Made by a program: the position numbers and the translations under genes. The notes below the pieces were generated by a model that was not told the origin of the DNA, ran no database searches, and saw nothing but the letters and a program-made list of their open reading frames with translations. 34,658 nucleotides of DNA, taken from Promethearchaeota archaeon (GTDB lineage: Archaea > Asgardarchaeota > Lokiarchaeia > Sigyniarchaeales > SOKP01). The stretch is from contig JBHLNS010000036.1 of assembly GCA_048941285.1 (NCBI GenBank), positions 1 through 34,658 on the forward strand, in the 5' to 3' direction. Positions 1-34,658 of the stretch are shown here, in pieces; within the stretch, counting starts at the first letter, position 1; every line of letters begins with the position of its first letter.

Positions 1-1
1 T

Positions 2-43
2 GAAGGTTTATCAATAGAAAATTACCAAAAAATTAATTTTTGA
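2..43 (+). CDS. Possible 3' end of an upstream gene (partial), perhaps a PIN/VapC-family protein
   Basis: Frame open from the window edge: EGLSIENYQKINF*. 'GLxIENW/Y' resembles typical VapC C-termini. Only 13 codons are visible. Confidence 0.3.
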   Translation, partial: EGLSIENYQKINF

Positions 44-582
44 ATCAATGTTCTAATTAACTAATAATTATTTTTTTAAAAATTAAATTAATTAGGATTA
101 AGGAAAGGAGTAGAAAAAATCGGAAAACATGATATTCAAAATTGCAAAAAGAGGAGACGTATTTATCTAATAACAGGGTTAAGGGTTGAGGTATTTAGCC
201 GATTCAACGGCATTAGGTATAAGAATATATTTTTTATCATGATATTCCGATCTTTTTTTGTTTTACACTAGATGTTCATCAAAAACTAGTATTTAAAAAT
301 TTCCTTTTTTTTCACATGAAAAAAAAGACAATTTTTTCTAAGTTTAATTTATATCTAAATCTTTCCTTTTGGTTTTGACCGATTCTCTAATTAATTGAAG
401 TATTAATATCCTTCAAAAATAAAATCATAAGGTTTTCAAATTAATTTTATCAAATGGAAATGACTATTAATCTCTAAATATCGTAACTGAATTCTCAAAC
501 AAAGATAAAGTTTAAGGAAAAAGATTATATAATAGGAAATTGATATTAAGAACTAGAGGCAGAAGATAATATTATAGATCCA

Positions 583-900
583 ATGAAATCTCGAACAAAG
601 CTAATTTAAAGCCTTTCAATATTAGTGATTAATTTAGCACTCTTAGCAATTTCAACTTATTTTTTAATTATCAGTGATGTGAATAATGGTGATAATGGAT
701 ATGATAATTATGATATTCTTATTTATATTGATGGAGATGGAACTAATAATCAATGGGATTTTTACAATATAGGTAATTATTGGTCAGATTTCGCGGGTGT
801 AGACGTAGACGATAACGGTGTTGGCGATACTCCGTATATAATTACCGGAGGAAGCGGAAGCCAAGATAATTATCCAATTTGGGATGATGGCCCCGGTTGA
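583..900 (+). pseudogene. Degraded NosD/right-handed beta-helix surface protein gene
   Basis: ATG at 583 (MKSRTKLI), in-frame TAA at 607-609, then a hydrophobic signal-like stretch. This is followed almost directly by the NosD-type C-terminal cap GNYWSDFAGVDVDDNGVGDTPYII...DNYP. The beta-helix body is missing. Confidence 0.6.
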
Positions 901-1721
901 AAATATATTTTTCTCTGGATTTTTTTTATAATTTTCTGATTGAATATAATTCTTTTTTCTTGATGTAGTTCAAAAATCGCAATTAAAATCAGATAAATCC
1001 CATATTTATTTTTAAAATTGTTACAAATTGAATGAAGTAGTTTTTTTTCGGTTTTCTGATTCTCAGAAGTGATATTGTAAAAAACGCTGATTTTATCTTT
1101 CAATATTCTTTTAATGTTTTTATCATAAAAGCGTGCTAATTTAAATCCATTATAATCCACACAAAGTATGTCCCAGTTAGGAATTCTTGCAACATTAGCA
1201 TTTTTAATGTAATAACTCTCATAATTAGTTCGAAAAATTCGATGATTCTTTTTGCTTAAAGAATAAGAGAAATATAAAGCAAATGGGTGTGAAATTGTAA
1301 TTTTATCTTTATAAAAATTCAAATTGACATAATAAACTCTTCCACCATACATTCTAAACAAGAAATTCTCAACCATACTTATTTTAATATTATTTTTATC
1401 TTCCGCAAATTTAGGTGAAGCTACACAAGTTCCATTACCATAGAGAATCCAAAGGACATATATTCCAGCTTCATTATAATGTTGTGTACGTTCAATTACA
1501 TCTTTGACTGATATTTTAGAATTCTGAACTTCAATGACTATTTCTTCACCCGAGATTAATTTAAAATAGACATCAGCCCTTCTCTTATTAATATATTTCT
1601 CAAGAGATTTATCGATTATATATCTATTTTTTTCTGAGATATATTTAAATAAAAGTTTTTTAATGGCTTTATGGTAAAAGGATTCTGATTTTTTATTATG
1701 AATCGTTAACAAATTGGACAT
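870..1721 (-). CDS. CoiA-like PD-(D/E)xK nuclease family protein
   Basis: Motifs ESxxHKxxK, RADVY, IEVQNSKIS and RTxxYxxAGIYVLWI. The ATG at 1721 (MSNLL) is preferred over the upstream TTG at 1793. Confidence 0.7.
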   Translation of the reverse strand: MSNLLTIHNKKSESFYHKAIKKLLFKYISEKNRYIIDKSLEKYINKRRADVYFKLISGEEIVIEVQNSKISVKDVIERTQHYNEAGIYVLWILYGNGTCVASPKFAEDKNNIKISMVENFLFRMYGGRVYYVNLNFYKDKITISHPFALYFSYSLSKKNHRIFRTNYESYYIKNANVARIPNWDILCVDYNGFKLARFYDKNIKRILKDKISVFYNITSENQKTEKKLLHSICNNFKNKYGIYLILIAIFELHQEKRIIFNQKIIKKIQRKIYFQPGPSSQIG

Positions 1722-1827
1722 TTGTCTAGAGGATATTTTATCTCTAACTAGATTAAAAACAATAAAGCTTAAAAATAAAGATAAACAGTTCAATGAATTA
1801 TTAAATTATTATTAGAAATCAATATGA

Positions 1828-3021
1828 TTAAGCCTTACTTAAATTGGGTACAAATTTCTCATCTGAGATTTTTATTAAAGAATTTGTATATTCAATAATT
1901 TTTTTAGCAATTTCAGGATGAGAGAGTAATTGAACTTCTACTTTTTCACCCCTATCCCATAGTAAGTATGGAGTATCTTCATAAGGAGCCGTTTCTTTTA
2001 CTTCTTTTATCCAACTGTCTGGTAATTCATTTTTTAATTCTACATCAAGCATTCTAGCTAAAAAAATTGTCCACGCTCTAGGAACTACAGTCATCAGATA
2101 GCCTCCTCCTCCTAAAGCCAACCATTTGTTTTGACAATATTCTTTAGCGGAAGTTTTTATCGTTTGAGCAATATCTCTGTAAACGGCTAGAGAAAAACCC
2201 ATTTGAGTTAATGGATCATCAAAATATGTATCAACTCCAAGTTGGGTTATTAAAATATCTGGGGAGTATGCTTCTAGTAATTTTGGTGTTGTTTTTCTAA
2301 AAAGGTTTATGAACGATTTATTATATGTTCCGGGGAGTAAAGGAAAATTTATTGTGAAACCTTTACCCTTCCCCTCTCCAATTTCATTAATATTTCCTGT
2401 TCCTGGAAAGAGAAATCTTCCATCTTGATGATATGAAATTTTTAAGACATTTGGATCATCATAAAATAACCACTGGACACCATCACCATGATGACAGTCG
2501 ATATCTAAGTAAGCTATCCTAATATCTTCTTTTATATTTTTTAAATATTTTATTGCTACTCCAATATCGTTGAAAATGCAGAATCCTGATGCTCTATTTT
2601 TCATAGCATGATGTAGACCACCTGCGGGATTAAATGTAATCTTAAATTCCTCATCCTTCCAGACTGTTTCAGCAGCAATAATAGAAGCTCCACATACCAA
2701 GGCAGATGCTTCATACATTCCTTTAAAAATAGGATTATCTCCCGGGCCTAAACCAAAACGATATGGAATAACAGTGTTATTATTAGGATTTTCACTTAAT
2801 TTTTTCACAACTTCGACATATTCAGGTGAATGTACTGTTTCGATTTCTTGCTGTGTAGCCAATCTTGGATTCATTATTGTAATTCTCTCGTGTTCTAAAA
2901 GTTTTAATTTTTCCATTAAGCTATAGGTTAATTTAAGTCTTAAAGGTCTTAAGGGGTGATCCTTACCAAAATTGTATTTCTGGTAATCTTGTGTATATAT
3001 TAAACCTACTCTGTCTACCAT
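1828..3021 (-). CDS. acuC: Zn-dependent histone deacetylase family / acetoin utilization protein AcuC-like deacetylase
   Basis: Motifs HPLRPxR, GGLHHA, SGFC, DIDCHHGDG, FPGTG, GVDTYFDDPL and GGGGY. Confidence 0.92.
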   Translation of the reverse strand: MVDRVGLIYTQDYQKYNFGKDHPLRPLRLKLTYSLMEKLKLLEHERITIMNPRLATQQEIETVHSPEYVEVVKKLSENPNNNTVIPYRFGLGPGDNPIFKGMYEASALVCGASIIAAETVWKDEEFKITFNPAGGLHHAMKNRASGFCIFNDIGVAIKYLKNIKEDIRIAYLDIDCHHGDGVQWLFYDDPNVLKISYHQDGRFLFPGTGNINEIGEGKGKGFTINFPLLPGTYNKSFINLFRKTTPKLLEAYSPDILITQLGVDTYFDDPLTQMGFSLAVYRDIAQTIKTSAKEYCQNKWLALGGGGYLMTVVPRAWTIFLARMLDVELKNELPDSWIKEVKETAPYEDTPYLLWDRGEKVEVQLLSHPEIAKKIIEYTNSLIKISDEKFVPNLSKA

Positions 3022-3214
3022 AATTGTAAATAAAGTAGAAATCCTATTAATTATACTAGAGTAAGTTATAATTCTCTTTTAATTTTCTTGGTAATAATTG
3101 ATAAATTAGAAATAAGTAGTAATAAATATGAGAACGTGTATTATCAAAATATCATATGAAAAAAAAAAATAAATAATAAATAGTACATATAAAATTATTT
3201 TTGATCTAAAGAGA

Positions 3215-3769
3215 ATGAGCCAAAATTTTCGAAAATTCATTAGTCGAGTCGGTGAACAATCTGAGTTTAAACCACTTAAAAACCAACTGCTTAATTATCT
3301 AAAAAAAGAAAGCGAAAGTAAATATAAGAATTACCCTCGACTTTTAGAATTGATGCAGAATTATTGGCCTGAGTACAAAGAACGTTCTCGCATTTCTCAT
3401 CTCTTAAAGGATCATCATGAAGAGATTTTCACTTTTTATTTAAACACTTTCTTCCATTTTAGAAAGAGAGGGTTATCTTTTTCAGATCCTGAAGCTCCAA
3501 CTCCCGTTGATTTTAAATTAATCTTCAAATATCATTATAATGACAAAGAAGTAGAAGCCATTGAAGATATTATGAAACAGCTGAATATTAGTGGGAGTAC
3601 CGAATCTATTCTGAAAAGAATTTTCATATTTACAATAAGCTCCTTCGGTTTTATGGTTGAGCAAATATTTGAGAGACCCTTTGCTTTCCAATTTTTCGAT
3701 ATCTCCGCAAATGCTCTTCCTAATAATGAATGGGAAATAGTAGCAATAATTTCAGGTAGAGAGCAATAA
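3215..3769 (+). CDS. Hypothetical protein (184 aa)
   Basis: ATG-initiated ORF filling the gap between neighbours, with normal composition and no recognised motif. Confidence 0.75.
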   Translation: MSQNFRKFISRVGEQSEFKPLKNQLLNYLKKESESKYKNYPRLLELMQNYWPEYKERSRISHLLKDHHEEIFTFYLNTFFHFRKRGLSFSDPEAPTPVDFKLIFKYHYNDKEVEAIEDIMKQLNISGSTESILKRIFIFTISSFGFMVEQIFERPFAFQFFDISANALPNNEWEIVAIISGREQ

Positions 3770-3773
3770 TTAT

Positions 3774-4199
3774 TCATTTATCTTTTGTAAGAAAAGAGCT
3801 TAGATCCATCATATCATCTCCTCGTTTTACCTGTATTTTACTTCTTATCCCCTTCACTTTTCGTTCTAAGTATATGATTGCATCAAGAGGTATTTGCCTT
3901 GGAACACCCCCTCTATTTCTAATTATTGCTAACAAATAATCAATATTCTGTATGACATCTGGGCTTATCAGTTCATTATGTATGGCTTGATATACATACT
4001 GTTCATTATTCTTAAGATGAATTAAATGATTGTAAGCATCTGGAGATAATACAACTTGTAATACATAATCCACTTTTTCAGAAACAGAAACACTTCGTTC
4101 TTGAGCTACTTCATTTCTTCTTTTAGCTTCCATTATTGCCTTCATTTTTTTCATACGAATTTTTTCTAGCTCATGCTGATCTTGATCTTTTTCACTCAT
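3774..4199 (-). CDS. PDCD5-family (dsDNA-binding) protein
   Basis: N-terminal ELEKIRxKKM, then 'LQVVLSPDAYNHL' resembling the PDCD5 'L..IL.PEAR.RL' motif. Divergent member. Confidence 0.6.
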   Translation of the reverse strand: MSEKDQDQHELEKIRMKKMKAIMEAKRRNEVAQERSVSVSEKVDYVLQVVLSPDAYNHLIHLKNNEQYVYQAIHNELISPDVIQNIDYLLAIIRNRGGVPRQIPLDAIIYLERKVKGIRSKIQVKRGDDMMDLSSFLTKDK

Positions 4200-4484
4200 A
4201 AATTCTATTTCTCCATAATATTACTTATAGTTCTTCAGCTCTTCCTAATTTATATTATAATTACTTAATCCTTTCTGATGAATAAAATAATGACGTAATG
4301 CATAAGAAGTTTGCGAAATCTGATAAAGAATACAAATTTCGTGTCAATTATAGGAGTTAATATGAATATTAGATTGATTCAAAATGTTTAATTTGTAGGA
4401 ATAATCAAACATGATCTTTAAATGGAATTAAACTTTAAATACAAAAAAATTAAATGAAATTCAAATTACTCTTTATTATAAGAG

Positions 4485-6443
4485 GTGTCCAATTTTCACT
4501 CCAAATTCCAAAACCTTGTTGTATTTTTATTTTTTTGTCTTACGTTTAATAGTATTTTTTATGTACAAATGATCCCAAACATTTCAGATAATATTTCTGA
4601 AGATTCTGAAGTGAATGAGTATGAACCATATGGAAACGCAAAAATTGCATTAAATAGTGAAGAATTCTCTTACTATAATCTTTCAGTTATATTTGATGGT
4701 TCAACTTCGAGTGTTACAGGAAATTTAAGTGTGAATTATTATAATAACGATTCAGTAAGTTTTACTCAGATTCCCTTCCATCTTTTTCTTTCTGGTATGC
4801 AGTATAAATCAAGGATGGGTAGTATTGAAATTTTAAATGTAACGACCATGAGTGAACCAAAATTACCTCTAACTTTCGAAGTTGACATTCAATCTCAACT
4901 CTTATGGGTAACACTCGAATCAGAATTACAACCCTTCCATAGAACATTTTTTGAAATTAAATTCATTTCTATAATTCCAGATGGCGGAATTGACAGAGCA
5001 AATTCGCATGGTTCTGACATTGATCAATCTCGAATATATAAGTTTACTAGTTTTTACCCAATGCCTTGTGTTTATGATATTTATGATCAATGGAATATTG
5101 ATCCTTATTTAGGAGTAGGTGATCCCTTTTATCATGATATGGCATACTATAATCTTTTTATAAGAGCTTCAAATGAAATGATAATAACTGCAACAGGTGA
5201 ACTAGTTGAAAAATCAAAACAAGGTTCAAAAATAATTTATCATTTTGATCCAGTCTATCCAGTAAGAGAAGTCACATTTGCAGCTTCAAAATACTATCAA
5301 ATTGACTCAACCATTATTAATGGAGTCAATATCTCAACCTATTATCTACCAAAATCAAGTTTTTTATGGGAAGATAATGCATTAGATTCTGCTATCAATG
5401 CATATAATCTCTTTAATTCTAAATTTGGTACTTATCCATATTCCACTTTAAATATTGTAGAAGAATATTCGAATTATGGAGGTATGGAGTATCCTGCTCA
5501 AGTATATGCTTCAGAACGTATTGATAATTATGGCTATCCACTTGAATATTTAAAAGCGATCTTAGAAAAAGTCGTCGCTCATGAGATTGCTCACCAATGG
5601 TGGTACAATCTTGTCGGGTTTGATGAAATAGATTGGGGTTTTTTAGATGAAGGCTTAGCTTGTTGGTCAACAGATTATTATGCTACATTTTATCATGGTG
5701 ATTGGGAATATTTTCAAGGGACTAGATACTATGACAGAGTTAGGACTTATTATGCAACAAACTTTTTACCCTCAAGAATAAATCAATCTGCTTATGATTT
5801 AATTGAAAATAACTTAGATTGGGTTTATATTTCATATTATAAAGCACCATTGATATTTGAAAAAATAAGTAGAACTATAGGCCAATCTAATTTCCTTTTA
5901 GGATTACACAATTTCCTTGAAGAATATAAATTTAGAATTGCCTTATTGTCTAATTTGCAAGATATACTAGAAAATATTGTAAAGCAAAATTTAGATTGGC
6001 TCTTCTTTCCATGGTTTGACAATGATTATATTCCTGACTACAAAATTGCTAAATGTTATGTTAACACAGATACAAACACATTATCTATTACAATAGAAGA
6101 TGAGAATGAAGACCAGAATAGATATTTTTATAGTCAACAAGCTAGATTATATGTATTTGACTCGAGGAGCAGGATATTATTTAATGATTATATTTGGATA
6201 AATAGTACTACAACACTAGTAGTACCTCTTGATAAGAAACCCTACAAAGTAAGATTAGATTATGCAGATGACGTGATAGTTCAATTAGAGAATCCTTCAA
6301 TAACTTATATTGAATTTATCATTAAAGAAGACTTAATTATTCCAGGATATAATCTAACTTTGACATTAATCGCATTATTATTTCCAATAGTTCTTCTGTG
6401 TTATAAGTCCTCAAATAAAAGGCAAAATAAATTTAGAACTTGA
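4485..6443 (+). CDS. Exported, membrane-anchored M1-family (gluzincin) aminopeptidase with C-terminal sorting/TM segment
   Basis: GGMEY exopeptidase motif, HEIAH-x18-E (FLDEG) zinc motif and YYKA. N-terminal hydrophobic segment. C-terminal IPGY + hydrophobic helix + basic tail. GTG start. Confidence 0.9.
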   Translation: MSNFHSKFQNLVVFLFFCLTFNSIFYVQMIPNISDNISEDSEVNEYEPYGNAKIALNSEEFSYYNLSVIFDGSTSSVTGNLSVNYYNNDSVSFTQIPFHLFLSGMQYKSRMGSIEILNVTTMSEPKLPLTFEVDIQSQLLWVTLESELQPFHRTFFEIKFISIIPDGGIDRANSHGSDIDQSRIYKFTSFYPMPCVYDIYDQWNIDPYLGVGDPFYHDMAYYNLFIRASNEMIITATGELVEKSKQGSKIIYHFDPVYPVREVTFAASKYYQIDSTIINGVNISTYYLPKSSFLWEDNALDSAINAYNLFNSKFGTYPYSTLNIVEEYSNYGGMEYPAQVYASERIDNYGYPLEYLKAILEKVVAHEIAHQWWYNLVGFDEIDWGFLDEGLACWSTDYYATFYHGDWEYFQGTRYYDRVRTYYATNFLPSRINQSAYDLIENNLDWVYISYYKAPLIFEKISRTIGQSNFLLGLHNFLEEYKFRIALLSNLQDILENIVKQNLDWLFFPWFDNDYIPDYKIAKCYVNTDTNTLSITIEDENEDQNRYFYSQQARLYVFDSRSRILFNDYIWINSTTTLVVPLDKKPYKVRLDYADDVIVQLENPSITYIEFIIKEDLIIPGYNLTLTLIALLFPIVLLCYKSSNKRQNKFRT

Positions 6444-6483
6444 TTTTTGTAAACTCTACATTATTTTAAAAATTAGGAAAAAA

Positions 6484-6615
6484 TGGTCCCCTCTGCCGGC
6501 CTCGATCCGGCGACCGCTCGGTTTCAATTTCGGCTGACGTAACTTCATTAGCTCTTAGCTTTAGTACGCGATTTTATCTACAGCCGAGCACTCTACCAGT
6601 CTGAGTTAAGAGGGG
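6484..6615 (-). tRNA. trnY: tRNA-Tyr(GTA) with a 55-nt intron at position 37/38 (intron 6523..6577) and encoded CCA
   Basis: Acceptor stem CCCCTCT/AGAGGGG (C1:G72, A73, the archaeal/eukaryotic Tyr identity), D arm ACTC/GAGT, anticodon stem CTCGG/CCGAG with CT-GTA-G, T stem GCCGG/CCGGC, 3' ACCA. Confidence 0.93.
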
Positions 6616-6913
6616 TTTTTAAGTTAAAATTAAATAATTATAGAATTAATATATTTTTTACGCTTTTTGACTGTAGAATATTTGAGAAATTGATATTATT
6701 CGAATTTAAAATATAATTCTAAAAAATCTATAATTCCTCTTTTTTGCTTAAGAAAACTTCAAATATGTTAACTTTATAACAATATTAACCCAAAATTTTT
6801 ACAACAAAAAATCTGAAAATTCTTTTGTTATGAAAAATTTTTAATATATTAATCTATAATTTTATAAAATTAAACTAATATAACATTAACAATTTAAAAG
6901 CAAAATTAAAAGA

Positions 6914-7435
6914 TTGGTGATTATCATCAGAGAAGAAACAGACTATACTGAGGCAATTGAAGCTTATAAAAACGATCCTCTTGTCATTTTAGAACCGTGG
7001 GGTAGAAGTATTGATCATTTGAGGCTTACCATCATTGGAAAAAAAGGAACTCCTTATGCAGATGGGAAATTTGTTTTTGAAATAAAATTTCCTGAAAACT
7101 ACCCTTTCGCACCTCCTTATGCTTATGCGGTTACTTTAATGTGGCACCCTAATATTGATTCTTCAATTCCACCAGGAAAGCTGAATATTTGTTTAGACTT
7201 AATTAATCCAGATCTTGTGGGTAAAGTAGATGCCAGTACAGGAGCTTCAGGCTGGACTCCAAGTAAAACTCTTACTAATATTATTGAGGCTTTAAAAGGT
7301 ATGATGCATGTTGAGCCTCCTTTCTTTAATCCTGGAGATCCATTAAACCATGAAGCAGGAGAACAGTATTTTAGAGCTCAAAAAAAGTTCGAAGCAAAAG
7401 CAGCTGCTTGGACTAAGAAATATGGGATGGATTAA
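6914..7435 (+). CDS. Ubiquitin-conjugating enzyme E2 (UBC fold)
   Basis: GTPYxxGxF, FPENYPFAPP, MWHPNI, catalytic Cys (NICLD), W-x-P, and PxDPLNxEA. The exact start is uncertain (TTG 6914, GTG 6917 or ATC 6926). Confidence 0.93.
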   Translation: MVIIIREETDYTEAIEAYKNDPLVILEPWGRSIDHLRLTIIGKKGTPYADGKFVFEIKFPENYPFAPPYAYAVTLMWHPNIDSSIPPGKLNICLDLINPDLVGKVDASTGASGWTPSKTLTNIIEALKGMMHVEPPFFNPGDPLNHEAGEQYFRAQKKFEAKAAAWTKKYGMD

Positions 7436-7525
7436 AGCATTTTAAATATTTTTTATCTTTCATTTTAAATTTTTATATTTTATAGCTTTTTGCTAAAATA
7501 CTAAGAAATCTTTTAAGATATCATT

Positions 7526-8143
7526 ATGAATATTCCATTTAAAGACATAAAGGTTGTAATTTTTGATTTAGATGGGACAATAATTAATTTAAAAGCAAAT
7601 TGGATGGATTTGAGAGATATCTTAGTTGATGTCTATAGAGAATATTTTAATGAAGATTGTAATATTGAAAGAATATCAACCTGTCTCAATGAAGTTGTTA
7701 AAAAAAATAATGAGACAATTTTACAGGACTTTTTTAATATTATTCGAAATTTTGAATTAAAAAACATAAAAGATACTGAATTTATTGAAGAAACTATTTT
7801 TTTTATTAATAATAAAAATTTATTTGGTCTAAAAGAGGAAACGAAATTTGCCATCCTTTCTCTTAATACTAGAAATACTATATTAAAAACCTTAGAACTT
7901 GCAAATCTATCTAATAAAATAGATTTTATTGTAGGAAGAGAAGATGTGAGAGGATGGAAACCAGCTCCGGAAGGACTTTTAAAAGTTCAAAATCATTTCA
8001 ATGTACTCAAAAAAGAAATGATCTTTTTTGGAGACTTAGAGAATGACATATTAACTGGGAAGAATGCAGGTATTCAAGCATATTACATAGATGATTTAAT
8101 AAAAGTAGTGAAGAAAAAAATGAAGATTAAAGAATATTTTTAA
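7526..8143 (+). CDS. HAD-superfamily hydrolase (phosphoglycolate phosphatase-like, subfamily IA)
   Basis: Motifs FDLDGT, LSLN, KPAPEG and GDxxND...GKNAG. Confidence 0.88.
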   Translation: MNIPFKDIKVVIFDLDGTIINLKANWMDLRDILVDVYREYFNEDCNIERISTCLNEVVKKNNETILQDFFNIIRNFELKNIKDTEFIEETIFFINNKNLFGLKEETKFAILSLNTRNTILKTLELANLSNKIDFIVGREDVRGWKPAPEGLLKVQNHFNVLKKEMIFFGDLENDILTGKNAGIQAYYIDDLIKVVKKKMKIKEYF

Positions 8144-8158
8144 AGTATTTATAAAACC

Positions 8159-9751
8159 TTACATAAAAGCAATGACAACATTATATTTCTTGATTTCTGA
8201 TTCTGCTAAAGCTTTTCCTAGAGGAGTTAAGCTTACTATATCATTACTTTTAATTTTTAGTGTGGTTAATTTTATATTAGGATCTTTTAGCGATGGCATA
8301 TATGGATTCCAATAGATTTCTTTAGTCATGGGGTTTGTAATCATCCATAATTCAGGATTTAATTCATATCCCGTTATTTTCATTGCTTTAAAAATATAAT
8401 TTACGTCTGCATCAAACGGCACCACAATTTGTACATTCTCTTCTCCTTCAATTTTACCACAAGCAAGGCAATCGTCTCTTTTTATTATATTTATATGATC
8501 AAATTGGCCATAAATTCCATTGTAATTAACATAAGGAGGATCCATTGGAGCACCAATATTTCTACCATTAACTCTAAATAAAAGTTTTAATGCCTCTTGA
8601 GATTGGATGCTAGCAATAACAGAGCTTACTGTTTGTATTGCGGCGATTTTATTTCCGAGAATATTTTCCATTTCTTCAAATTTGTAGTCTGGTCCGAAGG
8701 TTTCATAAATATTTTGTTTCCACTCCTTAATTTCTTCTTCGGTCAATGATTCTCTTTTTTCTTCCGATATATTTTCATTAAAGATACGTTCTCTCAATTT
8801 TTCTAATTCTATTTGTGCTAATTCTTTCATTTTGAGTACTTCGTCATTTAAATTAAGATCCGGTTTATGACCATATTTCTTTTCAAAATCTACTTCAGCT
8901 TTTATAACACAATGATTTCGATTACGTGGTAAACCTTTTAAGGTGCATGCTGCAACAAGCTTATCATCAGCGGGAGGTACCGGGACTAAACATCTATAAC
9001 ATGGAGTTTGATCTAGTAATTCAGGAGCATATTTCCAATCAAAAACCAATTCAATTTCCTTCCGAAACCTTTCAATCAGAGGTGTTATACTTTCTGCCTT
9101 AATATTTTCAATTTGCTCTTCTAATTCTTCAATTTTTTTTTGAGCTCTAAAGTAATCTGGGTATTCCCTTTCTGTTATTTCCCAAAGCCTTGCTTCAACT
9201 AGGTTATCAATTTCTTTTTCTTTATTTTTATAACGTAATCCAGAACCCTCGGGAATTATGATTTGGCAATGTCCTTCAAAACCCACGGTGCCAGCTTCAA
9301 CGAGTGGGATTTTTAACCTGAGACATATTTTATTTAAGTCCAGTCTAGCGTTAAAATTATCTAAAGCAGCGACCATGACATCCGATTCTTTGTACACAGA
9401 GATAGGTAATTTTTGAAGTTTTTCAAAATAAAAATCTACTTTGAGATATGGATTCATCTCCTTCAATCTTTCTGCTGCTACTTCTGCTTTCGGACGGCCT
9501 TCATCGCCCTGTCTAAATAACATTTGTCGTGACAAATTTGATGTTTCAATAGTGTCTAGATCAACAAGAATTAATCTTCCAATTCCCATAAGTGCGAAAT
9601 CTTTAGCTATTTCGCAACCCAAAGCACCTATACCAATTATCATAATAGTTCCTTTGTCTACAACCTCTTGGTCCCACCCATCAATCAATTGTTGCCGGGC
9701 ATACATTCGTGATTTAACAATATCCTCAGTTTTTTCAGTCATATTAATCAT
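8159..9751 (-). CDS. Ubiquitin/Ubl-activating enzyme E1 (ThiF/MoeB adenylation domain, catalytic-Cys segment, probable C-terminal ubiquitin-fold domain); Uba3/Uba2-like
   Basis: YARQ, GIGALGCE, DLDTIETSNLSRQ, LDNFNAR, zinc pairs CYRC and CLAC, and the eukaryote-type catalytic motif ACTLKGLPRNRNHCV. Confidence 0.9.
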   Translation of the reverse strand: MINMTEKTEDIVKSRMYARQQLIDGWDQEVVDKGTIMIIGIGALGCEIAKDFALMGIGRLILVDLDTIETSNLSRQMLFRQGDEGRPKAEVAAERLKEMNPYLKVDFYFEKLQKLPISVYKESDVMVAALDNFNARLDLNKICLRLKIPLVEAGTVGFEGHCQIIIPEGSGLRYKNKEKEIDNLVEARLWEITEREYPDYFRAQKKIEELEEQIENIKAESITPLIERFRKEIELVFDWKYAPELLDQTPCYRCLVPVPPADDKLVAACTLKGLPRNRNHCVIKAEVDFEKKYGHKPDLNLNDEVLKMKELAQIELEKLRERIFNENISEEKRESLTEEEIKEWKQNIYETFGPDYKFEEMENILGNKIAAIQTVSSVIASIQSQEALKLLFRVNGRNIGAPMDPPYVNYNGIYGQFDHINIIKRDDCLACGKIEGEENVQIVVPFDADVNYIFKAMKITGYELNPELWMITNPMTKEIYWNPYMPSLKDPNIKLTTLKIKSNDIVSLTPLGKALAESEIKKYNVVIAFM

Positions 9752-9889
9752 ATCTTCTTTTTTGGATAATAATAATATTATTTCAAATTCAAAATATAAA
9801 CTCTTTTAGTTGCGTTTTTGATGATAAAAAGTAATTAAGATCAGTAATAATCACTTTTAAACTTAATAAAATAAGAATTGAGGAATTAT

Positions 9890-12800
9890 TCACTTTTTCT
9901 TCTTTTCAGCAGTGTCTTTAATCAATTTTTTAAGACTATCAACTTTTTCTCTCTCTTTGGCTTCCTCTAATTTTTGTTGAAACTGCGTTTTCTCATCTTC
10001 CTTTTTTGTTATCTCCTCTTTTAATTCTTGCTTAAATTTTATAAGATTCGTCATTTCTTTACGAAATTCTCTTGCTTTAGCCTTTACCTCTTTCTTTTGC
10101 TCTGATTCTGCTAATTTTTGTTCTTGTCTTCTTTCTTCAATTAAACTTATTATACTATCCGCTAATTCACTAACTTCTCCAATAGTCTCTTTTAACTCGA
10201 ATTCTTCCTTTTCTCTGCGCTCTTTCTCCAAAAATCTCTGTTCTTCTAATTGTTCTTGGATAGTTTGGATTCTCAATTCTTCATTAATAACTTTATCTTC
10301 TAATTTTTTAGTATTTTTAATTTCAGTTTCGATATATTTTATTTCTTCATCCCATCCAATTTCTTGGAACTTAGAGATAGCTGAATTGAAAATTTCGTAT
10401 GCTCTATCAAAATCATGGTATGCCGCCCATTTCTTCCCTTCATCTATAAGTTTTAATCCATCATCTCTTATCTTTTCCGCTTGTTGTCGTTTAATAACTA
10501 TATCTCTATATTGTTTTTCTTGTGCTGCTTTCATTCTCTCTTGCTCCATTCTTCTTTTTTTCACTTCTTCTTGAAATATCGCGTACTCATTTTCCCGTTG
10601 TATGCGTGCTTGCTCCTCTAATCGTCTCTTTTCAAGAAAATTAACTTGTTCTTTTTGCAAATCTCTAATTAAATTGTCTAAATTCTTTATTTCAGGTTCC
10701 CAACCAATATTTTCTGCTAAAATATGTCTTGCTTGAACATACAATGAAATTGCCTCATTATAATTAGGAATATGGTGTTTCAAAGACTTGCTAGCTTCTT
10801 CCAATAGAGAATATGCTGACTCTCTTACACTCATTTGTTCTTGAATTCTCTTTTCTCGTTCTTGAAGTGCTAATTGTTGAGCTTTCTTTTTCTCTCTTTC
10901 TTGTCTCCTTCTTTCCTCAATGAGCATAGATAATGCTCTTTCTTCTTCTAACTTTTCTAATTCTTTCTTAACTTCTAAATTTTCTAATTCAGTTTTTTGA
11001 TCTTTCAATCTATTAATTTTAAATATCATGTTGTTAATCGAATCAGTTGGAAACTGTAATTCATTTAAGATCATTCCTGCTCTTCTATAACATACAAGTG
11101 CGTTATCATAATTTTGTTCTTTAAGAAATTTTTCACCATCATCTAAAGTCTTGAATGCTTGTTCTTTTCTCTCTTCTAATCTTGATCTTAATTGTTCTCT
11201 CTCAAGTATTTTCAAATCCTTTTGCTTTAATCGTTCCTGTTCAAGCCTTGAATTTTCTGCAACTTTTTGTTGATATTCCCATTCTTCTCGCTCTTTTTGT
11301 AATTTTAACTCTAAATCCTTTTGCTTTTGTAGGTGGTATTCTCTTTTTTTCTCCTGAACTTTTAACACTAATTCTCTGATAGAATCCGTTGGAAATGCAA
11401 TTTCATTTAATATTAATTCAGCAGTATGGTAATATTCGAGTGCTTTATCATATTGTAGTTGATTCATATATATCTCTGCTTTTTCAAGCAGATTGAATGC
11501 TTCTTCTTTTCTCTTTTCCATATAGGCATAAAATTCTTTTTGATTTTCAATTTCTTTTTGTTTAGCTTTTAATCTAATTTCATTTACCTTTATACTATTC
11601 GCTATTTGCTTTTGGAATTTATGTTCCTCTTGAGCTTGTTTAAGTTGTGCCTCTAAGTTCTTTTGCTTTGCAATCCAATCCTCTTTTGTTTTTTCTTGTA
11701 TTTTATGAATCATTTCTCTAACCGAGTTAGTGGGAAACCCAATTTCATTCAATATTAATTCTGCTTTTCTATATCTTTCAATTGCTTGATCATATTCCCC
11801 TCGATTAAAATAACTTTCGGCCTCATTTAAAATATCAAATGCTTCTGTTTTACGAGTTTCTATTAATTGTTTTAATTTTTCTTGTTTTTGGATTTGAATC
11901 TTTTTAGTCCTAAGTCTTTCTTGTTCTCGTTGCATATACTCAGAAATTTTTTTCTGGAAATGTTCTTCTTCAGATTTTCTTTGCTTTAATGATTCAATTT
12001 CAAGTTCCTTCTTTCTTTCCATATCTCTTTTTCTAACTTCAATTACTTTTATAGTATCTTTAATTAACCGTAAATAATCACTTTCCCATCCAATTTCAGT
12101 TAATAAATTCGTAGCATTTTGATAATTCTTTAGTGCCTCATTAAAATTTTTTTGATGAAGTAGATTATACCCCGTATCAATGAATTTGAAAGCTTCTTTC
12201 TCTTTTTCTAAATATTGCCTAGTGAGTTGTTTTTCCCGCTCAAATCTTTCTCGTTCTTCTAGTGCTTTAATTCTTTCGGTCTCCCTCAGAATTCTAACTC
12301 TTTCCATAAACTCGTAGTTCTCTTTTTCCTTTTCTATTTCTTCACTGATAGATTTCTGTTTTATTAAATCATTTTCTCTTTTTTTTTCTTCGATATTTTT
12401 TATTGCTTTATTAATGGTTGGAATTTCTTCGATCCATTGAATTTGAGCAAAAATATTTGCAACATCATGATATCGTTCAATTGCATCATCAAATTTGCCT
12501 AAAGAAATATAATTTTGAGCTTCTTCCAATATATCAAATGCTTCCTCTTTCCTTTTTTCCAGATATGAAAGCTCTTTTTCTTTCTCTCTAAGAATAATTT
12601 CTTTTCTCTTAATTTCTTCACGTTGTGATTTCATTTCTTTAATTAGTTTTTCTTGAAAGTATCTCTCTTGTTTTTCTTTTTCTATTGAGAGCTGTAATTC
12701 TTGTTGTTTTCTAATTTCCGCTTCACGTTTTTTATCTTCAACTGCAATAATTGAATTTTGAATCAACTCTATTTCTTCATCCCACTGAATATTTCTAAAA

Positions 12801-15800
12801 ATATCTATTGCTTCATGATATAATTCGATTGCTTGATCATAGTTTCCTTGTTCAATTTGTTTTTGAGCTTCTTCCAGTATATTAAAAGCTTTTTCTTTTT
12901 CTTTTTCTTGGAACAACCTTAATTCTTCTTCTTTATTCAGTTTCTCTTGTTTTTCTCTCATTTTTTGTTCTTCAAATTCAATTTTCTTCAGAATCTGCTC
13001 TTGAAATAATGAGTCTTCTTGGTCTCTTCTTACTTTTTGTTCAAATTCTTTAAATTGACGTAGATCTTCTTCTCTCTTTTTCTCTTGAATTTTTGAAATC
13101 ATTTCTCTAATAGAACCGGTAGGGAAATTAATTTCATTTAAAATTAACTCCGCTTGAATGTAATTTTTAATTGATTTTTCATATTCGCCTTGATTTAATA
13201 GATTTTGTGCATTATCCATTATGCTAAAAGCTTCTGACTTGCGTTTTTCCATATGCTTAATTAAATCTTCTCTTTTTTGTATTTCAATTTTCTTTTCTTG
13301 AATTTTTTTCTGTTCTTGAAGCATGTACTCACTAATTCTTTTTTGAAATAAATCTTCCTCTTTTTGATGTTTCAAGGAGCTTTCAAATTCCTTTTGTTTT
13401 TCACTCTCTTTTTCTTTTTCCCGTTGTTTGATTGTCTGAATTGTATCATTTAATAGTCTTAAGTATCGATCTTCCCAGCCAATCTCCCTGAGAAGTTCAA
13501 TAGCTTTATTATAATTTGCAATAGCATTATTGAAATTTTCATTTTCAAAGAGTATGTCTCCACTTTCTATTAAATTAAACGCTTTTTGCTGTCTAGCCAA
13601 ATTTTGGGCAGAAAGTTGTTTTTGTTTTTCAAATACTTCTTTCTGTATCAATAGTTCTGATTTTTCTCTTTCCGCCTGATATCTTATTCGTTCAATAAAT
13701 GCTCTATCTTCAGTTTCTTTTCTAATTGCTTTTTGTAATTCTCTTTGTTTATTTAATTCATCTTGTCTTTTTTTATTCTCAATTGAAAATATTGCCTCTT
13801 GGATGATGGAAATTTCTTCAGTCCATTGAATCTGAGCAAATATATTTGCAATATTATAATAAGTTTGAAGGGCATCATCATATTTTTTTTGAGAAAGAAA
13901 ATCCTGAGCCTTTTCTAGCAAATTAAAAGCCTCTTGCTTCTTTTCCTCCCGATAAGCAAATTCTTTTTCCTTCTCTCTAAGAAAAATCTTCCTTTTTACT
14001 AAGTCCTGATGTTGAGCTTTCATTTCTTTTGCAATACGCTCTTGAAATGCTTTTTCTTGCTTCTCACGATCTAATTTAGCTTGAAATTTAATTTGATTTT
14101 GAATATCTTTTTCTCTTTTCACATTTTCAATTTCGATTATTGCATTTTGGATAAGATTGATTTCATTCTGCCATTGAGCATCAGCAAAAAATGTAATTGC
14201 GTATTGAAGTATTTCAATAGCTTCATCAAAATTCCCTTCTTTAACATTAATTTGGGATTCATCAAGTAACCTGAAACCTGCTTCTCTTTTTTCTTCACGG
14301 AATTTTGCCTCTTTTTCACGTTCCATTAATTCAACTTTCTTTTTCTTAAGTTGTTCACGTTCTTCCCGTAAATATTTAGAAATTTGCTTTTGAAACTCTT
14401 CATCTTTCTTTTGTCTAGCGATATTTTCTTTCAATTCTTTTTGTTTTCTTATATTTTGTTTTCTTTTTAGTTCTTCAACCTCTCTTATTGATTCTTCAAT
14501 CAAAGGTATTTCCTCAGCCCATTGAATTTCAGCAAAAATGTTTGCGGCATTTTGATAATTTAGGATAGTTTTATCATAATCACCTTTTTTTAAGAAATCT
14601 ATAGCGGAATCTAAGAAGTCAAATGCTTGATTTCTTTTTTGTTCAAACATTTTGATTTCTTCTTCACGATCTTTAATTACTATTTCTTTCTTTTTTAAGC
14701 GTTCACGCTCTTTATTTATTAGAGCTCCTATTTGCTTCTGGAATTCTAATTCATCCAGGTTTCTTTCTTCTAATTTCTTTTGATGCTCATATAGTTTTTT
14801 AAGTTGTGTCTGTTTAAGTATTTCCACATTAGAGATCGTGTTTTGAACCATTGACCTATATGGCTCCCATCCAGGACCTAGATCTTTAAGGATTGGTAAA
14901 GCTTTATGATATATATTTATAGCTTCCTCGAAGTTTTTATCCTTTAGAATTTCATCTGCTTTATCTAATAACCTAAACAGGTCTTCTTCTTTATTTGCCT
15001 CGTCTCTCCTTTTTTCTTCATAATCTCTTCTTTTTTTGTCAAGTTCTTTTACAGATTCGATATAATGTTCCTTTTGTTTTTGTTGTATAGAATTTTGAAG
15101 TATTCGTAAATCTGATTGTCTTCGTTCTATTAATTGATTAGAAATCTTTTCTCTTTTTTGTTTGTTTTTTACAGTCTCAATTAAATTTGAAATTGGTTGA
15201 ATATATGAATCCCATTCTATTGATTTAAGAAGTTCAATTGCTTGATTGAATCTATCAATCGATTCTTCGTATCTATTTTCTCTCTCGAGCCTATTTCCGA
15301 TATCTATTAAATTAAAAGCTTTTAGTTGGAGCTCTTCCTCATACCTTTTCTTTGTCTCATATTTATCTAATCTTTCTTTTTTTATTTCTGCCTCTTTTTC
15401 TAGTATAACCTTCTGATCTTCAATATCCCTCCTTAAAGCTAATGGCTTCTCTATTTGATGGGTCTCAAATTCTAATTTATCTTGTTTAAGCTTTTCAATA
15501 ATAGTTTGAATTTTTTGAATTTGAACATTCCAACCAATAGATTTTAATAATTCAATTGCTCTTTCATAGTTCATTATTGCATTATCAAATCTCCTGTCTT
15601 TTTCAAATATTTTGGCAGCATCAATATGAGCGAATGCCTCATTCTGTGTATTCTCTTCATGTTGTTTTTTCTTTATAAACTTCTCCAAGACCTCTGATTT
15701 TTCAATACTACTTTTCTTCCCAAACATGCCAACAACTTGAGGTTTCTCATCTGAAACTGGCGTAGGAGCTTCTATTTTTAATTCGATTTCTGATTCTTGA

Positions 15801-16258
15801 TATTTTTGATCAATTTGTTGTTGTTCTGACTTCTTTACGAGTTTATTTATTTTAATTTTTAAATTCTCTAATTGGGTTTCAGACCAACCAGCTTCATTTA
15901 ATAATTTAATAGCAGATAAATATTGTTGAATAGCATCTTCAAAAAATCCGTCAAACTCTAGCTTTTTCGCTCCTTCTAAGATAATAAACGCTTGATCCTG
16001 TAATTGTTCAATTTGAGCTTTAGCTTGAGTTCGCTGATATAAAGTATCTTTTTTAAGAAAATCTCTTAATTCTCCTATTCTATCATAAATTTCTTGAATT
16101 CTATGCATCAAATATCCACTTTTTTTCAAAAAATCAGCAGCCTTTTGATAATTTGAAATTGCTTCTTGCAAGTTTTTCTCTTCTTCAAATTTTTGAGCAA
16201 TTTCTAGAAATTTTAAAGCTTCTTGTGCTAGTTCTTCTGGATTCTGCAATTTAAACAA
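9890..16258 (-). CDS. Giant (2122 aa) alpha-helical repeat protein: 18 MIT/TPR-like helical units separated by E/K/R/Q-rich helices
   Basis: Recurrent AFxxLxxAxxxxxxxxYDxAIxxYxxAxxILxEIx(W/F) with a ~116 aa period. No TM segment. TTG start. Confidence 0.85.
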   Translation of the reverse strand: MFKLQNPEELAQEALKFLEIAQKFEEEKNLQEAISNYQKAADFLKKSGYLMHRIQEIYDRIGELRDFLKKDTLYQRTQAKAQIEQLQDQAFIILEGAKKLEFDGFFEDAIQQYLSAIKLLNEAGWSETQLENLKIKINKLVKKSEQQQIDQKYQESEIELKIEAPTPVSDEKPQVVGMFGKKSSIEKSEVLEKFIKKKQHEENTQNEAFAHIDAAKIFEKDRRFDNAIMNYERAIELLKSIGWNVQIQKIQTIIEKLKQDKLEFETHQIEKPLALRRDIEDQKVILEKEAEIKKERLDKYETKKRYEEELQLKAFNLIDIGNRLERENRYEESIDRFNQAIELLKSIEWDSYIQPISNLIETVKNKQKREKISNQLIERRQSDLRILQNSIQQKQKEHYIESVKELDKKRRDYEEKRRDEANKEEDLFRLLDKADEILKDKNFEEAINIYHKALPILKDLGPGWEPYRSMVQNTISNVEILKQTQLKKLYEHQKKLEERNLDELEFQKQIGALINKERERLKKKEIVIKDREEEIKMFEQKRNQAFDFLDSAIDFLKKGDYDKTILNYQNAANIFAEIQWAEEIPLIEESIREVEELKRKQNIRKQKELKENIARQKKDEEFQKQISKYLREEREQLKKKKVELMEREKEAKFREEKREAGFRLLDESQINVKEGNFDEAIEILQYAITFFADAQWQNEINLIQNAIIEIENVKREKDIQNQIKFQAKLDREKQEKAFQERIAKEMKAQHQDLVKRKIFLREKEKEFAYREEKKQEAFNLLEKAQDFLSQKKYDDALQTYYNIANIFAQIQWTEEISIIQEAIFSIENKKRQDELNKQRELQKAIRKETEDRAFIERIRYQAEREKSELLIQKEVFEKQKQLSAQNLARQQKAFNLIESGDILFENENFNNAIANYNKAIELLREIGWEDRYLRLLNDTIQTIKQREKEKESEKQKEFESSLKHQKEEDLFQKRISEYMLQEQKKIQEKKIEIQKREDLIKHMEKRKSEAFSIMDNAQNLLNQGEYEKSIKNYIQAELILNEINFPTGSIREMISKIQEKKREEDLRQFKEFEQKVRRDQEDSLFQEQILKKIEFEEQKMREKQEKLNKEEELRLFQEKEKEKAFNILEEAQKQIEQGNYDQAIELYHEAIDIFRNIQWDEEIELIQNSIIAVEDKKREAEIRKQQELQLSIEKEKQERYFQEKLIKEMKSQREEIKRKEIILREKEKELSYLEKRKEEAFDILEEAQNYISLGKFDDAIERYHDVANIFAQIQWIEEIPTINKAIKNIEEKKRENDLIKQKSISEEIEKEKENYEFMERVRILRETERIKALEERERFEREKQLTRQYLEKEKEAFKFIDTGYNLLHQKNFNEALKNYQNATNLLTEIGWESDYLRLIKDTIKVIEVRKRDMERKKELEIESLKQRKSEEEHFQKKISEYMQREQERLRTKKIQIQKQEKLKQLIETRKTEAFDILNEAESYFNRGEYDQAIERYRKAELILNEIGFPTNSVREMIHKIQEKTKEDWIAKQKNLEAQLKQAQEEHKFQKQIANSIKVNEIRLKAKQKEIENQKEFYAYMEKRKEEAFNLLEKAEIYMNQLQYDKALEYYHTAELILNEIAFPTDSIRELVLKVQEKKREYHLQKQKDLELKLQKEREEWEYQQKVAENSRLEQERLKQKDLKILEREQLRSRLEERKEQAFKTLDDGEKFLKEQNYDNALVCYRRAGMILNELQFPTDSINNMIFKINRLKDQKTELENLEVKKELEKLEEERALSMLIEERRRQEREKKKAQQLALQEREKRIQEQMSVRESAYSLLEEASKSLKHHIPNYNEAISLYVQARHILAENIGWEPEIKNLDNLIRDLQKEQVNFLEKRRLEEQARIQRENEYAIFQEEVKKRRMEQERMKAAQEKQYRDIVIKRQQAEKIRDDGLKLIDEGKKWAAYHDFDRAYEIFNSAISKFQEIGWDEEIKYIETEIKNTKKLEDKVINEELRIQTIQEQLEEQRFLEKERREKEEFELKETIGEVSELADSIISLIEERRQEQKLAESEQKKEVKAKAREFRKEMTNLIKFKQELKEEITKKEDEKTQFQQKLEEAKEREKVDSLKKLIKDTAEKKKK
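11498..14275 (-). repeat. Intragenic tandem duplication of a four-unit block (1389 nt = 463 codons)
   Basis: Equivalent Phe codons of repeats 7, 11 and 15 start at 14275, 12886 and 11497, exactly 1389 nt apart. Unit types match pairwise (7/11, 8/12, 9/13, 10/14). Confidence 0.8.
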
Positions 16259-16454
16259 ATCTGTTGAGTGTTAATTTAAATTATAAATTACATATAATTT
16301 TCTTACTTTAATTTAACCACACTAAGTAATTAAATTTTTTATATTGTGATAATTATTTTAACTAAATTATTGAAAAGGTTAAATAATTTTTAATTTACAT
16401 AAATATTGAATTCAAATTTTTAAAAAAACGATTATTAATTAATGAAATTAAGAT

Positions 16455-18410
16455 ATGGAAATAAAAGATAAAAGTATCCTCATAGATTTCGAACCAATTT
16501 CAAGAAGATTATATGTCTCGAATGATAGCTCTATATATGAGCTATTGACTGAAATAAATATACCAATTAGATCAATCTGCGGAGGGCTAGGAACATGTGG
16601 AAAATGTAAAATTCTAATTCAGAAAGGTCATATATATCTTACTAAGCTCACTAATATTGAAAAAAATTTTATGAGTGAGGTAGAAATTCAAAATGGATGG
16701 CGTTTAGCATGTCAAACTAAAATTAATATTAATTATAAACCCCAAATAATTGAGAATGATATACCTCAGATTAGAATTTTTTTACCTAGCCATTTATTGC
16801 TTGAAGACTTTAAGATTCTTACTTCAGGTATTAGTAGGATTGTAAAATTACAACCAACTATTGAAAAGATTTATGTAGAAATAAAAAAACCATCATTAGA
16901 AGCACCATATGCGGATTTTGAGAGAATAGAAAAAGAAATTATTCCTAAAATAAAAAATTTGAAGAAAAATGATAAGATCAGTATTAATTTCGATATTTTG
17001 AGAAAAATCCCTAATATCCTGAGGATCAGCAACAATAAAATTACATTAGTTTTATGGAATAAAAGTAATATCATTGCTTGTGAGGCTAATAATACTATTG
17101 AAAATAATTTTGGTATCGCTTTTGATATTGGCACAACTACTGTGGTAGGTTACTTGTTAAATTTGAATGATGGTAAAGTTTATGCTGTTGATTCAAGATT
17201 GAATAGCCAAACCGCTTATGGAGAGGATTTGATAACAAGGTTAACTTATATCAAAGATGATAATCAGAATCTTAGCAAACTAAATTCTACAATCATAAAT
17301 GATTTAAATGAAATGATCTCAAACTTATGTCAAAAAGTAAATATCAAACCTTTTAACATATATGAAGCAACAATTGTTGGAAATTCTGTCATGCATCACA
17401 TTTTTTTAGGGTTAGATCCCGTAAATATTGGATTAAGTCCCTTTACTCCAGTAATTCAAAGAGATCTAAATATTCAAGCTAAAAAATTGGGGCTTAAAAT
17501 CTCTAAAAATGGAAACGTATATGCTGCTCCTGTTATCGCCGGATTTGTTGGTGCTGATACATTGGGTGTAATCCTCGCATCACAAATTTATAATGAAAAA
17601 CTACTTACATTAGCAATAGATATTGGTACTAACGGTGAAATAATTATTGGTAATAGAAATCATCTAATTGTTGGTTCTTGTGCTGCGGGATCTGCTTTAG
17701 AGGGGGCACATATTGATGATGGAATGAGAGCTGCTGCAGGAGCTATAGATACTGTCAAAATTGACAAATCTGATCTGAACGTATCATATACTACAATTCA
17801 AAATAAGAAACCAATGGGCATTTGTGGATCTGGATTAGTTGATAGTATAGCAGAGATGTTAAAATCAAAAATAATTACAAAAAGTGGTAATTTTAACCGA
17901 GAACTTATTGATTATGAGAGATTTATTAAAGATGGTAAAGAAGTAAAATTCATTATTGCTAATAAAGAAGAAACTTCTATAGATAGAGAAATTTCAATTA
18001 GTCAGAGTGATGTACGCCAAATCCAAATGGCAAAAGCAGCATTCTATTCTGGAATGAGAATTATTTTAAATCATATAGGTAAAAATTTAAGTATTGATCA
18101 AGTATTCCTGGCAGGCGCTTTTGGCAATTATATCAATTCTCATAATGCAAAATTCATAGGAATGATTCCTGATATATATGATCATAAAATTTTTCAGATT
18201 GGTAATGCTGCTGGAGTTGGGGCACAATACTTTTTATTAAATAAAGATTTAAGAAATAAGGCAAAAAATCTTTTAAGTAAAATTAAATATGTCGAAATTG
18301 CTATAGAAAAAAATTTCCAGAAAGAGTACGCCGAAGCGATGTACTTTCCTCATTTAAATCTTGACCATTTTCCAAGTTTGGCAGAATACAAGGATATTCC
18401 TAAAAGATAA
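16455..18410 (+). CDS. Reductive activator of corrinoid enzymes (RACo/AcsV-like): 2Fe-2S ferredoxin + ASKHA ATPase (DUF4445)
   Basis: CGGLGTCGKC...RLAC, FDIGTTT, IDIGTNGE, SCAAGSALEG, GICGSG, LAGAFG and GNAA. Confidence 0.92.
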   Translation: MEIKDKSILIDFEPISRRLYVSNDSSIYELLTEINIPIRSICGGLGTCGKCKILIQKGHIYLTKLTNIEKNFMSEVEIQNGWRLACQTKININYKPQIIENDIPQIRIFLPSHLLLEDFKILTSGISRIVKLQPTIEKIYVEIKKPSLEAPYADFERIEKEIIPKIKNLKKNDKISINFDILRKIPNILRISNNKITLVLWNKSNIIACEANNTIENNFGIAFDIGTTTVVGYLLNLNDGKVYAVDSRLNSQTAYGEDLITRLTYIKDDNQNLSKLNSTIINDLNEMISNLCQKVNIKPFNIYEATIVGNSVMHHIFLGLDPVNIGLSPFTPVIQRDLNIQAKKLGLKISKNGNVYAAPVIAGFVGADTLGVILASQIYNEKLLTLAIDIGTNGEIIIGNRNHLIVGSCAAGSALEGAHIDDGMRAAAGAIDTVKIDKSDLNVSYTTIQNKKPMGICGSGLVDSIAEMLKSKIITKSGNFNRELIDYERFIKDGKEVKFIIANKEETSIDREISISQSDVRQIQMAKAAFYSGMRIILNHIGKNLSIDQVFLAGAFGNYINSHNAKFIGMIPDIYDHKIFQIGNAAGVGAQYFLLNKDLRNKAKNLLSKIKYVEIAIEKNFQKEYAEAMYFPHLNLDHFPSLAEYKDIPKR

Positions 18411-18446
18411 TAACATAGCTAATGATAAAAAGCCTATTTCCATATT

Positions 18447-19100
18447 TTAAAATTTTTCTTTTATACATAACAATTGATTTGCCATTTCAGGATGGTTTCT
18501 AACAAATATTTGAGTTATCTCAGAGATAATATACCATAATAATTTTGGTTTATACCTTGGTGCAGCGTACTCCCCCTTTAAATATTTTAAACCATTCATC
18601 CCTATTACTTTATACCCTCTCTGCTTCATTTCATCAACTGTCCATCCAGAAATATGAATATTCCAGGGATTAACATCATGTTCTCCTTGAGGTGTGTAGC
18701 CATTAGGAGTGAATATTACAATTTTGTTTTTTGAAATTTTCTCCATAGCATTGATTAAATTATTTCCATCTTCTTTTGTTAAATGTTCAATTAAATCTAA
18801 AGCAACTACGCAATCAAATGAATTAGGTTTAAATTTTTCTTCTATTTTCAATACATCCATTTGGCAGTATTCGTTATGTATTTTTTCTTTTTTGCTTTTA
18901 TTAATACTATTTTCATAGAGATCGACACCAATGCAATAAAAGCTTTTTGAGAAATATTTTATAGGAGAATTTGCACCACAACCAAGATCTAGGAGGGAAT
19001 TGCACGGAAGTATAGCTTTTTCCAGTTCCAATCGTAAATTGGGAAAAATTCTAAAATTGGATTTTAAATACAATTCTTTTAAAAAATTTAATCGGTACAT
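18447..19100 (-). CDS. Class I SAM-dependent methyltransferase
   Basis: Motifs LLDLGCG, GVD, SFDCVVALDLIEHL and IFTPN. Confidence 0.88.
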   Translation of the reverse strand: MYRLNFLKELYLKSNFRIFPNLRLELEKAILPCNSLLDLGCGANSPIKYFSKSFYCIGVDLYENSINKSKKEKIHNEYCQMDVLKIEEKFKPNSFDCVVALDLIEHLTKEDGNNLINAMEKISKNKIVIFTPNGYTPQGEHDVNPWNIHISGWTVDEMKQRGYKVIGMNGLKYLKGEYAAPRYKPKLLWYIISEITQIFVRNHPEMANQLLCIKEKF

Positions 19101-19311
19101 TACATTTAAAGAATCTTAACTTTACTTAAATTTTATTTTTTCAAATAATTTTTAAAATCAAATAAGATATATATTTTAGGTAGATTACTATATAATTAAA
19201 TTATAAATGATAATTGTTTAAAAGAAAAATATTTAAACTTTTAATTTATTAAATCTTTAATTTATCTTATATACATAACTTAAAAATATAAAACGTCATG
19301 AGTGAAGCTTT

Positions 19312-19833
19312 ATGTCAAGTTTCAAATTAAAAGTATTATTAACTGGAGCCGCAGCTGTTGGAAAAACAAGTCTTGTTCAACGTTTTATCAAGAATAGATT
19401 CCAAGCAAACTATAAATTGACTGTTGGTGTTGATATATTAACTAAGGATGTGGAATTTAGACCTGGAGAAATCGCTACCTTAAGCATTTGGGATATTGGG
19501 GGTCAGCAGCGTTTTGAATTTATCAGATCAACATTTTATAAAGGGGCAGCAGGAACATTATTAGTGTTTGATTTAACAAGAGAACAGACATACACAGAAA
19601 TTCGTAAGTGGCTTACTGAGATACGCCAATTTGCAGGTGATATTCCATTTGTTTTAATTGGAAACAAAGCAGATTTAATGGAAGATGTTGGGGTCGTCAT
19701 AGATCGAGATGAAGCTCGCTCTTTCGCAGAAAATGAGGGAAGTATCTATATTGAAACTTCTGCTAAAACGGGTATTAATGTTGATGAAGCTTTTACTGAA
19801 CTCACCCGTCGAATTATTGATTCTCGAGTATAA
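19312..19833 (+). CDS. Rab-like small GTPase
   Basis: G1 GAAAVGKTS, G2 TVGVD, G3 WDIGGQ, G4 NKAD, G5 ETSAK. RabF-like motifs FYKGA and LVFDLT. No C-terminal prenylation tail. Confidence 0.93.
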   Translation: MSSFKLKVLLTGAAAVGKTSLVQRFIKNRFQANYKLTVGVDILTKDVEFRPGEIATLSIWDIGGQQRFEFIRSTFYKGAAGTLLVFDLTREQTYTEIRKWLTEIRQFAGDIPFVLIGNKADLMEDVGVVIDRDEARSFAENEGSIYIETSAKTGINVDEAFTELTRRIIDSRV

Positions 19834-19836
19834 TTG

Positions 19837-19883
19837 TACCTTTAAGAGGTAGGCTGAAAGTTCGGCTAAATTTTCAGTTTTTT
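19837..19883 (+). terminator. Putative terminator / structured 3' UTR after the Rab-like gene
   Basis: Two short hairpins (TACCT/AGGTA and GGCTGA/TCGGCT) followed by T tracts. Confidence 0.35.
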
Positions 19884-20165
19884 AAACCTTAAATCGTCTC
19901 TATTTTCCCCCTCTGATTAAAAAATTGATAAAGAGAGATAAAGTTTATCAAAGAAAGTTATCAGAGCAATATATAAGCTCTATCCAAGATTGCTTAAAAA
20001 GGGAATTATTTAAAAAGAATTAGATGCTAATTTTCTTCATAATGATTATAATACTCCCAATTTACAGTAGAGAATTAGGGTTTAGGTCTATTACTAAATC
20101 AACACCAGGTATTGAAGAAACATTAACAGAATCTAAAGACATATCAAGAATTAATTGAATTTAAA

Positions 20166-21590
20166 TCATGCAAATCCTTCGAATTCTTCATAAAGGTCGT
20201 CATGAATAGCATTTATAGCATCTACTAATTCATTTCTTCCAATTACTAATGAGAGATTTAGTTCATTATAACTTTGAGAAATTGCTTTAACTTTTATGTT
20301 CTTTTTCTCTAAAGCGTTAAAAATCTCGGTTTTAGTTTTAGGCTCTAAAATTTTTAGACCGGTTATATTTATCACGGCAACTTTTTCCCATGAAATTTCA
20401 AAAAATTCTGAGAAAAAATCTGAATTCCTTAAAGCATTAATTGCTTTCTCAGTATCTTGTTCTCTTATAATAAAAGAAGTGCTTATTTCAGATGAACTTT
20501 GAGCTACTAGAGAAACACTAATTTGATTTTTACTCATTGCTTTAAATATTTTTGCTAAAATCCCCGGAACATCTACCATACTTCCAGAACTAACAGTTAT
20601 TATTGTTGAAAATTCCACCGCAGAAATGCCTTTAATTTGTTGTTTATCACTAATTTCAGAAATTAGTGTAAAGTTTTTATCTAGTGGTTTATCAAAATTT
20701 CTTATTTCTAATGGTATCTTATATCTTTCAATAGCTTCCAAACATTTTGGATGCAGAATTTTGGCACCAAAATTAGCTATGTGCTTTGCTTCTTCATAAT
20801 CTAAATTCTTTATAAGAGAAGATTTTGGTACAAATTCAGGATTTATAGCTAACAAACCATCAACATCCTTCCATAAAATTACTTTAATATTTTTATCTTC
20901 TCCTACATCATATAAAGATCGTGCTAATATGGCTGCAGTGTAGTCGGAGCCACCTCTCCCAAGTGTCGTTATATAACCTATTTTATTCCTTCCGATAAAA
21001 CCAGTTAAACATATTACTATATTCTTATTAGGATTTTCAAGAATTGGTACTAATAAAGTCTTAATTCGAGCATTTGTCAGATTATACAAAGGATAAGCAT
21101 TATTGAACTCATCATCCGTTATGATTAACTTGTTCGCTGGGATAAATACAGATTCTATGTTATTACTTATAAGATATTGATTTAATATGTAAGTAGATAT
21201 AATTTCTCCAAAACTCATTATGTAATCTTTATAATAAGGTTCTAGACCAAACTCTTTAATATCAGAAAAAGTATCCTCTAATTCACTTAGTTTATTATCA
21301 ATCCAATCTCTTGCTTTAATAAAATTCTCAGAATCTTCATCAAAGATTTCTTCAATTATATTAATATGCTTTTTCTCAATTAAAGCTACATTTTTATCAG
21401 TTTCTCCTATATCTTCTAAGGAATTAACTGTTTTTAAGAGTAAATCTGTAATTCCATTCAGGGCAGATGCAACGTATACTTTCTTTACATTTTTATAAAT
21501 TTGTGTAATATTGAGAATTTTCTTGAAAGCTATTTTATCTTTTAAACAAGAACCTCCGAATTTCATTACAAAAATAGGCAATTTATTCAC
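20166..21590 (-). CDS. lysC: Aspartate kinase with C-terminal ACT domains
   Basis: KFGGS, SALNGITDLL, TTLGRGGSDYTA, DVDG and FGAKILHP, plus ACT-like repeats. GTG start. Confidence 0.93.
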   Translation of the reverse strand: MNKLPIFVMKFGGSCLKDKIAFKKILNITQIYKNVKKVYVASALNGITDLLLKTVNSLEDIGETDKNVALIEKKHINIIEEIFDEDSENFIKARDWIDNKLSELEDTFSDIKEFGLEPYYKDYIMSFGEIISTYILNQYLISNNIESVFIPANKLIITDDEFNNAYPLYNLTNARIKTLLVPILENPNKNIVICLTGFIGRNKIGYITTLGRGGSDYTAAILARSLYDVGEDKNIKVILWKDVDGLLAINPEFVPKSSLIKNLDYEEAKHIANFGAKILHPKCLEAIERYKIPLEIRNFDKPLDKNFTLISEISDKQQIKGISAVEFSTIITVSSGSMVDVPGILAKIFKAMSKNQISVSLVAQSSSEISTSFIIREQDTEKAINALRNSDFFSEFFEISWEKVAVINITGLKILEPKTKTEIFNALEKKNIKVKAISQSYNELNLSLVIGRNELVDAINAIHDDLYEEFEGFA

Positions 21591-21709
21591 AAATTTCTTT
21601 TAAAATATTTGTTCTTCTAAATATTAAATATTAATTATATTTAATCAGATAAATCTTATTCATATCATTTTGTTAAATAAAACTAAAATCCAACTATAAA
21701 TTTATAATT

Positions 21710-22585
21710 ATGATGATTGATCTTCATTTGCATTCTACAGCATCAGATGGTTCAGATACACCTTCTCAGTTAATAGATCAAGCTATTGATCTAAAATTAA
21801 AAGCCATTGCTATAACTGACCATGATACAATTACTGGTGTAGAAGAATTTTTATCTAGGGGCGAATTGAAAGAAATCATTGTAATCCCGGGAATTGAGAT
21901 TTCGATTAGACATGAACCAAAAAGAGAATTAATAGATATTCACATTATTGGTCTAAATATTGACTATACCTCACCAAGGCTGATTAATACGATTAATTAT
22001 CAAATTGATGGTAGATTAGAACAGAAAAAAGCTATTTGTAAACGTTTAAGTAATGAATTTGGATATAAGATCTCATTTAAAGAAGTAAAATCTATAGCAG
22101 GTAGTAAAGTTGTTGGTCGGCCTCATATTGTTGAAATTATGATAAAAAATAACCCTAAACTAGTTGAAGGAAAATCTAAAGATGAATTATTCAAAATGAT
22201 TAGCATTGGTGGCTCTGCATTTGTAGATAGAGAAGTAGAGTTAAATCTTGAGGAATCTATTGAATTAATTCATGCCGTTGGGGGGATCCCTATTTTAGCG
22301 CATCCCGGAATTTATAATATTTCTAATCATAAAAAATTTATAGAACTTTGTATTAAGGCTGGAATTAAGGGCATTGAAGTAGAATATACTTATGGTAAAA
22401 ATAGACCTTTTGATGGAACAGATAAATCCAAATGGGCTCAAAGTTTTTATCCTGATTACTTTCGAAGAATTGCTGAAAAAAATAATCTTATCAAATCAGG
22501 TGGATCAGATTACCATGGAAGAAAAAAAAATATTATAATGGGAGAAGCTAATGTCCCTAATAAGTATTTGAGAAGCTTTATATAA
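21710..22585 (+). CDS. PHP-domain phosphoesterase (TrpH/YciV-like)
   Basis: Motifs DLHLHSTASDG, ITDHDT, GIEIS, GRPH, LAHP and GGSDYHG. Confidence 0.92.
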   Translation: MMIDLHLHSTASDGSDTPSQLIDQAIDLKLKAIAITDHDTITGVEEFLSRGELKEIIVIPGIEISIRHEPKRELIDIHIIGLNIDYTSPRLINTINYQIDGRLEQKKAICKRLSNEFGYKISFKEVKSIAGSKVVGRPHIVEIMIKNNPKLVEGKSKDELFKMISIGGSAFVDREVELNLEESIELIHAVGGIPILAHPGIYNISNHKKFIELCIKAGIKGIEVEYTYGKNRPFDGTDKSKWAQSFYPDYFRRIAEKNNLIKSGGSDYHGRKKNIIMGEANVPNKYLRSFI

Positions 22586-22656
22586 CTCTGAGTTATTTTC
22601 AATTTATAGATCTAGTTTTGATAAAAATATTTTTATTATAAAAAATTCAAATCAGC

Positions 22657-24552
22657 CTATTGTTGTAGATTTTTTAATAATTGTTCTAATTCTAATATTT
22701 TTTCATCGATTCTTTCATTATATTTATTAATTTCTTTCTTTTTTTCTTCAAGTTTATCTTTAGTAATTTGATTTTCTAATTCTTGCTTCTCCAGATCTGC
22801 ATCCATCTTAAATAAATTAGCTTTTCTTATTTTTAATTCTATTAATTCTCTTTTAATTTTTTCTACTTCTGTATTTTTGATAGTAGAAGGAGTTTGAGTA
22901 TTTACAAAATCATGAATCTCTCTCACCGGAATCGTATGATCTACAGCTTCTGCGTGTTCTATTCGGGTAGTAGATGTTGGAGATGATAGACTTTCTTCAA
23001 ATCCCACAAAATCTTTGATTTTTTTATTTAGAGTTTGACTTGGAGGAGTTTTTAAATTTATATTATTTATATTTTTAACATGACCATAAGCAGTTGTTTT
23101 CATTTTGTCTTTGGCATCTTTTGGGACAACCCCAATAGTCTTTGGTCTAATTTTCACCATAAAATCTTCAGGATTTAATTTTAAGACTTCTTTTTTAACT
23201 TCAACTTGAGATTCTAAAACTTTATCTTGATCATCTAATTTTTTACTTGGCTGAATCGACTGTTTAGATTCAACTGGTTCTGTCCTCTCTTTTAATTTCA
23301 AATTATCATCCACGACTTTTTTTTGCGAGATTTCTGATTGAGATCTTTCAGATGATAACGGCTGAGCAACTTCCATAGCTTTAATTGAAATTTTCGGTTT
23401 CATTTTAATTTCTTTTTCGATTGGTTCAATTACTTCAGAAGGTTTAGCTTCTTGAACACCAATTGTTTCTTTAGAAATTTCTGAATCTTGCTGAATTTGT
23501 TGAGGAATATCTGTTGCTTTTAACATCTCTATAATTTTCTGCGATTTTTCGAAGAATTCTTTTCCAAGAGAATCATCTCCTAATTCAATGCATAGGTAAC
23601 TAATTTTATCAAATAATAATGCTGCTTTTTCAAAATCAGCTGATTTTAATGCGATTGTAGCTTCTTCTATCAGTTTATCTCTTTCTAATAAAGGTTTTAA
23701 TAAAGGGGAAACCTCAGCACTCATTTCTAATATATCTGCAATGATTTTAATCATTTTATCTCGATTGCTAGGATCATTCGCTATCATTGAATATGCCTTT
23801 AAACCTAAAAAGTTTTCAATTTGTACTGGAGATAAAGCTCCTTTCAAATCTTGTTTATTCCCTATTATTGCTGTGTGAGCATGAGGTGCTTGTTCTTTTA
23901 TTAATTCTAAGAAAAACTTACTCTTATCAACATTTTCTAAAGTAGAATCTGTGACTAAAATAACTGCATCGCTGCCTTTAATGAAGTTATTCCAGAGATA
24001 ACTGAATTGTTCTTGTCCCGCAAAATCCCATAAATGAAAATGCAACTTTCCTATTTTCACGGTTGCAATATCACCTGTAATTGTAGGAATATGTTGTACT
24101 GGGATCTCTTCTGCTCTTATTAATTTTGTTATTGTTGTTTTACCAACTCCAGAAAATCCAACTAGTGAGATTTTTGGCCGAAGATTTTTATGGATTGAAT
24201 CTACAAATGGATCAAAAACCTCAAAAGTTTTTTTGTCATATCTATCATCTAGAATTTCTTCAAACAAATTAATAAAATCAGTTCTACATCTCAATAATTC
24301 CTTTTTTATATTTTCAAATTTATCTGTTAAGCCAGAAAGAAATAATATTATTAAATTCAAATCTTTTTTTGTTATATACGAGACCTTGAACTTATAATAA
24401 TCATAAGATTCAACTCTATCTTCCCTTCTGGTATCTTCATCTTTTATAATCTCTGAAACAAGATAATTTAAGACTTCTTGTTTAAGAGCTTTACCAAAAT
24501 GTCTATAATATAAGAGTTCATTCTCTTTATATATTAAAATTTGCCTTAGTAT
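22657..24552 (-). CDS. Longin-like domain + Arf-like small GTPase + helical (MIT/TPR-like) unit + low-complexity linker + C-terminal coiled coil (631 aa if started at ATA 24552)
   Basis: GFSGVGKT, HIPTI, LWDFAGQEQF, W-x-x-F, DST and GNKQD. The frame stays open 64 codons upstream of the track's TTG (24360): ILRQILIYKENELLYYRHFGK...YKFKVSYITKKDLNLIILFL. GGTGA lies 6 nt before the ATA. Confidence 0.85.
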   Translation of the reverse strand: MLRQILIYKENELLYYRHFGKALKQEVLNYLVSEIIKDEDTRREDRVESYDYYKFKVSYITKKDLNLIILFLSGLTDKFENIKKELLRCRTDFINLFEEILDDRYDKKTFEVFDPFVDSIHKNLRPKISLVGFSGVGKTTITKLIRAEEIPVQHIPTITGDIATVKIGKLHFHLWDFAGQEQFSYLWNNFIKGSDAVILVTDSTLENVDKSKFFLELIKEQAPHAHTAIIGNKQDLKGALSPVQIENFLGLKAYSMIANDPSNRDKMIKIIADILEMSAEVSPLLKPLLERDKLIEEATIALKSADFEKAALLFDKISYLCIELGDDSLGKEFFEKSQKIIEMLKATDIPQQIQQDSEISKETIGVQEAKPSEVIEPIEKEIKMKPKISIKAMEVAQPLSSERSQSEISQKKVVDDNLKLKERTEPVESKQSIQPSKKLDDQDKVLESQVEVKKEVLKLNPEDFMVKIRPKTIGVVPKDAKDKMKTTAYGHVKNINNINLKTPPSQTLNKKIKDFVGFEESLSSPTSTTRIEHAEAVDHTIPVREIHDFVNTQTPSTIKNTEVEKIKRELIELKIRKANLFKMDADLEKQELENQITKDKLEEKKKEINKYNERIDEKILELEQLLKNLQQ

Positions 24553-24558
24553 GTTGTT

Positions 24559-24563
24559 TCACC
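24559..24563 (-). promoter_or_regulatory. Archaeal Shine-Dalgarno-like GGTGA upstream of the ATA codon
   Basis: Minus strand reads GGTGA-AACAAC-ATA-CTA-AGG. Confidence 0.5.
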
Positions 24564-25016
24564 GATGAGGTATGATATATTTATTAAAAATTACCATTAA
24601 AACTAATATATATTCAATTACAATATTCAAATTAACATAAATTACCATATGATTTTGATTTTTCTTTTTTAACAAAACAACCTATAACTAATATCCTTTT
24701 ATTCAATCTTTTAAATTTTTTTTATTAAAAATATTATTAAGATAGTATGAAAAATTTGCACATATATATTGTTCAATTAATGTAAATCTAGTTATTTATT
24801 TCTTTTTGCCATTAAAATAAATTTATATCGATATTAATACTAATATAATGCGAATTAAAGTGGTTCTACTATCATTTCAAGGCTTAAAAATTCAGAAAAA
24901 GTAAATTTTTTCATCACTTTAGGAGTTTTTAGATAATATCTTTTAAGAATTATTTAGATGAAAAGTTTTTTGTAAAAAAATAAGTAAGATTAACTCGTAT
25001 TTGGAAACAAAATGAT

Positions 25017-25026
25017 AAAAAAAAAA
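25017..25026 (-). terminator. Oligo-T terminator candidate downstream of the 2661 aa gene
   Basis: T10 run on the coding strand about 25 nt after the stop codon. Confidence 0.4.
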
Positions 25027-25051
25027 TAAAAAGATTTGATGAGATTTAGTA

Positions 25052-28000
25052 TTATTTTTCATCTGATTTTAAATTATAATAAACATCTTCAAGGATTTCA
25101 AGATATTCCATCAGGACTTTATTTGTCAATGATTTTTGCTCATATGAGGTCTTGATGACTTGTAAAAGATATTTTGGAAATATCAAATCTATATAAAAGT
25201 CAGATAATAACGCGTAATATTCATTATTCATTTCGTCTTGGAAAACAGCAATCAATTTATTTTCCCATAAAGCTTTTATAACTCCATACGGATCAGCAAC
25301 GCCTTTTACTTTTAGCTTTTCCAATTCTTGTCTTGAAACAATCGCACTTCTTAATAACCTTAGTGTTAAATGAACCTGAGGATTACTTAAAAGTGTAACA
25401 ATTTTTAAATTATCCTCATTAGATGGGATATAACTCTGAAAAAATTTCTTCACTATGTCTATATACTCTTTTTTAAATTGTGTTGGAAGTCCACGATTAA
25501 TAGGGTCTTCAATTATTTCTATAGGAGGAACCCTCAACATATAAACATCATTAATTAAAACAATTAATTCTGAGAGTAATCCTTTTACAGAAACTTGTTT
25601 TATGATCCCTTTCTTTAACAAATCGGATATGGTTGCTTCTAAATCAATAAACTTTTCGATATACTTATCTTTAAACCATATAACTAGTTCTGCTTTACTT
25701 ATCACACCTGCTTCTCTTAAATTATCTATAATCATTCTTTTTGCTTCATCTTGATATGTAAGTGCTAATATTTCTTCATCACTAAAAGATGGATATAATG
25801 ACAGGCGCTGGAAATAAGATGGCATAAGCATTTTAAATGAATCATCTTCAACATTTTCTATGAGACCCCGTAAAACATCAGCCATTCCTCCTTCATAAAG
25901 ATCTGGATCGTCTTCTAAATCTAAAATTAAAAGAAGATAATAACCTTGTTCAGGTCCAGTGTAATAAGAAATAATATTCAGAGGACCAACACTCAGAGTT
26001 ATTGTCCCTTTTTCTCCACTATATTCATGTGTACTATATATTTGCATACAAGTTTTTTCTGAAATTATAGTTTCTTCCGGATATTTCGCTAAAATCTCTG
26101 TTCCAACTCTCTCATTCCATTTCATCAATACTAATCCAACTGGTGTTAATTCATGAACTTTCGCAATATCACTAGATCTTTTGTGTAATTTTTCACTCTT
26201 CTTAATTTTCTCTACCTTAACATTTAGTATTTCTGCTAAAGAAAGATCAAGGTTATTCCATCTATGATTCACTCTCTCCACGATAAAGGCTTCTTTATTG
26301 CGGTATAATAAAGATTCGTCTACATCTTTGCCTTTTTTAATGCTTTTTTTCATTTCCCTTACTTTTCTTACGAAAGCAGGTATTTTAGCATAATGGTATA
26401 CTCTATATCCTACAATACTCCCAACTATAGCAAGTGCCGCAGATAAGATCAGTAAGAAATAAAATGTTGGAACTCCTGGAAAAATTTGTTCCATTTCAAC
26501 AACAATAATAATATCAAATTCTTGAGAAATATAATATAATTTTGTAATGTTAATGGTCCCTGTGAGTGTGTTTGATGTAAAAAAGGCATTTATATTATAT
26601 GTTGGAAAATTGCATATGTATGTACCATTTCCAATATGAGTAAAATTATAGAGATTTCCCTTTATTGTTAAAGTTATTGTAGCATCAAGCAACCAACTAT
26701 CACCTTTCGTAGGATCAGTTAGAATTATTTGTATTGGAACGGGATTGCCTTTTACTACACTCGTTTTCCTATTTTGAAAATTATGGCTTAAAATAGGTTC
26801 TCCAATCTCTCTTTTTTTAATGGTTAAAATAATCATCGCATTCTTACGGTCATAATTATCTTTTTCTAAAGCAATAATCAAGAAATATTCACCCAAAGCT
26901 CTTGATTCTGTGTTAAAATCTAAGATATAAGTGTTATCTCTAGCAGAAATTATATCTCCATAACCATTTTCAATTACGTTCCCTAGACGATCATAACGTT
27001 CCCACACATAATATTGAGTCTTTAAGTTGACAATTTTAGTCCCTCTGAGTGCATCAGTAAAGACTAAAGTGAAATTAACAGCATCCTGCACATAAACACT
27101 TTCAATCTTTCTGAAAAATTCTGAGGACTGATTTAGCAGTGTTAGGCGATTTAGAACGATTAAATCAAGATCTTTAGTGGTAATCTTATAATGCTCTTTA
27201 TCTATAGTGAATCTTACAGTATACTCATCAGCGTCAAGTAAAGAAGTATCGATTGTCTTTAGGTAATATTTTAAATCTGAATCATATTGAACTGGGCCAT
27301 AAATGGAAGGAGCTTCAACAATAGTATAAGTTAAAGAACCGATTATTTCATAAGATACTGTTCGTGAATATTGAATTGAAAGTAAAAGAATAAAATCGAC
27401 TGATAAGGAGGTTTCAATGACCGCATGTAAGAGTTGTGCTTTAGAGAATCCTGTAAGGGAAAATGTTCCCGTTCCTGAAGAATAATCCGAAATACTATAC
27501 TTTTGCCCTCCAATAGTAATGTTCATTGCTACTTCTGAAGGAAAGAAATAGTTTGATCCACTTTTTATGCTTTTAACCCATAATATAGATTCATCTTCCT
27601 TCCAACTACTCTCAGTTGCACTTATTTGAAGTGAACCTCCATTTGTAATCCCTCTTTCTGTTCTTGTGCAATTTAATGTTTCCAAAAATTGGTTCTTATA
27701 AAATCCTTGAATATATTCCACTTTGATAATAGCATTAAATATGATATTTGGATCACTCTCAACAGTAAATAAGAATTGATTGCCTATAGGATAGATAGTC
27801 CTGTCGTCTATACTTAAAGAGCCGGTTCCATCCGGATAGCCATAATCTAATAAATATGTGAAGCCTTCGTTTGTAGTAATGGAAATATTTGTTAAACTTG
27901 ACAAATCTACGATACTCCAATCAGAGCTATCATAACATTCAGAAATCTCAAAAGTTATATTACTGATTATCCATCCTTCCACTTCGGATAGAAGGGAAAT

Positions 28001-31000
28001 TTCACTACTAACATTAAATTTAGAATATTGTACATTTATTAAATCCCTGATAAAATATGCATCTGCGATAATATCAACAGTATTCTCAAATGTACCTCTG
28101 ATGATAAACTCAAAATTATTATCATTGGTGCGACTGGCTTGATTTAGATTCAAAGTGATTCCTGTCCACGTACCTTGAGTATAATCCCATCCACTGTTAT
28201 TGTAATTAAAAGTATAAACAAAAGTACCATAAGGATCTTCAATTGTAACATTAATATTAGTGATATCAGTATTCCAAGAAATATTATAGAGATTTAATAC
28301 TATTTTAGATAAATTCCAATGAGTTTCTAGGTCAGAAATCAAGAAATCAAAGTGATGATCGATACTTTGGAAGACAATGTTTTCTACAGTAAGCGTTTCA
28401 GAATTACTGCCATAAGAATTTAACGTCATATCTGCACTTTCCAACCAATATACTGATATGTCTGAATCATCATTGCTAGATTGATTTAATTCTAATTGAT
28501 TTTCCAAAATATTTAATTGAAGAATTCTATCTGAAGGAATAGTATATCCCGATTTATAAGCGGATATTATGATTATATACCTCTTTGCGCTAACAAGTTT
28601 TTTTGTATCAATTTCAACAAAATGCCTTCCTTCATTATCTTCTTCTAAGGAGAAAGCTCCTGATATTACAGTATTCCCCCCTAATAATAATGTATATCTC
28701 ATTGAGTCCGCATAAACAGGTCCTAAAAGAGATTCATACCCTGCTTCCACTTTACTCACATTAAATAGCGTCCGTAGCTTTAATAAAGTACCCCATTCAA
28801 TTTCAATATAATCCGTAGGATTTAATGATATCAGTTCTGTTTGGAATTTGCTTAAATCGATTAAAATTCTAAATTCTAAATTATCCTTGTTTGTGATTGT
28901 GAAACTTATATTATTGACTTCAGCGGGGCCTCCAACTGATTGATTGAAAAGTTTATTAACCCCAAAAAATTCAATTTGGAGTGAATAATCCCCCCCTATC
29001 CCTAAGGATGTTAACCACCTCAATGTTGCCTGCCCATTTATGTCAGTGGTTAGATTTGCAATACTTGGACCTAATGGATTGTTAAGAGTCAACTTAAGTT
29101 TCACTCCACTAACAGGCGTTATAGGAGCATTAATTGTTTGCACTGTAAATTCTACAGTGGTTAATTCTACTTGTACTTGAATGGTGGTATTAACAGTAGT
29201 AATGTCTCCTGAAGCAATATCAATTATAGGTGGATTATAACTTGGGTTTCTATAGTAGATAGTGTAATTATACGTGGAAGGAGGAGCATTAACCCACCAA
29301 AACTTAGTATGCCCTGATGAATCAATTATACACTTTTTAAGCTGGTGTGTGGCGTTACCTACGATTATCCATCCAGAATCAACAGGATCAAGATCAACAT
29401 CAATTACTTCAAAGAAATGAGTACTTACATCACAAATTATATCAATAGTTTGAAATGGTTGATCAACTATTATGGCTTGAGATGTAGAATTTACTATCTC
29501 GACAATCTCTCCAATACTTGAATGAATGGTTGCTGTGAAATTATATGCGCCTTCAAGAATGTTTGTAAAACTTACACTACCATCAGTACCGGTGATACCC
29601 TGTTCTATTAAATCAAAATGTTGATACATTGAAATAGTAACATTAGGAAGCAAATTACCATATAAATCTAATGCATTAATTGAAATATCTACTTCAAGAA
29701 GCGGTTTTGAATGTTTTTCATCACTTATACTGAAAAAAGTATTAGGGTCATATTGGTTGTAATATTCAGTTGTTAACCATCCCTCAGATCTATAATTATT
29801 GGATACACGAAATTCATCCAAATACCCCTTAAAGCAACCTGAAGATTCTCCAATATAAAATAAACTTGAATCTGTGACAAGAGGATATCCACCTATATTT
29901 GTTGAATTTGGATTTGTACCATTAATATAGCTTCGTAGATAAGTACCATCATAAGAATAGGTAATATAGGTCCATCGCTGACGAGTAATTTCTCTCGGAT
30001 TATAAACTGTACCACGAGTAACAAATCTGATATCCGGTTGAAAAGAACCCAGACCAGGACCATGATAACTACGATAAATACGCGCAAGGCTAATAGAAGA
30101 TGCTTTATAGAATACACGGGGCTCTCCAGCATTTAACCATTCTTGGTCAGTTGCGTAATTAGGGTAAATCCAAAATGAAAATGTAAATATATTATCTCCA
30201 TTAAAAATTTGAGATCCTTGATTGATAATTATTCTATTATCACCCGATCCTGTAAAATATCTCGCTCCATCTATAATACTTGTTCCAAAAAATTGAGTAC
30301 CATAAGGGGTTCCGTCATAATCATTTGAAGTTGAATCTTTAATATAGTCACCGGTTCCACTTGGTTCATTAAAATGCCAGACTGATTTATAATCTAGCCA
30401 TACTTCCGTTGGATTTTGACGAGAATTCATAGTAGAATTGCCATAATACATAAATATTTCAGTATCTTCTACCGTAGATAAAAAAGGGATGCAAACCCAT
30501 GCAACTAATCGGGCATGTGTTCCATTATAGGTTTGATCAAACAATTCTATTTGGTGATCTAACCATTGACCATCAGTTGAAAATGCTATGTCATCTCCAT
30601 CAGATTGCACATCAAAGCGAAGATCTGTATCGAAAATCGAGACCAAAAAGGGAAAGTTAACATGGCTGCCTATTCCATCAACTTTTGTGTGATCTATTGT
30701 AATTATTTTATAATAATCAAAATAATCTGCATTTGGAGTAATATCATTTACTATTTGTTCACTTCCTACTGAACCAAATGTACTAGGATCATTCTGGTTA
30801 TCATATTCTGTCCTTAACCAGGCATCTGATCGAATTGTCGATGAGATTTTAACCTCATCAATAATCGCATCAATAGGTCTAGCTCCCGTAGGACTATTTC
30901 CAATTGTAATTGGCCAATTATTTTCACGTAATGCTCCTGTTTTACTTTCTGTATAAACAGTATTTCCATCTAAAACAAGATTTATATTTGAGCCATCATA

Positions 31001-33037
31001 TCTAATTGAAACTAAATACCATGTATTGATTGAAAGAGGACCTGATGTAGCTTCTACTGTGGATGTTCCAGCTGCATCATTAGTTCCGGTTTTAATCCTT
31101 CCTCTCAAGTAATATGGACCATTCTCGGTTAATGACTGATTATATGTCCCTAGCATCCAAACATGATATTCTGAACTATCACTCGTACCTGAGTTTTTGG
31201 ACAAAACACGAGCATCACTATACCCCGACCAAATTGAATCAAAGGATTCATATTTGACCCAAGCTTGAATAGTAATCTTACTTCCTGAGACACTCCACGT
31301 TCCTATATTAATATTATCGCTACCATCATCATGTTCAAAATCTTGGCCATCCCCGATCTTACCTTCAATATCTACTGAACCTGTATTAGTTCCATCTCTA
31401 TTACGAGAGGTAGAATCCAAAAAGTCATCGTCTAAGTGATATACACCTTCATAATAACTATCCCAGACCCCTTCGGGATTTTCTCGAGCAGCCATGGTTG
31501 AATTTCCATAATACATAGCAATAGTTGTATTGACAGTAGAATATAAATATGGAATTTGAACCCATACATCTAATTGAGCTTCTGTACTGCTATAAGTTTG
31601 ATCAAATACTAAAATTTCATGATCTAACCAATCACCACCAGCAGCAAAAGCAATATCATCCCCATCTGACTGAGCGTGATATTTTAAATCTTTATCAACA
31701 ATTGAAAATAAGAACGGAAAATTATTATGTATTGCTGTACCAGAAACTTCATTATGATCGATGGTAATAAGTTTATAATATGCGAAATAATGGGAATTAG
31801 GGGGTTCCCAAATGACAACTTGTTCATTTCCAATAGTATAAAAAGAATTAGGATTATATTGATTATTGTATTCTGTTAATACCCAACTACTTGAAAGAGC
31901 AGTTTTAAGAATCCTAAACTCTGAAATTGCTCCTGAACCCCAAATACCTGACCCCCCAATCGTTGCCAAAATTGAAAATCGATCCCATGATAAATGTTGA
32001 TTTGCAATATCAGAACCGGTATCAGATAAATCCAATATACCATCTATATATTCATATGCAGTTGACAAACTCCTAGATCTTGCATAGGTAAATTGAAACC
32101 ATGTATCAGCAGCCCATGAATCTTTTATGCCATAAATACCTTCACTATTATCTGATGTTACTTCTAAATAAACATTTACAGTTCCACTAGTGGTAAATCT
32201 CATCTCAGGTGATAAATCAGGAGTATTGCCTTGGAAAAAAACCATATTAGCGCTTGTATTGTCAATCGTATTATCAGGCTTAAACCAAGTTTGAAAACTC
32301 ATGTCATCTATAGGGCCATTGATACTATTTATATAAAAATAATCATTACTTCCATCAACAGAAATTGCTGTACCTACTTTTCCATCATAAAAACGTGTGT
32401 CGCTAGTAAATCCAGTTGTAATCAAATCATAATTGTTTGCAGTACTATCTAAAATGTTAGAAGATAAAGGATTTTGATTCATATGCCATACCGCTACATA
32501 ATTGCTATTCCATACTCCAGCTGGATTTTGTCGTGAATTCATTGTTGAGTTACCATAGTACATTCTAATAACAGTATCAATAGTAACAGAGAGTGCTGGA
32601 ATTCGAACCCAAACTACTAGTTTAGCATGTGTTCCATTATAGGTTTGATCAAATAACTCAATCTCATGATCTAACCAAATATTATTGGAAGAAAAAGCAA
32701 TATCATCTCCATCAGATTGAACATCAAGACGTAAGTCTGTATCAAAAATTGAAATGAGAAAAGGAAAATTGTTAAAACCACTTGTTCCTGAAACTTGATT
32801 ATGATCTATGGTTATAATTTTATAGCGATCAAAATAATGCGCATTAAGCGGAGCATTTAAATTTAAATTTCTTTTTAATTCATCGGTACTATCTTTATTC
32901 TTTATAGATTCAATATTGGGTGATAGAGAAAATAATGGTGTGCTAATTAACAACGGGATTATAATTGTGAACAATAAGAATAGAAGTGCCTTAATCTTTT
33001 TTTTTGTAATGATTGATCTAATATTTTTAGATGTCAT
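25052..33037 (-). CDS. Giant receptor-like membrane protein: N-terminal signal/TM, 3x(DUF2341 + LamG/ConA-like), beta-sandwich stalk, TM helix, cytoplasmic uDENN/longin-like + 2 winged-helix-like domains
   Basis: Three ~350 aa repeats (YKIITIDH...NFPFL.SI.D.DL...QSDGDDIAF...WLDHEI...W(V/I).IP...MYYGNSTM...VWH.N...DEFR.S....S.W..TEY.NQ..P). TM FYFLLILSAALAIVGSIVGY followed by a basic stretch. Cytoplasmic GLVLMKWNERVGTEILAKYP. Many N-x-S/T sequons in the ectodomain. Confidence 0.85.
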   Translation of the reverse strand: MTSKNIRSIITKKKIKALLFLLFTIIIPLLISTPLFSLSPNIESIKNKDSTDELKRNLNLNAPLNAHYFDRYKIITIDHNQVSGTSGFNNFPFLISIFDTDLRLDVQSDGDDIAFSSNNIWLDHEIELFDQTYNGTHAKLVVWVRIPALSVTIDTVIRMYYGNSTMNSRQNPAGVWNSNYVAVWHMNQNPLSSNILDSTANNYDLITTGFTSDTRFYDGKVGTAISVDGSNDYFYINSINGPIDDMSFQTWFKPDNTIDNTSANMVFFQGNTPDLSPEMRFTTSGTVNVYLEVTSDNSEGIYGIKDSWAADTWFQFTYARSRSLSTAYEYIDGILDLSDTGSDIANQHLSWDRFSILATIGGSGIWGSGAISEFRILKTALSSSWVLTEYNNQYNPNSFYTIGNEQVVIWEPPNSHYFAYYKLITIDHNEVSGTAIHNNFPFLFSIVDKDLKYHAQSDGDDIAFAAGGDWLDHEILVFDQTYSSTEAQLDVWVQIPYLYSTVNTTIAMYYGNSTMAARENPEGVWDSYYEGVYHLDDDFLDSTSRNRDGTNTGSVDIEGKIGDGQDFEHDDGSDNINIGTWSVSGSKITIQAWVKYESFDSIWSGYSDARVLSKNSGTSDSSEYHVWMLGTYNQSLTENGPYYLRGRIKTGTNDAAGTSTVEATSGPLSINTWYLVSIRYDGSNINLVLDGNTVYTESKTGALRENNWPITIGNSPTGARPIDAIIDEVKISSTIRSDAWLRTEYDNQNDPSTFGSVGSEQIVNDITPNADYFDYYKIITIDHTKVDGIGSHVNFPFLVSIFDTDLRFDVQSDGDDIAFSTDGQWLDHQIELFDQTYNGTHARLVAWVCIPFLSTVEDTEIFMYYGNSTMNSRQNPTEVWLDYKSVWHFNEPSGTGDYIKDSTSNDYDGTPYGTQFFGTSIIDGARYFTGSGDNRIIINQGSQIFNGDNIFTFSFWIYPNYATDQEWLNAGEPRVFYKASSISLARIYRSYHGPGLGSFQPDIRFVTRGTVYNPREITRQRWTYITYSYDGTYLRSYINGTNPNSTNIGGYPLVTDSSLFYIGESSGCFKGYLDEFRVSNNYRSEGWLTTEYYNQYDPNTFFSISDEKHSKPLLEVDISINALDLYGNLLPNVTISMYQHFDLIEQGITGTDGSVSFTNILEGAYNFTATIHSSIGEIVEIVNSTSQAIIVDQPFQTIDIICDVSTHFFEVIDVDLDPVDSGWIIVGNATHQLKKCIIDSSGHTKFWWVNAPPSTYNYTIYYRNPSYNPPIIDIASGDITTVNTTIQVQVELTTVEFTVQTINAPITPVSGVKLKLTLNNPLGPSIANLTTDINGQATLRWLTSLGIGGDYSLQIEFFGVNKLFNQSVGGPAEVNNISFTITNKDNLEFRILIDLSKFQTELISLNPTDYIEIEWGTLLKLRTLFNVSKVEAGYESLLGPVYADSMRYTLLLGGNTVISGAFSLEEDNEGRHFVEIDTKKLVSAKRYIIIISAYKSGYTIPSDRILQLNILENQLELNQSSNDDSDISVYWLESADMTLNSYGSNSETLTVENIVFQSIDHHFDFLISDLETHWNLSKIVLNLYNISWNTDITNINVTIEDPYGTFVYTFNYNNSGWDYTQGTWTGITLNLNQASRTNDNNFEFIIRGTFENTVDIIADAYFIRDLINVQYSKFNVSSEISLLSEVEGWIISNITFEISECYDSSDWSIVDLSSLTNISITTNEGFTYLLDYGYPDGTGSLSIDDRTIYPIGNQFLFTVESDPNIIFNAIIKVEYIQGFYKNQFLETLNCTRTERGITNGGSLQISATESSWKEDESILWVKSIKSGSNYFFPSEVAMNITIGGQKYSISDYSSGTGTFSLTGFSKAQLLHAVIETSLSVDFILLLSIQYSRTVSYEIIGSLTYTIVEAPSIYGPVQYDSDLKYYLKTIDTSLLDADEYTVRFTIDKEHYKITTKDLDLIVLNRLTLLNQSSEFFRKIESVYVQDAVNFTLVFTDALRGTKIVNLKTQYYVWERYDRLGNVIENGYGDIISARDNTYILDFNTESRALGEYFLIIALEKDNYDRKNAMIILTIKKREIGEPILSHNFQNRKTSVVKGNPVPIQIILTDPTKGDSWLLDATITLTIKGNLYNFTHIGNGTYICNFPTYNINAFFTSNTLTGTINITKLYYISQEFDIIIVVEMEQIFPGVPTFYFLLILSAALAIVGSIVGYRVYHYAKIPAFVRKVREMKKSIKKGKDVDESLLYRNKEAFIVERVNHRWNNLDLSLAEILNVKVEKIKKSEKLHKRSSDIAKVHELTPVGLVLMKWNERVGTEILAKYPEETIISEKTCMQIYSTHEYSGEKGTITLSVGPLNIISYYTGPEQGYYLLLILDLEDDPDLYEGGMADVLRGLIENVEDDSFKMLMPSYFQRLSLYPSFSDEEILALTYQDEAKRMIIDNLREAGVISKAELVIWFKDKYIEKFIDLEATISDLLKKGIIKQVSVKGLLSELIVLINDVYMLRVPPIEIIEDPINRGLPTQFKKEYIDIVKKFFQSYIPSNEDNLKIVTLLSNPQVHLTLRLLRSAIVSRQELEKLKVKGVADPYGVIKALWENKLIAVFQDEMNNEYYALLSDFYIDLIFPKYLLQVIKTSYEQKSLTNKVLMEYLEILEDVYYNLKSDEK
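26332..26515. repeat. 184-nt direct repeat, copy 1 (TM/juxtamembrane coding region); copy 2 at 34475..34658
   Basis: Ungapped manual alignment shows 14 mismatches in 184 nt, with perfect runs of 49 and 45 nt. Confidence 0.85.
29718..32854 (-). repeat. Three tandem DUF2341+LamG modules (about 1050 nt each; starts near 32854, 31807 and 30739)
   Basis: Clear protein-level triplication. Modules 1 and 3 share an identical 29-nt stretch, gcatgtgttccattataggtttgatcaaa. Confidence 0.8.
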
Positions 33038-33164
33038 TTTTGATCAAATTCAAATATAAAATAAGTTTGTTTAAAATATATTCATATTAAAAAAAAAATA
33101 GAGTATTACATATTTATATTTGAAGTTTGTGAGTATATAGAATATTTATTAATTATAGTTATTT

Positions 33165-33180
33165 AAAAAAAAAAAAAAAA
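33165..33180 (-). terminator. Oligo-T terminator candidate downstream of the upstream paralog
   Basis: T16 run on the coding strand starting about 9 nt after the stop codon at 33189. Confidence 0.5.
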
Positions 33181-33188
33181 TATTATTT

Positions 33189-34658
33189 TTATTTCGATTT
33201 TTCTACATCTTTTAATTTAAAATAAGCTTCTTCCAGTATTTTAAGATATTCAATTAAAACTTTTTTATTTTTTGATTTTTGCTCATATTCAATCTTTACA
33301 GCTTTCAATAAGTATTTTGGAAAAAGGTAATCAATATAAAAATCTGAAAGAAGAGCATAGTATTCAATATTCTTGTCATCTTGAAATACTTTAATCATCT
33401 GATTATCCCAAAGTAGTTTCAAAACAGTATAAACATCTTCAACTCCTTTTTTTCTGAGCTTCTCAAGATCTTGCCTTGTAACTATTGCCGTTCTTAAAAG
33501 TCTTAAAGTTTCATAAACTTGTGGATTAACGATGATCTCAACAATTTTTATGTTATCTTCTTCTGCGGGGCGATAATTCTGGAAAAAGTTTTTAATATCA
33601 TTAGTATACTCCTTAGCAAATTGAGAGGGTAAACCATGACTAGTTGGGTTATCCAATAACTTAAGAGGTGGGGTTCTTACCATAAAAATATCCGTAGTTA
33701 GTAAAACCAGTTCTGAATGTATATTTTTTACAGAACTAACCTTTATAATTTCTAGTTTAATGAGTTCTGTCAAAATTGCATCTAAATCAAAAAATCCTTC
33801 TATAAACTTATCTTTGAGCAAAATATTCAATTCCGATTTGGTGATAACTCCATCCTCTCTTAATAGATTGATAATTGTTCTAATAATCTTGTTTTGATAA
33901 GCTAATGCTAAAATCTCTTCAGAACTGAGCGACGGATATAATGATATGCGCTGAAAAAGTATTGGAATCATTTGAATATAGGAATCATCTTCAAGATTTT
34001 CTAGTACATCACGCAAAATGTCAGCCATTCCACCTTCATAAAGATCGGGGTCATCATCTGTATTCAAGATTAAAATGAGATAATAACCTTCTTCTGGTCC
34101 TGTATAATAGGATAAAATATTTACTACTTCTGCAGTTAATGTTATAGTCCCTTTTTCTCCGCTATATTCATGTGTACTGTATACCTGCATTAAAGTTTTT
34201 TCTGAAATCGGAACATCTTTAGGATATTTAGCTAGAATTTCCGTTCCAATTCTTTCATCCCATTTCATAACTATTAACCCAAGAGGTTTTTTATCGTGTA
34301 CTTCAGTAATTTTTGAGACCTTTCGTTTAGATATCGATCTCTTTTCCTCTTTCTCAACGGTTATTCCAAGTATATCTTCTATTGATAAACCAATTTTCGC
34401 CCAATCTCGTTTTAATATTTCTCCAATTAATATTTCTTTATCACTATACAAAAGTGATTCTGCTATAGTTTTATCTTTTTTAATGCTTTTTTTCATTTCC
34501 CTTACTTTTCTTACGAAAGCAGGGGTTTTAGCATAATGGTATACTCTATATCCTACAATACTCCCAACTACGGCAACTATCGCAGATAAGATTAGCAAGA
34601 AATAAAATGTTGGAACTCCTGGAAAGATCTGCTCCATTTCAACGACAATGATAATATC
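33189..34658 (-). CDS. C-terminal part (5'-truncated by the window edge) of a paralog of the 2661 aa receptor-like protein: TM + uDENN/longin-like + winged-helix-like domains
   Basis: The frame is open to the window edge (DIIIVVEMEQIFPGVPTF...) and is colinear with the neighbour's last ~490 aa. The track's Met at 34637 is therefore internal. Confidence 0.9.
   Translation of the reverse strand, partial: DIIIVVEMEQIFPGVPTFYFLLILSAIVAVVGSIVGYRVYHYAKTPAFVRKVREMKKSIKKDKTIAESLLYSDKEILIGEILKRDWAKIGLSIEDILGITVEKEEKRSISKRKVSKITEVHDKKPLGLIVMKWDERIGTEILAKYPKDVPISEKTLMQVYSTHEYSGEKGTITLTAEVVNILSYYTGPEEGYYLILILNTDDDPDLYEGGMADILRDVLENLEDDSYIQMIPILFQRISLYPSLSSEEILALAYQNKIIRTIINLLREDGVITKSELNILLKDKFIEGFFDLDAILTELIKLEIIKVSSVKNIHSELVLLTTDIFMVRTPPLKLLDNPTSHGLPSQFAKEYTNDIKNFFQNYRPAEEDNIKIVEIIVNPQVYETLRLLRTAIVTRQDLEKLRKKGVEDVYTVLKLLWDNQMIKVFQDDKNIEYYALLSDFYIDYLFPKYLLKAVKIEYEQKSKNKKVLIEYLKILEEAYFKLKDVEKSK
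34475..34658. repeat. 184-nt direct repeat, copy 2 (may extend beyond the window)
   Basis: About 92% identical to 26332..26515 by manual count. Confidence 0.85.

Follow-up and report, generated by a model that had tools for sequence, protein, structure and literature searches.

The window analysed here is a stretch of 34,658 nucleotides from the genome of a Promethearchaeota archaeon, and on its reverse strand, at 9890..16258, lies an open reading frame of 2122 amino acids read from a TTG codon, with its stop codon at 9890-9892. The real start is probably another TTG three codons in, at 16249, because the first three residues are missing in 50 of the 61 same-length orthologues, which are 47-79% identical. 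An E1-like gene of the ThiF family follows on the same strand 138 bp downstream (8159..9751), in a conserved position. The conserved neighbourhood also includes an E2 (UQ_con) gene at 6914..7435 on the forward strand, and of all neighbours a Ras-family small GTPase gene (19312..19833, forward strand) is retained over the widest range of relatives. Is the open reading frame a real gene? In seven of eight close pairs dN/dS is about 0.13-0.26 for the repeat units, called beads below, and 0.19-0.25 for the linkers between them. By these ratios, purifying selection acts on beads and linkers alike and the frame at 9890-16258 is a real gene. Tandem Repeats Finder gave no period above 27 bp in the DNA, and a DNA-level or assembly repeat was thus excluded. 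The first-pass annotation had seen neither a transmembrane segment nor an enzyme domain, and we agree: the highest Kyte-Doolittle window of 19 residues is 0.74, the hydropathy check gives no signal peptide, and Pfam returns only families of the MIT/TPR kind plus a PUB match just below the cut-off. Databases annotate members of the family only as hypothetical or TPR proteins. They are large, strongly conserved, and among the longest proteins of these genomes. Pfam and the other sequence comparisons found no characterised family that claims the protein. A full-text literature search found no paper on the family.

A profile seeded with 11 obvious units finds 18 in the open reading frame, at per-unit E values from 8.6e-28 to 1.5e-10, and 7 of the 18 lie outside the seed. 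The same search gave 20 rows in all, the two others being junk at E 0.31 and 0.38. From unit 1 to unit 18 the starts are spaced by 76, 118, 106, 113, 118, 116, 116, 116, 117, 114, 116, 116, 117, 114, 114, 114 and 119 residues. The earlier count of 18 MIT/TPR-like units at a spacing of about 116 aa therefore holds, the distances being mostly 114-119 after an irregular start. On the whole protein the Pfam MIT family scores E 1.6e-30 (105.4 bits against a cut-off of 30, in 6 stretches); TPR_12 (3.2e-21), TPR_2 (6.1e-21), TPR_1 (1.9e-18) and TPR_11 all exceed their Pfam cut-offs. The turn after the second helix carries W in 13 units and FPT in four (units 10, 14, 15 and 16), as had been described, while unit 1 has Y instead.

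The units are arranged in distinct regions, given here from the N-terminus with reverse-strand coordinates. The head, residues 9-145 (15824..16234), holds beads 1 and 2 as a tandem pair only 76 residues apart and is among the best conserved parts. It is followed by a hinge, residues 146-200 (15659..15823), which contains Pro and Gly, is of low conservation and shows indels, and which carries a conserved short motif of the P-x-V-V-G-x-F-G type at residues about 173-180. Beads 3-5 (14642..15658) are less regularly spaced (106, 113 and 118), and residues 245-289, the linker that follows bead 3, make up a second place where indels are tolerated. Then comes a regular core of 11 modules, units 6-16, residues 540-1809 (10832..14641), each of 114-117 aa and each built in the order helix A, turn, 17-residue helix B, W/FPT turn, and a long helix made of helix C and the linker. 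The length variants 114, 116 and 117 arise in the turn between B and C, not in the long helix. Units 17-18, residues 1810-1990 (10289..10831), are divergent from the other units and form the region most conserved between orthologues. The C-terminal helical tail, residues 1991-2122 (9893..10288), ends in a conserved amphipathic stretch and a lysine run.

The 61 orthologues align in 2130 columns at pairwise identities down to 47%, and among them there is no indel over residues 440-2119, that is, over 1,680 residues. All 29 fragments orthologous to residues 880-1300 have the same length of 421 aa, and the unit spacing of 121 homologues, the query included, agrees to the residue. When relatives differ in length, they differ by whole modules, with 14, 16, 18, 20 or 25 units. 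How did the protein grow? Units 7, 8, 9 and 10 are 45, 48, 46 and 42% identical to units 11, 12, 13 and 14, respectively, and the 14-unit relatives have one copy only of this 4-module block. These comparisons indicate an old 4-module duplication through which the protein lengthened, with the first copy at 12905..14293 and the second at 11516..12904. In sister families the homologues measure 854-1086 aa, with only 6-7 modules detected, and by the homologues found the family does not extend beyond one archaeal order. Shorter homologues are carried by cultivable relatives. Along the protein, conservation is higher at the ends than in the shaft.

The linkers deserve separate consideration. The regular ones are 52-55 aa long and free of Pro and Gly, consist of E, K, R, D and Q to 52-69%, and have 0.17-0.42 opposite-charge pairs (i to i+3 or i+4) per residue. 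In these features they resemble single alpha-helix (ER/K) spacers and charged coiled coils, and the first-pass annotation had likened them to such spacers. Single alpha-helices are very high in E, K and R and contain few hydrophobics. The linkers, however, contain 22-30% strong hydrophobics. Conserved ones stand at offsets -34, -30, -26, -19 and -12. Plotted on an ideal helix, they all lie no more than 40° to either side of the Phe that is invariant in the following helix A, and they make a one-sided stripe on the linker half that precedes a bead. Successive hydrophobic positions are 4, 4, 7 and 7 residues apart; there are gaps, and the face shifts in the middle of the linker. Sequence and length are also kept to the residue, unlike in spacers where composition alone is under constraint. 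The frequency of the major residue is 0.66 in linkers against 0.73 in beads, and the conservation of polar positions is 0.67 against 0.66. The linkers are thus probably more than passive spacers. With about 25% strong hydrophobics, a lone exposed helix is unlikely as the final state, and the protein may oligomerise, fold back or form bundles.

What shape does the protein take? A fragment of four beads and three linkers, residues 880-1300 (12359..13621, reverse strand), was modelled with AlphaFold2 on a shallow alignment of 30 sequences. The model has a pLDDT of 85.5 and a pTM of 0.34, and all five models have a pLDDT of 83-85. It contains helices of 93, 89 and 94 residues together with 17-residue back-helices: a single helix of about 90 residues is predicted to run from helix C through the linker and into the following helix A, and the back-helix alone closes the bundle. 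AlphaFold often renders charged sequence as long single helices, and the extended shape is a prediction from this one fragment model at its low pTM. It nevertheless agrees with the proposal of a long rod, since each linker is modelled as one continuous helix. In global alignment with solved chains the model gives rmsd values of 48-154 Å, which fits a highly extended shape, and the rod architecture is unmatched among 48,161 representative solved chains. A single bead is modelled at pLDDT 95.4 and pTM 0.79, and its best matches by Foldseek and VIA are MIT domains: NRBF2 MIT (TM 0.75, rmsd 2.0 over 79 columns, Z 9.9), katanin p60N (Z 9.4) and archaeal Vps4 MIT (Z 8.9). The best Foldseek E value is 0.03, short of 1e-3, and small helical bundles of any kind can attain such scores, as Z values under about 13 are frequent among them. 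The predicted bead thus resembles MIT domains best, but not decisively. In the AlphaFold check proposed by the first-pass annotation, the predicted fragment is extended and no compact solenoid.

Several known systems may be compared. The MIT family (PF04212: Vps4/CdvC, NRBF2/Atg38, the katanin p60 N-domain, MITD1, calpain-7) shares with the modelled bead a small asymmetric three-helix bundle, and its Pfam score for the whole protein is above the curated cut-off. The third helix of NRBF2 MIT also continues into a long helix. However, the sequence matches reach the first two helices only, no surface groove is conserved across the beads, and MIT domains are known as single copies or pairs located at the ends of proteins, while the beads occur 14-25 times and are apparently spliced into a continuous helix. 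For TPR (PF00515, PF07719, PF13424), helices A and B of the bead carry the canonical signature, consensus TPR proteins are the top sequence matches of the bead profile, and NASP-type TPRs (SHNi-TPR/NASP, an interrupted TPR) are among the fold matches. TPR proteins, in contrast, stack at least three adjoining motifs into a superhelical solenoid, an arrangement absent from the 121 homologues, the query included. The units had been called isolated, and so they are: the motifs stand 106-119 residues apart (76 in the head), typically 116, each alone and capped in the model by a long third helix. Spectrin, alpha-actinin and plakins are made of three-helix repeats of about 106-116 residues, the last helix being continuous with the first of the next repeat. 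The likeness to such rods lies in helix continuity and a long rod, both predicted here, and in length change by whole repeats, and a plectin plakin fragment is among the bead fold matches (Z 8.7). But in spectrin three helices of about 30 residues each take up the full repeat, leaving no gap between bundles, while in the model here the bundles have 17-25 residues per helix with a helix of about 45-50 residues between them, and the spectrin family is absent among Pfam matches up to E = 1. Golgins, EEA1 and the Staphylococcus protein Ebh, a string of three-helix bundles, have an extended helical shaft with distinct ends, as is predicted here, and a small-GTPase gene is a persistent neighbour of the present gene. 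None of them has a sequence or domain relationship to the protein, and Ebh is an extracellular adhesin.

We consider it fairly probable, at about 60%, that the protein is a length-defined scaffold or tether, namely a cytoplasmic, all-alpha-helical modular rod formed as a string of MIT-like three-helix knots. In this scenario, a 116-residue module would be one helix of about 90 residues whose last ~20-25 residues form helix A of a bundle; the 17-residue helix B would run back, and the next long helix would begin as helix C. Because neighbouring bundles would share the long helices, the beads would be rigidly spliced into a continuous helical axis. Helix arithmetic, which is not a measurement, gives ~11 nm per module and about 0.2 µm in total if the rod is straight. 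From one end to the other there would be a tandem-bead head, a flexible hinge that carries the short motif kept between orthologues, a shaft of regular modules, and a conserved tail with a basic amphipathic end. Docking surfaces specific to each bead would be held at a fixed axial and rotational register, and a second helix, either the protein's own or that of a partner, would probably pair side by side through the hydrophobic stripe of the linker.

If a second chain does so, is assembly itself the function? One explanation is that the protein is a self-assembling cytoskeletal element, in which at least two chains pair through the linker stripes, in register or with a half-module stagger, as a two-chain rod, a bundle or a lattice, comparable to spectrin or to the coiled-coil-rich proteins of bacteria. 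It overlaps with the preferred explanation, with polymer or lattice formation made the function. The share of strong hydrophobics in the linkers is near the 2-in-7 of coiled coils, the conserved single-faced stripe has no cover from the same chain in the model, polar positions are conserved in linkers as much as in beads, and a spacing exact to the residue without indels is what multi-site register between chains would need. However, the stripe is sparse, at about one hydrophobic per turn pair with breaks and with no clean heptad pattern, and no filament-forming family was matched in Pfam or in the sequence and solved-chain comparisons. We regard this explanation as possible but rather doubtful.

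Another explanation takes up the multivalent MIT array that the first-pass annotation gave as its second reading: each bead would be a working MIT domain for the MIM helices at the C-termini of ESCRT-III subunits, and the whole protein would bundle or measure polymers of ESCRT-III. Besides the Pfam MIT score and the fold matches, the bead profile aligns with Vps4A MIT over about 50 residues (E 0.002) and with the Vps4 MIT of its own genome at 83.6% probability, and the genome has two ESCRT-III genes whose C-termini bear leucines at i, i+4 and i+7, which may be like the MIM1 pattern. But the match to the genome's own Vps4 MIT covers 31 columns only, in the TPR-like part; likewise, the Pfam MIT stretches span profile positions 2-36 of 66, again the TPR-like part, while the genome's true Vps4 MIT spans 2-66, and with the bead profile consensus TPR proteins outscore MIT by far. 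What is more, the residues common to all 18 beads are core residues, with no polar surface position among them; polar surface positions differ from unit to unit yet are kept between orthologues, which argues against 18 identical ESCRT-III sites. The ESCRT cluster (Vps36-like, ESCRT-II, Vps4, Snf7) is on a different contig from the gene. A multivalent ESCRT-III binder is therefore improbable.

The protein might also be a long tether controlled by a GTPase, like golgins or EEA1, with the basic amphipathic C-terminus anchored to a membrane and the head and hinge motif capturing a target. Regulation would come from the Ras-family GTPase encoded nearby, from the ubiquitin-like E1/E2 pair, or from both. 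The GTPase gene is upstream in 14 of 16 loci of eight other genera (82-97% identity), and in two genomes of a sister family, where the E1/E2 link is lost, the shorter homologue has a 68-72% identical copy 3-7 kb upstream. On another contig, a Ras-family gene likewise stands two genes upstream of the paralogue. The E1-like gene is next on the same strand in 16 of 16 loci of these eight genera and in 28 of 29 same-genus loci. Head and tail are best conserved, and the tail is lysine-rich at its amphipathic end. However, the whole region is syntenic in the family, aspartokinase, PHP and Arf-like genes included, so the genes may be adjacent simply by inheritance. Genomes of this kind contain a great many small GTPases, no GTPase-binding or membrane-binding domain is recognised in the protein, which has no transmembrane segment either, and the tail was read as membrane-binding by eye. 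We think such a tether unlikely. Least likely of all is that the protein is not a rod, its helices folding back so that beads and linkers pack as a compact or superhelical TPR-like solenoid serving as an ordinary interaction platform: the TPR motif matches are strong, the fragment model's pTM is low and the linker hydrophobics need burial somewhere, but the pLDDT is high in all five models, the kept model has unbroken helices of ~90 residues, TPR motifs never adjoin except in the head, and regular linkers without Pro and Gly offer no obvious place to fold back.

Returning to the length-defined rod, what might it measure? Not one indel in 1,680 residues, and changes of length only by whole modules, are a rare and clear sign of geometric constraint, which points to a ruler, a tether or a lattice element. 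One speculative and rather improbable scenario is a ruler or tether of Lokiarchaeia-type Asgard archaea. Its module of 116 residues, kept to the residue and ~11 nm long by helix arithmetic, would fit a periodic partner, either its own lattice neighbours or a cytoskeletal or membrane-remodelling filament, and the number of modules (14-25 across genera, 6-7 detected in sister families) would set some dimension of the cell, for example how wide its protrusions are or how far they reach, with the linked Ras-family GTPase in control. No known relatives stand closer to eukaryotes than Asgard archaea, whose protrusions, actin cytoskeleton, ESCRT and small GTPases are under intense study. If the scenario is true, the ruler would be a prokaryotic forerunner, in logic, of length-defining scaffolds of the spectrin or golgin type.

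Is the gene for this giant predicted rod (the giant rod gene) real, and is its repeat structure genuine? The ORF, of 2122 codons, lies on the minus strand (9890-16258) and opens with a TTG. Since the first three residues of the protein are missing in 50 of the 61 same-length orthologues (the query-length set), another TTG at 16249 is probably the real start. By composition, E makes up 17%, K 14%, I 9.5%, L and Q 9% each and R 7%, and there are just 17 prolines and one cysteine in the whole protein. A unit profile seeded with the 11 obvious units detected 18, whose individual E-values range from 8.6e-28 to 1.5e-10, and 7 of the 18 were outside the seed; two extra rows (E 0.31 and 0.38) are noise. 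Successive unit starts are 76, 118, 106, 113, 118, 116, 116, 116, 117, 114, 116, 116, 117, 114, 114, 114 and 119 residues apart. The first-pass annotation of 18 units at about 116 aa spacing is thus accurate, the gaps being mostly 113-119. Its other observations hold as well: the turn after helix B, described as W or FPT, reads W in 13 of the units, FPT in four and Y in the remaining one, and there is neither a transmembrane nor an enzyme domain. No hydrophobic segment was found, as the maximal 19-residue Kyte-Doolittle mean is 0.74, and no enzyme family of Pfam or NCBIfam was matched. Independently of our unit profile, Pfam gave MIT (E 1.6e-30), TPR_12, TPR_2, TPR_1, TPR_11 and SHNi-TPR, while NCBIfam gave one row far below threshold (34.8 bits vs a cut-off of 750). 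No repeat with a period longer than 27 bp was found in the DNA of the gene, and therefore an assembly artefact or a recent DNA-level expansion of the repeats is ruled out.

The giant rod gene is a real and conserved gene. Among the candidates scored in a protein database, 232 relatives reach E <= 0.001; the best 120 of them come from Promethearchaeota (Asgard) metagenome bins, some labelled Lokiarchaeota, and are called, where a name is given, 'hypothetical protein' or 'TPR repeat protein'. The same-length orthologues, 61 with the query and 2100-2130 aa long, were aligned over 2130 columns. Their identity to the query is 51-79%, and the lowest pairwise identity is 47%. Indels are located at the start, at residues 148-166 and 245-289, in one column at 439 and in the last three residues; there is none at residues 440-2119 in any of the 61 proteins. 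The orthologous fragments corresponding to residues 880-1300 are exactly 421 residues long in 29 of 29 loci. The dN/dS ratios, calculated by the Nei-Gojobori method for the eight closest orthologue pairs, are 0.13-0.26 for beads and 0.19-0.25 for linkers, except for the very closest pair, which has few changes (0.52 and 0.30). In a few orthologues (L027 = G207:C18, G178:C265, G238:C53, G244:C252) one TAA or two TGA codons fall in frame inside the match, perhaps through errors in sequencing or because the copies are broken.

The spacing pattern is identical in 121 of 121 proteins of any length (120 database proteins and the query), and judged from these sequences the length of the protein varies by whole modules. 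The full-length classes have 14 units (1636-1663 aa, 23 proteins), 16 units (1891 aa, 1 protein), 18 units (2108-2127 aa, 62 proteins, the query being counted twice), 20 units (2326-2349 aa, 17 proteins) and 25 units (2927 aa, 6 proteins); the other records are fragments or partial. Differences in module length (114, 116, 117) are confined to the turn between helices B and C, and the remainder of the module is gap-free. How did the 18-unit form arise? Units 7-10 of the query are 45, 48, 46 and 42% identical to units 11-14, compared with mostly 10-25% for the remaining unit pairs, and the 14-unit proteins have a single four-unit block where the query has two. The 18-unit form therefore goes back to an old duplication of a 4-module block.

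A 421-residue fragment with four beads (residues 880-1300) was modelled by AlphaFold2 with an alignment of 30 orthologous fragments, giving a mean pLDDT of 85.5 (83-85 over the five models) and a pTM of 0.34. The helices of the model are at 2-26, 30-46, 51-143, 147-163, 169-257, 261-277, 281-374, 377-393 and 397-420; thus helix C, the linker and the next helix A are predicted to form one continuous helix of 89-94 residues, and helix B is a 17-residue back-helix. Prolines and glycines of the whole protein are restricted to the bead turns and the N-terminal hinge. From simple arithmetic on the predicted helices, we infer an advance per module of about 11 nm, (about 92 minus 17) × 1.5 Å, by which the whole protein would measure about 0.2 µm if straight. 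In a VIA search against 48,161 representatives, global or multi-bead alignments of the model with solved chains had rmsd of 48-154 Å, as would fit a very extended model; none of these chains matched more than one bead, and single beads alone could be aligned. Foldseek with the whole 421-residue model returned no match at E <= 1e-3, and for residues 540-1240 the ESM Atlas had no cluster at >= 0.9, with generic TPR or hypothetical clusters at 0.76-0.87. The rod of isolated units proposed in the first-pass annotation is supported by the four-unit model, in which extended continuous helices are predicted to join the beads. The linkers, which it likened to single alpha-helix or coiled-coil spacers, appear not to be passive spacers of the single-helix kind, given their hydrophobic content of 22-30%, a conserved stripe, and conservation near that of the beads.

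The evidence on the linkers is as follows. The full 116-residue module can be aligned between units, with a mid-linker motif of the aromatic-Q-x-x-I type and a later series of L/I/V. Across orthologues, the major residue has a frequency of 0.73 in beads against 0.66 in linkers, and for polar positions only the values are 0.66 and 0.67. In composition the linkers are 52-69% E/K/R/D/Q and 22-30% I/L/M/F/V/W/Y. Classical single alpha-helices have far less hydrophobic content than this, and the two hydrophobics in seven of coiled coils are close to it. We placed the linker residues on an ideal helix, averaging over 11 modules and 61 orthologues and counting offsets from the start of the next unit. 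The conserved hydrophobics at -34, -30, -26, -19 and -12 are all found no more than 40° to either side of the invariant Phe in the next helix A; the earlier ones at -47 and -43 share the face of the helix C before them. Because the offsets from -34 to -12 share the face of that Phe, every linker carries a one-sided stripe, which would be left uncovered in a single chain. The linker appears to be a part of the structure and not a spacer. The mid-linker hydrophobic patch might be a MIM-like helix docking on beads of another chain, which we give as a lead only, from a likeness in spacing noticed by eye.

What kind of domain is the bead? A single-bead model built with 108 bead sequences has a pLDDT of 95.4 and a pTM of 0.79, with helices at 2-20, 24-40 and 45-79. 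Foldseek gave nothing at E <= 1e-3 for it, though its top rows are almost all MIT domains (VPS4B, VPS4A, NRBF2, MITD1, katanin p60N and archaeal Vps4), and the NRBF2 MIT superposes with a TM of 0.75 and an rmsd of 2.0 over 79 columns. An exhaustive aligner scored the MIT domains of NRBF2, katanin and archaeal Vps4 at Z 9.9, 9.4 and 8.9, where Z under about 13 may mean merely a shared helical arrangement, and placed TPR end-units and designed three-helix proteins at similar Z. By sequence, the best matches of the bead profile are consensus TPR proteins, owing to 23 residues that span the A-B turn; the Vps4A MIT is matched over about 50 residues (E 0.002), and the Vps4 MIT of the own genome over 31 columns with 83.6% probability. 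The bead is best described in the same way as the MIT domain, namely as a lone TPR motif with a capping third helix, and homology to MIT is plausible.

Are the beads, then, interchangeable? The positions common to the 18 units are those of the core only (A, F, L, A, aromatic, A, I, Y, A, L, I, W, I, I). At polar positions the agreement among units is 0.2-0.4, against a conservation of 0.5-0.85 among orthologues. When the query is compared with its most distant same-length orthologue, the best partner has the same index for 14 of the 18 units, and the mismatched ones are members of the duplicated block. Since the polar positions vary between units and are kept between orthologues, and best partners share an index, each bead has its own conserved identity, and the beads are probably not 18 copies of one binding site. 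For the function of the array, a homomultivalent ESCRT-III binder and bead-specific contacts are both putative, and this individuality would fit the latter better.

The ends are the best conserved parts of the protein: beads 1-2, a tandem pair 76 residues apart, and units 17-18 with the tail. The stretch after bead 2 is variable, contains proline and tolerates indels. A motif of the P-x-V-V-G-x-F-G type is conserved within this hinge (residues about 173-180; 15719-15742, minus strand) and is kept in representatives with 14, 16, 18 and 20 units and missing from the one with 25; it may be a short linear binding motif. The 130-residue C-terminal tail, whose last part is an amphipathic stretch and then lysines, is conserved in every length class compared.

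How widely is the protein distributed? When the whole protein served as query, at least 122 of 400 genomes of the phylum had a match at E <= 1e-20. By taxonomic family (coded f1-f4) the counts, a floor set by a stricter first look, are at least 116 of 134 in f1, 1 of 1 in f2, 3 of 14 in f3 and 1 of 4 in f4, with 0 of 246 elsewhere. A profile of the 116-residue module at E <= 1e-15 gave 114 of 134 in f1, 1 of 1 in f2, 6 of 14 in f3 and 0 of 250 elsewhere. Every family with a match is in a single order. Homologues in the sister families are 854-1086 aa long with 6-7 detected modules, and other giant paralogues (1768-2551 aa) occur there also. Homologues of 991-1086 residues are present in a cultivated representative of this order. 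A search of 1.84 billion representative proteins with the module profile gave 1177 matches at E <= 1e-3, 328 at <= 1e-10 and 95 at <= 1e-30. Among the best 150 of the 1177, the 142 newly returned proteins most commonly have an inter-module spacing of 116 (179 cases), followed by 114 (54), 57 (50), 127 (47), 113 (42) and 76 (36). The 57-residue class is a different TPR family with short linkers. The 127 class might be taken for the 116 module with three helical turns added to the linker, which is rejected; it is a subtype of its own, in which helix A is replaced by a Pro-rich segment. The central modules of a second bead-and-linker giant in the own genome (1872 aa, plus strand, on another contig at C25:16104-21719 = L058:10005-15623) appear to belong to this subtype. 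A Ras-family gene is found two genes upstream of that gene, which itself comes one gene after a proteasome alpha subunit.

The gene neighbourhood was also compared. An E1-like ThiF-family gene (8159-9751, minus strand, 530 aa) lies 138 bp downstream of the giant rod gene on the same strand. Because its ThiF match spans residues 22-428 on a 238-position profile, the protein has a large insertion. After it come a HAD hydrolase (7526-8143, plus) and an E2 (UQ_con; 6914-7435, plus), and this trio stays beside the giant rod gene across the family. Upstream are genes for a RACo-type protein and a Ras-family GTPase (19312-19833, plus, 173 aa). Within 1.5-kb flanks, E1 is present in 28 and RACo in 27 of 29 same-genus loci. 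In 16 loci of eight other genera, E1 is downstream on the same strand in all, the Ras-family GTPase is a neighbour in 14 and E2 in 10; aspartokinase, PHP and an Arf-like gene are likewise syntenic there, so the adjacency may be simple inheritance. The GTPase is 82-97% identical across genera where the giant rod protein is only 35-50% identical. In f2 the shorter homologue is still near RACo, E1, HAD and E2, with E1 on the opposite strand; two f3 genomes lack E1 and E2 in the 19.9-kb stretches, and a 68-72% identical Ras-family gene is retained 3-7 kb upstream. The ESCRT cluster of the own genome (Vps36-like, ESCRT-II, Vps4, Snf7 and another Ras) is on a different contig from the giant rod gene. 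In seven loci of three other genera (L038, L039, L040, L041, L047, L052, L053) about 1.4-1.9 kb separate the giant rod gene from E1, and an extra gene may lie between. Elsewhere in the window, a 2661-aa ORF unrelated to the giant rod (25052-33037, minus) has three Laminin_G_3 and three DUF2341 stretches and is probably a large protein that is secreted or sits at the surface. A 567-aa protein (22657-24360, minus) has an Arf/Roc-type GTPase domain at 59-189 and about 380 more residues without family match. Two ORFs without Pfam family (3215-3769, plus, 184 aa; 3774-4199, minus, 141 aa) are syntenic in other genera at 61-68% identity, the latter matching a DNA-binding protein family far below threshold, and a 482-aa ORF (33189-34637, minus) matches neither Pfam nor NCBIfam.

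No characterised family claims the giant rod protein: its Pfam matches are of MIT and TPR kinds, its NCBIfam row is sub-threshold, and full-text literature searches on Asgard or archaeal MIT, ESCRT, TPR, coiled-coil, single alpha-helix and three-helix-bundle rod proteins gave no account of it. The passages of an ESCRT survey (PMC11188069) on MIT, TPR, coiled-coil and repeat do not mention it either. On the best-supported reading, the protein is a length-defined helical rod built of modules, in which every bead has a character of its own and every linker bears a stripe for interaction, and it would serve as a scaffold, tether or lattice element. The complete lack of indels along the predicted continuous helix would be understandable if consecutive beads had to keep both their axial distance and their rotational phase. 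Such a constraint suggests that the giant rod is in register with something periodic, either another copy of itself or a partner polymer.

Follow-up and report, generated by a model that had tools for sequence, protein, structure and literature searches.

Whether the giant surface proteins of Asgard archaea are coupled to small GTPases is the question raised by a locus of a Promethearchaeota archaeon (assembly GCA_048941285.1). The window analyzed here, an entire contig of 34,658 nucleotides (JBHLNS010000036.1, positions 1-34,658), carries three consecutive same-direction genes on its minus strand, namely A (33189-34658), B (25052-33037), and an Arf-family GTPase (from 24552), an order read correctly by the original prediction, which also assigned a putative longin domain to each product. 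On balance, the locus probably represents an old three-part module of Asgard archaea in a fused form specific to this lineage. Its parts would be a single-pass surface protein of giant size, resembling an adhesin or a receptor, a cytoplasmic longin-winged helix (WH) protein of ~365 aa, and an Arf-family GTPase with its own N-terminal longin domain.

Gene B encodes a 2661-aa type I surface protein fused to a tail module. The N-terminal block of its ectodomain (approximately 29768-32860, minus strand) consists of three DUF2341 plus LamG (concanavalin-like lectin) repeats, recognized by Pfam in three stretches each (Laminin_G_3, E 3.7e-36, 67.7 bits against a cut-off of 23.4; DUF2341, E 1.3e-18, 125 bits against a cut-off of 27.6) and also seen as a three-fold repeat in the translation. 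An array of beta-sandwich repeats lies between this block and the membrane, with weak Pfam matches to CarboxypepD_reg and SpaA at aa 1119-1170. A hydropathy scan located the sole C-terminal transmembrane (TM) segment at 26405-26470 (minus strand; last TM at aa ~2195), with 448 residues following it on the cytoplasmic side; the positive-inside rule, applied to the basic stretch after the TM segment, would place the tail in the cytoplasm. The juxtamembrane motif KIPAFVRKV (26360-26386, minus strand), of the form R/K-I/V-P-x-x-I/V-K/R-K/Q-I/V, was found to be common to the surface proteins of receptor/tail cassettes when 20 giant proteins from six families were compared. Within the organism's own genome, a TM segment followed by this motif occurs in 4 of 2780 open frames of at least 150 aa, three of them cassette receptors, and the motif appears nearly exclusive to these surface proteins. 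Their ectodomains differ, including Ig-like and macroglobulin-like types, with DUF2341/LamG repeats in A and B only; the term "receptor" is an interpretation of the lectin-like and Ig-like ectodomains.

The 364-aa tail module of B (25055-26146, minus strand) was modeled by AF2 (pLDDT 95, pTM 0.89) as a longin domain (25781-26146) followed by two winged helices (WH1, 25502-25780; WH2, 25172-25426) and C-terminal helices. According to DSSP analysis of the model, the longin domain spans ~120 residues with bbabbbaa topology (E2-11 E15-22 H30-43 E47-53 E56-62 E69-76 H81-96 H104-120). The best structural matches of the tail are NPRL2/NPRL3, SEAC, FLCN, Mon1-Ccz1, and one Asgard longin, with VIA Z scores for the longin of 12.4 for 8yqg_A (121 residues aligned, rmsd 3.1), 12.2 for the GATOR1 chain 9o5a_H, 11.6 for Ykt6, and 11.5 for VAMP7; a Foldseek-independent search gave a Z of 11.9 for 8fw5_B. 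The longin assignment stands for B (VIA Z 11-12) and for A through its 63% identity to B, and a longin-type domain is predicted for the GTPase N-terminus from AF2 topology.

[quoted passage not shown] These matches to archaeal and bacterial regulators are what would be expected if the tail were a transcription regulator, a membrane-tethered one-component system of the ToxR/CadC kind in which the two WH domains bind DNA and the longin senses the signal. That reading is very improbable: unlike typical DNA-binding wHTH domains, the WH domains of 54 family members are neutral to acidic (net charge -1 and -3; median pI 6.3 and 5.0), Foldseek matches the whole tail chain to the protein-binding longin-WH proteins NPRL2/NPRL3, and the conserved partner genes encode GTPases rather than forming regulated target operons.

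NPRL2 and NPRL3 (Npr2 and Npr3 in yeast) form the longin heterodimer of GATOR1 that acts as a GAP for Rag GTPases. The tail shares with them an N-terminal longin followed by further small domains, as well as genes in paralogous pairs, and Rag GTPases, like that of the window, carry a roadblock/longin-superfamily domain of their own. GATOR1 NPRL2/NPRL3 chains were the top whole-chain Foldseek matches of the tail (E 9e-5 to 3e-4; 280-345 columns), with a TM score of only ~0.2 and rmsd of 17-20, and VIA aligned residues 1-125, i.e., the longin part alone. Pfam gave no NPR2/NPR3 match; the tails reached no family at E ≤ 0.1, nor did the isolated longin part reach any at E ≤ 10. In further contrast to NPRL2/NPRL3, a giant surface protein anchors the tail or is continuous with it, the neighboring GTPase is Arf-like according to both its Pfam match and its fold, and no near-invariant arginine is seen in the tail longin at a place where a finger could be expected (R13 in 28 of 54 sequences).

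C9orf72-SMCR8 (CSW) and FLCN-FNIP are likewise GAP complexes built on longins, and CSW acts on Arf GTPases. The beta1-beta2 loop of the tail longin carries a WDxxxG motif (W10 in 49/54, D11 in 42/54, and G15 in 50/54 of the aligned family) with the spacing of W33-D34...G38-P39 of C9orf72. In structure and loop spacing, the tail resembles the NPRL2/NPRL3 and C9orf72 class named in the original prediction. The WD/GP motif is defined, and these C9orf72 residues are given as essential, in a study that also describes "GP-motif" Asgard longins (PMC12290439). The tail differs from this class in that the GP proline is present in 6 of 54 sequences only and two winged helices, rather than a DENN module, follow the longin. 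B itself has WN, with N replacing the motif D, A has WDERIG, and WDNEIGP is the version found in a stand-alone 131-aa relative encoded by the same genome. The loop motif suggests that a platform built from such modules may be of the GAP type.

The contig ends inside the open frame of A, and so only the 3′ part of this gene (33189-34658; 489 codons) is in the window, comprising the ectodomain end, the TM segment (~34542-34610), the juxtamembrane segment, and the tail (33198-34286), again a longin with two winged helices; contig C53 of this assembly probably carries the 5′ part. A and B share 63% identity across 487 aa, and the A tail scores E 2.4e-198 against the B tail and E 3.3e-141 against the A1 profile. 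The two genes form a single fused clade (support 100/99). Oligo-T is an archaeal terminator, and the 151-nt A-B spacer (33038-33188) has a T16 run right after the A stop, a second run of T10, and AT-rich TATA-like stretches.

The GTPase was listed with a TTG start (22657-24360), and its stop-to-stop frame extends to 24558. Because 63 extra N-terminal residues are conserved in paralogues and orthologues, the start was reassigned to an ATA codon at 24550-24552, giving a gene of 631 codons (22657-24552, minus strand) with GGTGA, a Shine-Dalgarno-like sequence, 6 nt before it. The encoded protein consists of a predicted longin domain (24184-24552), a G domain (23731-24174), a three-helix bundle (23518-23697), and a C-terminal region in which a disordered stretch with a conserved LNPEDFMVKIRPK...KTSAYGHV motif precedes a coiled coil. 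The Arf-like character that had been predicted was confirmed by Pfam (PF00025, E 2.4e-22, 79.7 bits against a cut-off of 22.3) and by Foldseek, whose best 50 matches are all Arf/Arl (E 7e-11 to 6e-9), with Arf1, Arl1, Arf6, and the Asgard GerdArfR1 (8oun_B) on top. The G1, G3, and G4 motifs (GFSGVGKTT, WDFAGQ, and NKQD) show little or no variation in the orthologue alignment. The N-terminal amphipathic helix that defines Arf proteins is absent; in its place is a domain of ~122 residues with longin topology in the AF2 model (pLDDT 87.8; E3-8 E11-17 H24-39 E46-51 E54-61 E66-73 H78-99 H106-122). A profile of this domain matched AP-2 sigma chains alone among PDB sequences, at a weak E of 0.17, and had no similarity to the tail longin profile (hhalign probability 0.2). 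A longin followed by an Arf/Rag-like G domain is exactly the arrangement of Asgard longin-GTPase fusions, described as "L-G" architectures in MK-D1 (PMC10933270) and as longins fused to Rag-family GTPases in a preprint (10.1101/2020.10.19.343400). In both accounts, Asgard GTPase genes are presented as mostly not in longin operons and their partners as hard to assign, and Tran et al. describe MK-D1 GTPase genes as generally outside operons with longin genes (PMC10933270); the GTPase family of the window differs in having a conserved partner family and a membrane partner.

This partnership emerged from comparison of the tail family, 290 representatives of which are mostly stand-alone proteins of ~360-365 aa that start at the longin. 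Unlike the fused A and B, most relatives encode the tail in a gene of its own, which is translationally coupled to that of the surface protein, with the receptor stop 2-5 nt ahead of the tail ATG (TAATG or TAAAATG) in all 18 parsed junctions and, in most of these, a GGAGG/GGTGA-like stretch within the last receptor codons. Receptor/tail cassettes are few in the organism's own genome (3.55 Mb), and three of the four closest longin-Arf paralogues have one no more than ~600 nt away, each in its own orientation (co-oriented in the window, convergent at 94 nt on contig C43, and divergent on C53), an arrangement that exceeds chance. At the level of the order, 13 GTPase genes are convergent with a tail gene at 47-147 nt, one is co-oriented at 171 nt, and two adjoin the receptor 5′ end; the linkage spans five genera, and the GTPase lies between two cassettes at five loci, while none was beside the cassette at the four loci fetched from three genera of family f2. 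Across the phylum, the tail profile finds matches in 92 of the 121 genomes, which cover 17 of the 25 families. Among 37 tail-family genes sampled from 13 further families outside the order, 17 are in a same-strand cluster with a longin-Arf GTPase. A co-oriented longin-Arf gene lies no more than 300 nt away in 11, and a large membrane protein is encoded in the same direction within 700 nt in 17. Six have a longin-Arf gene directly after an adjacent giant membrane protein, with the order tail gene, giant protein, GTPase in family f9, and nine have neither partner nearby at the thresholds applied; in five families, tail and GTPase genes are paired without any membrane protein. Functional coupling of the tail family, longin-Arf GTPases, and giant membrane proteins is therefore a prediction well supported by comparative genomics.

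The conserved linkage that the original prediction set as a check is clearly present at this family level, with the three gene types being neighbors across many families of the phylum. The specific B-to-GTPase adjacency is a recent rearrangement, since a tail gene is upstream of the long GTPase in only 4 of 80 orthologue loci. The AT-rich spacer between B and the GTPase (24553-25051, minus strand) measures 499 nt, a length that follows from the ATA start and agrees with the ~500 nt first noted. T-runs follow the B stop, as they do that of A, and a TATA-like box, AATAAATAT, just upstream of the GTPase start is conserved in comparison with 13 orthologue loci. The oligo-T runs, the gap, and the conserved box together argue for separate transcripts, a caveat raised at the outset, and the GTPase gene probably has its own promoter.

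Given this history, the GTPase could be a mere neighbor of A and B. The long type would then work with an ancestral, possibly Roadblock-like partner of ~165 aa, as MglA does with MglB, a block of C53-type GTPase, A, and B would have been inserted between their genes, and A and B would have either the C53-type GTPase or no GTPase at all as a partner. The gene for the 165-aa protein is directly upstream of the long GTPase (~45 nt, co-oriented) in 64 of 70 orthologue loci with enough flank, and in the organism's own genome it is on C53. The intact order in a related assembly (G061, contig C34) is 165-aa gene, C53-type GTPase, A, B, and long GTPase, while another (G060) keeps A-B with the C53-type GTPase and has the long GTPase on a separate contig; in addition, a language-model atlas offers Roadblock/LC7 as a lead for the 165-aa protein (score 0.89). 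This explanation is nevertheless unlikely. At least four distinct assemblies retain the B-GTPase arrangement, their GTPases being 84-96% identical, and the G3 motif of C53-type paralogues has lost its catalytic Gln (DxxGD/E), so that the long type may be the only active switch at the locus. Moreover, every class of GTPase paralogue falls within a single family whose linkage to the tail family is phylum-wide, making cross-talk plausible. The parallel with MglA-MglB, in which a prokaryotic small GTPase is likewise encoded beside a roadblock/longin-superfamily regulator, has limits for the tail itself: MglB is a small soluble roadblock homodimer, whereas the candidate regulator here is a membrane-tethered longin with two WH domains, and the GTPase of the window has added its own longin.

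In the preferred reading, that of a fused three-part module, a stand-alone longin-WH protein would dock on the conserved juxtamembrane segment of its surface protein, and in A and B this protein has become a covalent tail. The longin-WH modules probably act as pairs, since the cassettes occur in tandem, and, held at the membrane, they would form a platform that binds neighboring longin-Arf GTPases and determines which nucleotide these carry. The GTPase switch would thereby be tied to the surface protein, to its state or its position; the A/B heterodimers or tail-GTPase longin pairs, GEF/GAP activity, ligand control, and outside-in signalling of the original prediction may be forms that this coupling takes.

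An inside-out reading fits the data equally well and is a real, if lesser, possibility. The longin-WH protein and the longin-Arf GTPase would then be a primitive adaptor/GTPase pair that reads the juxtamembrane signal and sorts, positions, clusters, or turns over surface proteins as cargo, for example on protrusions, with no inward signal from the ectodomain. A longin and an Arf-like GTPase cooperate at the membrane, with recognition of transmembrane cargo tails, in Arf1 with adaptor complexes (sigma/mu subunits of longin fold) and in the pairing of SRalpha SRX with SRbeta, a likeness in logic only, plus the weak AP-2 sigma match of the GTPase. The TM-juxtamembrane segment is conserved in, and its motif restricted to, proteins with variable ectodomains, and a general machine would be expected to include tail-GTPase pairs without a membrane protein. 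A cultured Lokiarchaeon is described as bearing, in cryo-tomography, complex surface proteins on both cell bodies and protrusions (PMC9834061). However, an adaptor covalently fused to each cargo molecule, as in A, B, and other fused forms, would be unusual for a recycling adaptor, and no coat-like or vesicle machinery is linked in these loci, the locus of the window also having no large adaptor subunits or SRP components.

The inside-out and signalling readings have the same physical core, in which longin-WH modules of eukaryote-like character would connect surface proteins to longin-Arf GTPases, and this recurring gene partnership may reveal how switches of this kind originally became connected to the membrane.

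The assembly (3.55 Mb in 101 contigs, 94% complete) carries the window as its complete contig C61, which has a G+C content of ~29% and genes whose closest homologues are named Promethearchaeota/Lokiarchaeia MAG proteins. Open frames place gene A, gene B and the longin-Arf GTPase gene all on the minus strand, in agreement with the original observation of three co-oriented genes. Gene A (33189-34658) is truncated by the contig end; its last 489 codons, which encode a TM segment and the cytoplasmic region, remain. The product of gene B (25052-33037) is 2661 residues long. It starts with an N-terminal signal/anchor, followed by three repeats of DUF2341 + Laminin_G_3 (Pfam, 1.3e-18 and 3.7e-36) and a long series of beta-sandwich repeats; a single TM segment near residue 2195 then leads into 448 cytoplasmic residues. 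The cytoplasmic parts of A and B are 63% identical over 487 residues without gaps. In a complete-chromosome relative (L033:7806-9500), the B-type-tail frame upstream of the GTPase is only 565 aa long and may encode a receptor that is truncated or disrupted. Elsewhere, the window contains typical Asgard genes: ubiquitin E1-/E2-like genes, a Ras/Rab-like GTPase gene (19312-19833) and a gene for an MIT/TPR protein of 2122 aa. The E2-like gene (UQ_con, 4e-26), the E1-like ThiF gene (1.4e-57) and the gene for the 2122-aa protein, which has many MIT/TPR repeats, lie at 6914-16258 and may form a ubiquitin/ESCRT-related neighbourhood.

Both surface proteins end in a cytoplasmic module, here called the tail, that combines a longin domain with two winged-helix (WH) domains and for which no Pfam or NCBIfam family was found. 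The AF2 model of the B tail (364 residues, 54-sequence alignment; pLDDT 95, pTM 0.89) shows canonical longin topology in residues 1-122, followed by the two WH domains and terminal helices. Superposed with VIA, the model reached Z 12.4 against a solved Lokiarchaeal longin (8yqg), 12.2 and 11.9 against GATOR1 chains and 10-11.6 against Ykt6, VAMP7, Lst4 and FNIP2/FLCN, all over residues 1-125 only; by topology, model confidence and the match to 8yqg, the longin domain proposed for the B tail is confirmed. The best Foldseek matches in the PDB were GATOR1 NPRL2/NPRL3 chains (E 9e-5 to 3e-4 over 280-345 columns, but with TM ~0.2), followed by SEAC Npr proteins, Fuzzy-Inturned, Mon1-Ccz1, BLOC-3, Ykt6 and Sec22b. 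The two C-terminal domains resemble wHTH regulators (VIA: RosR, Z 9.3; Phr, Z 8.6) and, by sequence profile, an ArsR-like protein (E 2.5e-4), and they are neutral to acidic across the family. The beta1-beta2 loop of the family reads W (49/54), D (42/54), x, R (28/54), x, G (50/54), which is the spacing of W33-D34 and G38-P39 in C9orf72; in contrast to C9orf72, the proline of the GP motif is mostly absent, and B has N for D. These C9orf72 residues are described as essential in PMC12290439. An exhaustive profile-free search recovered 290 representative tail relatives at E ≤ 1e-3, most of them ~360-aa proteins aligned from residue 2, and only the closest form the C-terminal part of 1300-2500-aa proteins. 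The same genome also encodes a free-standing longin protein of 131 aa (G000:C66:103776-104168, minus strand), which is 24% identical to the tail longin and carries the full C9orf72-like loop WDNEIGP.

Elsewhere in this genome, on contigs C43 and C83, the cassette of surface protein and tail is encoded in two separate open frames. Junctions of this kind were attempted in 21 cases from this and related genomes; 18 were parsed and three did not fit the pattern. At all 18 the receptor stop begins 2-5 nt ahead of the tail ATG, with nine TAATG, eight TAAAATG-type and one TAAATG junctions, and in most of them the last receptor codons encode a GGAGG/GGTGA-like stretch. Such stop-start overlap is a signature of translational coupling, which we infer here from the position of the stop together with the embedded ribosome-binding-like stretch. 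Frameshift errors were rejected as the origin of the split C43 and C83 genes, given the recurrence of the overlap, mostly with the ribosome-binding-like stretch, at every parsed junction in many genomes. In a maximum-likelihood tree of 32 tails, A and B form sister clades within one fused clade (100/99), the split C43-type and C83-type clades adjoin it, and family f2 lies outside; further fused open frames occur elsewhere in the order. Gene fusion between operon partners is classically taken to mean that the two proteins act together physically.

The GTPase gene beside B (22657-24552, minus strand) had been listed from a TTG at 24360, and its stop-to-stop frame reaches 24558. Three paralogues of this genome match the 63 additional residues from residue 1, as do many orthologues beginning MLRQ.... 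In the window, ATA (24550-24552) occupies the place of the orthologues' ATG, behind a GGTGA and an in-frame TGA. At the 13 orthologue loci compared (L028-L048), the start is ATG in four and ATA or ATT in nine, always in the same context, and because of this recurrence we take ATA to be a genuine near-cognate start; the pattern looks like conserved near-cognate initiation, perhaps keeping GTPase expression low. A sequencing error or broken gene was rejected as the source of the missing ATG, since the nine loci have ATA or ATT at the same place, each after the in-frame TGA and GGTGA. An ATA/ATT start would also account for the choice of downstream TTG or ATG codons by gene callers, at the cost of half of the longin domain (567 vs 631 aa). 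With ATA as the start, the gap between B and the GTPase gene measures 499 nt, matching the ~500 nt originally noted. A T16 run directly follows A, another T-run follows B, and comparison of orthologue loci revealed a conserved AATAAATAT box ~25 nt before the GGTGA of the GTPase; given the T-runs, the gap and this box, separate transcription of these genes is likely, as the original caveat suggested.

The Arf-like character of the GTPase is borne out by Pfam (Arf, 79.7 bits) and by Foldseek, in which its G domain is nearest to Arf1, Arl1, Arf6 and the Asgard GerdArfR1. An AF2 model of residues 1-345 (26-sequence alignment, pLDDT 87.8) comprises a longin-type order of elements (3-122), the G domain (126-273) and a three-helix bundle (285-344). 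No Pfam family was found for the N-terminus or the bundle, and the language-model protein atlas gave no usable match for the N-terminal 122 residues. The putative longin of this protein has the order of elements of the fold in the model, and its profile matched only AP-2 sigma, a longin-fold protein, among PDB sequences, at a weak E of 0.17; hhalign comparison of the tail longin profile with the GTPase family detected no similarity. The predicted complex of the B tail with GTPase residues 1-345, run without controls, scored 0.00 against a mark of 0.32, which counts neither for nor against binding. The disordered C-terminal half of the long GTPase (22660-23517, minus strand) and its orthologues (P0003-P0108) contains a strongly conserved LNPEDFMVKIRPK..VPKDAK.KLKTSAYGHV motif, and the protein ends in a conserved coiled coil of ~70 residues; the short longin-Arf paralogues have neither the LNPEDFMVKIRPK motif nor the coiled coil. 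Longin-GTPase fusions are known from cultured and uncultured Asgards, according to PMC10933270 and preprint 10.1101/2020.10.19.343400.

The four closest longin-Arf paralogues of this genome occupy distinct settings: the C61 gene is co-oriented and beside B, the C43 gene is convergent with a tail gene at 94 nt, the C53 gene is divergent from a DUF2341 surface-protein gene running off the contig, and the C20 gene has no cassette. This fourth paralogue (C20:39972-41045) neighbours a Gtr1/Rag-like GTPase with a C-terminal extension and two proteins that start with GP-type (FGP-motif) longins (EIDPSFGP and RFDPIFGP); the 553-aa one of the two looks by eye like a possible sensor-domain fusion, and the whole region (G000:C20:36340-41998) is a candidate second GTPase-regulator cluster.

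Of the 61 genomes of the order, 59 contain the tail and 55 the GTPase family (E ≤ 1e-50). When all 106 listed GTPase genes were crossed with 127 of the 150 listed tail genes, setting aside the 23 weakest of these and 20 unlisted ones, a tail gene was found within 15 kb of 20 GTPase genes: 13 are convergent at 47-147 nt, one is co-oriented at 171 nt, two stand at the receptor 5′ end, and the other four comprise the window itself, two genes on G059:C45 and one on G060:C28. In five fetched loci the GTPase gene lies between two cassettes, a pattern by which C43 and C83 of the present genome probably join. One family f2 locus (L124, G032:C1:1857612-1874778) has three tandem cassettes ~8 kb apart with identical or near-identical tail-gene scores, suggesting that the pair of surface protein and tail was recently amplified in tandem.

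For the window-type GTPase, a tail gene stands upstream in four of 80 orthologue loci (68-96% identical; species genomes), and these (L028, L029, L030 and L033) are the closest four with usable upstream flank. A conserved gene for ~165 aa lies ~45 nt upstream in 64 of the 70 loci whose upstream flank covers at least 1.7 kb (e.g., L031), and its counterpart in the present genome is at G000:C53:5864-6352 (minus strand). The atlas gave Roadblock/LC7 as a lead for this protein (score 0.89); no Pfam family was found, and its profile retrieved nothing meaningful from PDB sequences. On G061:C34, a contig of a related genome, the order is unbroken: 165-aa gene, C53-type GTPase gene (opposite strand), A, B and long GTPase gene. 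This order and the 64 loci show that a block of C53-type GTPase, A and B was inserted between the long GTPase and its old neighbour, and the 165-aa gene and long GTPase may constitute an MglB/MglA-like pair split by the receptor block in this lineage. Contig C53 very probably continues C61, in which case A and B would be flanked by longin-Arf genes on both sides. In another genome (G060), the long GTPase does not accompany the block. The C53-type paralogues, of ~690 aa, are divergent from giant A-type receptor genes (G000:C53:2714-4807, plus strand; L109:4329-6416; L122:4390-6456). Their G3 motif is degenerate, with RDFDGDE, RDFTGDE or RDFADDE instead of WDFAGQE and loss of the catalytic Gln (DxxGD/E), so that judging from sequence they may be hydrolysis-dead switches or pseudo-GTPases; the G3 Gln of the long GTPase is intact.

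The tail profile was detected in 92 of 121 genomes at least 80% complete, representing 17 of 25 families of the phylum. Scoring 35 loci from 13 families outside the order with alignment profiles yielded 37 full-length tail-family genes. A co-oriented longin-Arf gene lies within 300 nt of 11 of these, often overlapping (f10, f11, f14, f17 and f20), and at 761 nt from one more. In family f9, the GTPase gene directly follows an adjacent giant membrane-protein gene (6/37 by threshold, and also L146 with its split giant gene), giving the order tail gene, 2100-2500-aa protein, GTPase, with 4-nt spacings in L151. Seventeen of the 37 tail genes have, within 700 nt, a co-oriented gene for a membrane protein of 600 aa or more; two more have one at ~720-760 nt, and nine have neither partner by these thresholds. 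The expected synteny conservation was thus found, as the neighbourhood of tail, longin-Arf GTPase and membrane protein recurs in families across the phylum. Four f14 loci (L134, L155, L156 and L157) encode, in order, a ~340-aa protein with only a tail-type longin at its N-terminus, a longin-Arf GTPase and a tail-family protein with a C-terminal extension of 70-220 aa; two different tail-type longin proteins would thus surround one GTPase, as expected of a heterodimeric platform.

The giant proteins differ in their ectodomains and have a common motif immediately behind the last TM segment (R/K-I/V-P-x-x-I/V-K-K/Q-I), with a second conserved stretch in f1/f2. Among 2780 open frames of at least 150 aa in the present genome, four combine a TM segment with this juxtamembrane motif, and three of them are cassette receptors; A, which reads KTPAFVRKV, is missed by the pattern. 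The sole other frame (G000:C63:13435-16872, plus strand; LRFPSQVRKV) encodes 1146 aa, with a TM segment near residue 470 and ~660 cytoplasmic residues.

Taken together, the comparative results show an old three-part module, widespread in the phylum, of which the window holds a fused and duplicated form. That the parts act together is a reasonably probable reading. The longin-WH module is comparable to subunits of longin GAP complexes, tandem cassette pairs suggest heterodimers as in NPRL2-NPRL3, and the preferred mechanism would be a GAP-type platform that the surface protein anchors at the membrane. Equally many of these facts fit an inside-out role, in which the module would work like an adaptor and handle the surface proteins. 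Extended to its full scope, the GAP-type platform would belong to an ancient Asgard surface-protein-coupled small-GTPase system, in which giant lectin-/Ig-like proteins hold paired NPRL2/C9orf72-like longin-WH modules on the juxtamembrane segment, or fused to it as in the window, and a dedicated intracellular longin-Arf GTPase would be switched when the ectodomain meets a ligand or another cell. This full scheme is speculative and rather unlikely as a whole; if true, it would represent a prokaryotic forerunner of longin GAP complexes (GATOR1, CSW and FLCN) and of receptor-/cargo-coupled Arf signalling.

Asgard genomes carry dozens of small GTPases and longin/roadblock proteins. Longin domains in Asgards, NPRL2-like longins, GP-motif longins and longin-GTPase fusions are already in print (PMC10933270; PMC12290439; preprint 10.1101/2020.10.19.343400). 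In searches of the accessible full texts, no fusion or translational coupling was found that joins giant surface proteins to a longin-WH protein of the NPRL2/C9orf72-like kind; nor was the shared juxtamembrane motif, or the phylum-wide tail/longin-Arf neighbourhood, which Asgard COG supplementary tables may list. Genome layout rarely helps to assign a regulator to a GTPase, according to Tran et al. (PMC10933270). The locus and its relatives provide a concrete triple of a longin-WH family, a longin-Arf family and giant surface proteins with a common juxtamembrane motif. Gene fusion, translational coupling and neighbourhood join the three in much of the phylum. Should binding and GAP/GEF activity hold, Arf/Rag-like switches would have had longin platforms anchored in the membrane before eukaryotes arose, and these platforms would be tied to surface proteins thought to mediate Asgard cell-cell contacts.

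Follow-up and report, generated by a model that had tools for sequence, protein, structure and literature searches.

A probable NPRL2/3-like adaptor module, fused to a giant surface protein and genetically linked to an Arf-like GTPase in Asgard archaea

In Myxococcus, MglA and MglB, a Ras-like small GTPase and a roadblock/longin-type regulator, govern the surface adhesion machinery. Asgard genomes encode many small GTPases and many longin or roadblock proteins, and which regulator goes with which GTPase is unsettled. The GTPase genes of MK-D1 are generally not in operons with longin or roadblock regulators, according to the part of PMC10933270 that deals with them, and the GTPase partners of the GP-motif longins were posed as a question in section 2.6 of PMC12290439. 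In NPRL2 and NPRL3 (GATOR1), at least two winged helix-turn-helix (wHTH) repeats come after an N-terminal longin domain (Levine 2013, PMC3747258). Asgard archaea are already known to encode NPRL2-like longin proteins, and fusions of these proteins to two-component domains have been reported (preprint 10.1101/2020.10.19.343400).

The stretch of DNA that we analyzed (34,658 nt, hereafter the window) contains a gene (25052..33037, minus strand) that is a single ORF of 2661 aa with zero internal stops. The last 364 aa of its product form a conserved Asgard module without annotation, which is present in 148 of 201 genomes, usually as a free protein of ~365 aa. Judging from its sequence and its gene neighborhoods, the module is probably an NPRL2/3-like longin+wHTH adaptor that connects variable surface receptors with an Arf-like GTPase. 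The window gene product is best explained as a type-I surface protein with a variable lectin-type head, a long stalk, and a cytoplasmic adaptor end, in which the receptor-fused adaptor, with the domain order of NPRL2/3, would link the surface protein to a dedicated Arf-like GTPase. Taken whole, we consider this explanation an even bet.

The module resembles NPRL2 and NPRL3 in the order of its parts (a putative longin, then two wHTH segments, the first of them also putative); the NPRL2/3-like order proposed in an earlier note on this DNA agrees with the domain description in Levine 2013 (PMC3747258). It is also linked, as they are, to Arf/Rag-type GTPases. Unlike NPRL2 and NPRL3, it has neither a match to Pfam's NPR2 nor a conserved arginine finger, and we saw no DEPDC5-like partner. 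The module is abundant in Asgard genomes, as are the NPRL2-like longins (10.1101/2020.10.19.343400; PMC9834061), but in contrast to those described in the relevant parts of these sources, it is tied or fused to a giant single-pass surface protein. Some members of the module family share the W-D-x3-G-P motif ahead of the second strand with C9orf72-SMCR8, FLCN-FNIP, and the GP-motif Asgard longins (PMC12290439), and the partner GTPases are Arf-like or Rag-like, as in C9orf72-SMCR8 and FLCN-FNIP. At the f13 loci, pairs of related longin genes are direct neighbors, which is reminiscent of these heterodimeric longin pairs. However, the module has wHTH rather than DENN after its putative-longin N-domain, and it differs from the GP-motif longin GAPs (FLCN, SMCR8, NPRL2, and C9orf72) in that few modules have the P of the motif and the arginine finger is not conserved. 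MglA/MglB is also a prokaryotic small GTPase with a roadblock/longin-type regulator at the surface, as covered in parts of PMC9481161 and PMC13408092, but the Asgard GTPase is Arf-like with an N-terminal longin, and its regulator has wHTH repeats and is tied to a receptor physically or genetically.

The author of the earlier note did not know the architecture to be characterized. We found no prior description of it, or of a receptor-module-GTPase coupling, in the literature that we searched (which stopped short of the asCOG tables from Liu et al. and of Data S1 of PMC12290439); but Asgard NPRL2-like longins, at least, were already known (see the passages on them in 10.1101/2020.10.19.343400).

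The 2661-aa protein has two hydrophobic segments by hydropathy: an N-terminal signal or anchor (aa ~13-39), and a second segment (aa ~2185-2213) with acidic residues before it and a K/R-rich stretch after it. A receptor-like layout, with the ectodomain outside and the tail inside, is supported. The ORF, the charge pattern, and the basic-flanked cytoplasmic tail of 450 aa (aa 2212-2661) bear out the combination of an ectodomain, an internal transmembrane helix (TM), and a cytoplasmic tail that had been noticed earlier. The strings quoted from this tail lie at aa 2301, 2436, 2470, 2558, and 2587, but the quoted strand is not where the tail starts: a juxtamembrane segment of 86 aa precedes it (Table 1).

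The three DUF2341+LamG units were also correctly recognized: Laminin_G_3 (E = 3.7e-36; 125 bits versus a cut-off of 27.6) and DUF2341 (E = 1.3e-18; 67.7 bits versus 23.4) each match three stretches of the ectodomain above Pfam's cut-offs. The proposed beta-sandwich stalk is hinted at, and not more, because the matches of aa ~1119-1170 to CarboxypepD_reg (0.0033) and SpaA (0.097) are both below cut-off. Searching NCBIfam with the stalk gave no match. The membrane-proximal stalk is common to paralogous receptors (1e-22 to 1e-78 by phmmer for aa 1701-2297 against receptors from families f1 and f2). The ectodomain had been called sequon-rich, which we reject: the protein has 35 sequons, versus 30.3 +/- 4.8 in shuffled sequences (P = 0.19), so the count is explained by composition. 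The tail has none, versus 1.7 expected, which is not significant (P = 0.14).

Table 1. Features of the window gene and its neighbors
Feature	Residues	Coordinates	Strand	Basis
Signal peptide or anchor	aa 1-40	32918..33037	-	Hydropathy peak at aa 13-39, K-rich stretch before
DUF2341 + LamG unit 1	aa ~66-405	31823..32842	-	Pfam; repeat start aa 68
DUF2341 + LamG unit 2	aa ~414-770	30728..31798	-	Top Laminin_G_3 stretch aa 570-739; repeat start aa 417
DUF2341 + LamG unit 3	aa ~772-1100	29738..30724	-	Top DUF2341 stretch aa 813-894; repeat start aa 772
Stalk	aa 1101-2185	26483..29737	-	No Pfam match reaches its cut-off
Single transmembrane helix	aa 2186-2211	26405..26482	-	Hydropathy; acidic before, K/R-rich after
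Juxtamembrane segment	aa 2212-2297	26147..26404	-	Motif [RK]-I-P-x-x-[IV]-[KR]-[KQ] directly after TM
Module N-domain, putative longin	aa 2298-2422	25772..26146	-	Motif W-[DN]-x3-G-x7-P
Putative winged helix A	aa 2423-2512	25502..25771	-	A1 profile 133-218 vs Mnd1, E = 0.039, weak
Winged helix B	aa 2543-2617	25187..25411	-	A1 profile 248-317 vs PH1932 (1uly), E = 6.6e-5
C-terminal helical segment	aa 2618-2661	25055..25186	-	Conserved F-P-E-Y-L-L stretch in A1
GTPase gene: Arf-like GTPase with a longin-like domain at the N-terminus and a long extension at the C-terminus		22657..24552	-	Pfam Arf
Second receptor-module fusion, truncated at contig end		33189..34658	-	Translation: stalk end, TM, juxtamembrane segment, module

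We found 780 near-length homologs of the module (289 representatives). The module clusters are all named "hypothetical protein," and matches in the Protein Atlas were to unnamed Asgard clusters only. Fused modules are found in both window copies and in P0124-P0131 from other genomes. The modules of the two window copies are 61-62% identical and are sisters in the tree (support 100/99), and the fused copies nest within a clade of split forms. Relative to the split paralogs, the junction has a small indel, and the TAATG stop/start overlap is gone. Contigs from other public runs span the fusion junction without indels; these are short unitigs from mixed strains, and what they establish is no more than the existence of an indel-free junction region. 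Across the phylum, the usual arrangement has two genes (often three), and the receptor fusion is a less common, derived version of it. The tail that the earlier note would have surveyed across Asgard genomes is indeed widespread, but for the most part as a free protein.

Compared to its paralogs, the window protein is 26-31% identical in the head (over short stretches), 28-35% in the stalk, 42-62% in the TM and juxtamembrane segment, and 54-62% in the module. The heads of the paralogous receptors differ in their Pfam content. A profile of the TM and juxtamembrane segment matches exactly four proteins in the source genome, which are the receptors paired with the four close modules. The juxtamembrane motif is common to module-adjacent receptors across distant Asgard families; in a second sample, the strict pattern was present in 8 of 14 receptor neighbors, some of which are truncated at contig ends.

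To describe the neighborhoods, we used 47 module genes from 40 fetched regions and the source genome. A large single-pass surface protein, as assigned by a hydropathy heuristic, is fused or adjacent to the module in 35 of the 47 (with a single small ORF between the two in 5 of the 35). A longin+Arf-like GTPase gene is clustered with the module in 20 cases, of which 10 also have the receptor and 10 have the GTPase only. Just two module genes have neither nearby. As background, the source genome has 25 large proteins with a signal and a late TM, and 9 GTPases of the relevant subfamily, among 3142 ORFs. At locus L081, the genes for the receptor, the module, and the GTPase share a strand, with 4 nt of overlap at one boundary and 8 nt of spacing at the other.

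The GTPase subfamily is present in 150 of the 201 Asgard genomes, versus 148 for the module. Their presence or absence agrees in 21 of 27 families, and both are missing from f5 (0/21), f14, f22, f24, f25, and f27; this match overstates its own weight because kin are not independent. The idea that the tail is coupled to small GTPases, which had been drawn from a motif, is strengthened by these conserved gene clusters and phyletic patterns. The natural fusions of receptor and module (Rosetta-stone evidence) mark out the likely interacting pair. Gene linkage and fusion amount to a functional association, and they do not by themselves give the mechanism.

The neighboring GTPase in the window matches Pfam's Arf (E = 3.2e-22; 79.3 bits versus a cut-off of 22.3). 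It also matches the full subfamily profile (at 23521-24552), and it belongs to the same subfamily as the module-adjacent GTPases elsewhere. Motifs G1-G5 are intact, including the switch-II Gln: across 39 sequences, K129, G134-T142, DxxGQ, and NKxD show little or no variation. Relatives are named "ADP-ribosylation factor-like protein" in their sources. The N-domain of the partner GTPase at L050 passes the cut-off for Clat_adaptor_s from Pfam, which has a longin fold (22.8 bits versus 22.5).

We propose that the adaptor most likely comprises an N-terminal longin-type domain and then two winged helices, in the order of NPRL2/NPRL3. The free, soluble adaptor would dock on its cognate receptor at the conserved juxtamembrane helix, and its longin would pair with the N-terminal longin of the dedicated Arf-like GTPase. 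This longin-longin pairing would form a platform that carries the G domain, so that events at the receptor, or the receptor's location, could be tied to the GTPase's nucleotide state or to its recruitment. The N-domain has no conserved arginine column in the alignment of 60 homologs. The loop before the fifth strand is a candidate position for an arginine finger; it has an arginine in 13 of the 60, but not in the window copies, where the loop is short. Because of these features of the window copies, we would expect the adaptor to be an effector, a scaffold, a GEF-type regulator, or a non-catalytic partner, rather than an arginine-finger GAP.

The same genes might instead form a device for targeting, inserting, or anchoring giant surface proteins, in the style of SR-alpha (SRX) and SR-beta, with a role in biogenesis, placement, or cytoskeletal anchoring of the receptor instead of signaling from it. 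A longin on a membrane-associated Arf-family GTPase is the design of SR-alpha:SR-beta (as outlined in a part of PMC3747258), and the partner GTPases also have weak matches to Pfam's SRPRB (7.4e-6 to 1e-3). The clients would be exported proteins of very large size whose heads vary, and Lokiarchaeal cells have many complex surface proteins and no S-layer, according to a portion of PMC9834061. But the module lacks the SRP54-type NG domain of SR-alpha, and it is found on variable surface proteins, with many paralogous pairs per genome. The fused forms keep the module covalently on the mature receptor, and one-to-one pairing with cognate receptors is more in keeping with a stable partner than with a machine for insertion in general. 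Also, 10 of the 47 module genes are near a GTPase gene but not near a receptor gene. We consider a targeting device to be unlikely.

In the N-domain, W10, G15, and P23 (in module numbering) are each conserved in at least 90% of 60 aligned homologs, and given this conservation in the alignment, the start pattern that had been pointed out is above chance. WD is present in 43 of the 60, and G15 is followed directly by P in 7 of the 60 and otherwise by A, T, or V. In the window copy, WN stands in place of WD, and G-T in place of G-P; the full WD-x3-GP is found in members of family f7 and in a stand-alone paralog of the N-domain (125 aa). The spacing of W-D-x3-G-(P) is that of W33-D34 and G38-P39 in C9orf72 (numbering from section 2.4 of PMC12290439). 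Longin domains are alpha/beta folds of about 120-140 aa with the order strand-strand-helix-strand-strand-strand-helix, sometimes with one more helix; Chou-Fasman predictions averaged over the alignment, a crude method, give this order for the N-domain. Relatives of the N-domain are fused to GTPases in C70 (bridge at 8.7e-4) and C40 (bridge at 1.5e-3), and both bridges are weak. A related GP-bearing protein adjoins a Rag-type GTPase. From the conserved motif, the crude secondary-structure pattern, and the GTPase context, we infer a longin fold.

The longin fold named in the earlier note did not find a counterpart in profile comparisons. None of the known longin families in Pfam matched the N-domain at E up to 10; alignments A2 and A4 (longin-only) gave only noise against PDB profiles; and hhalign gave a probability of 0.46% for the N-domain and the longin-like N-domain of the partner GTPase. 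A scan of the tail against the whole Pfam library found no NPR2, NPR3, or DENN family. In the source genome, nothing significant was found for Pfam's NPR2 (PF06218; 0 matches), C9orf72-like, or Folliculin; a lone match to Folliculin (E = 0.0057) was rejected, as 8 control genomes match at the same level. NPR2 was above its cut-off in 0 of the 201 Asgard genomes.

Given that all of the sequence-profile tests against known longins were negative, and that the P of the GP motif is uncommon in the family, the N-domain might be an unrelated alpha/beta fold, with a C9orf72/NPRL2-like start motif that arose by convergence or chance; the module would then be an Asgard-specific adaptor of unassigned biochemistry. 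However, longin families are known to evade sequence detection: Pfam's NPR2 misses all of the Asgard genomes, yet NPRL2-like longins have been reported from them (in the pertinent section of the preprint, 10.1101/2020.10.19.343400). The size of the N-domain, its predicted order of elements, its stand-alone and GTPase-fused relatives, and its GTPase neighborhoods all suit a longin. We regard an unrelated fold as quite unlikely. As for the uDENN/DENN identity that had been suggested, we consider it unlikely because the region after the N-domain looks like winged-helix regulators rather than cDENN; neither cDENN nor dDENN was found downstream.

For the putative longin with two wHTH segments behind it, the second wHTH that had been noticed (winged helix B) is supported by its profile match (E = 6.6e-5), and PDB profiles for HlyU (0.0061) and other ArsR/MarR-type wHTH proteins, including SmtB and AdcR, also match it; the first is matched only weakly (E = 0.039). 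It is improbable that the module acts as a transcription regulator tethered or recruited to the membrane, of the one-component ToxR/CadC type, whose winged helices bind DNA and whose N-domain senses or dimerizes: winged helix B does resemble ArsR/MarR-type regulators, DNA, RNA, and protein are all possible ligands of wHTH repeats (Levine 2013, PMC3747258, in its treatment of these repeats), and a look-alike in the Atlas is a "putative winged helix-turn-helix transcriptional regulator" (score 0.79, below the 0.9 level, and a lead only), but across 60 homologs the wHTH segments carry almost no net charge (means of +0.6 and -1.0) and the N-domain carries a strongly negative one (-10), the lasting linkage is to a GTPase gene and giant receptors rather than to target operons, and there are up to 10 module matches per genome in family f1, with one-to-one receptor pairing for 4 of the 4 close copies in the source genome.

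The module family is widespread and highly conserved, and it has fixed genetic links to a specific subfamily of Arf-like GTPases and to giant surface proteins, at their cytoplasmic ends. The receptor, the module, and the GTPase are a concrete three-protein system for expression and testing. Their linkage suggests an archaeal route from the cell surface to GTPase switches, and it may provide a molecular handle on how the unusual surface proteins of Asgard cells reach switches inside the cell, a question of relevance to cell-cell contact models of eukaryogenesis. More speculatively, there may be a transmembrane signaling axis across the Asgard phylum, from giant, fast-evolving receptors or adhesins via an NPRL2/C9orf72-type longin+winged-helix adaptor, recruited at the conserved juxtamembrane helix, to a dedicated longin-Arf-like GTPase that the adaptor would pair with and control. 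We think of this broader scheme as possible and we hold it tentatively. If it is true, then it would be a prokaryotic forerunner of receptor-to-small-GTPase signaling and of membrane-anchored longin regulator complexes (GATOR1, folliculin, and C9orf72-SMCR8), and it would supply the GTPase partner that was left open in PMC12290439 (section 2.6).

We also looked at the other contents of these loci. The window contains no tRNA and no Rfam family. Upstream of the f7 modules are genes for a carboxylase, a biotin carrier, and a thiolase, which are apparently unrelated housekeeping genes. Upstream of the f8 and f19 modules are ORFs of ~215 aa that look phosphoribosyltransferase-like by eye, and these also appear to be unrelated housekeeping genes.

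The receptor encoded in the window has an N-terminal hydrophobic signal or anchor (aa ~13-39) and a sole further hydrophobic helix (aa ~2186-2211), which has an acidic upstream flank and a K/R-rich downstream flank. By the positive-inside rule, these flanks make ~2150 aa extracellular and leave a cytoplasmic tail of 450 aa. The other grounds for this topology, besides charge, are the signal peptide and the fact that relatives have the tail module as a signal-less soluble protein. Pfam identifies three DUF2341 domains (1.3e-18) and three Laminin_G_3 domains (3.7e-36) in the ectodomain, with repeats starting at aa 68, 417, and 772; the stalk has prealbumin-like or CarboxypepD_reg-like matches, all sub-threshold. 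Pfam, hydrophobicity, and charge bear out the earlier note's description: a ~2150-aa ectodomain with three DUF2341+LamG units, one internal transmembrane helix (TM), and a ~450-aa cytoplasmic tail. That note also called the ectodomain sequon-rich. All 35 N-x-S/T sequons are outside, but shuffles give 30.3 +/- 4.8, so this is the number expected from the N/S/T-rich composition; by the same composition shuffles, the sequon-free tail is not significant. The strand that was taken as the start of the tail does open the conserved module, but the juxtamembrane (JM) segment precedes it.

Features of the receptor and its gene neighborhood in the window
Feature	Position	Strand	Description
GTPase gene	22657..24552	minus	Pfam Arf, 79.3 bits; G1-G5 motifs intact, including the switch-II glutamine
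Fused receptor ORF	25052..33037	minus	single open frame, 2661 aa
JM segment	aa 2212-2297		86 aa, first part of receptor tail
Module	aa 2298-2661		364 aa, second part of receptor tail
Second receptor-module fusion	33189..34658		next gene upstream, cut by contig end; module 61-62% identical to first

On two other contigs of this genome (C83 and C43), the receptor ORF ends ~85 aa past the TM, and an ORF of its own (370-371 aa) encodes the module. This ORF begins at the same residue as the fused module, and the two ORFs overlap in a TAATG stop/start. At the fused junction there is a small indel and the overlap is gone. The window's two fused copies group as sisters (100/99) in a maximum-likelihood tree and are nested within split forms from their own family, which implies that the fusion is derived. 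Other fused forms include P0124-P0131 (588-2548 aa) and long open frames in three sampled genomes (G150, G153, and G180). Identity to the C83 and C43 paralogs rises along the protein, from 26-31% in the head (short stretches) and 28-35% in the stalk to 42-46% in the TM and JM segment and 54-62% in the module. The TM and JM segment is 62% identical to that of the second window copy.

The free form of the module is abundant and strongly conserved: we found 780 near-length homologs, and the best 120 of these share 76-94% identity with the C83 copy. Clustering at 50% gave 289 representatives, 95 of them below 1e-30. All of the names that we found were "hypothetical protein," the source was Asgard (Promethearchaeota) bins, and the module matched no Pfam or NCBIfam family. 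A survey of Asgard genomes, as the earlier note had proposed, showed that the module is widespread in the phylum, with matches in 148 of the 201 genomes sampled. The module is in every sampled genome of families f1 (40/40), f7 (43/43), and f12 (19/19) and was not found in those of f5 (0/21), f14, f16, or f22. In some module proteins (P0168, P0177, and P0198), the C-terminus is extended by SIR2_2 and/or TPR repeats; for seven of the ten extended forms that we scanned, Pfam gave no family.

We examined 40 regions around module genes in 36 other genomes, which were picked from the survey's matches for spread, with their surroundings not known beforehand. With the four copies from the window's genome, this gave 47 module genes. 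Of these, 35 are joined to or neighbor a large protein that carries a signal and one late TM; for 10 of the 35, the cluster further includes a gene for a longin+Arf-like GTPase. Another 10 lack a receptor but directly adjoin a gene for this type of GTPase, and two (family f21) have neither nearby. In the window's genome, the background is 25/3142 ORFs for large proteins with a signal and a late TM and 9/3142 for GTPases of the neighbor's subfamily. Lineages differ in gene order. In f1, f2, and f13, the receptor comes first, then the module and, where present, the GTPase; in f7, the module leads, ahead of the receptor and then the GTPase. The window's GTPase gene comes after that of the fused receptor. 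In region L081, the three genes share a strand; one junction is a 4-nt overlap and the other an 8-nt gap.

In 5 of the 35 receptor-linked cases (f3 and f13), a conserved ORF of 136-161 aa, which may encode a further subunit, lies between module and receptor (L038:7620-8042, L041:7305-7790, L043:7462-7872, L073:5876-6289, and L077:7547-7966). Those of L038, L041, and L043 are basic, similar to each other, and in no Pfam family. In the module-GTPase operons of f8 and f19, an ORF of ~106-112 aa follows the GTPase gene (L071:9953-10285, L072:9993-10313, L076:9988-10326, and L078:10022-10342); the three scanned (L071, L072, and L076) had only sub-threshold coiled-coil-like matches.

The heads of the receptors vary: some have LamG, and others have only Ig-like or prealbumin-like matches, or none. 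Receptors that adjoin module genes share, across distant families, the motif [RK]-I-P-x-x-[IV]-[KR]-[KQ] directly after the TM. Searching the window's genome with a TM+JM profile gave exactly four matches, each of them the receptor that pairs with one of the four close modules.

Relatives of the window's GTPase are named "ADP-ribosylation factor-like protein," and all members of the subfamily have an N-terminal domain of ~125 aa. In region L050, this domain passes Pfam's Clat_adaptor_s (longin fold; 22.8 bits versus a cut-off of 22.5). Longin-GTPase fusions in Asgard archaea are already published (PMC10933270, PMC11914678, and a preprint by Liu et al.). The subfamily is in 150/201 genomes (profile E below 1e-30), and its presence or absence matches that of the module in 21/27 families, an agreement that relatedness inflates. 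In the window, the longin-like part extends upstream of the first TTG in the same frame (24360-24560, minus strand), and 24550-24552 reads ATA where orthologs have the start Met (M-L-R-Q), with a TGA stop before it. The full-length GTPase thus has no ATG, GTG, or TTG start. In the databases, two relatives with 97-98% identity have their annotated start further downstream.

Using a profile of 60 module homologs, we confirmed the second winged-helix segment proposed in the earlier note: positions 248-317 match ArsR/MarR-type winged helices (1uly, E 6.6e-5). The first segment (positions 133-218) matched only Mnd1 (E 0.039). The case for a longin fold in the N-domain (~125 aa), which also exists as a stand-alone 125-aa paralog, is indirect. 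Of its proposed longin start pattern, the motif residues W10, G15, and P23 each reach at least 90% conservation across the 60 homologs, but no profile method links the domain to a known longin, so it could have a non-longin fold. A crude propensity profile gives strand-strand-helix-strand-strand-strand-helix. WD is present in 43/60 N-domains, and the W-D-x3-G-P spacing is that of W33-D34 and G38-P39 in C9orf72, as numbered in PMC12290439 (section 2.4). The full motif is found in f7 members and the 125-aa paralog, and the window copy has W-N and G-T. The window's genome also encodes relatives of the N-domain that are fused to GTPases, on contigs C70 (Arf, 3.6e-29) and C40. On C28 (8491-10577; L061, L065), the gene immediately after one for a Rag-type GTPase (Gtr1_RagA, 5.8e-39; Roadblock C-domain, 4.3e-6) encodes a 290-aa relative with the G-P motif. 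In f13, a short N-domain-only paralog with the full W-D-x3-G-P is directly upstream of the module gene (L041:9199-9678, L043:9373-9816), which points to a heterodimer of related N-domains.

We propose that the module is an adaptor. It would bind the conserved JM helix of its own receptor, to which it is covalently joined in the window copy, and its putative longin domain would pair with its counterpart in the Arf-like GTPase, by analogy to longin/roadblock platforms (PMC3747258). The adaptor would thereby couple the receptor to a GTPase switch. Because the N-domain has no conserved arginine to serve as a finger, we favor a role as an effector, scaffold, GEF, or non-catalytic partner. Alternatively, this could be an SRX/SR-beta-like device that serves giant surface proteins in their biogenesis or anchoring. 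A membrane-tethered winged-helix transcription regulator fits less well, as the winged helices are near neutral and the N-domain is very acidic.

The domain order proposed for the adaptor, with its putative longin, is that of NPRL2/NPRL3 (PMC3747258). For Asgard archaea, a preprint reports "NPRL2-like longin" families, including fusions with two-component domains (10.1101/2020.10.19.343400), and GP-motif longins are discussed in PMC12290439. In the literature, we found no description of the module's link to giant surface proteins (supplementary tables may list the family), of the receptors' JM motif, or of the conserved module cluster with an Arf-like GTPase.

The window also encodes a 2122-aa K/E-rich protein with many repeats of a helical unit of ~70-80 aa and no TM (9890-16258, minus strand). 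An E2 (6914-7435; UQ_con, 4e-26), an E1-like ThiF protein (8159-9751; 1.4e-57), and a 173-aa Ras/Rab-like GTPase (19312-19833; Ras, 6.6e-49) are a typical Asgard set of eukaryote-like genes.
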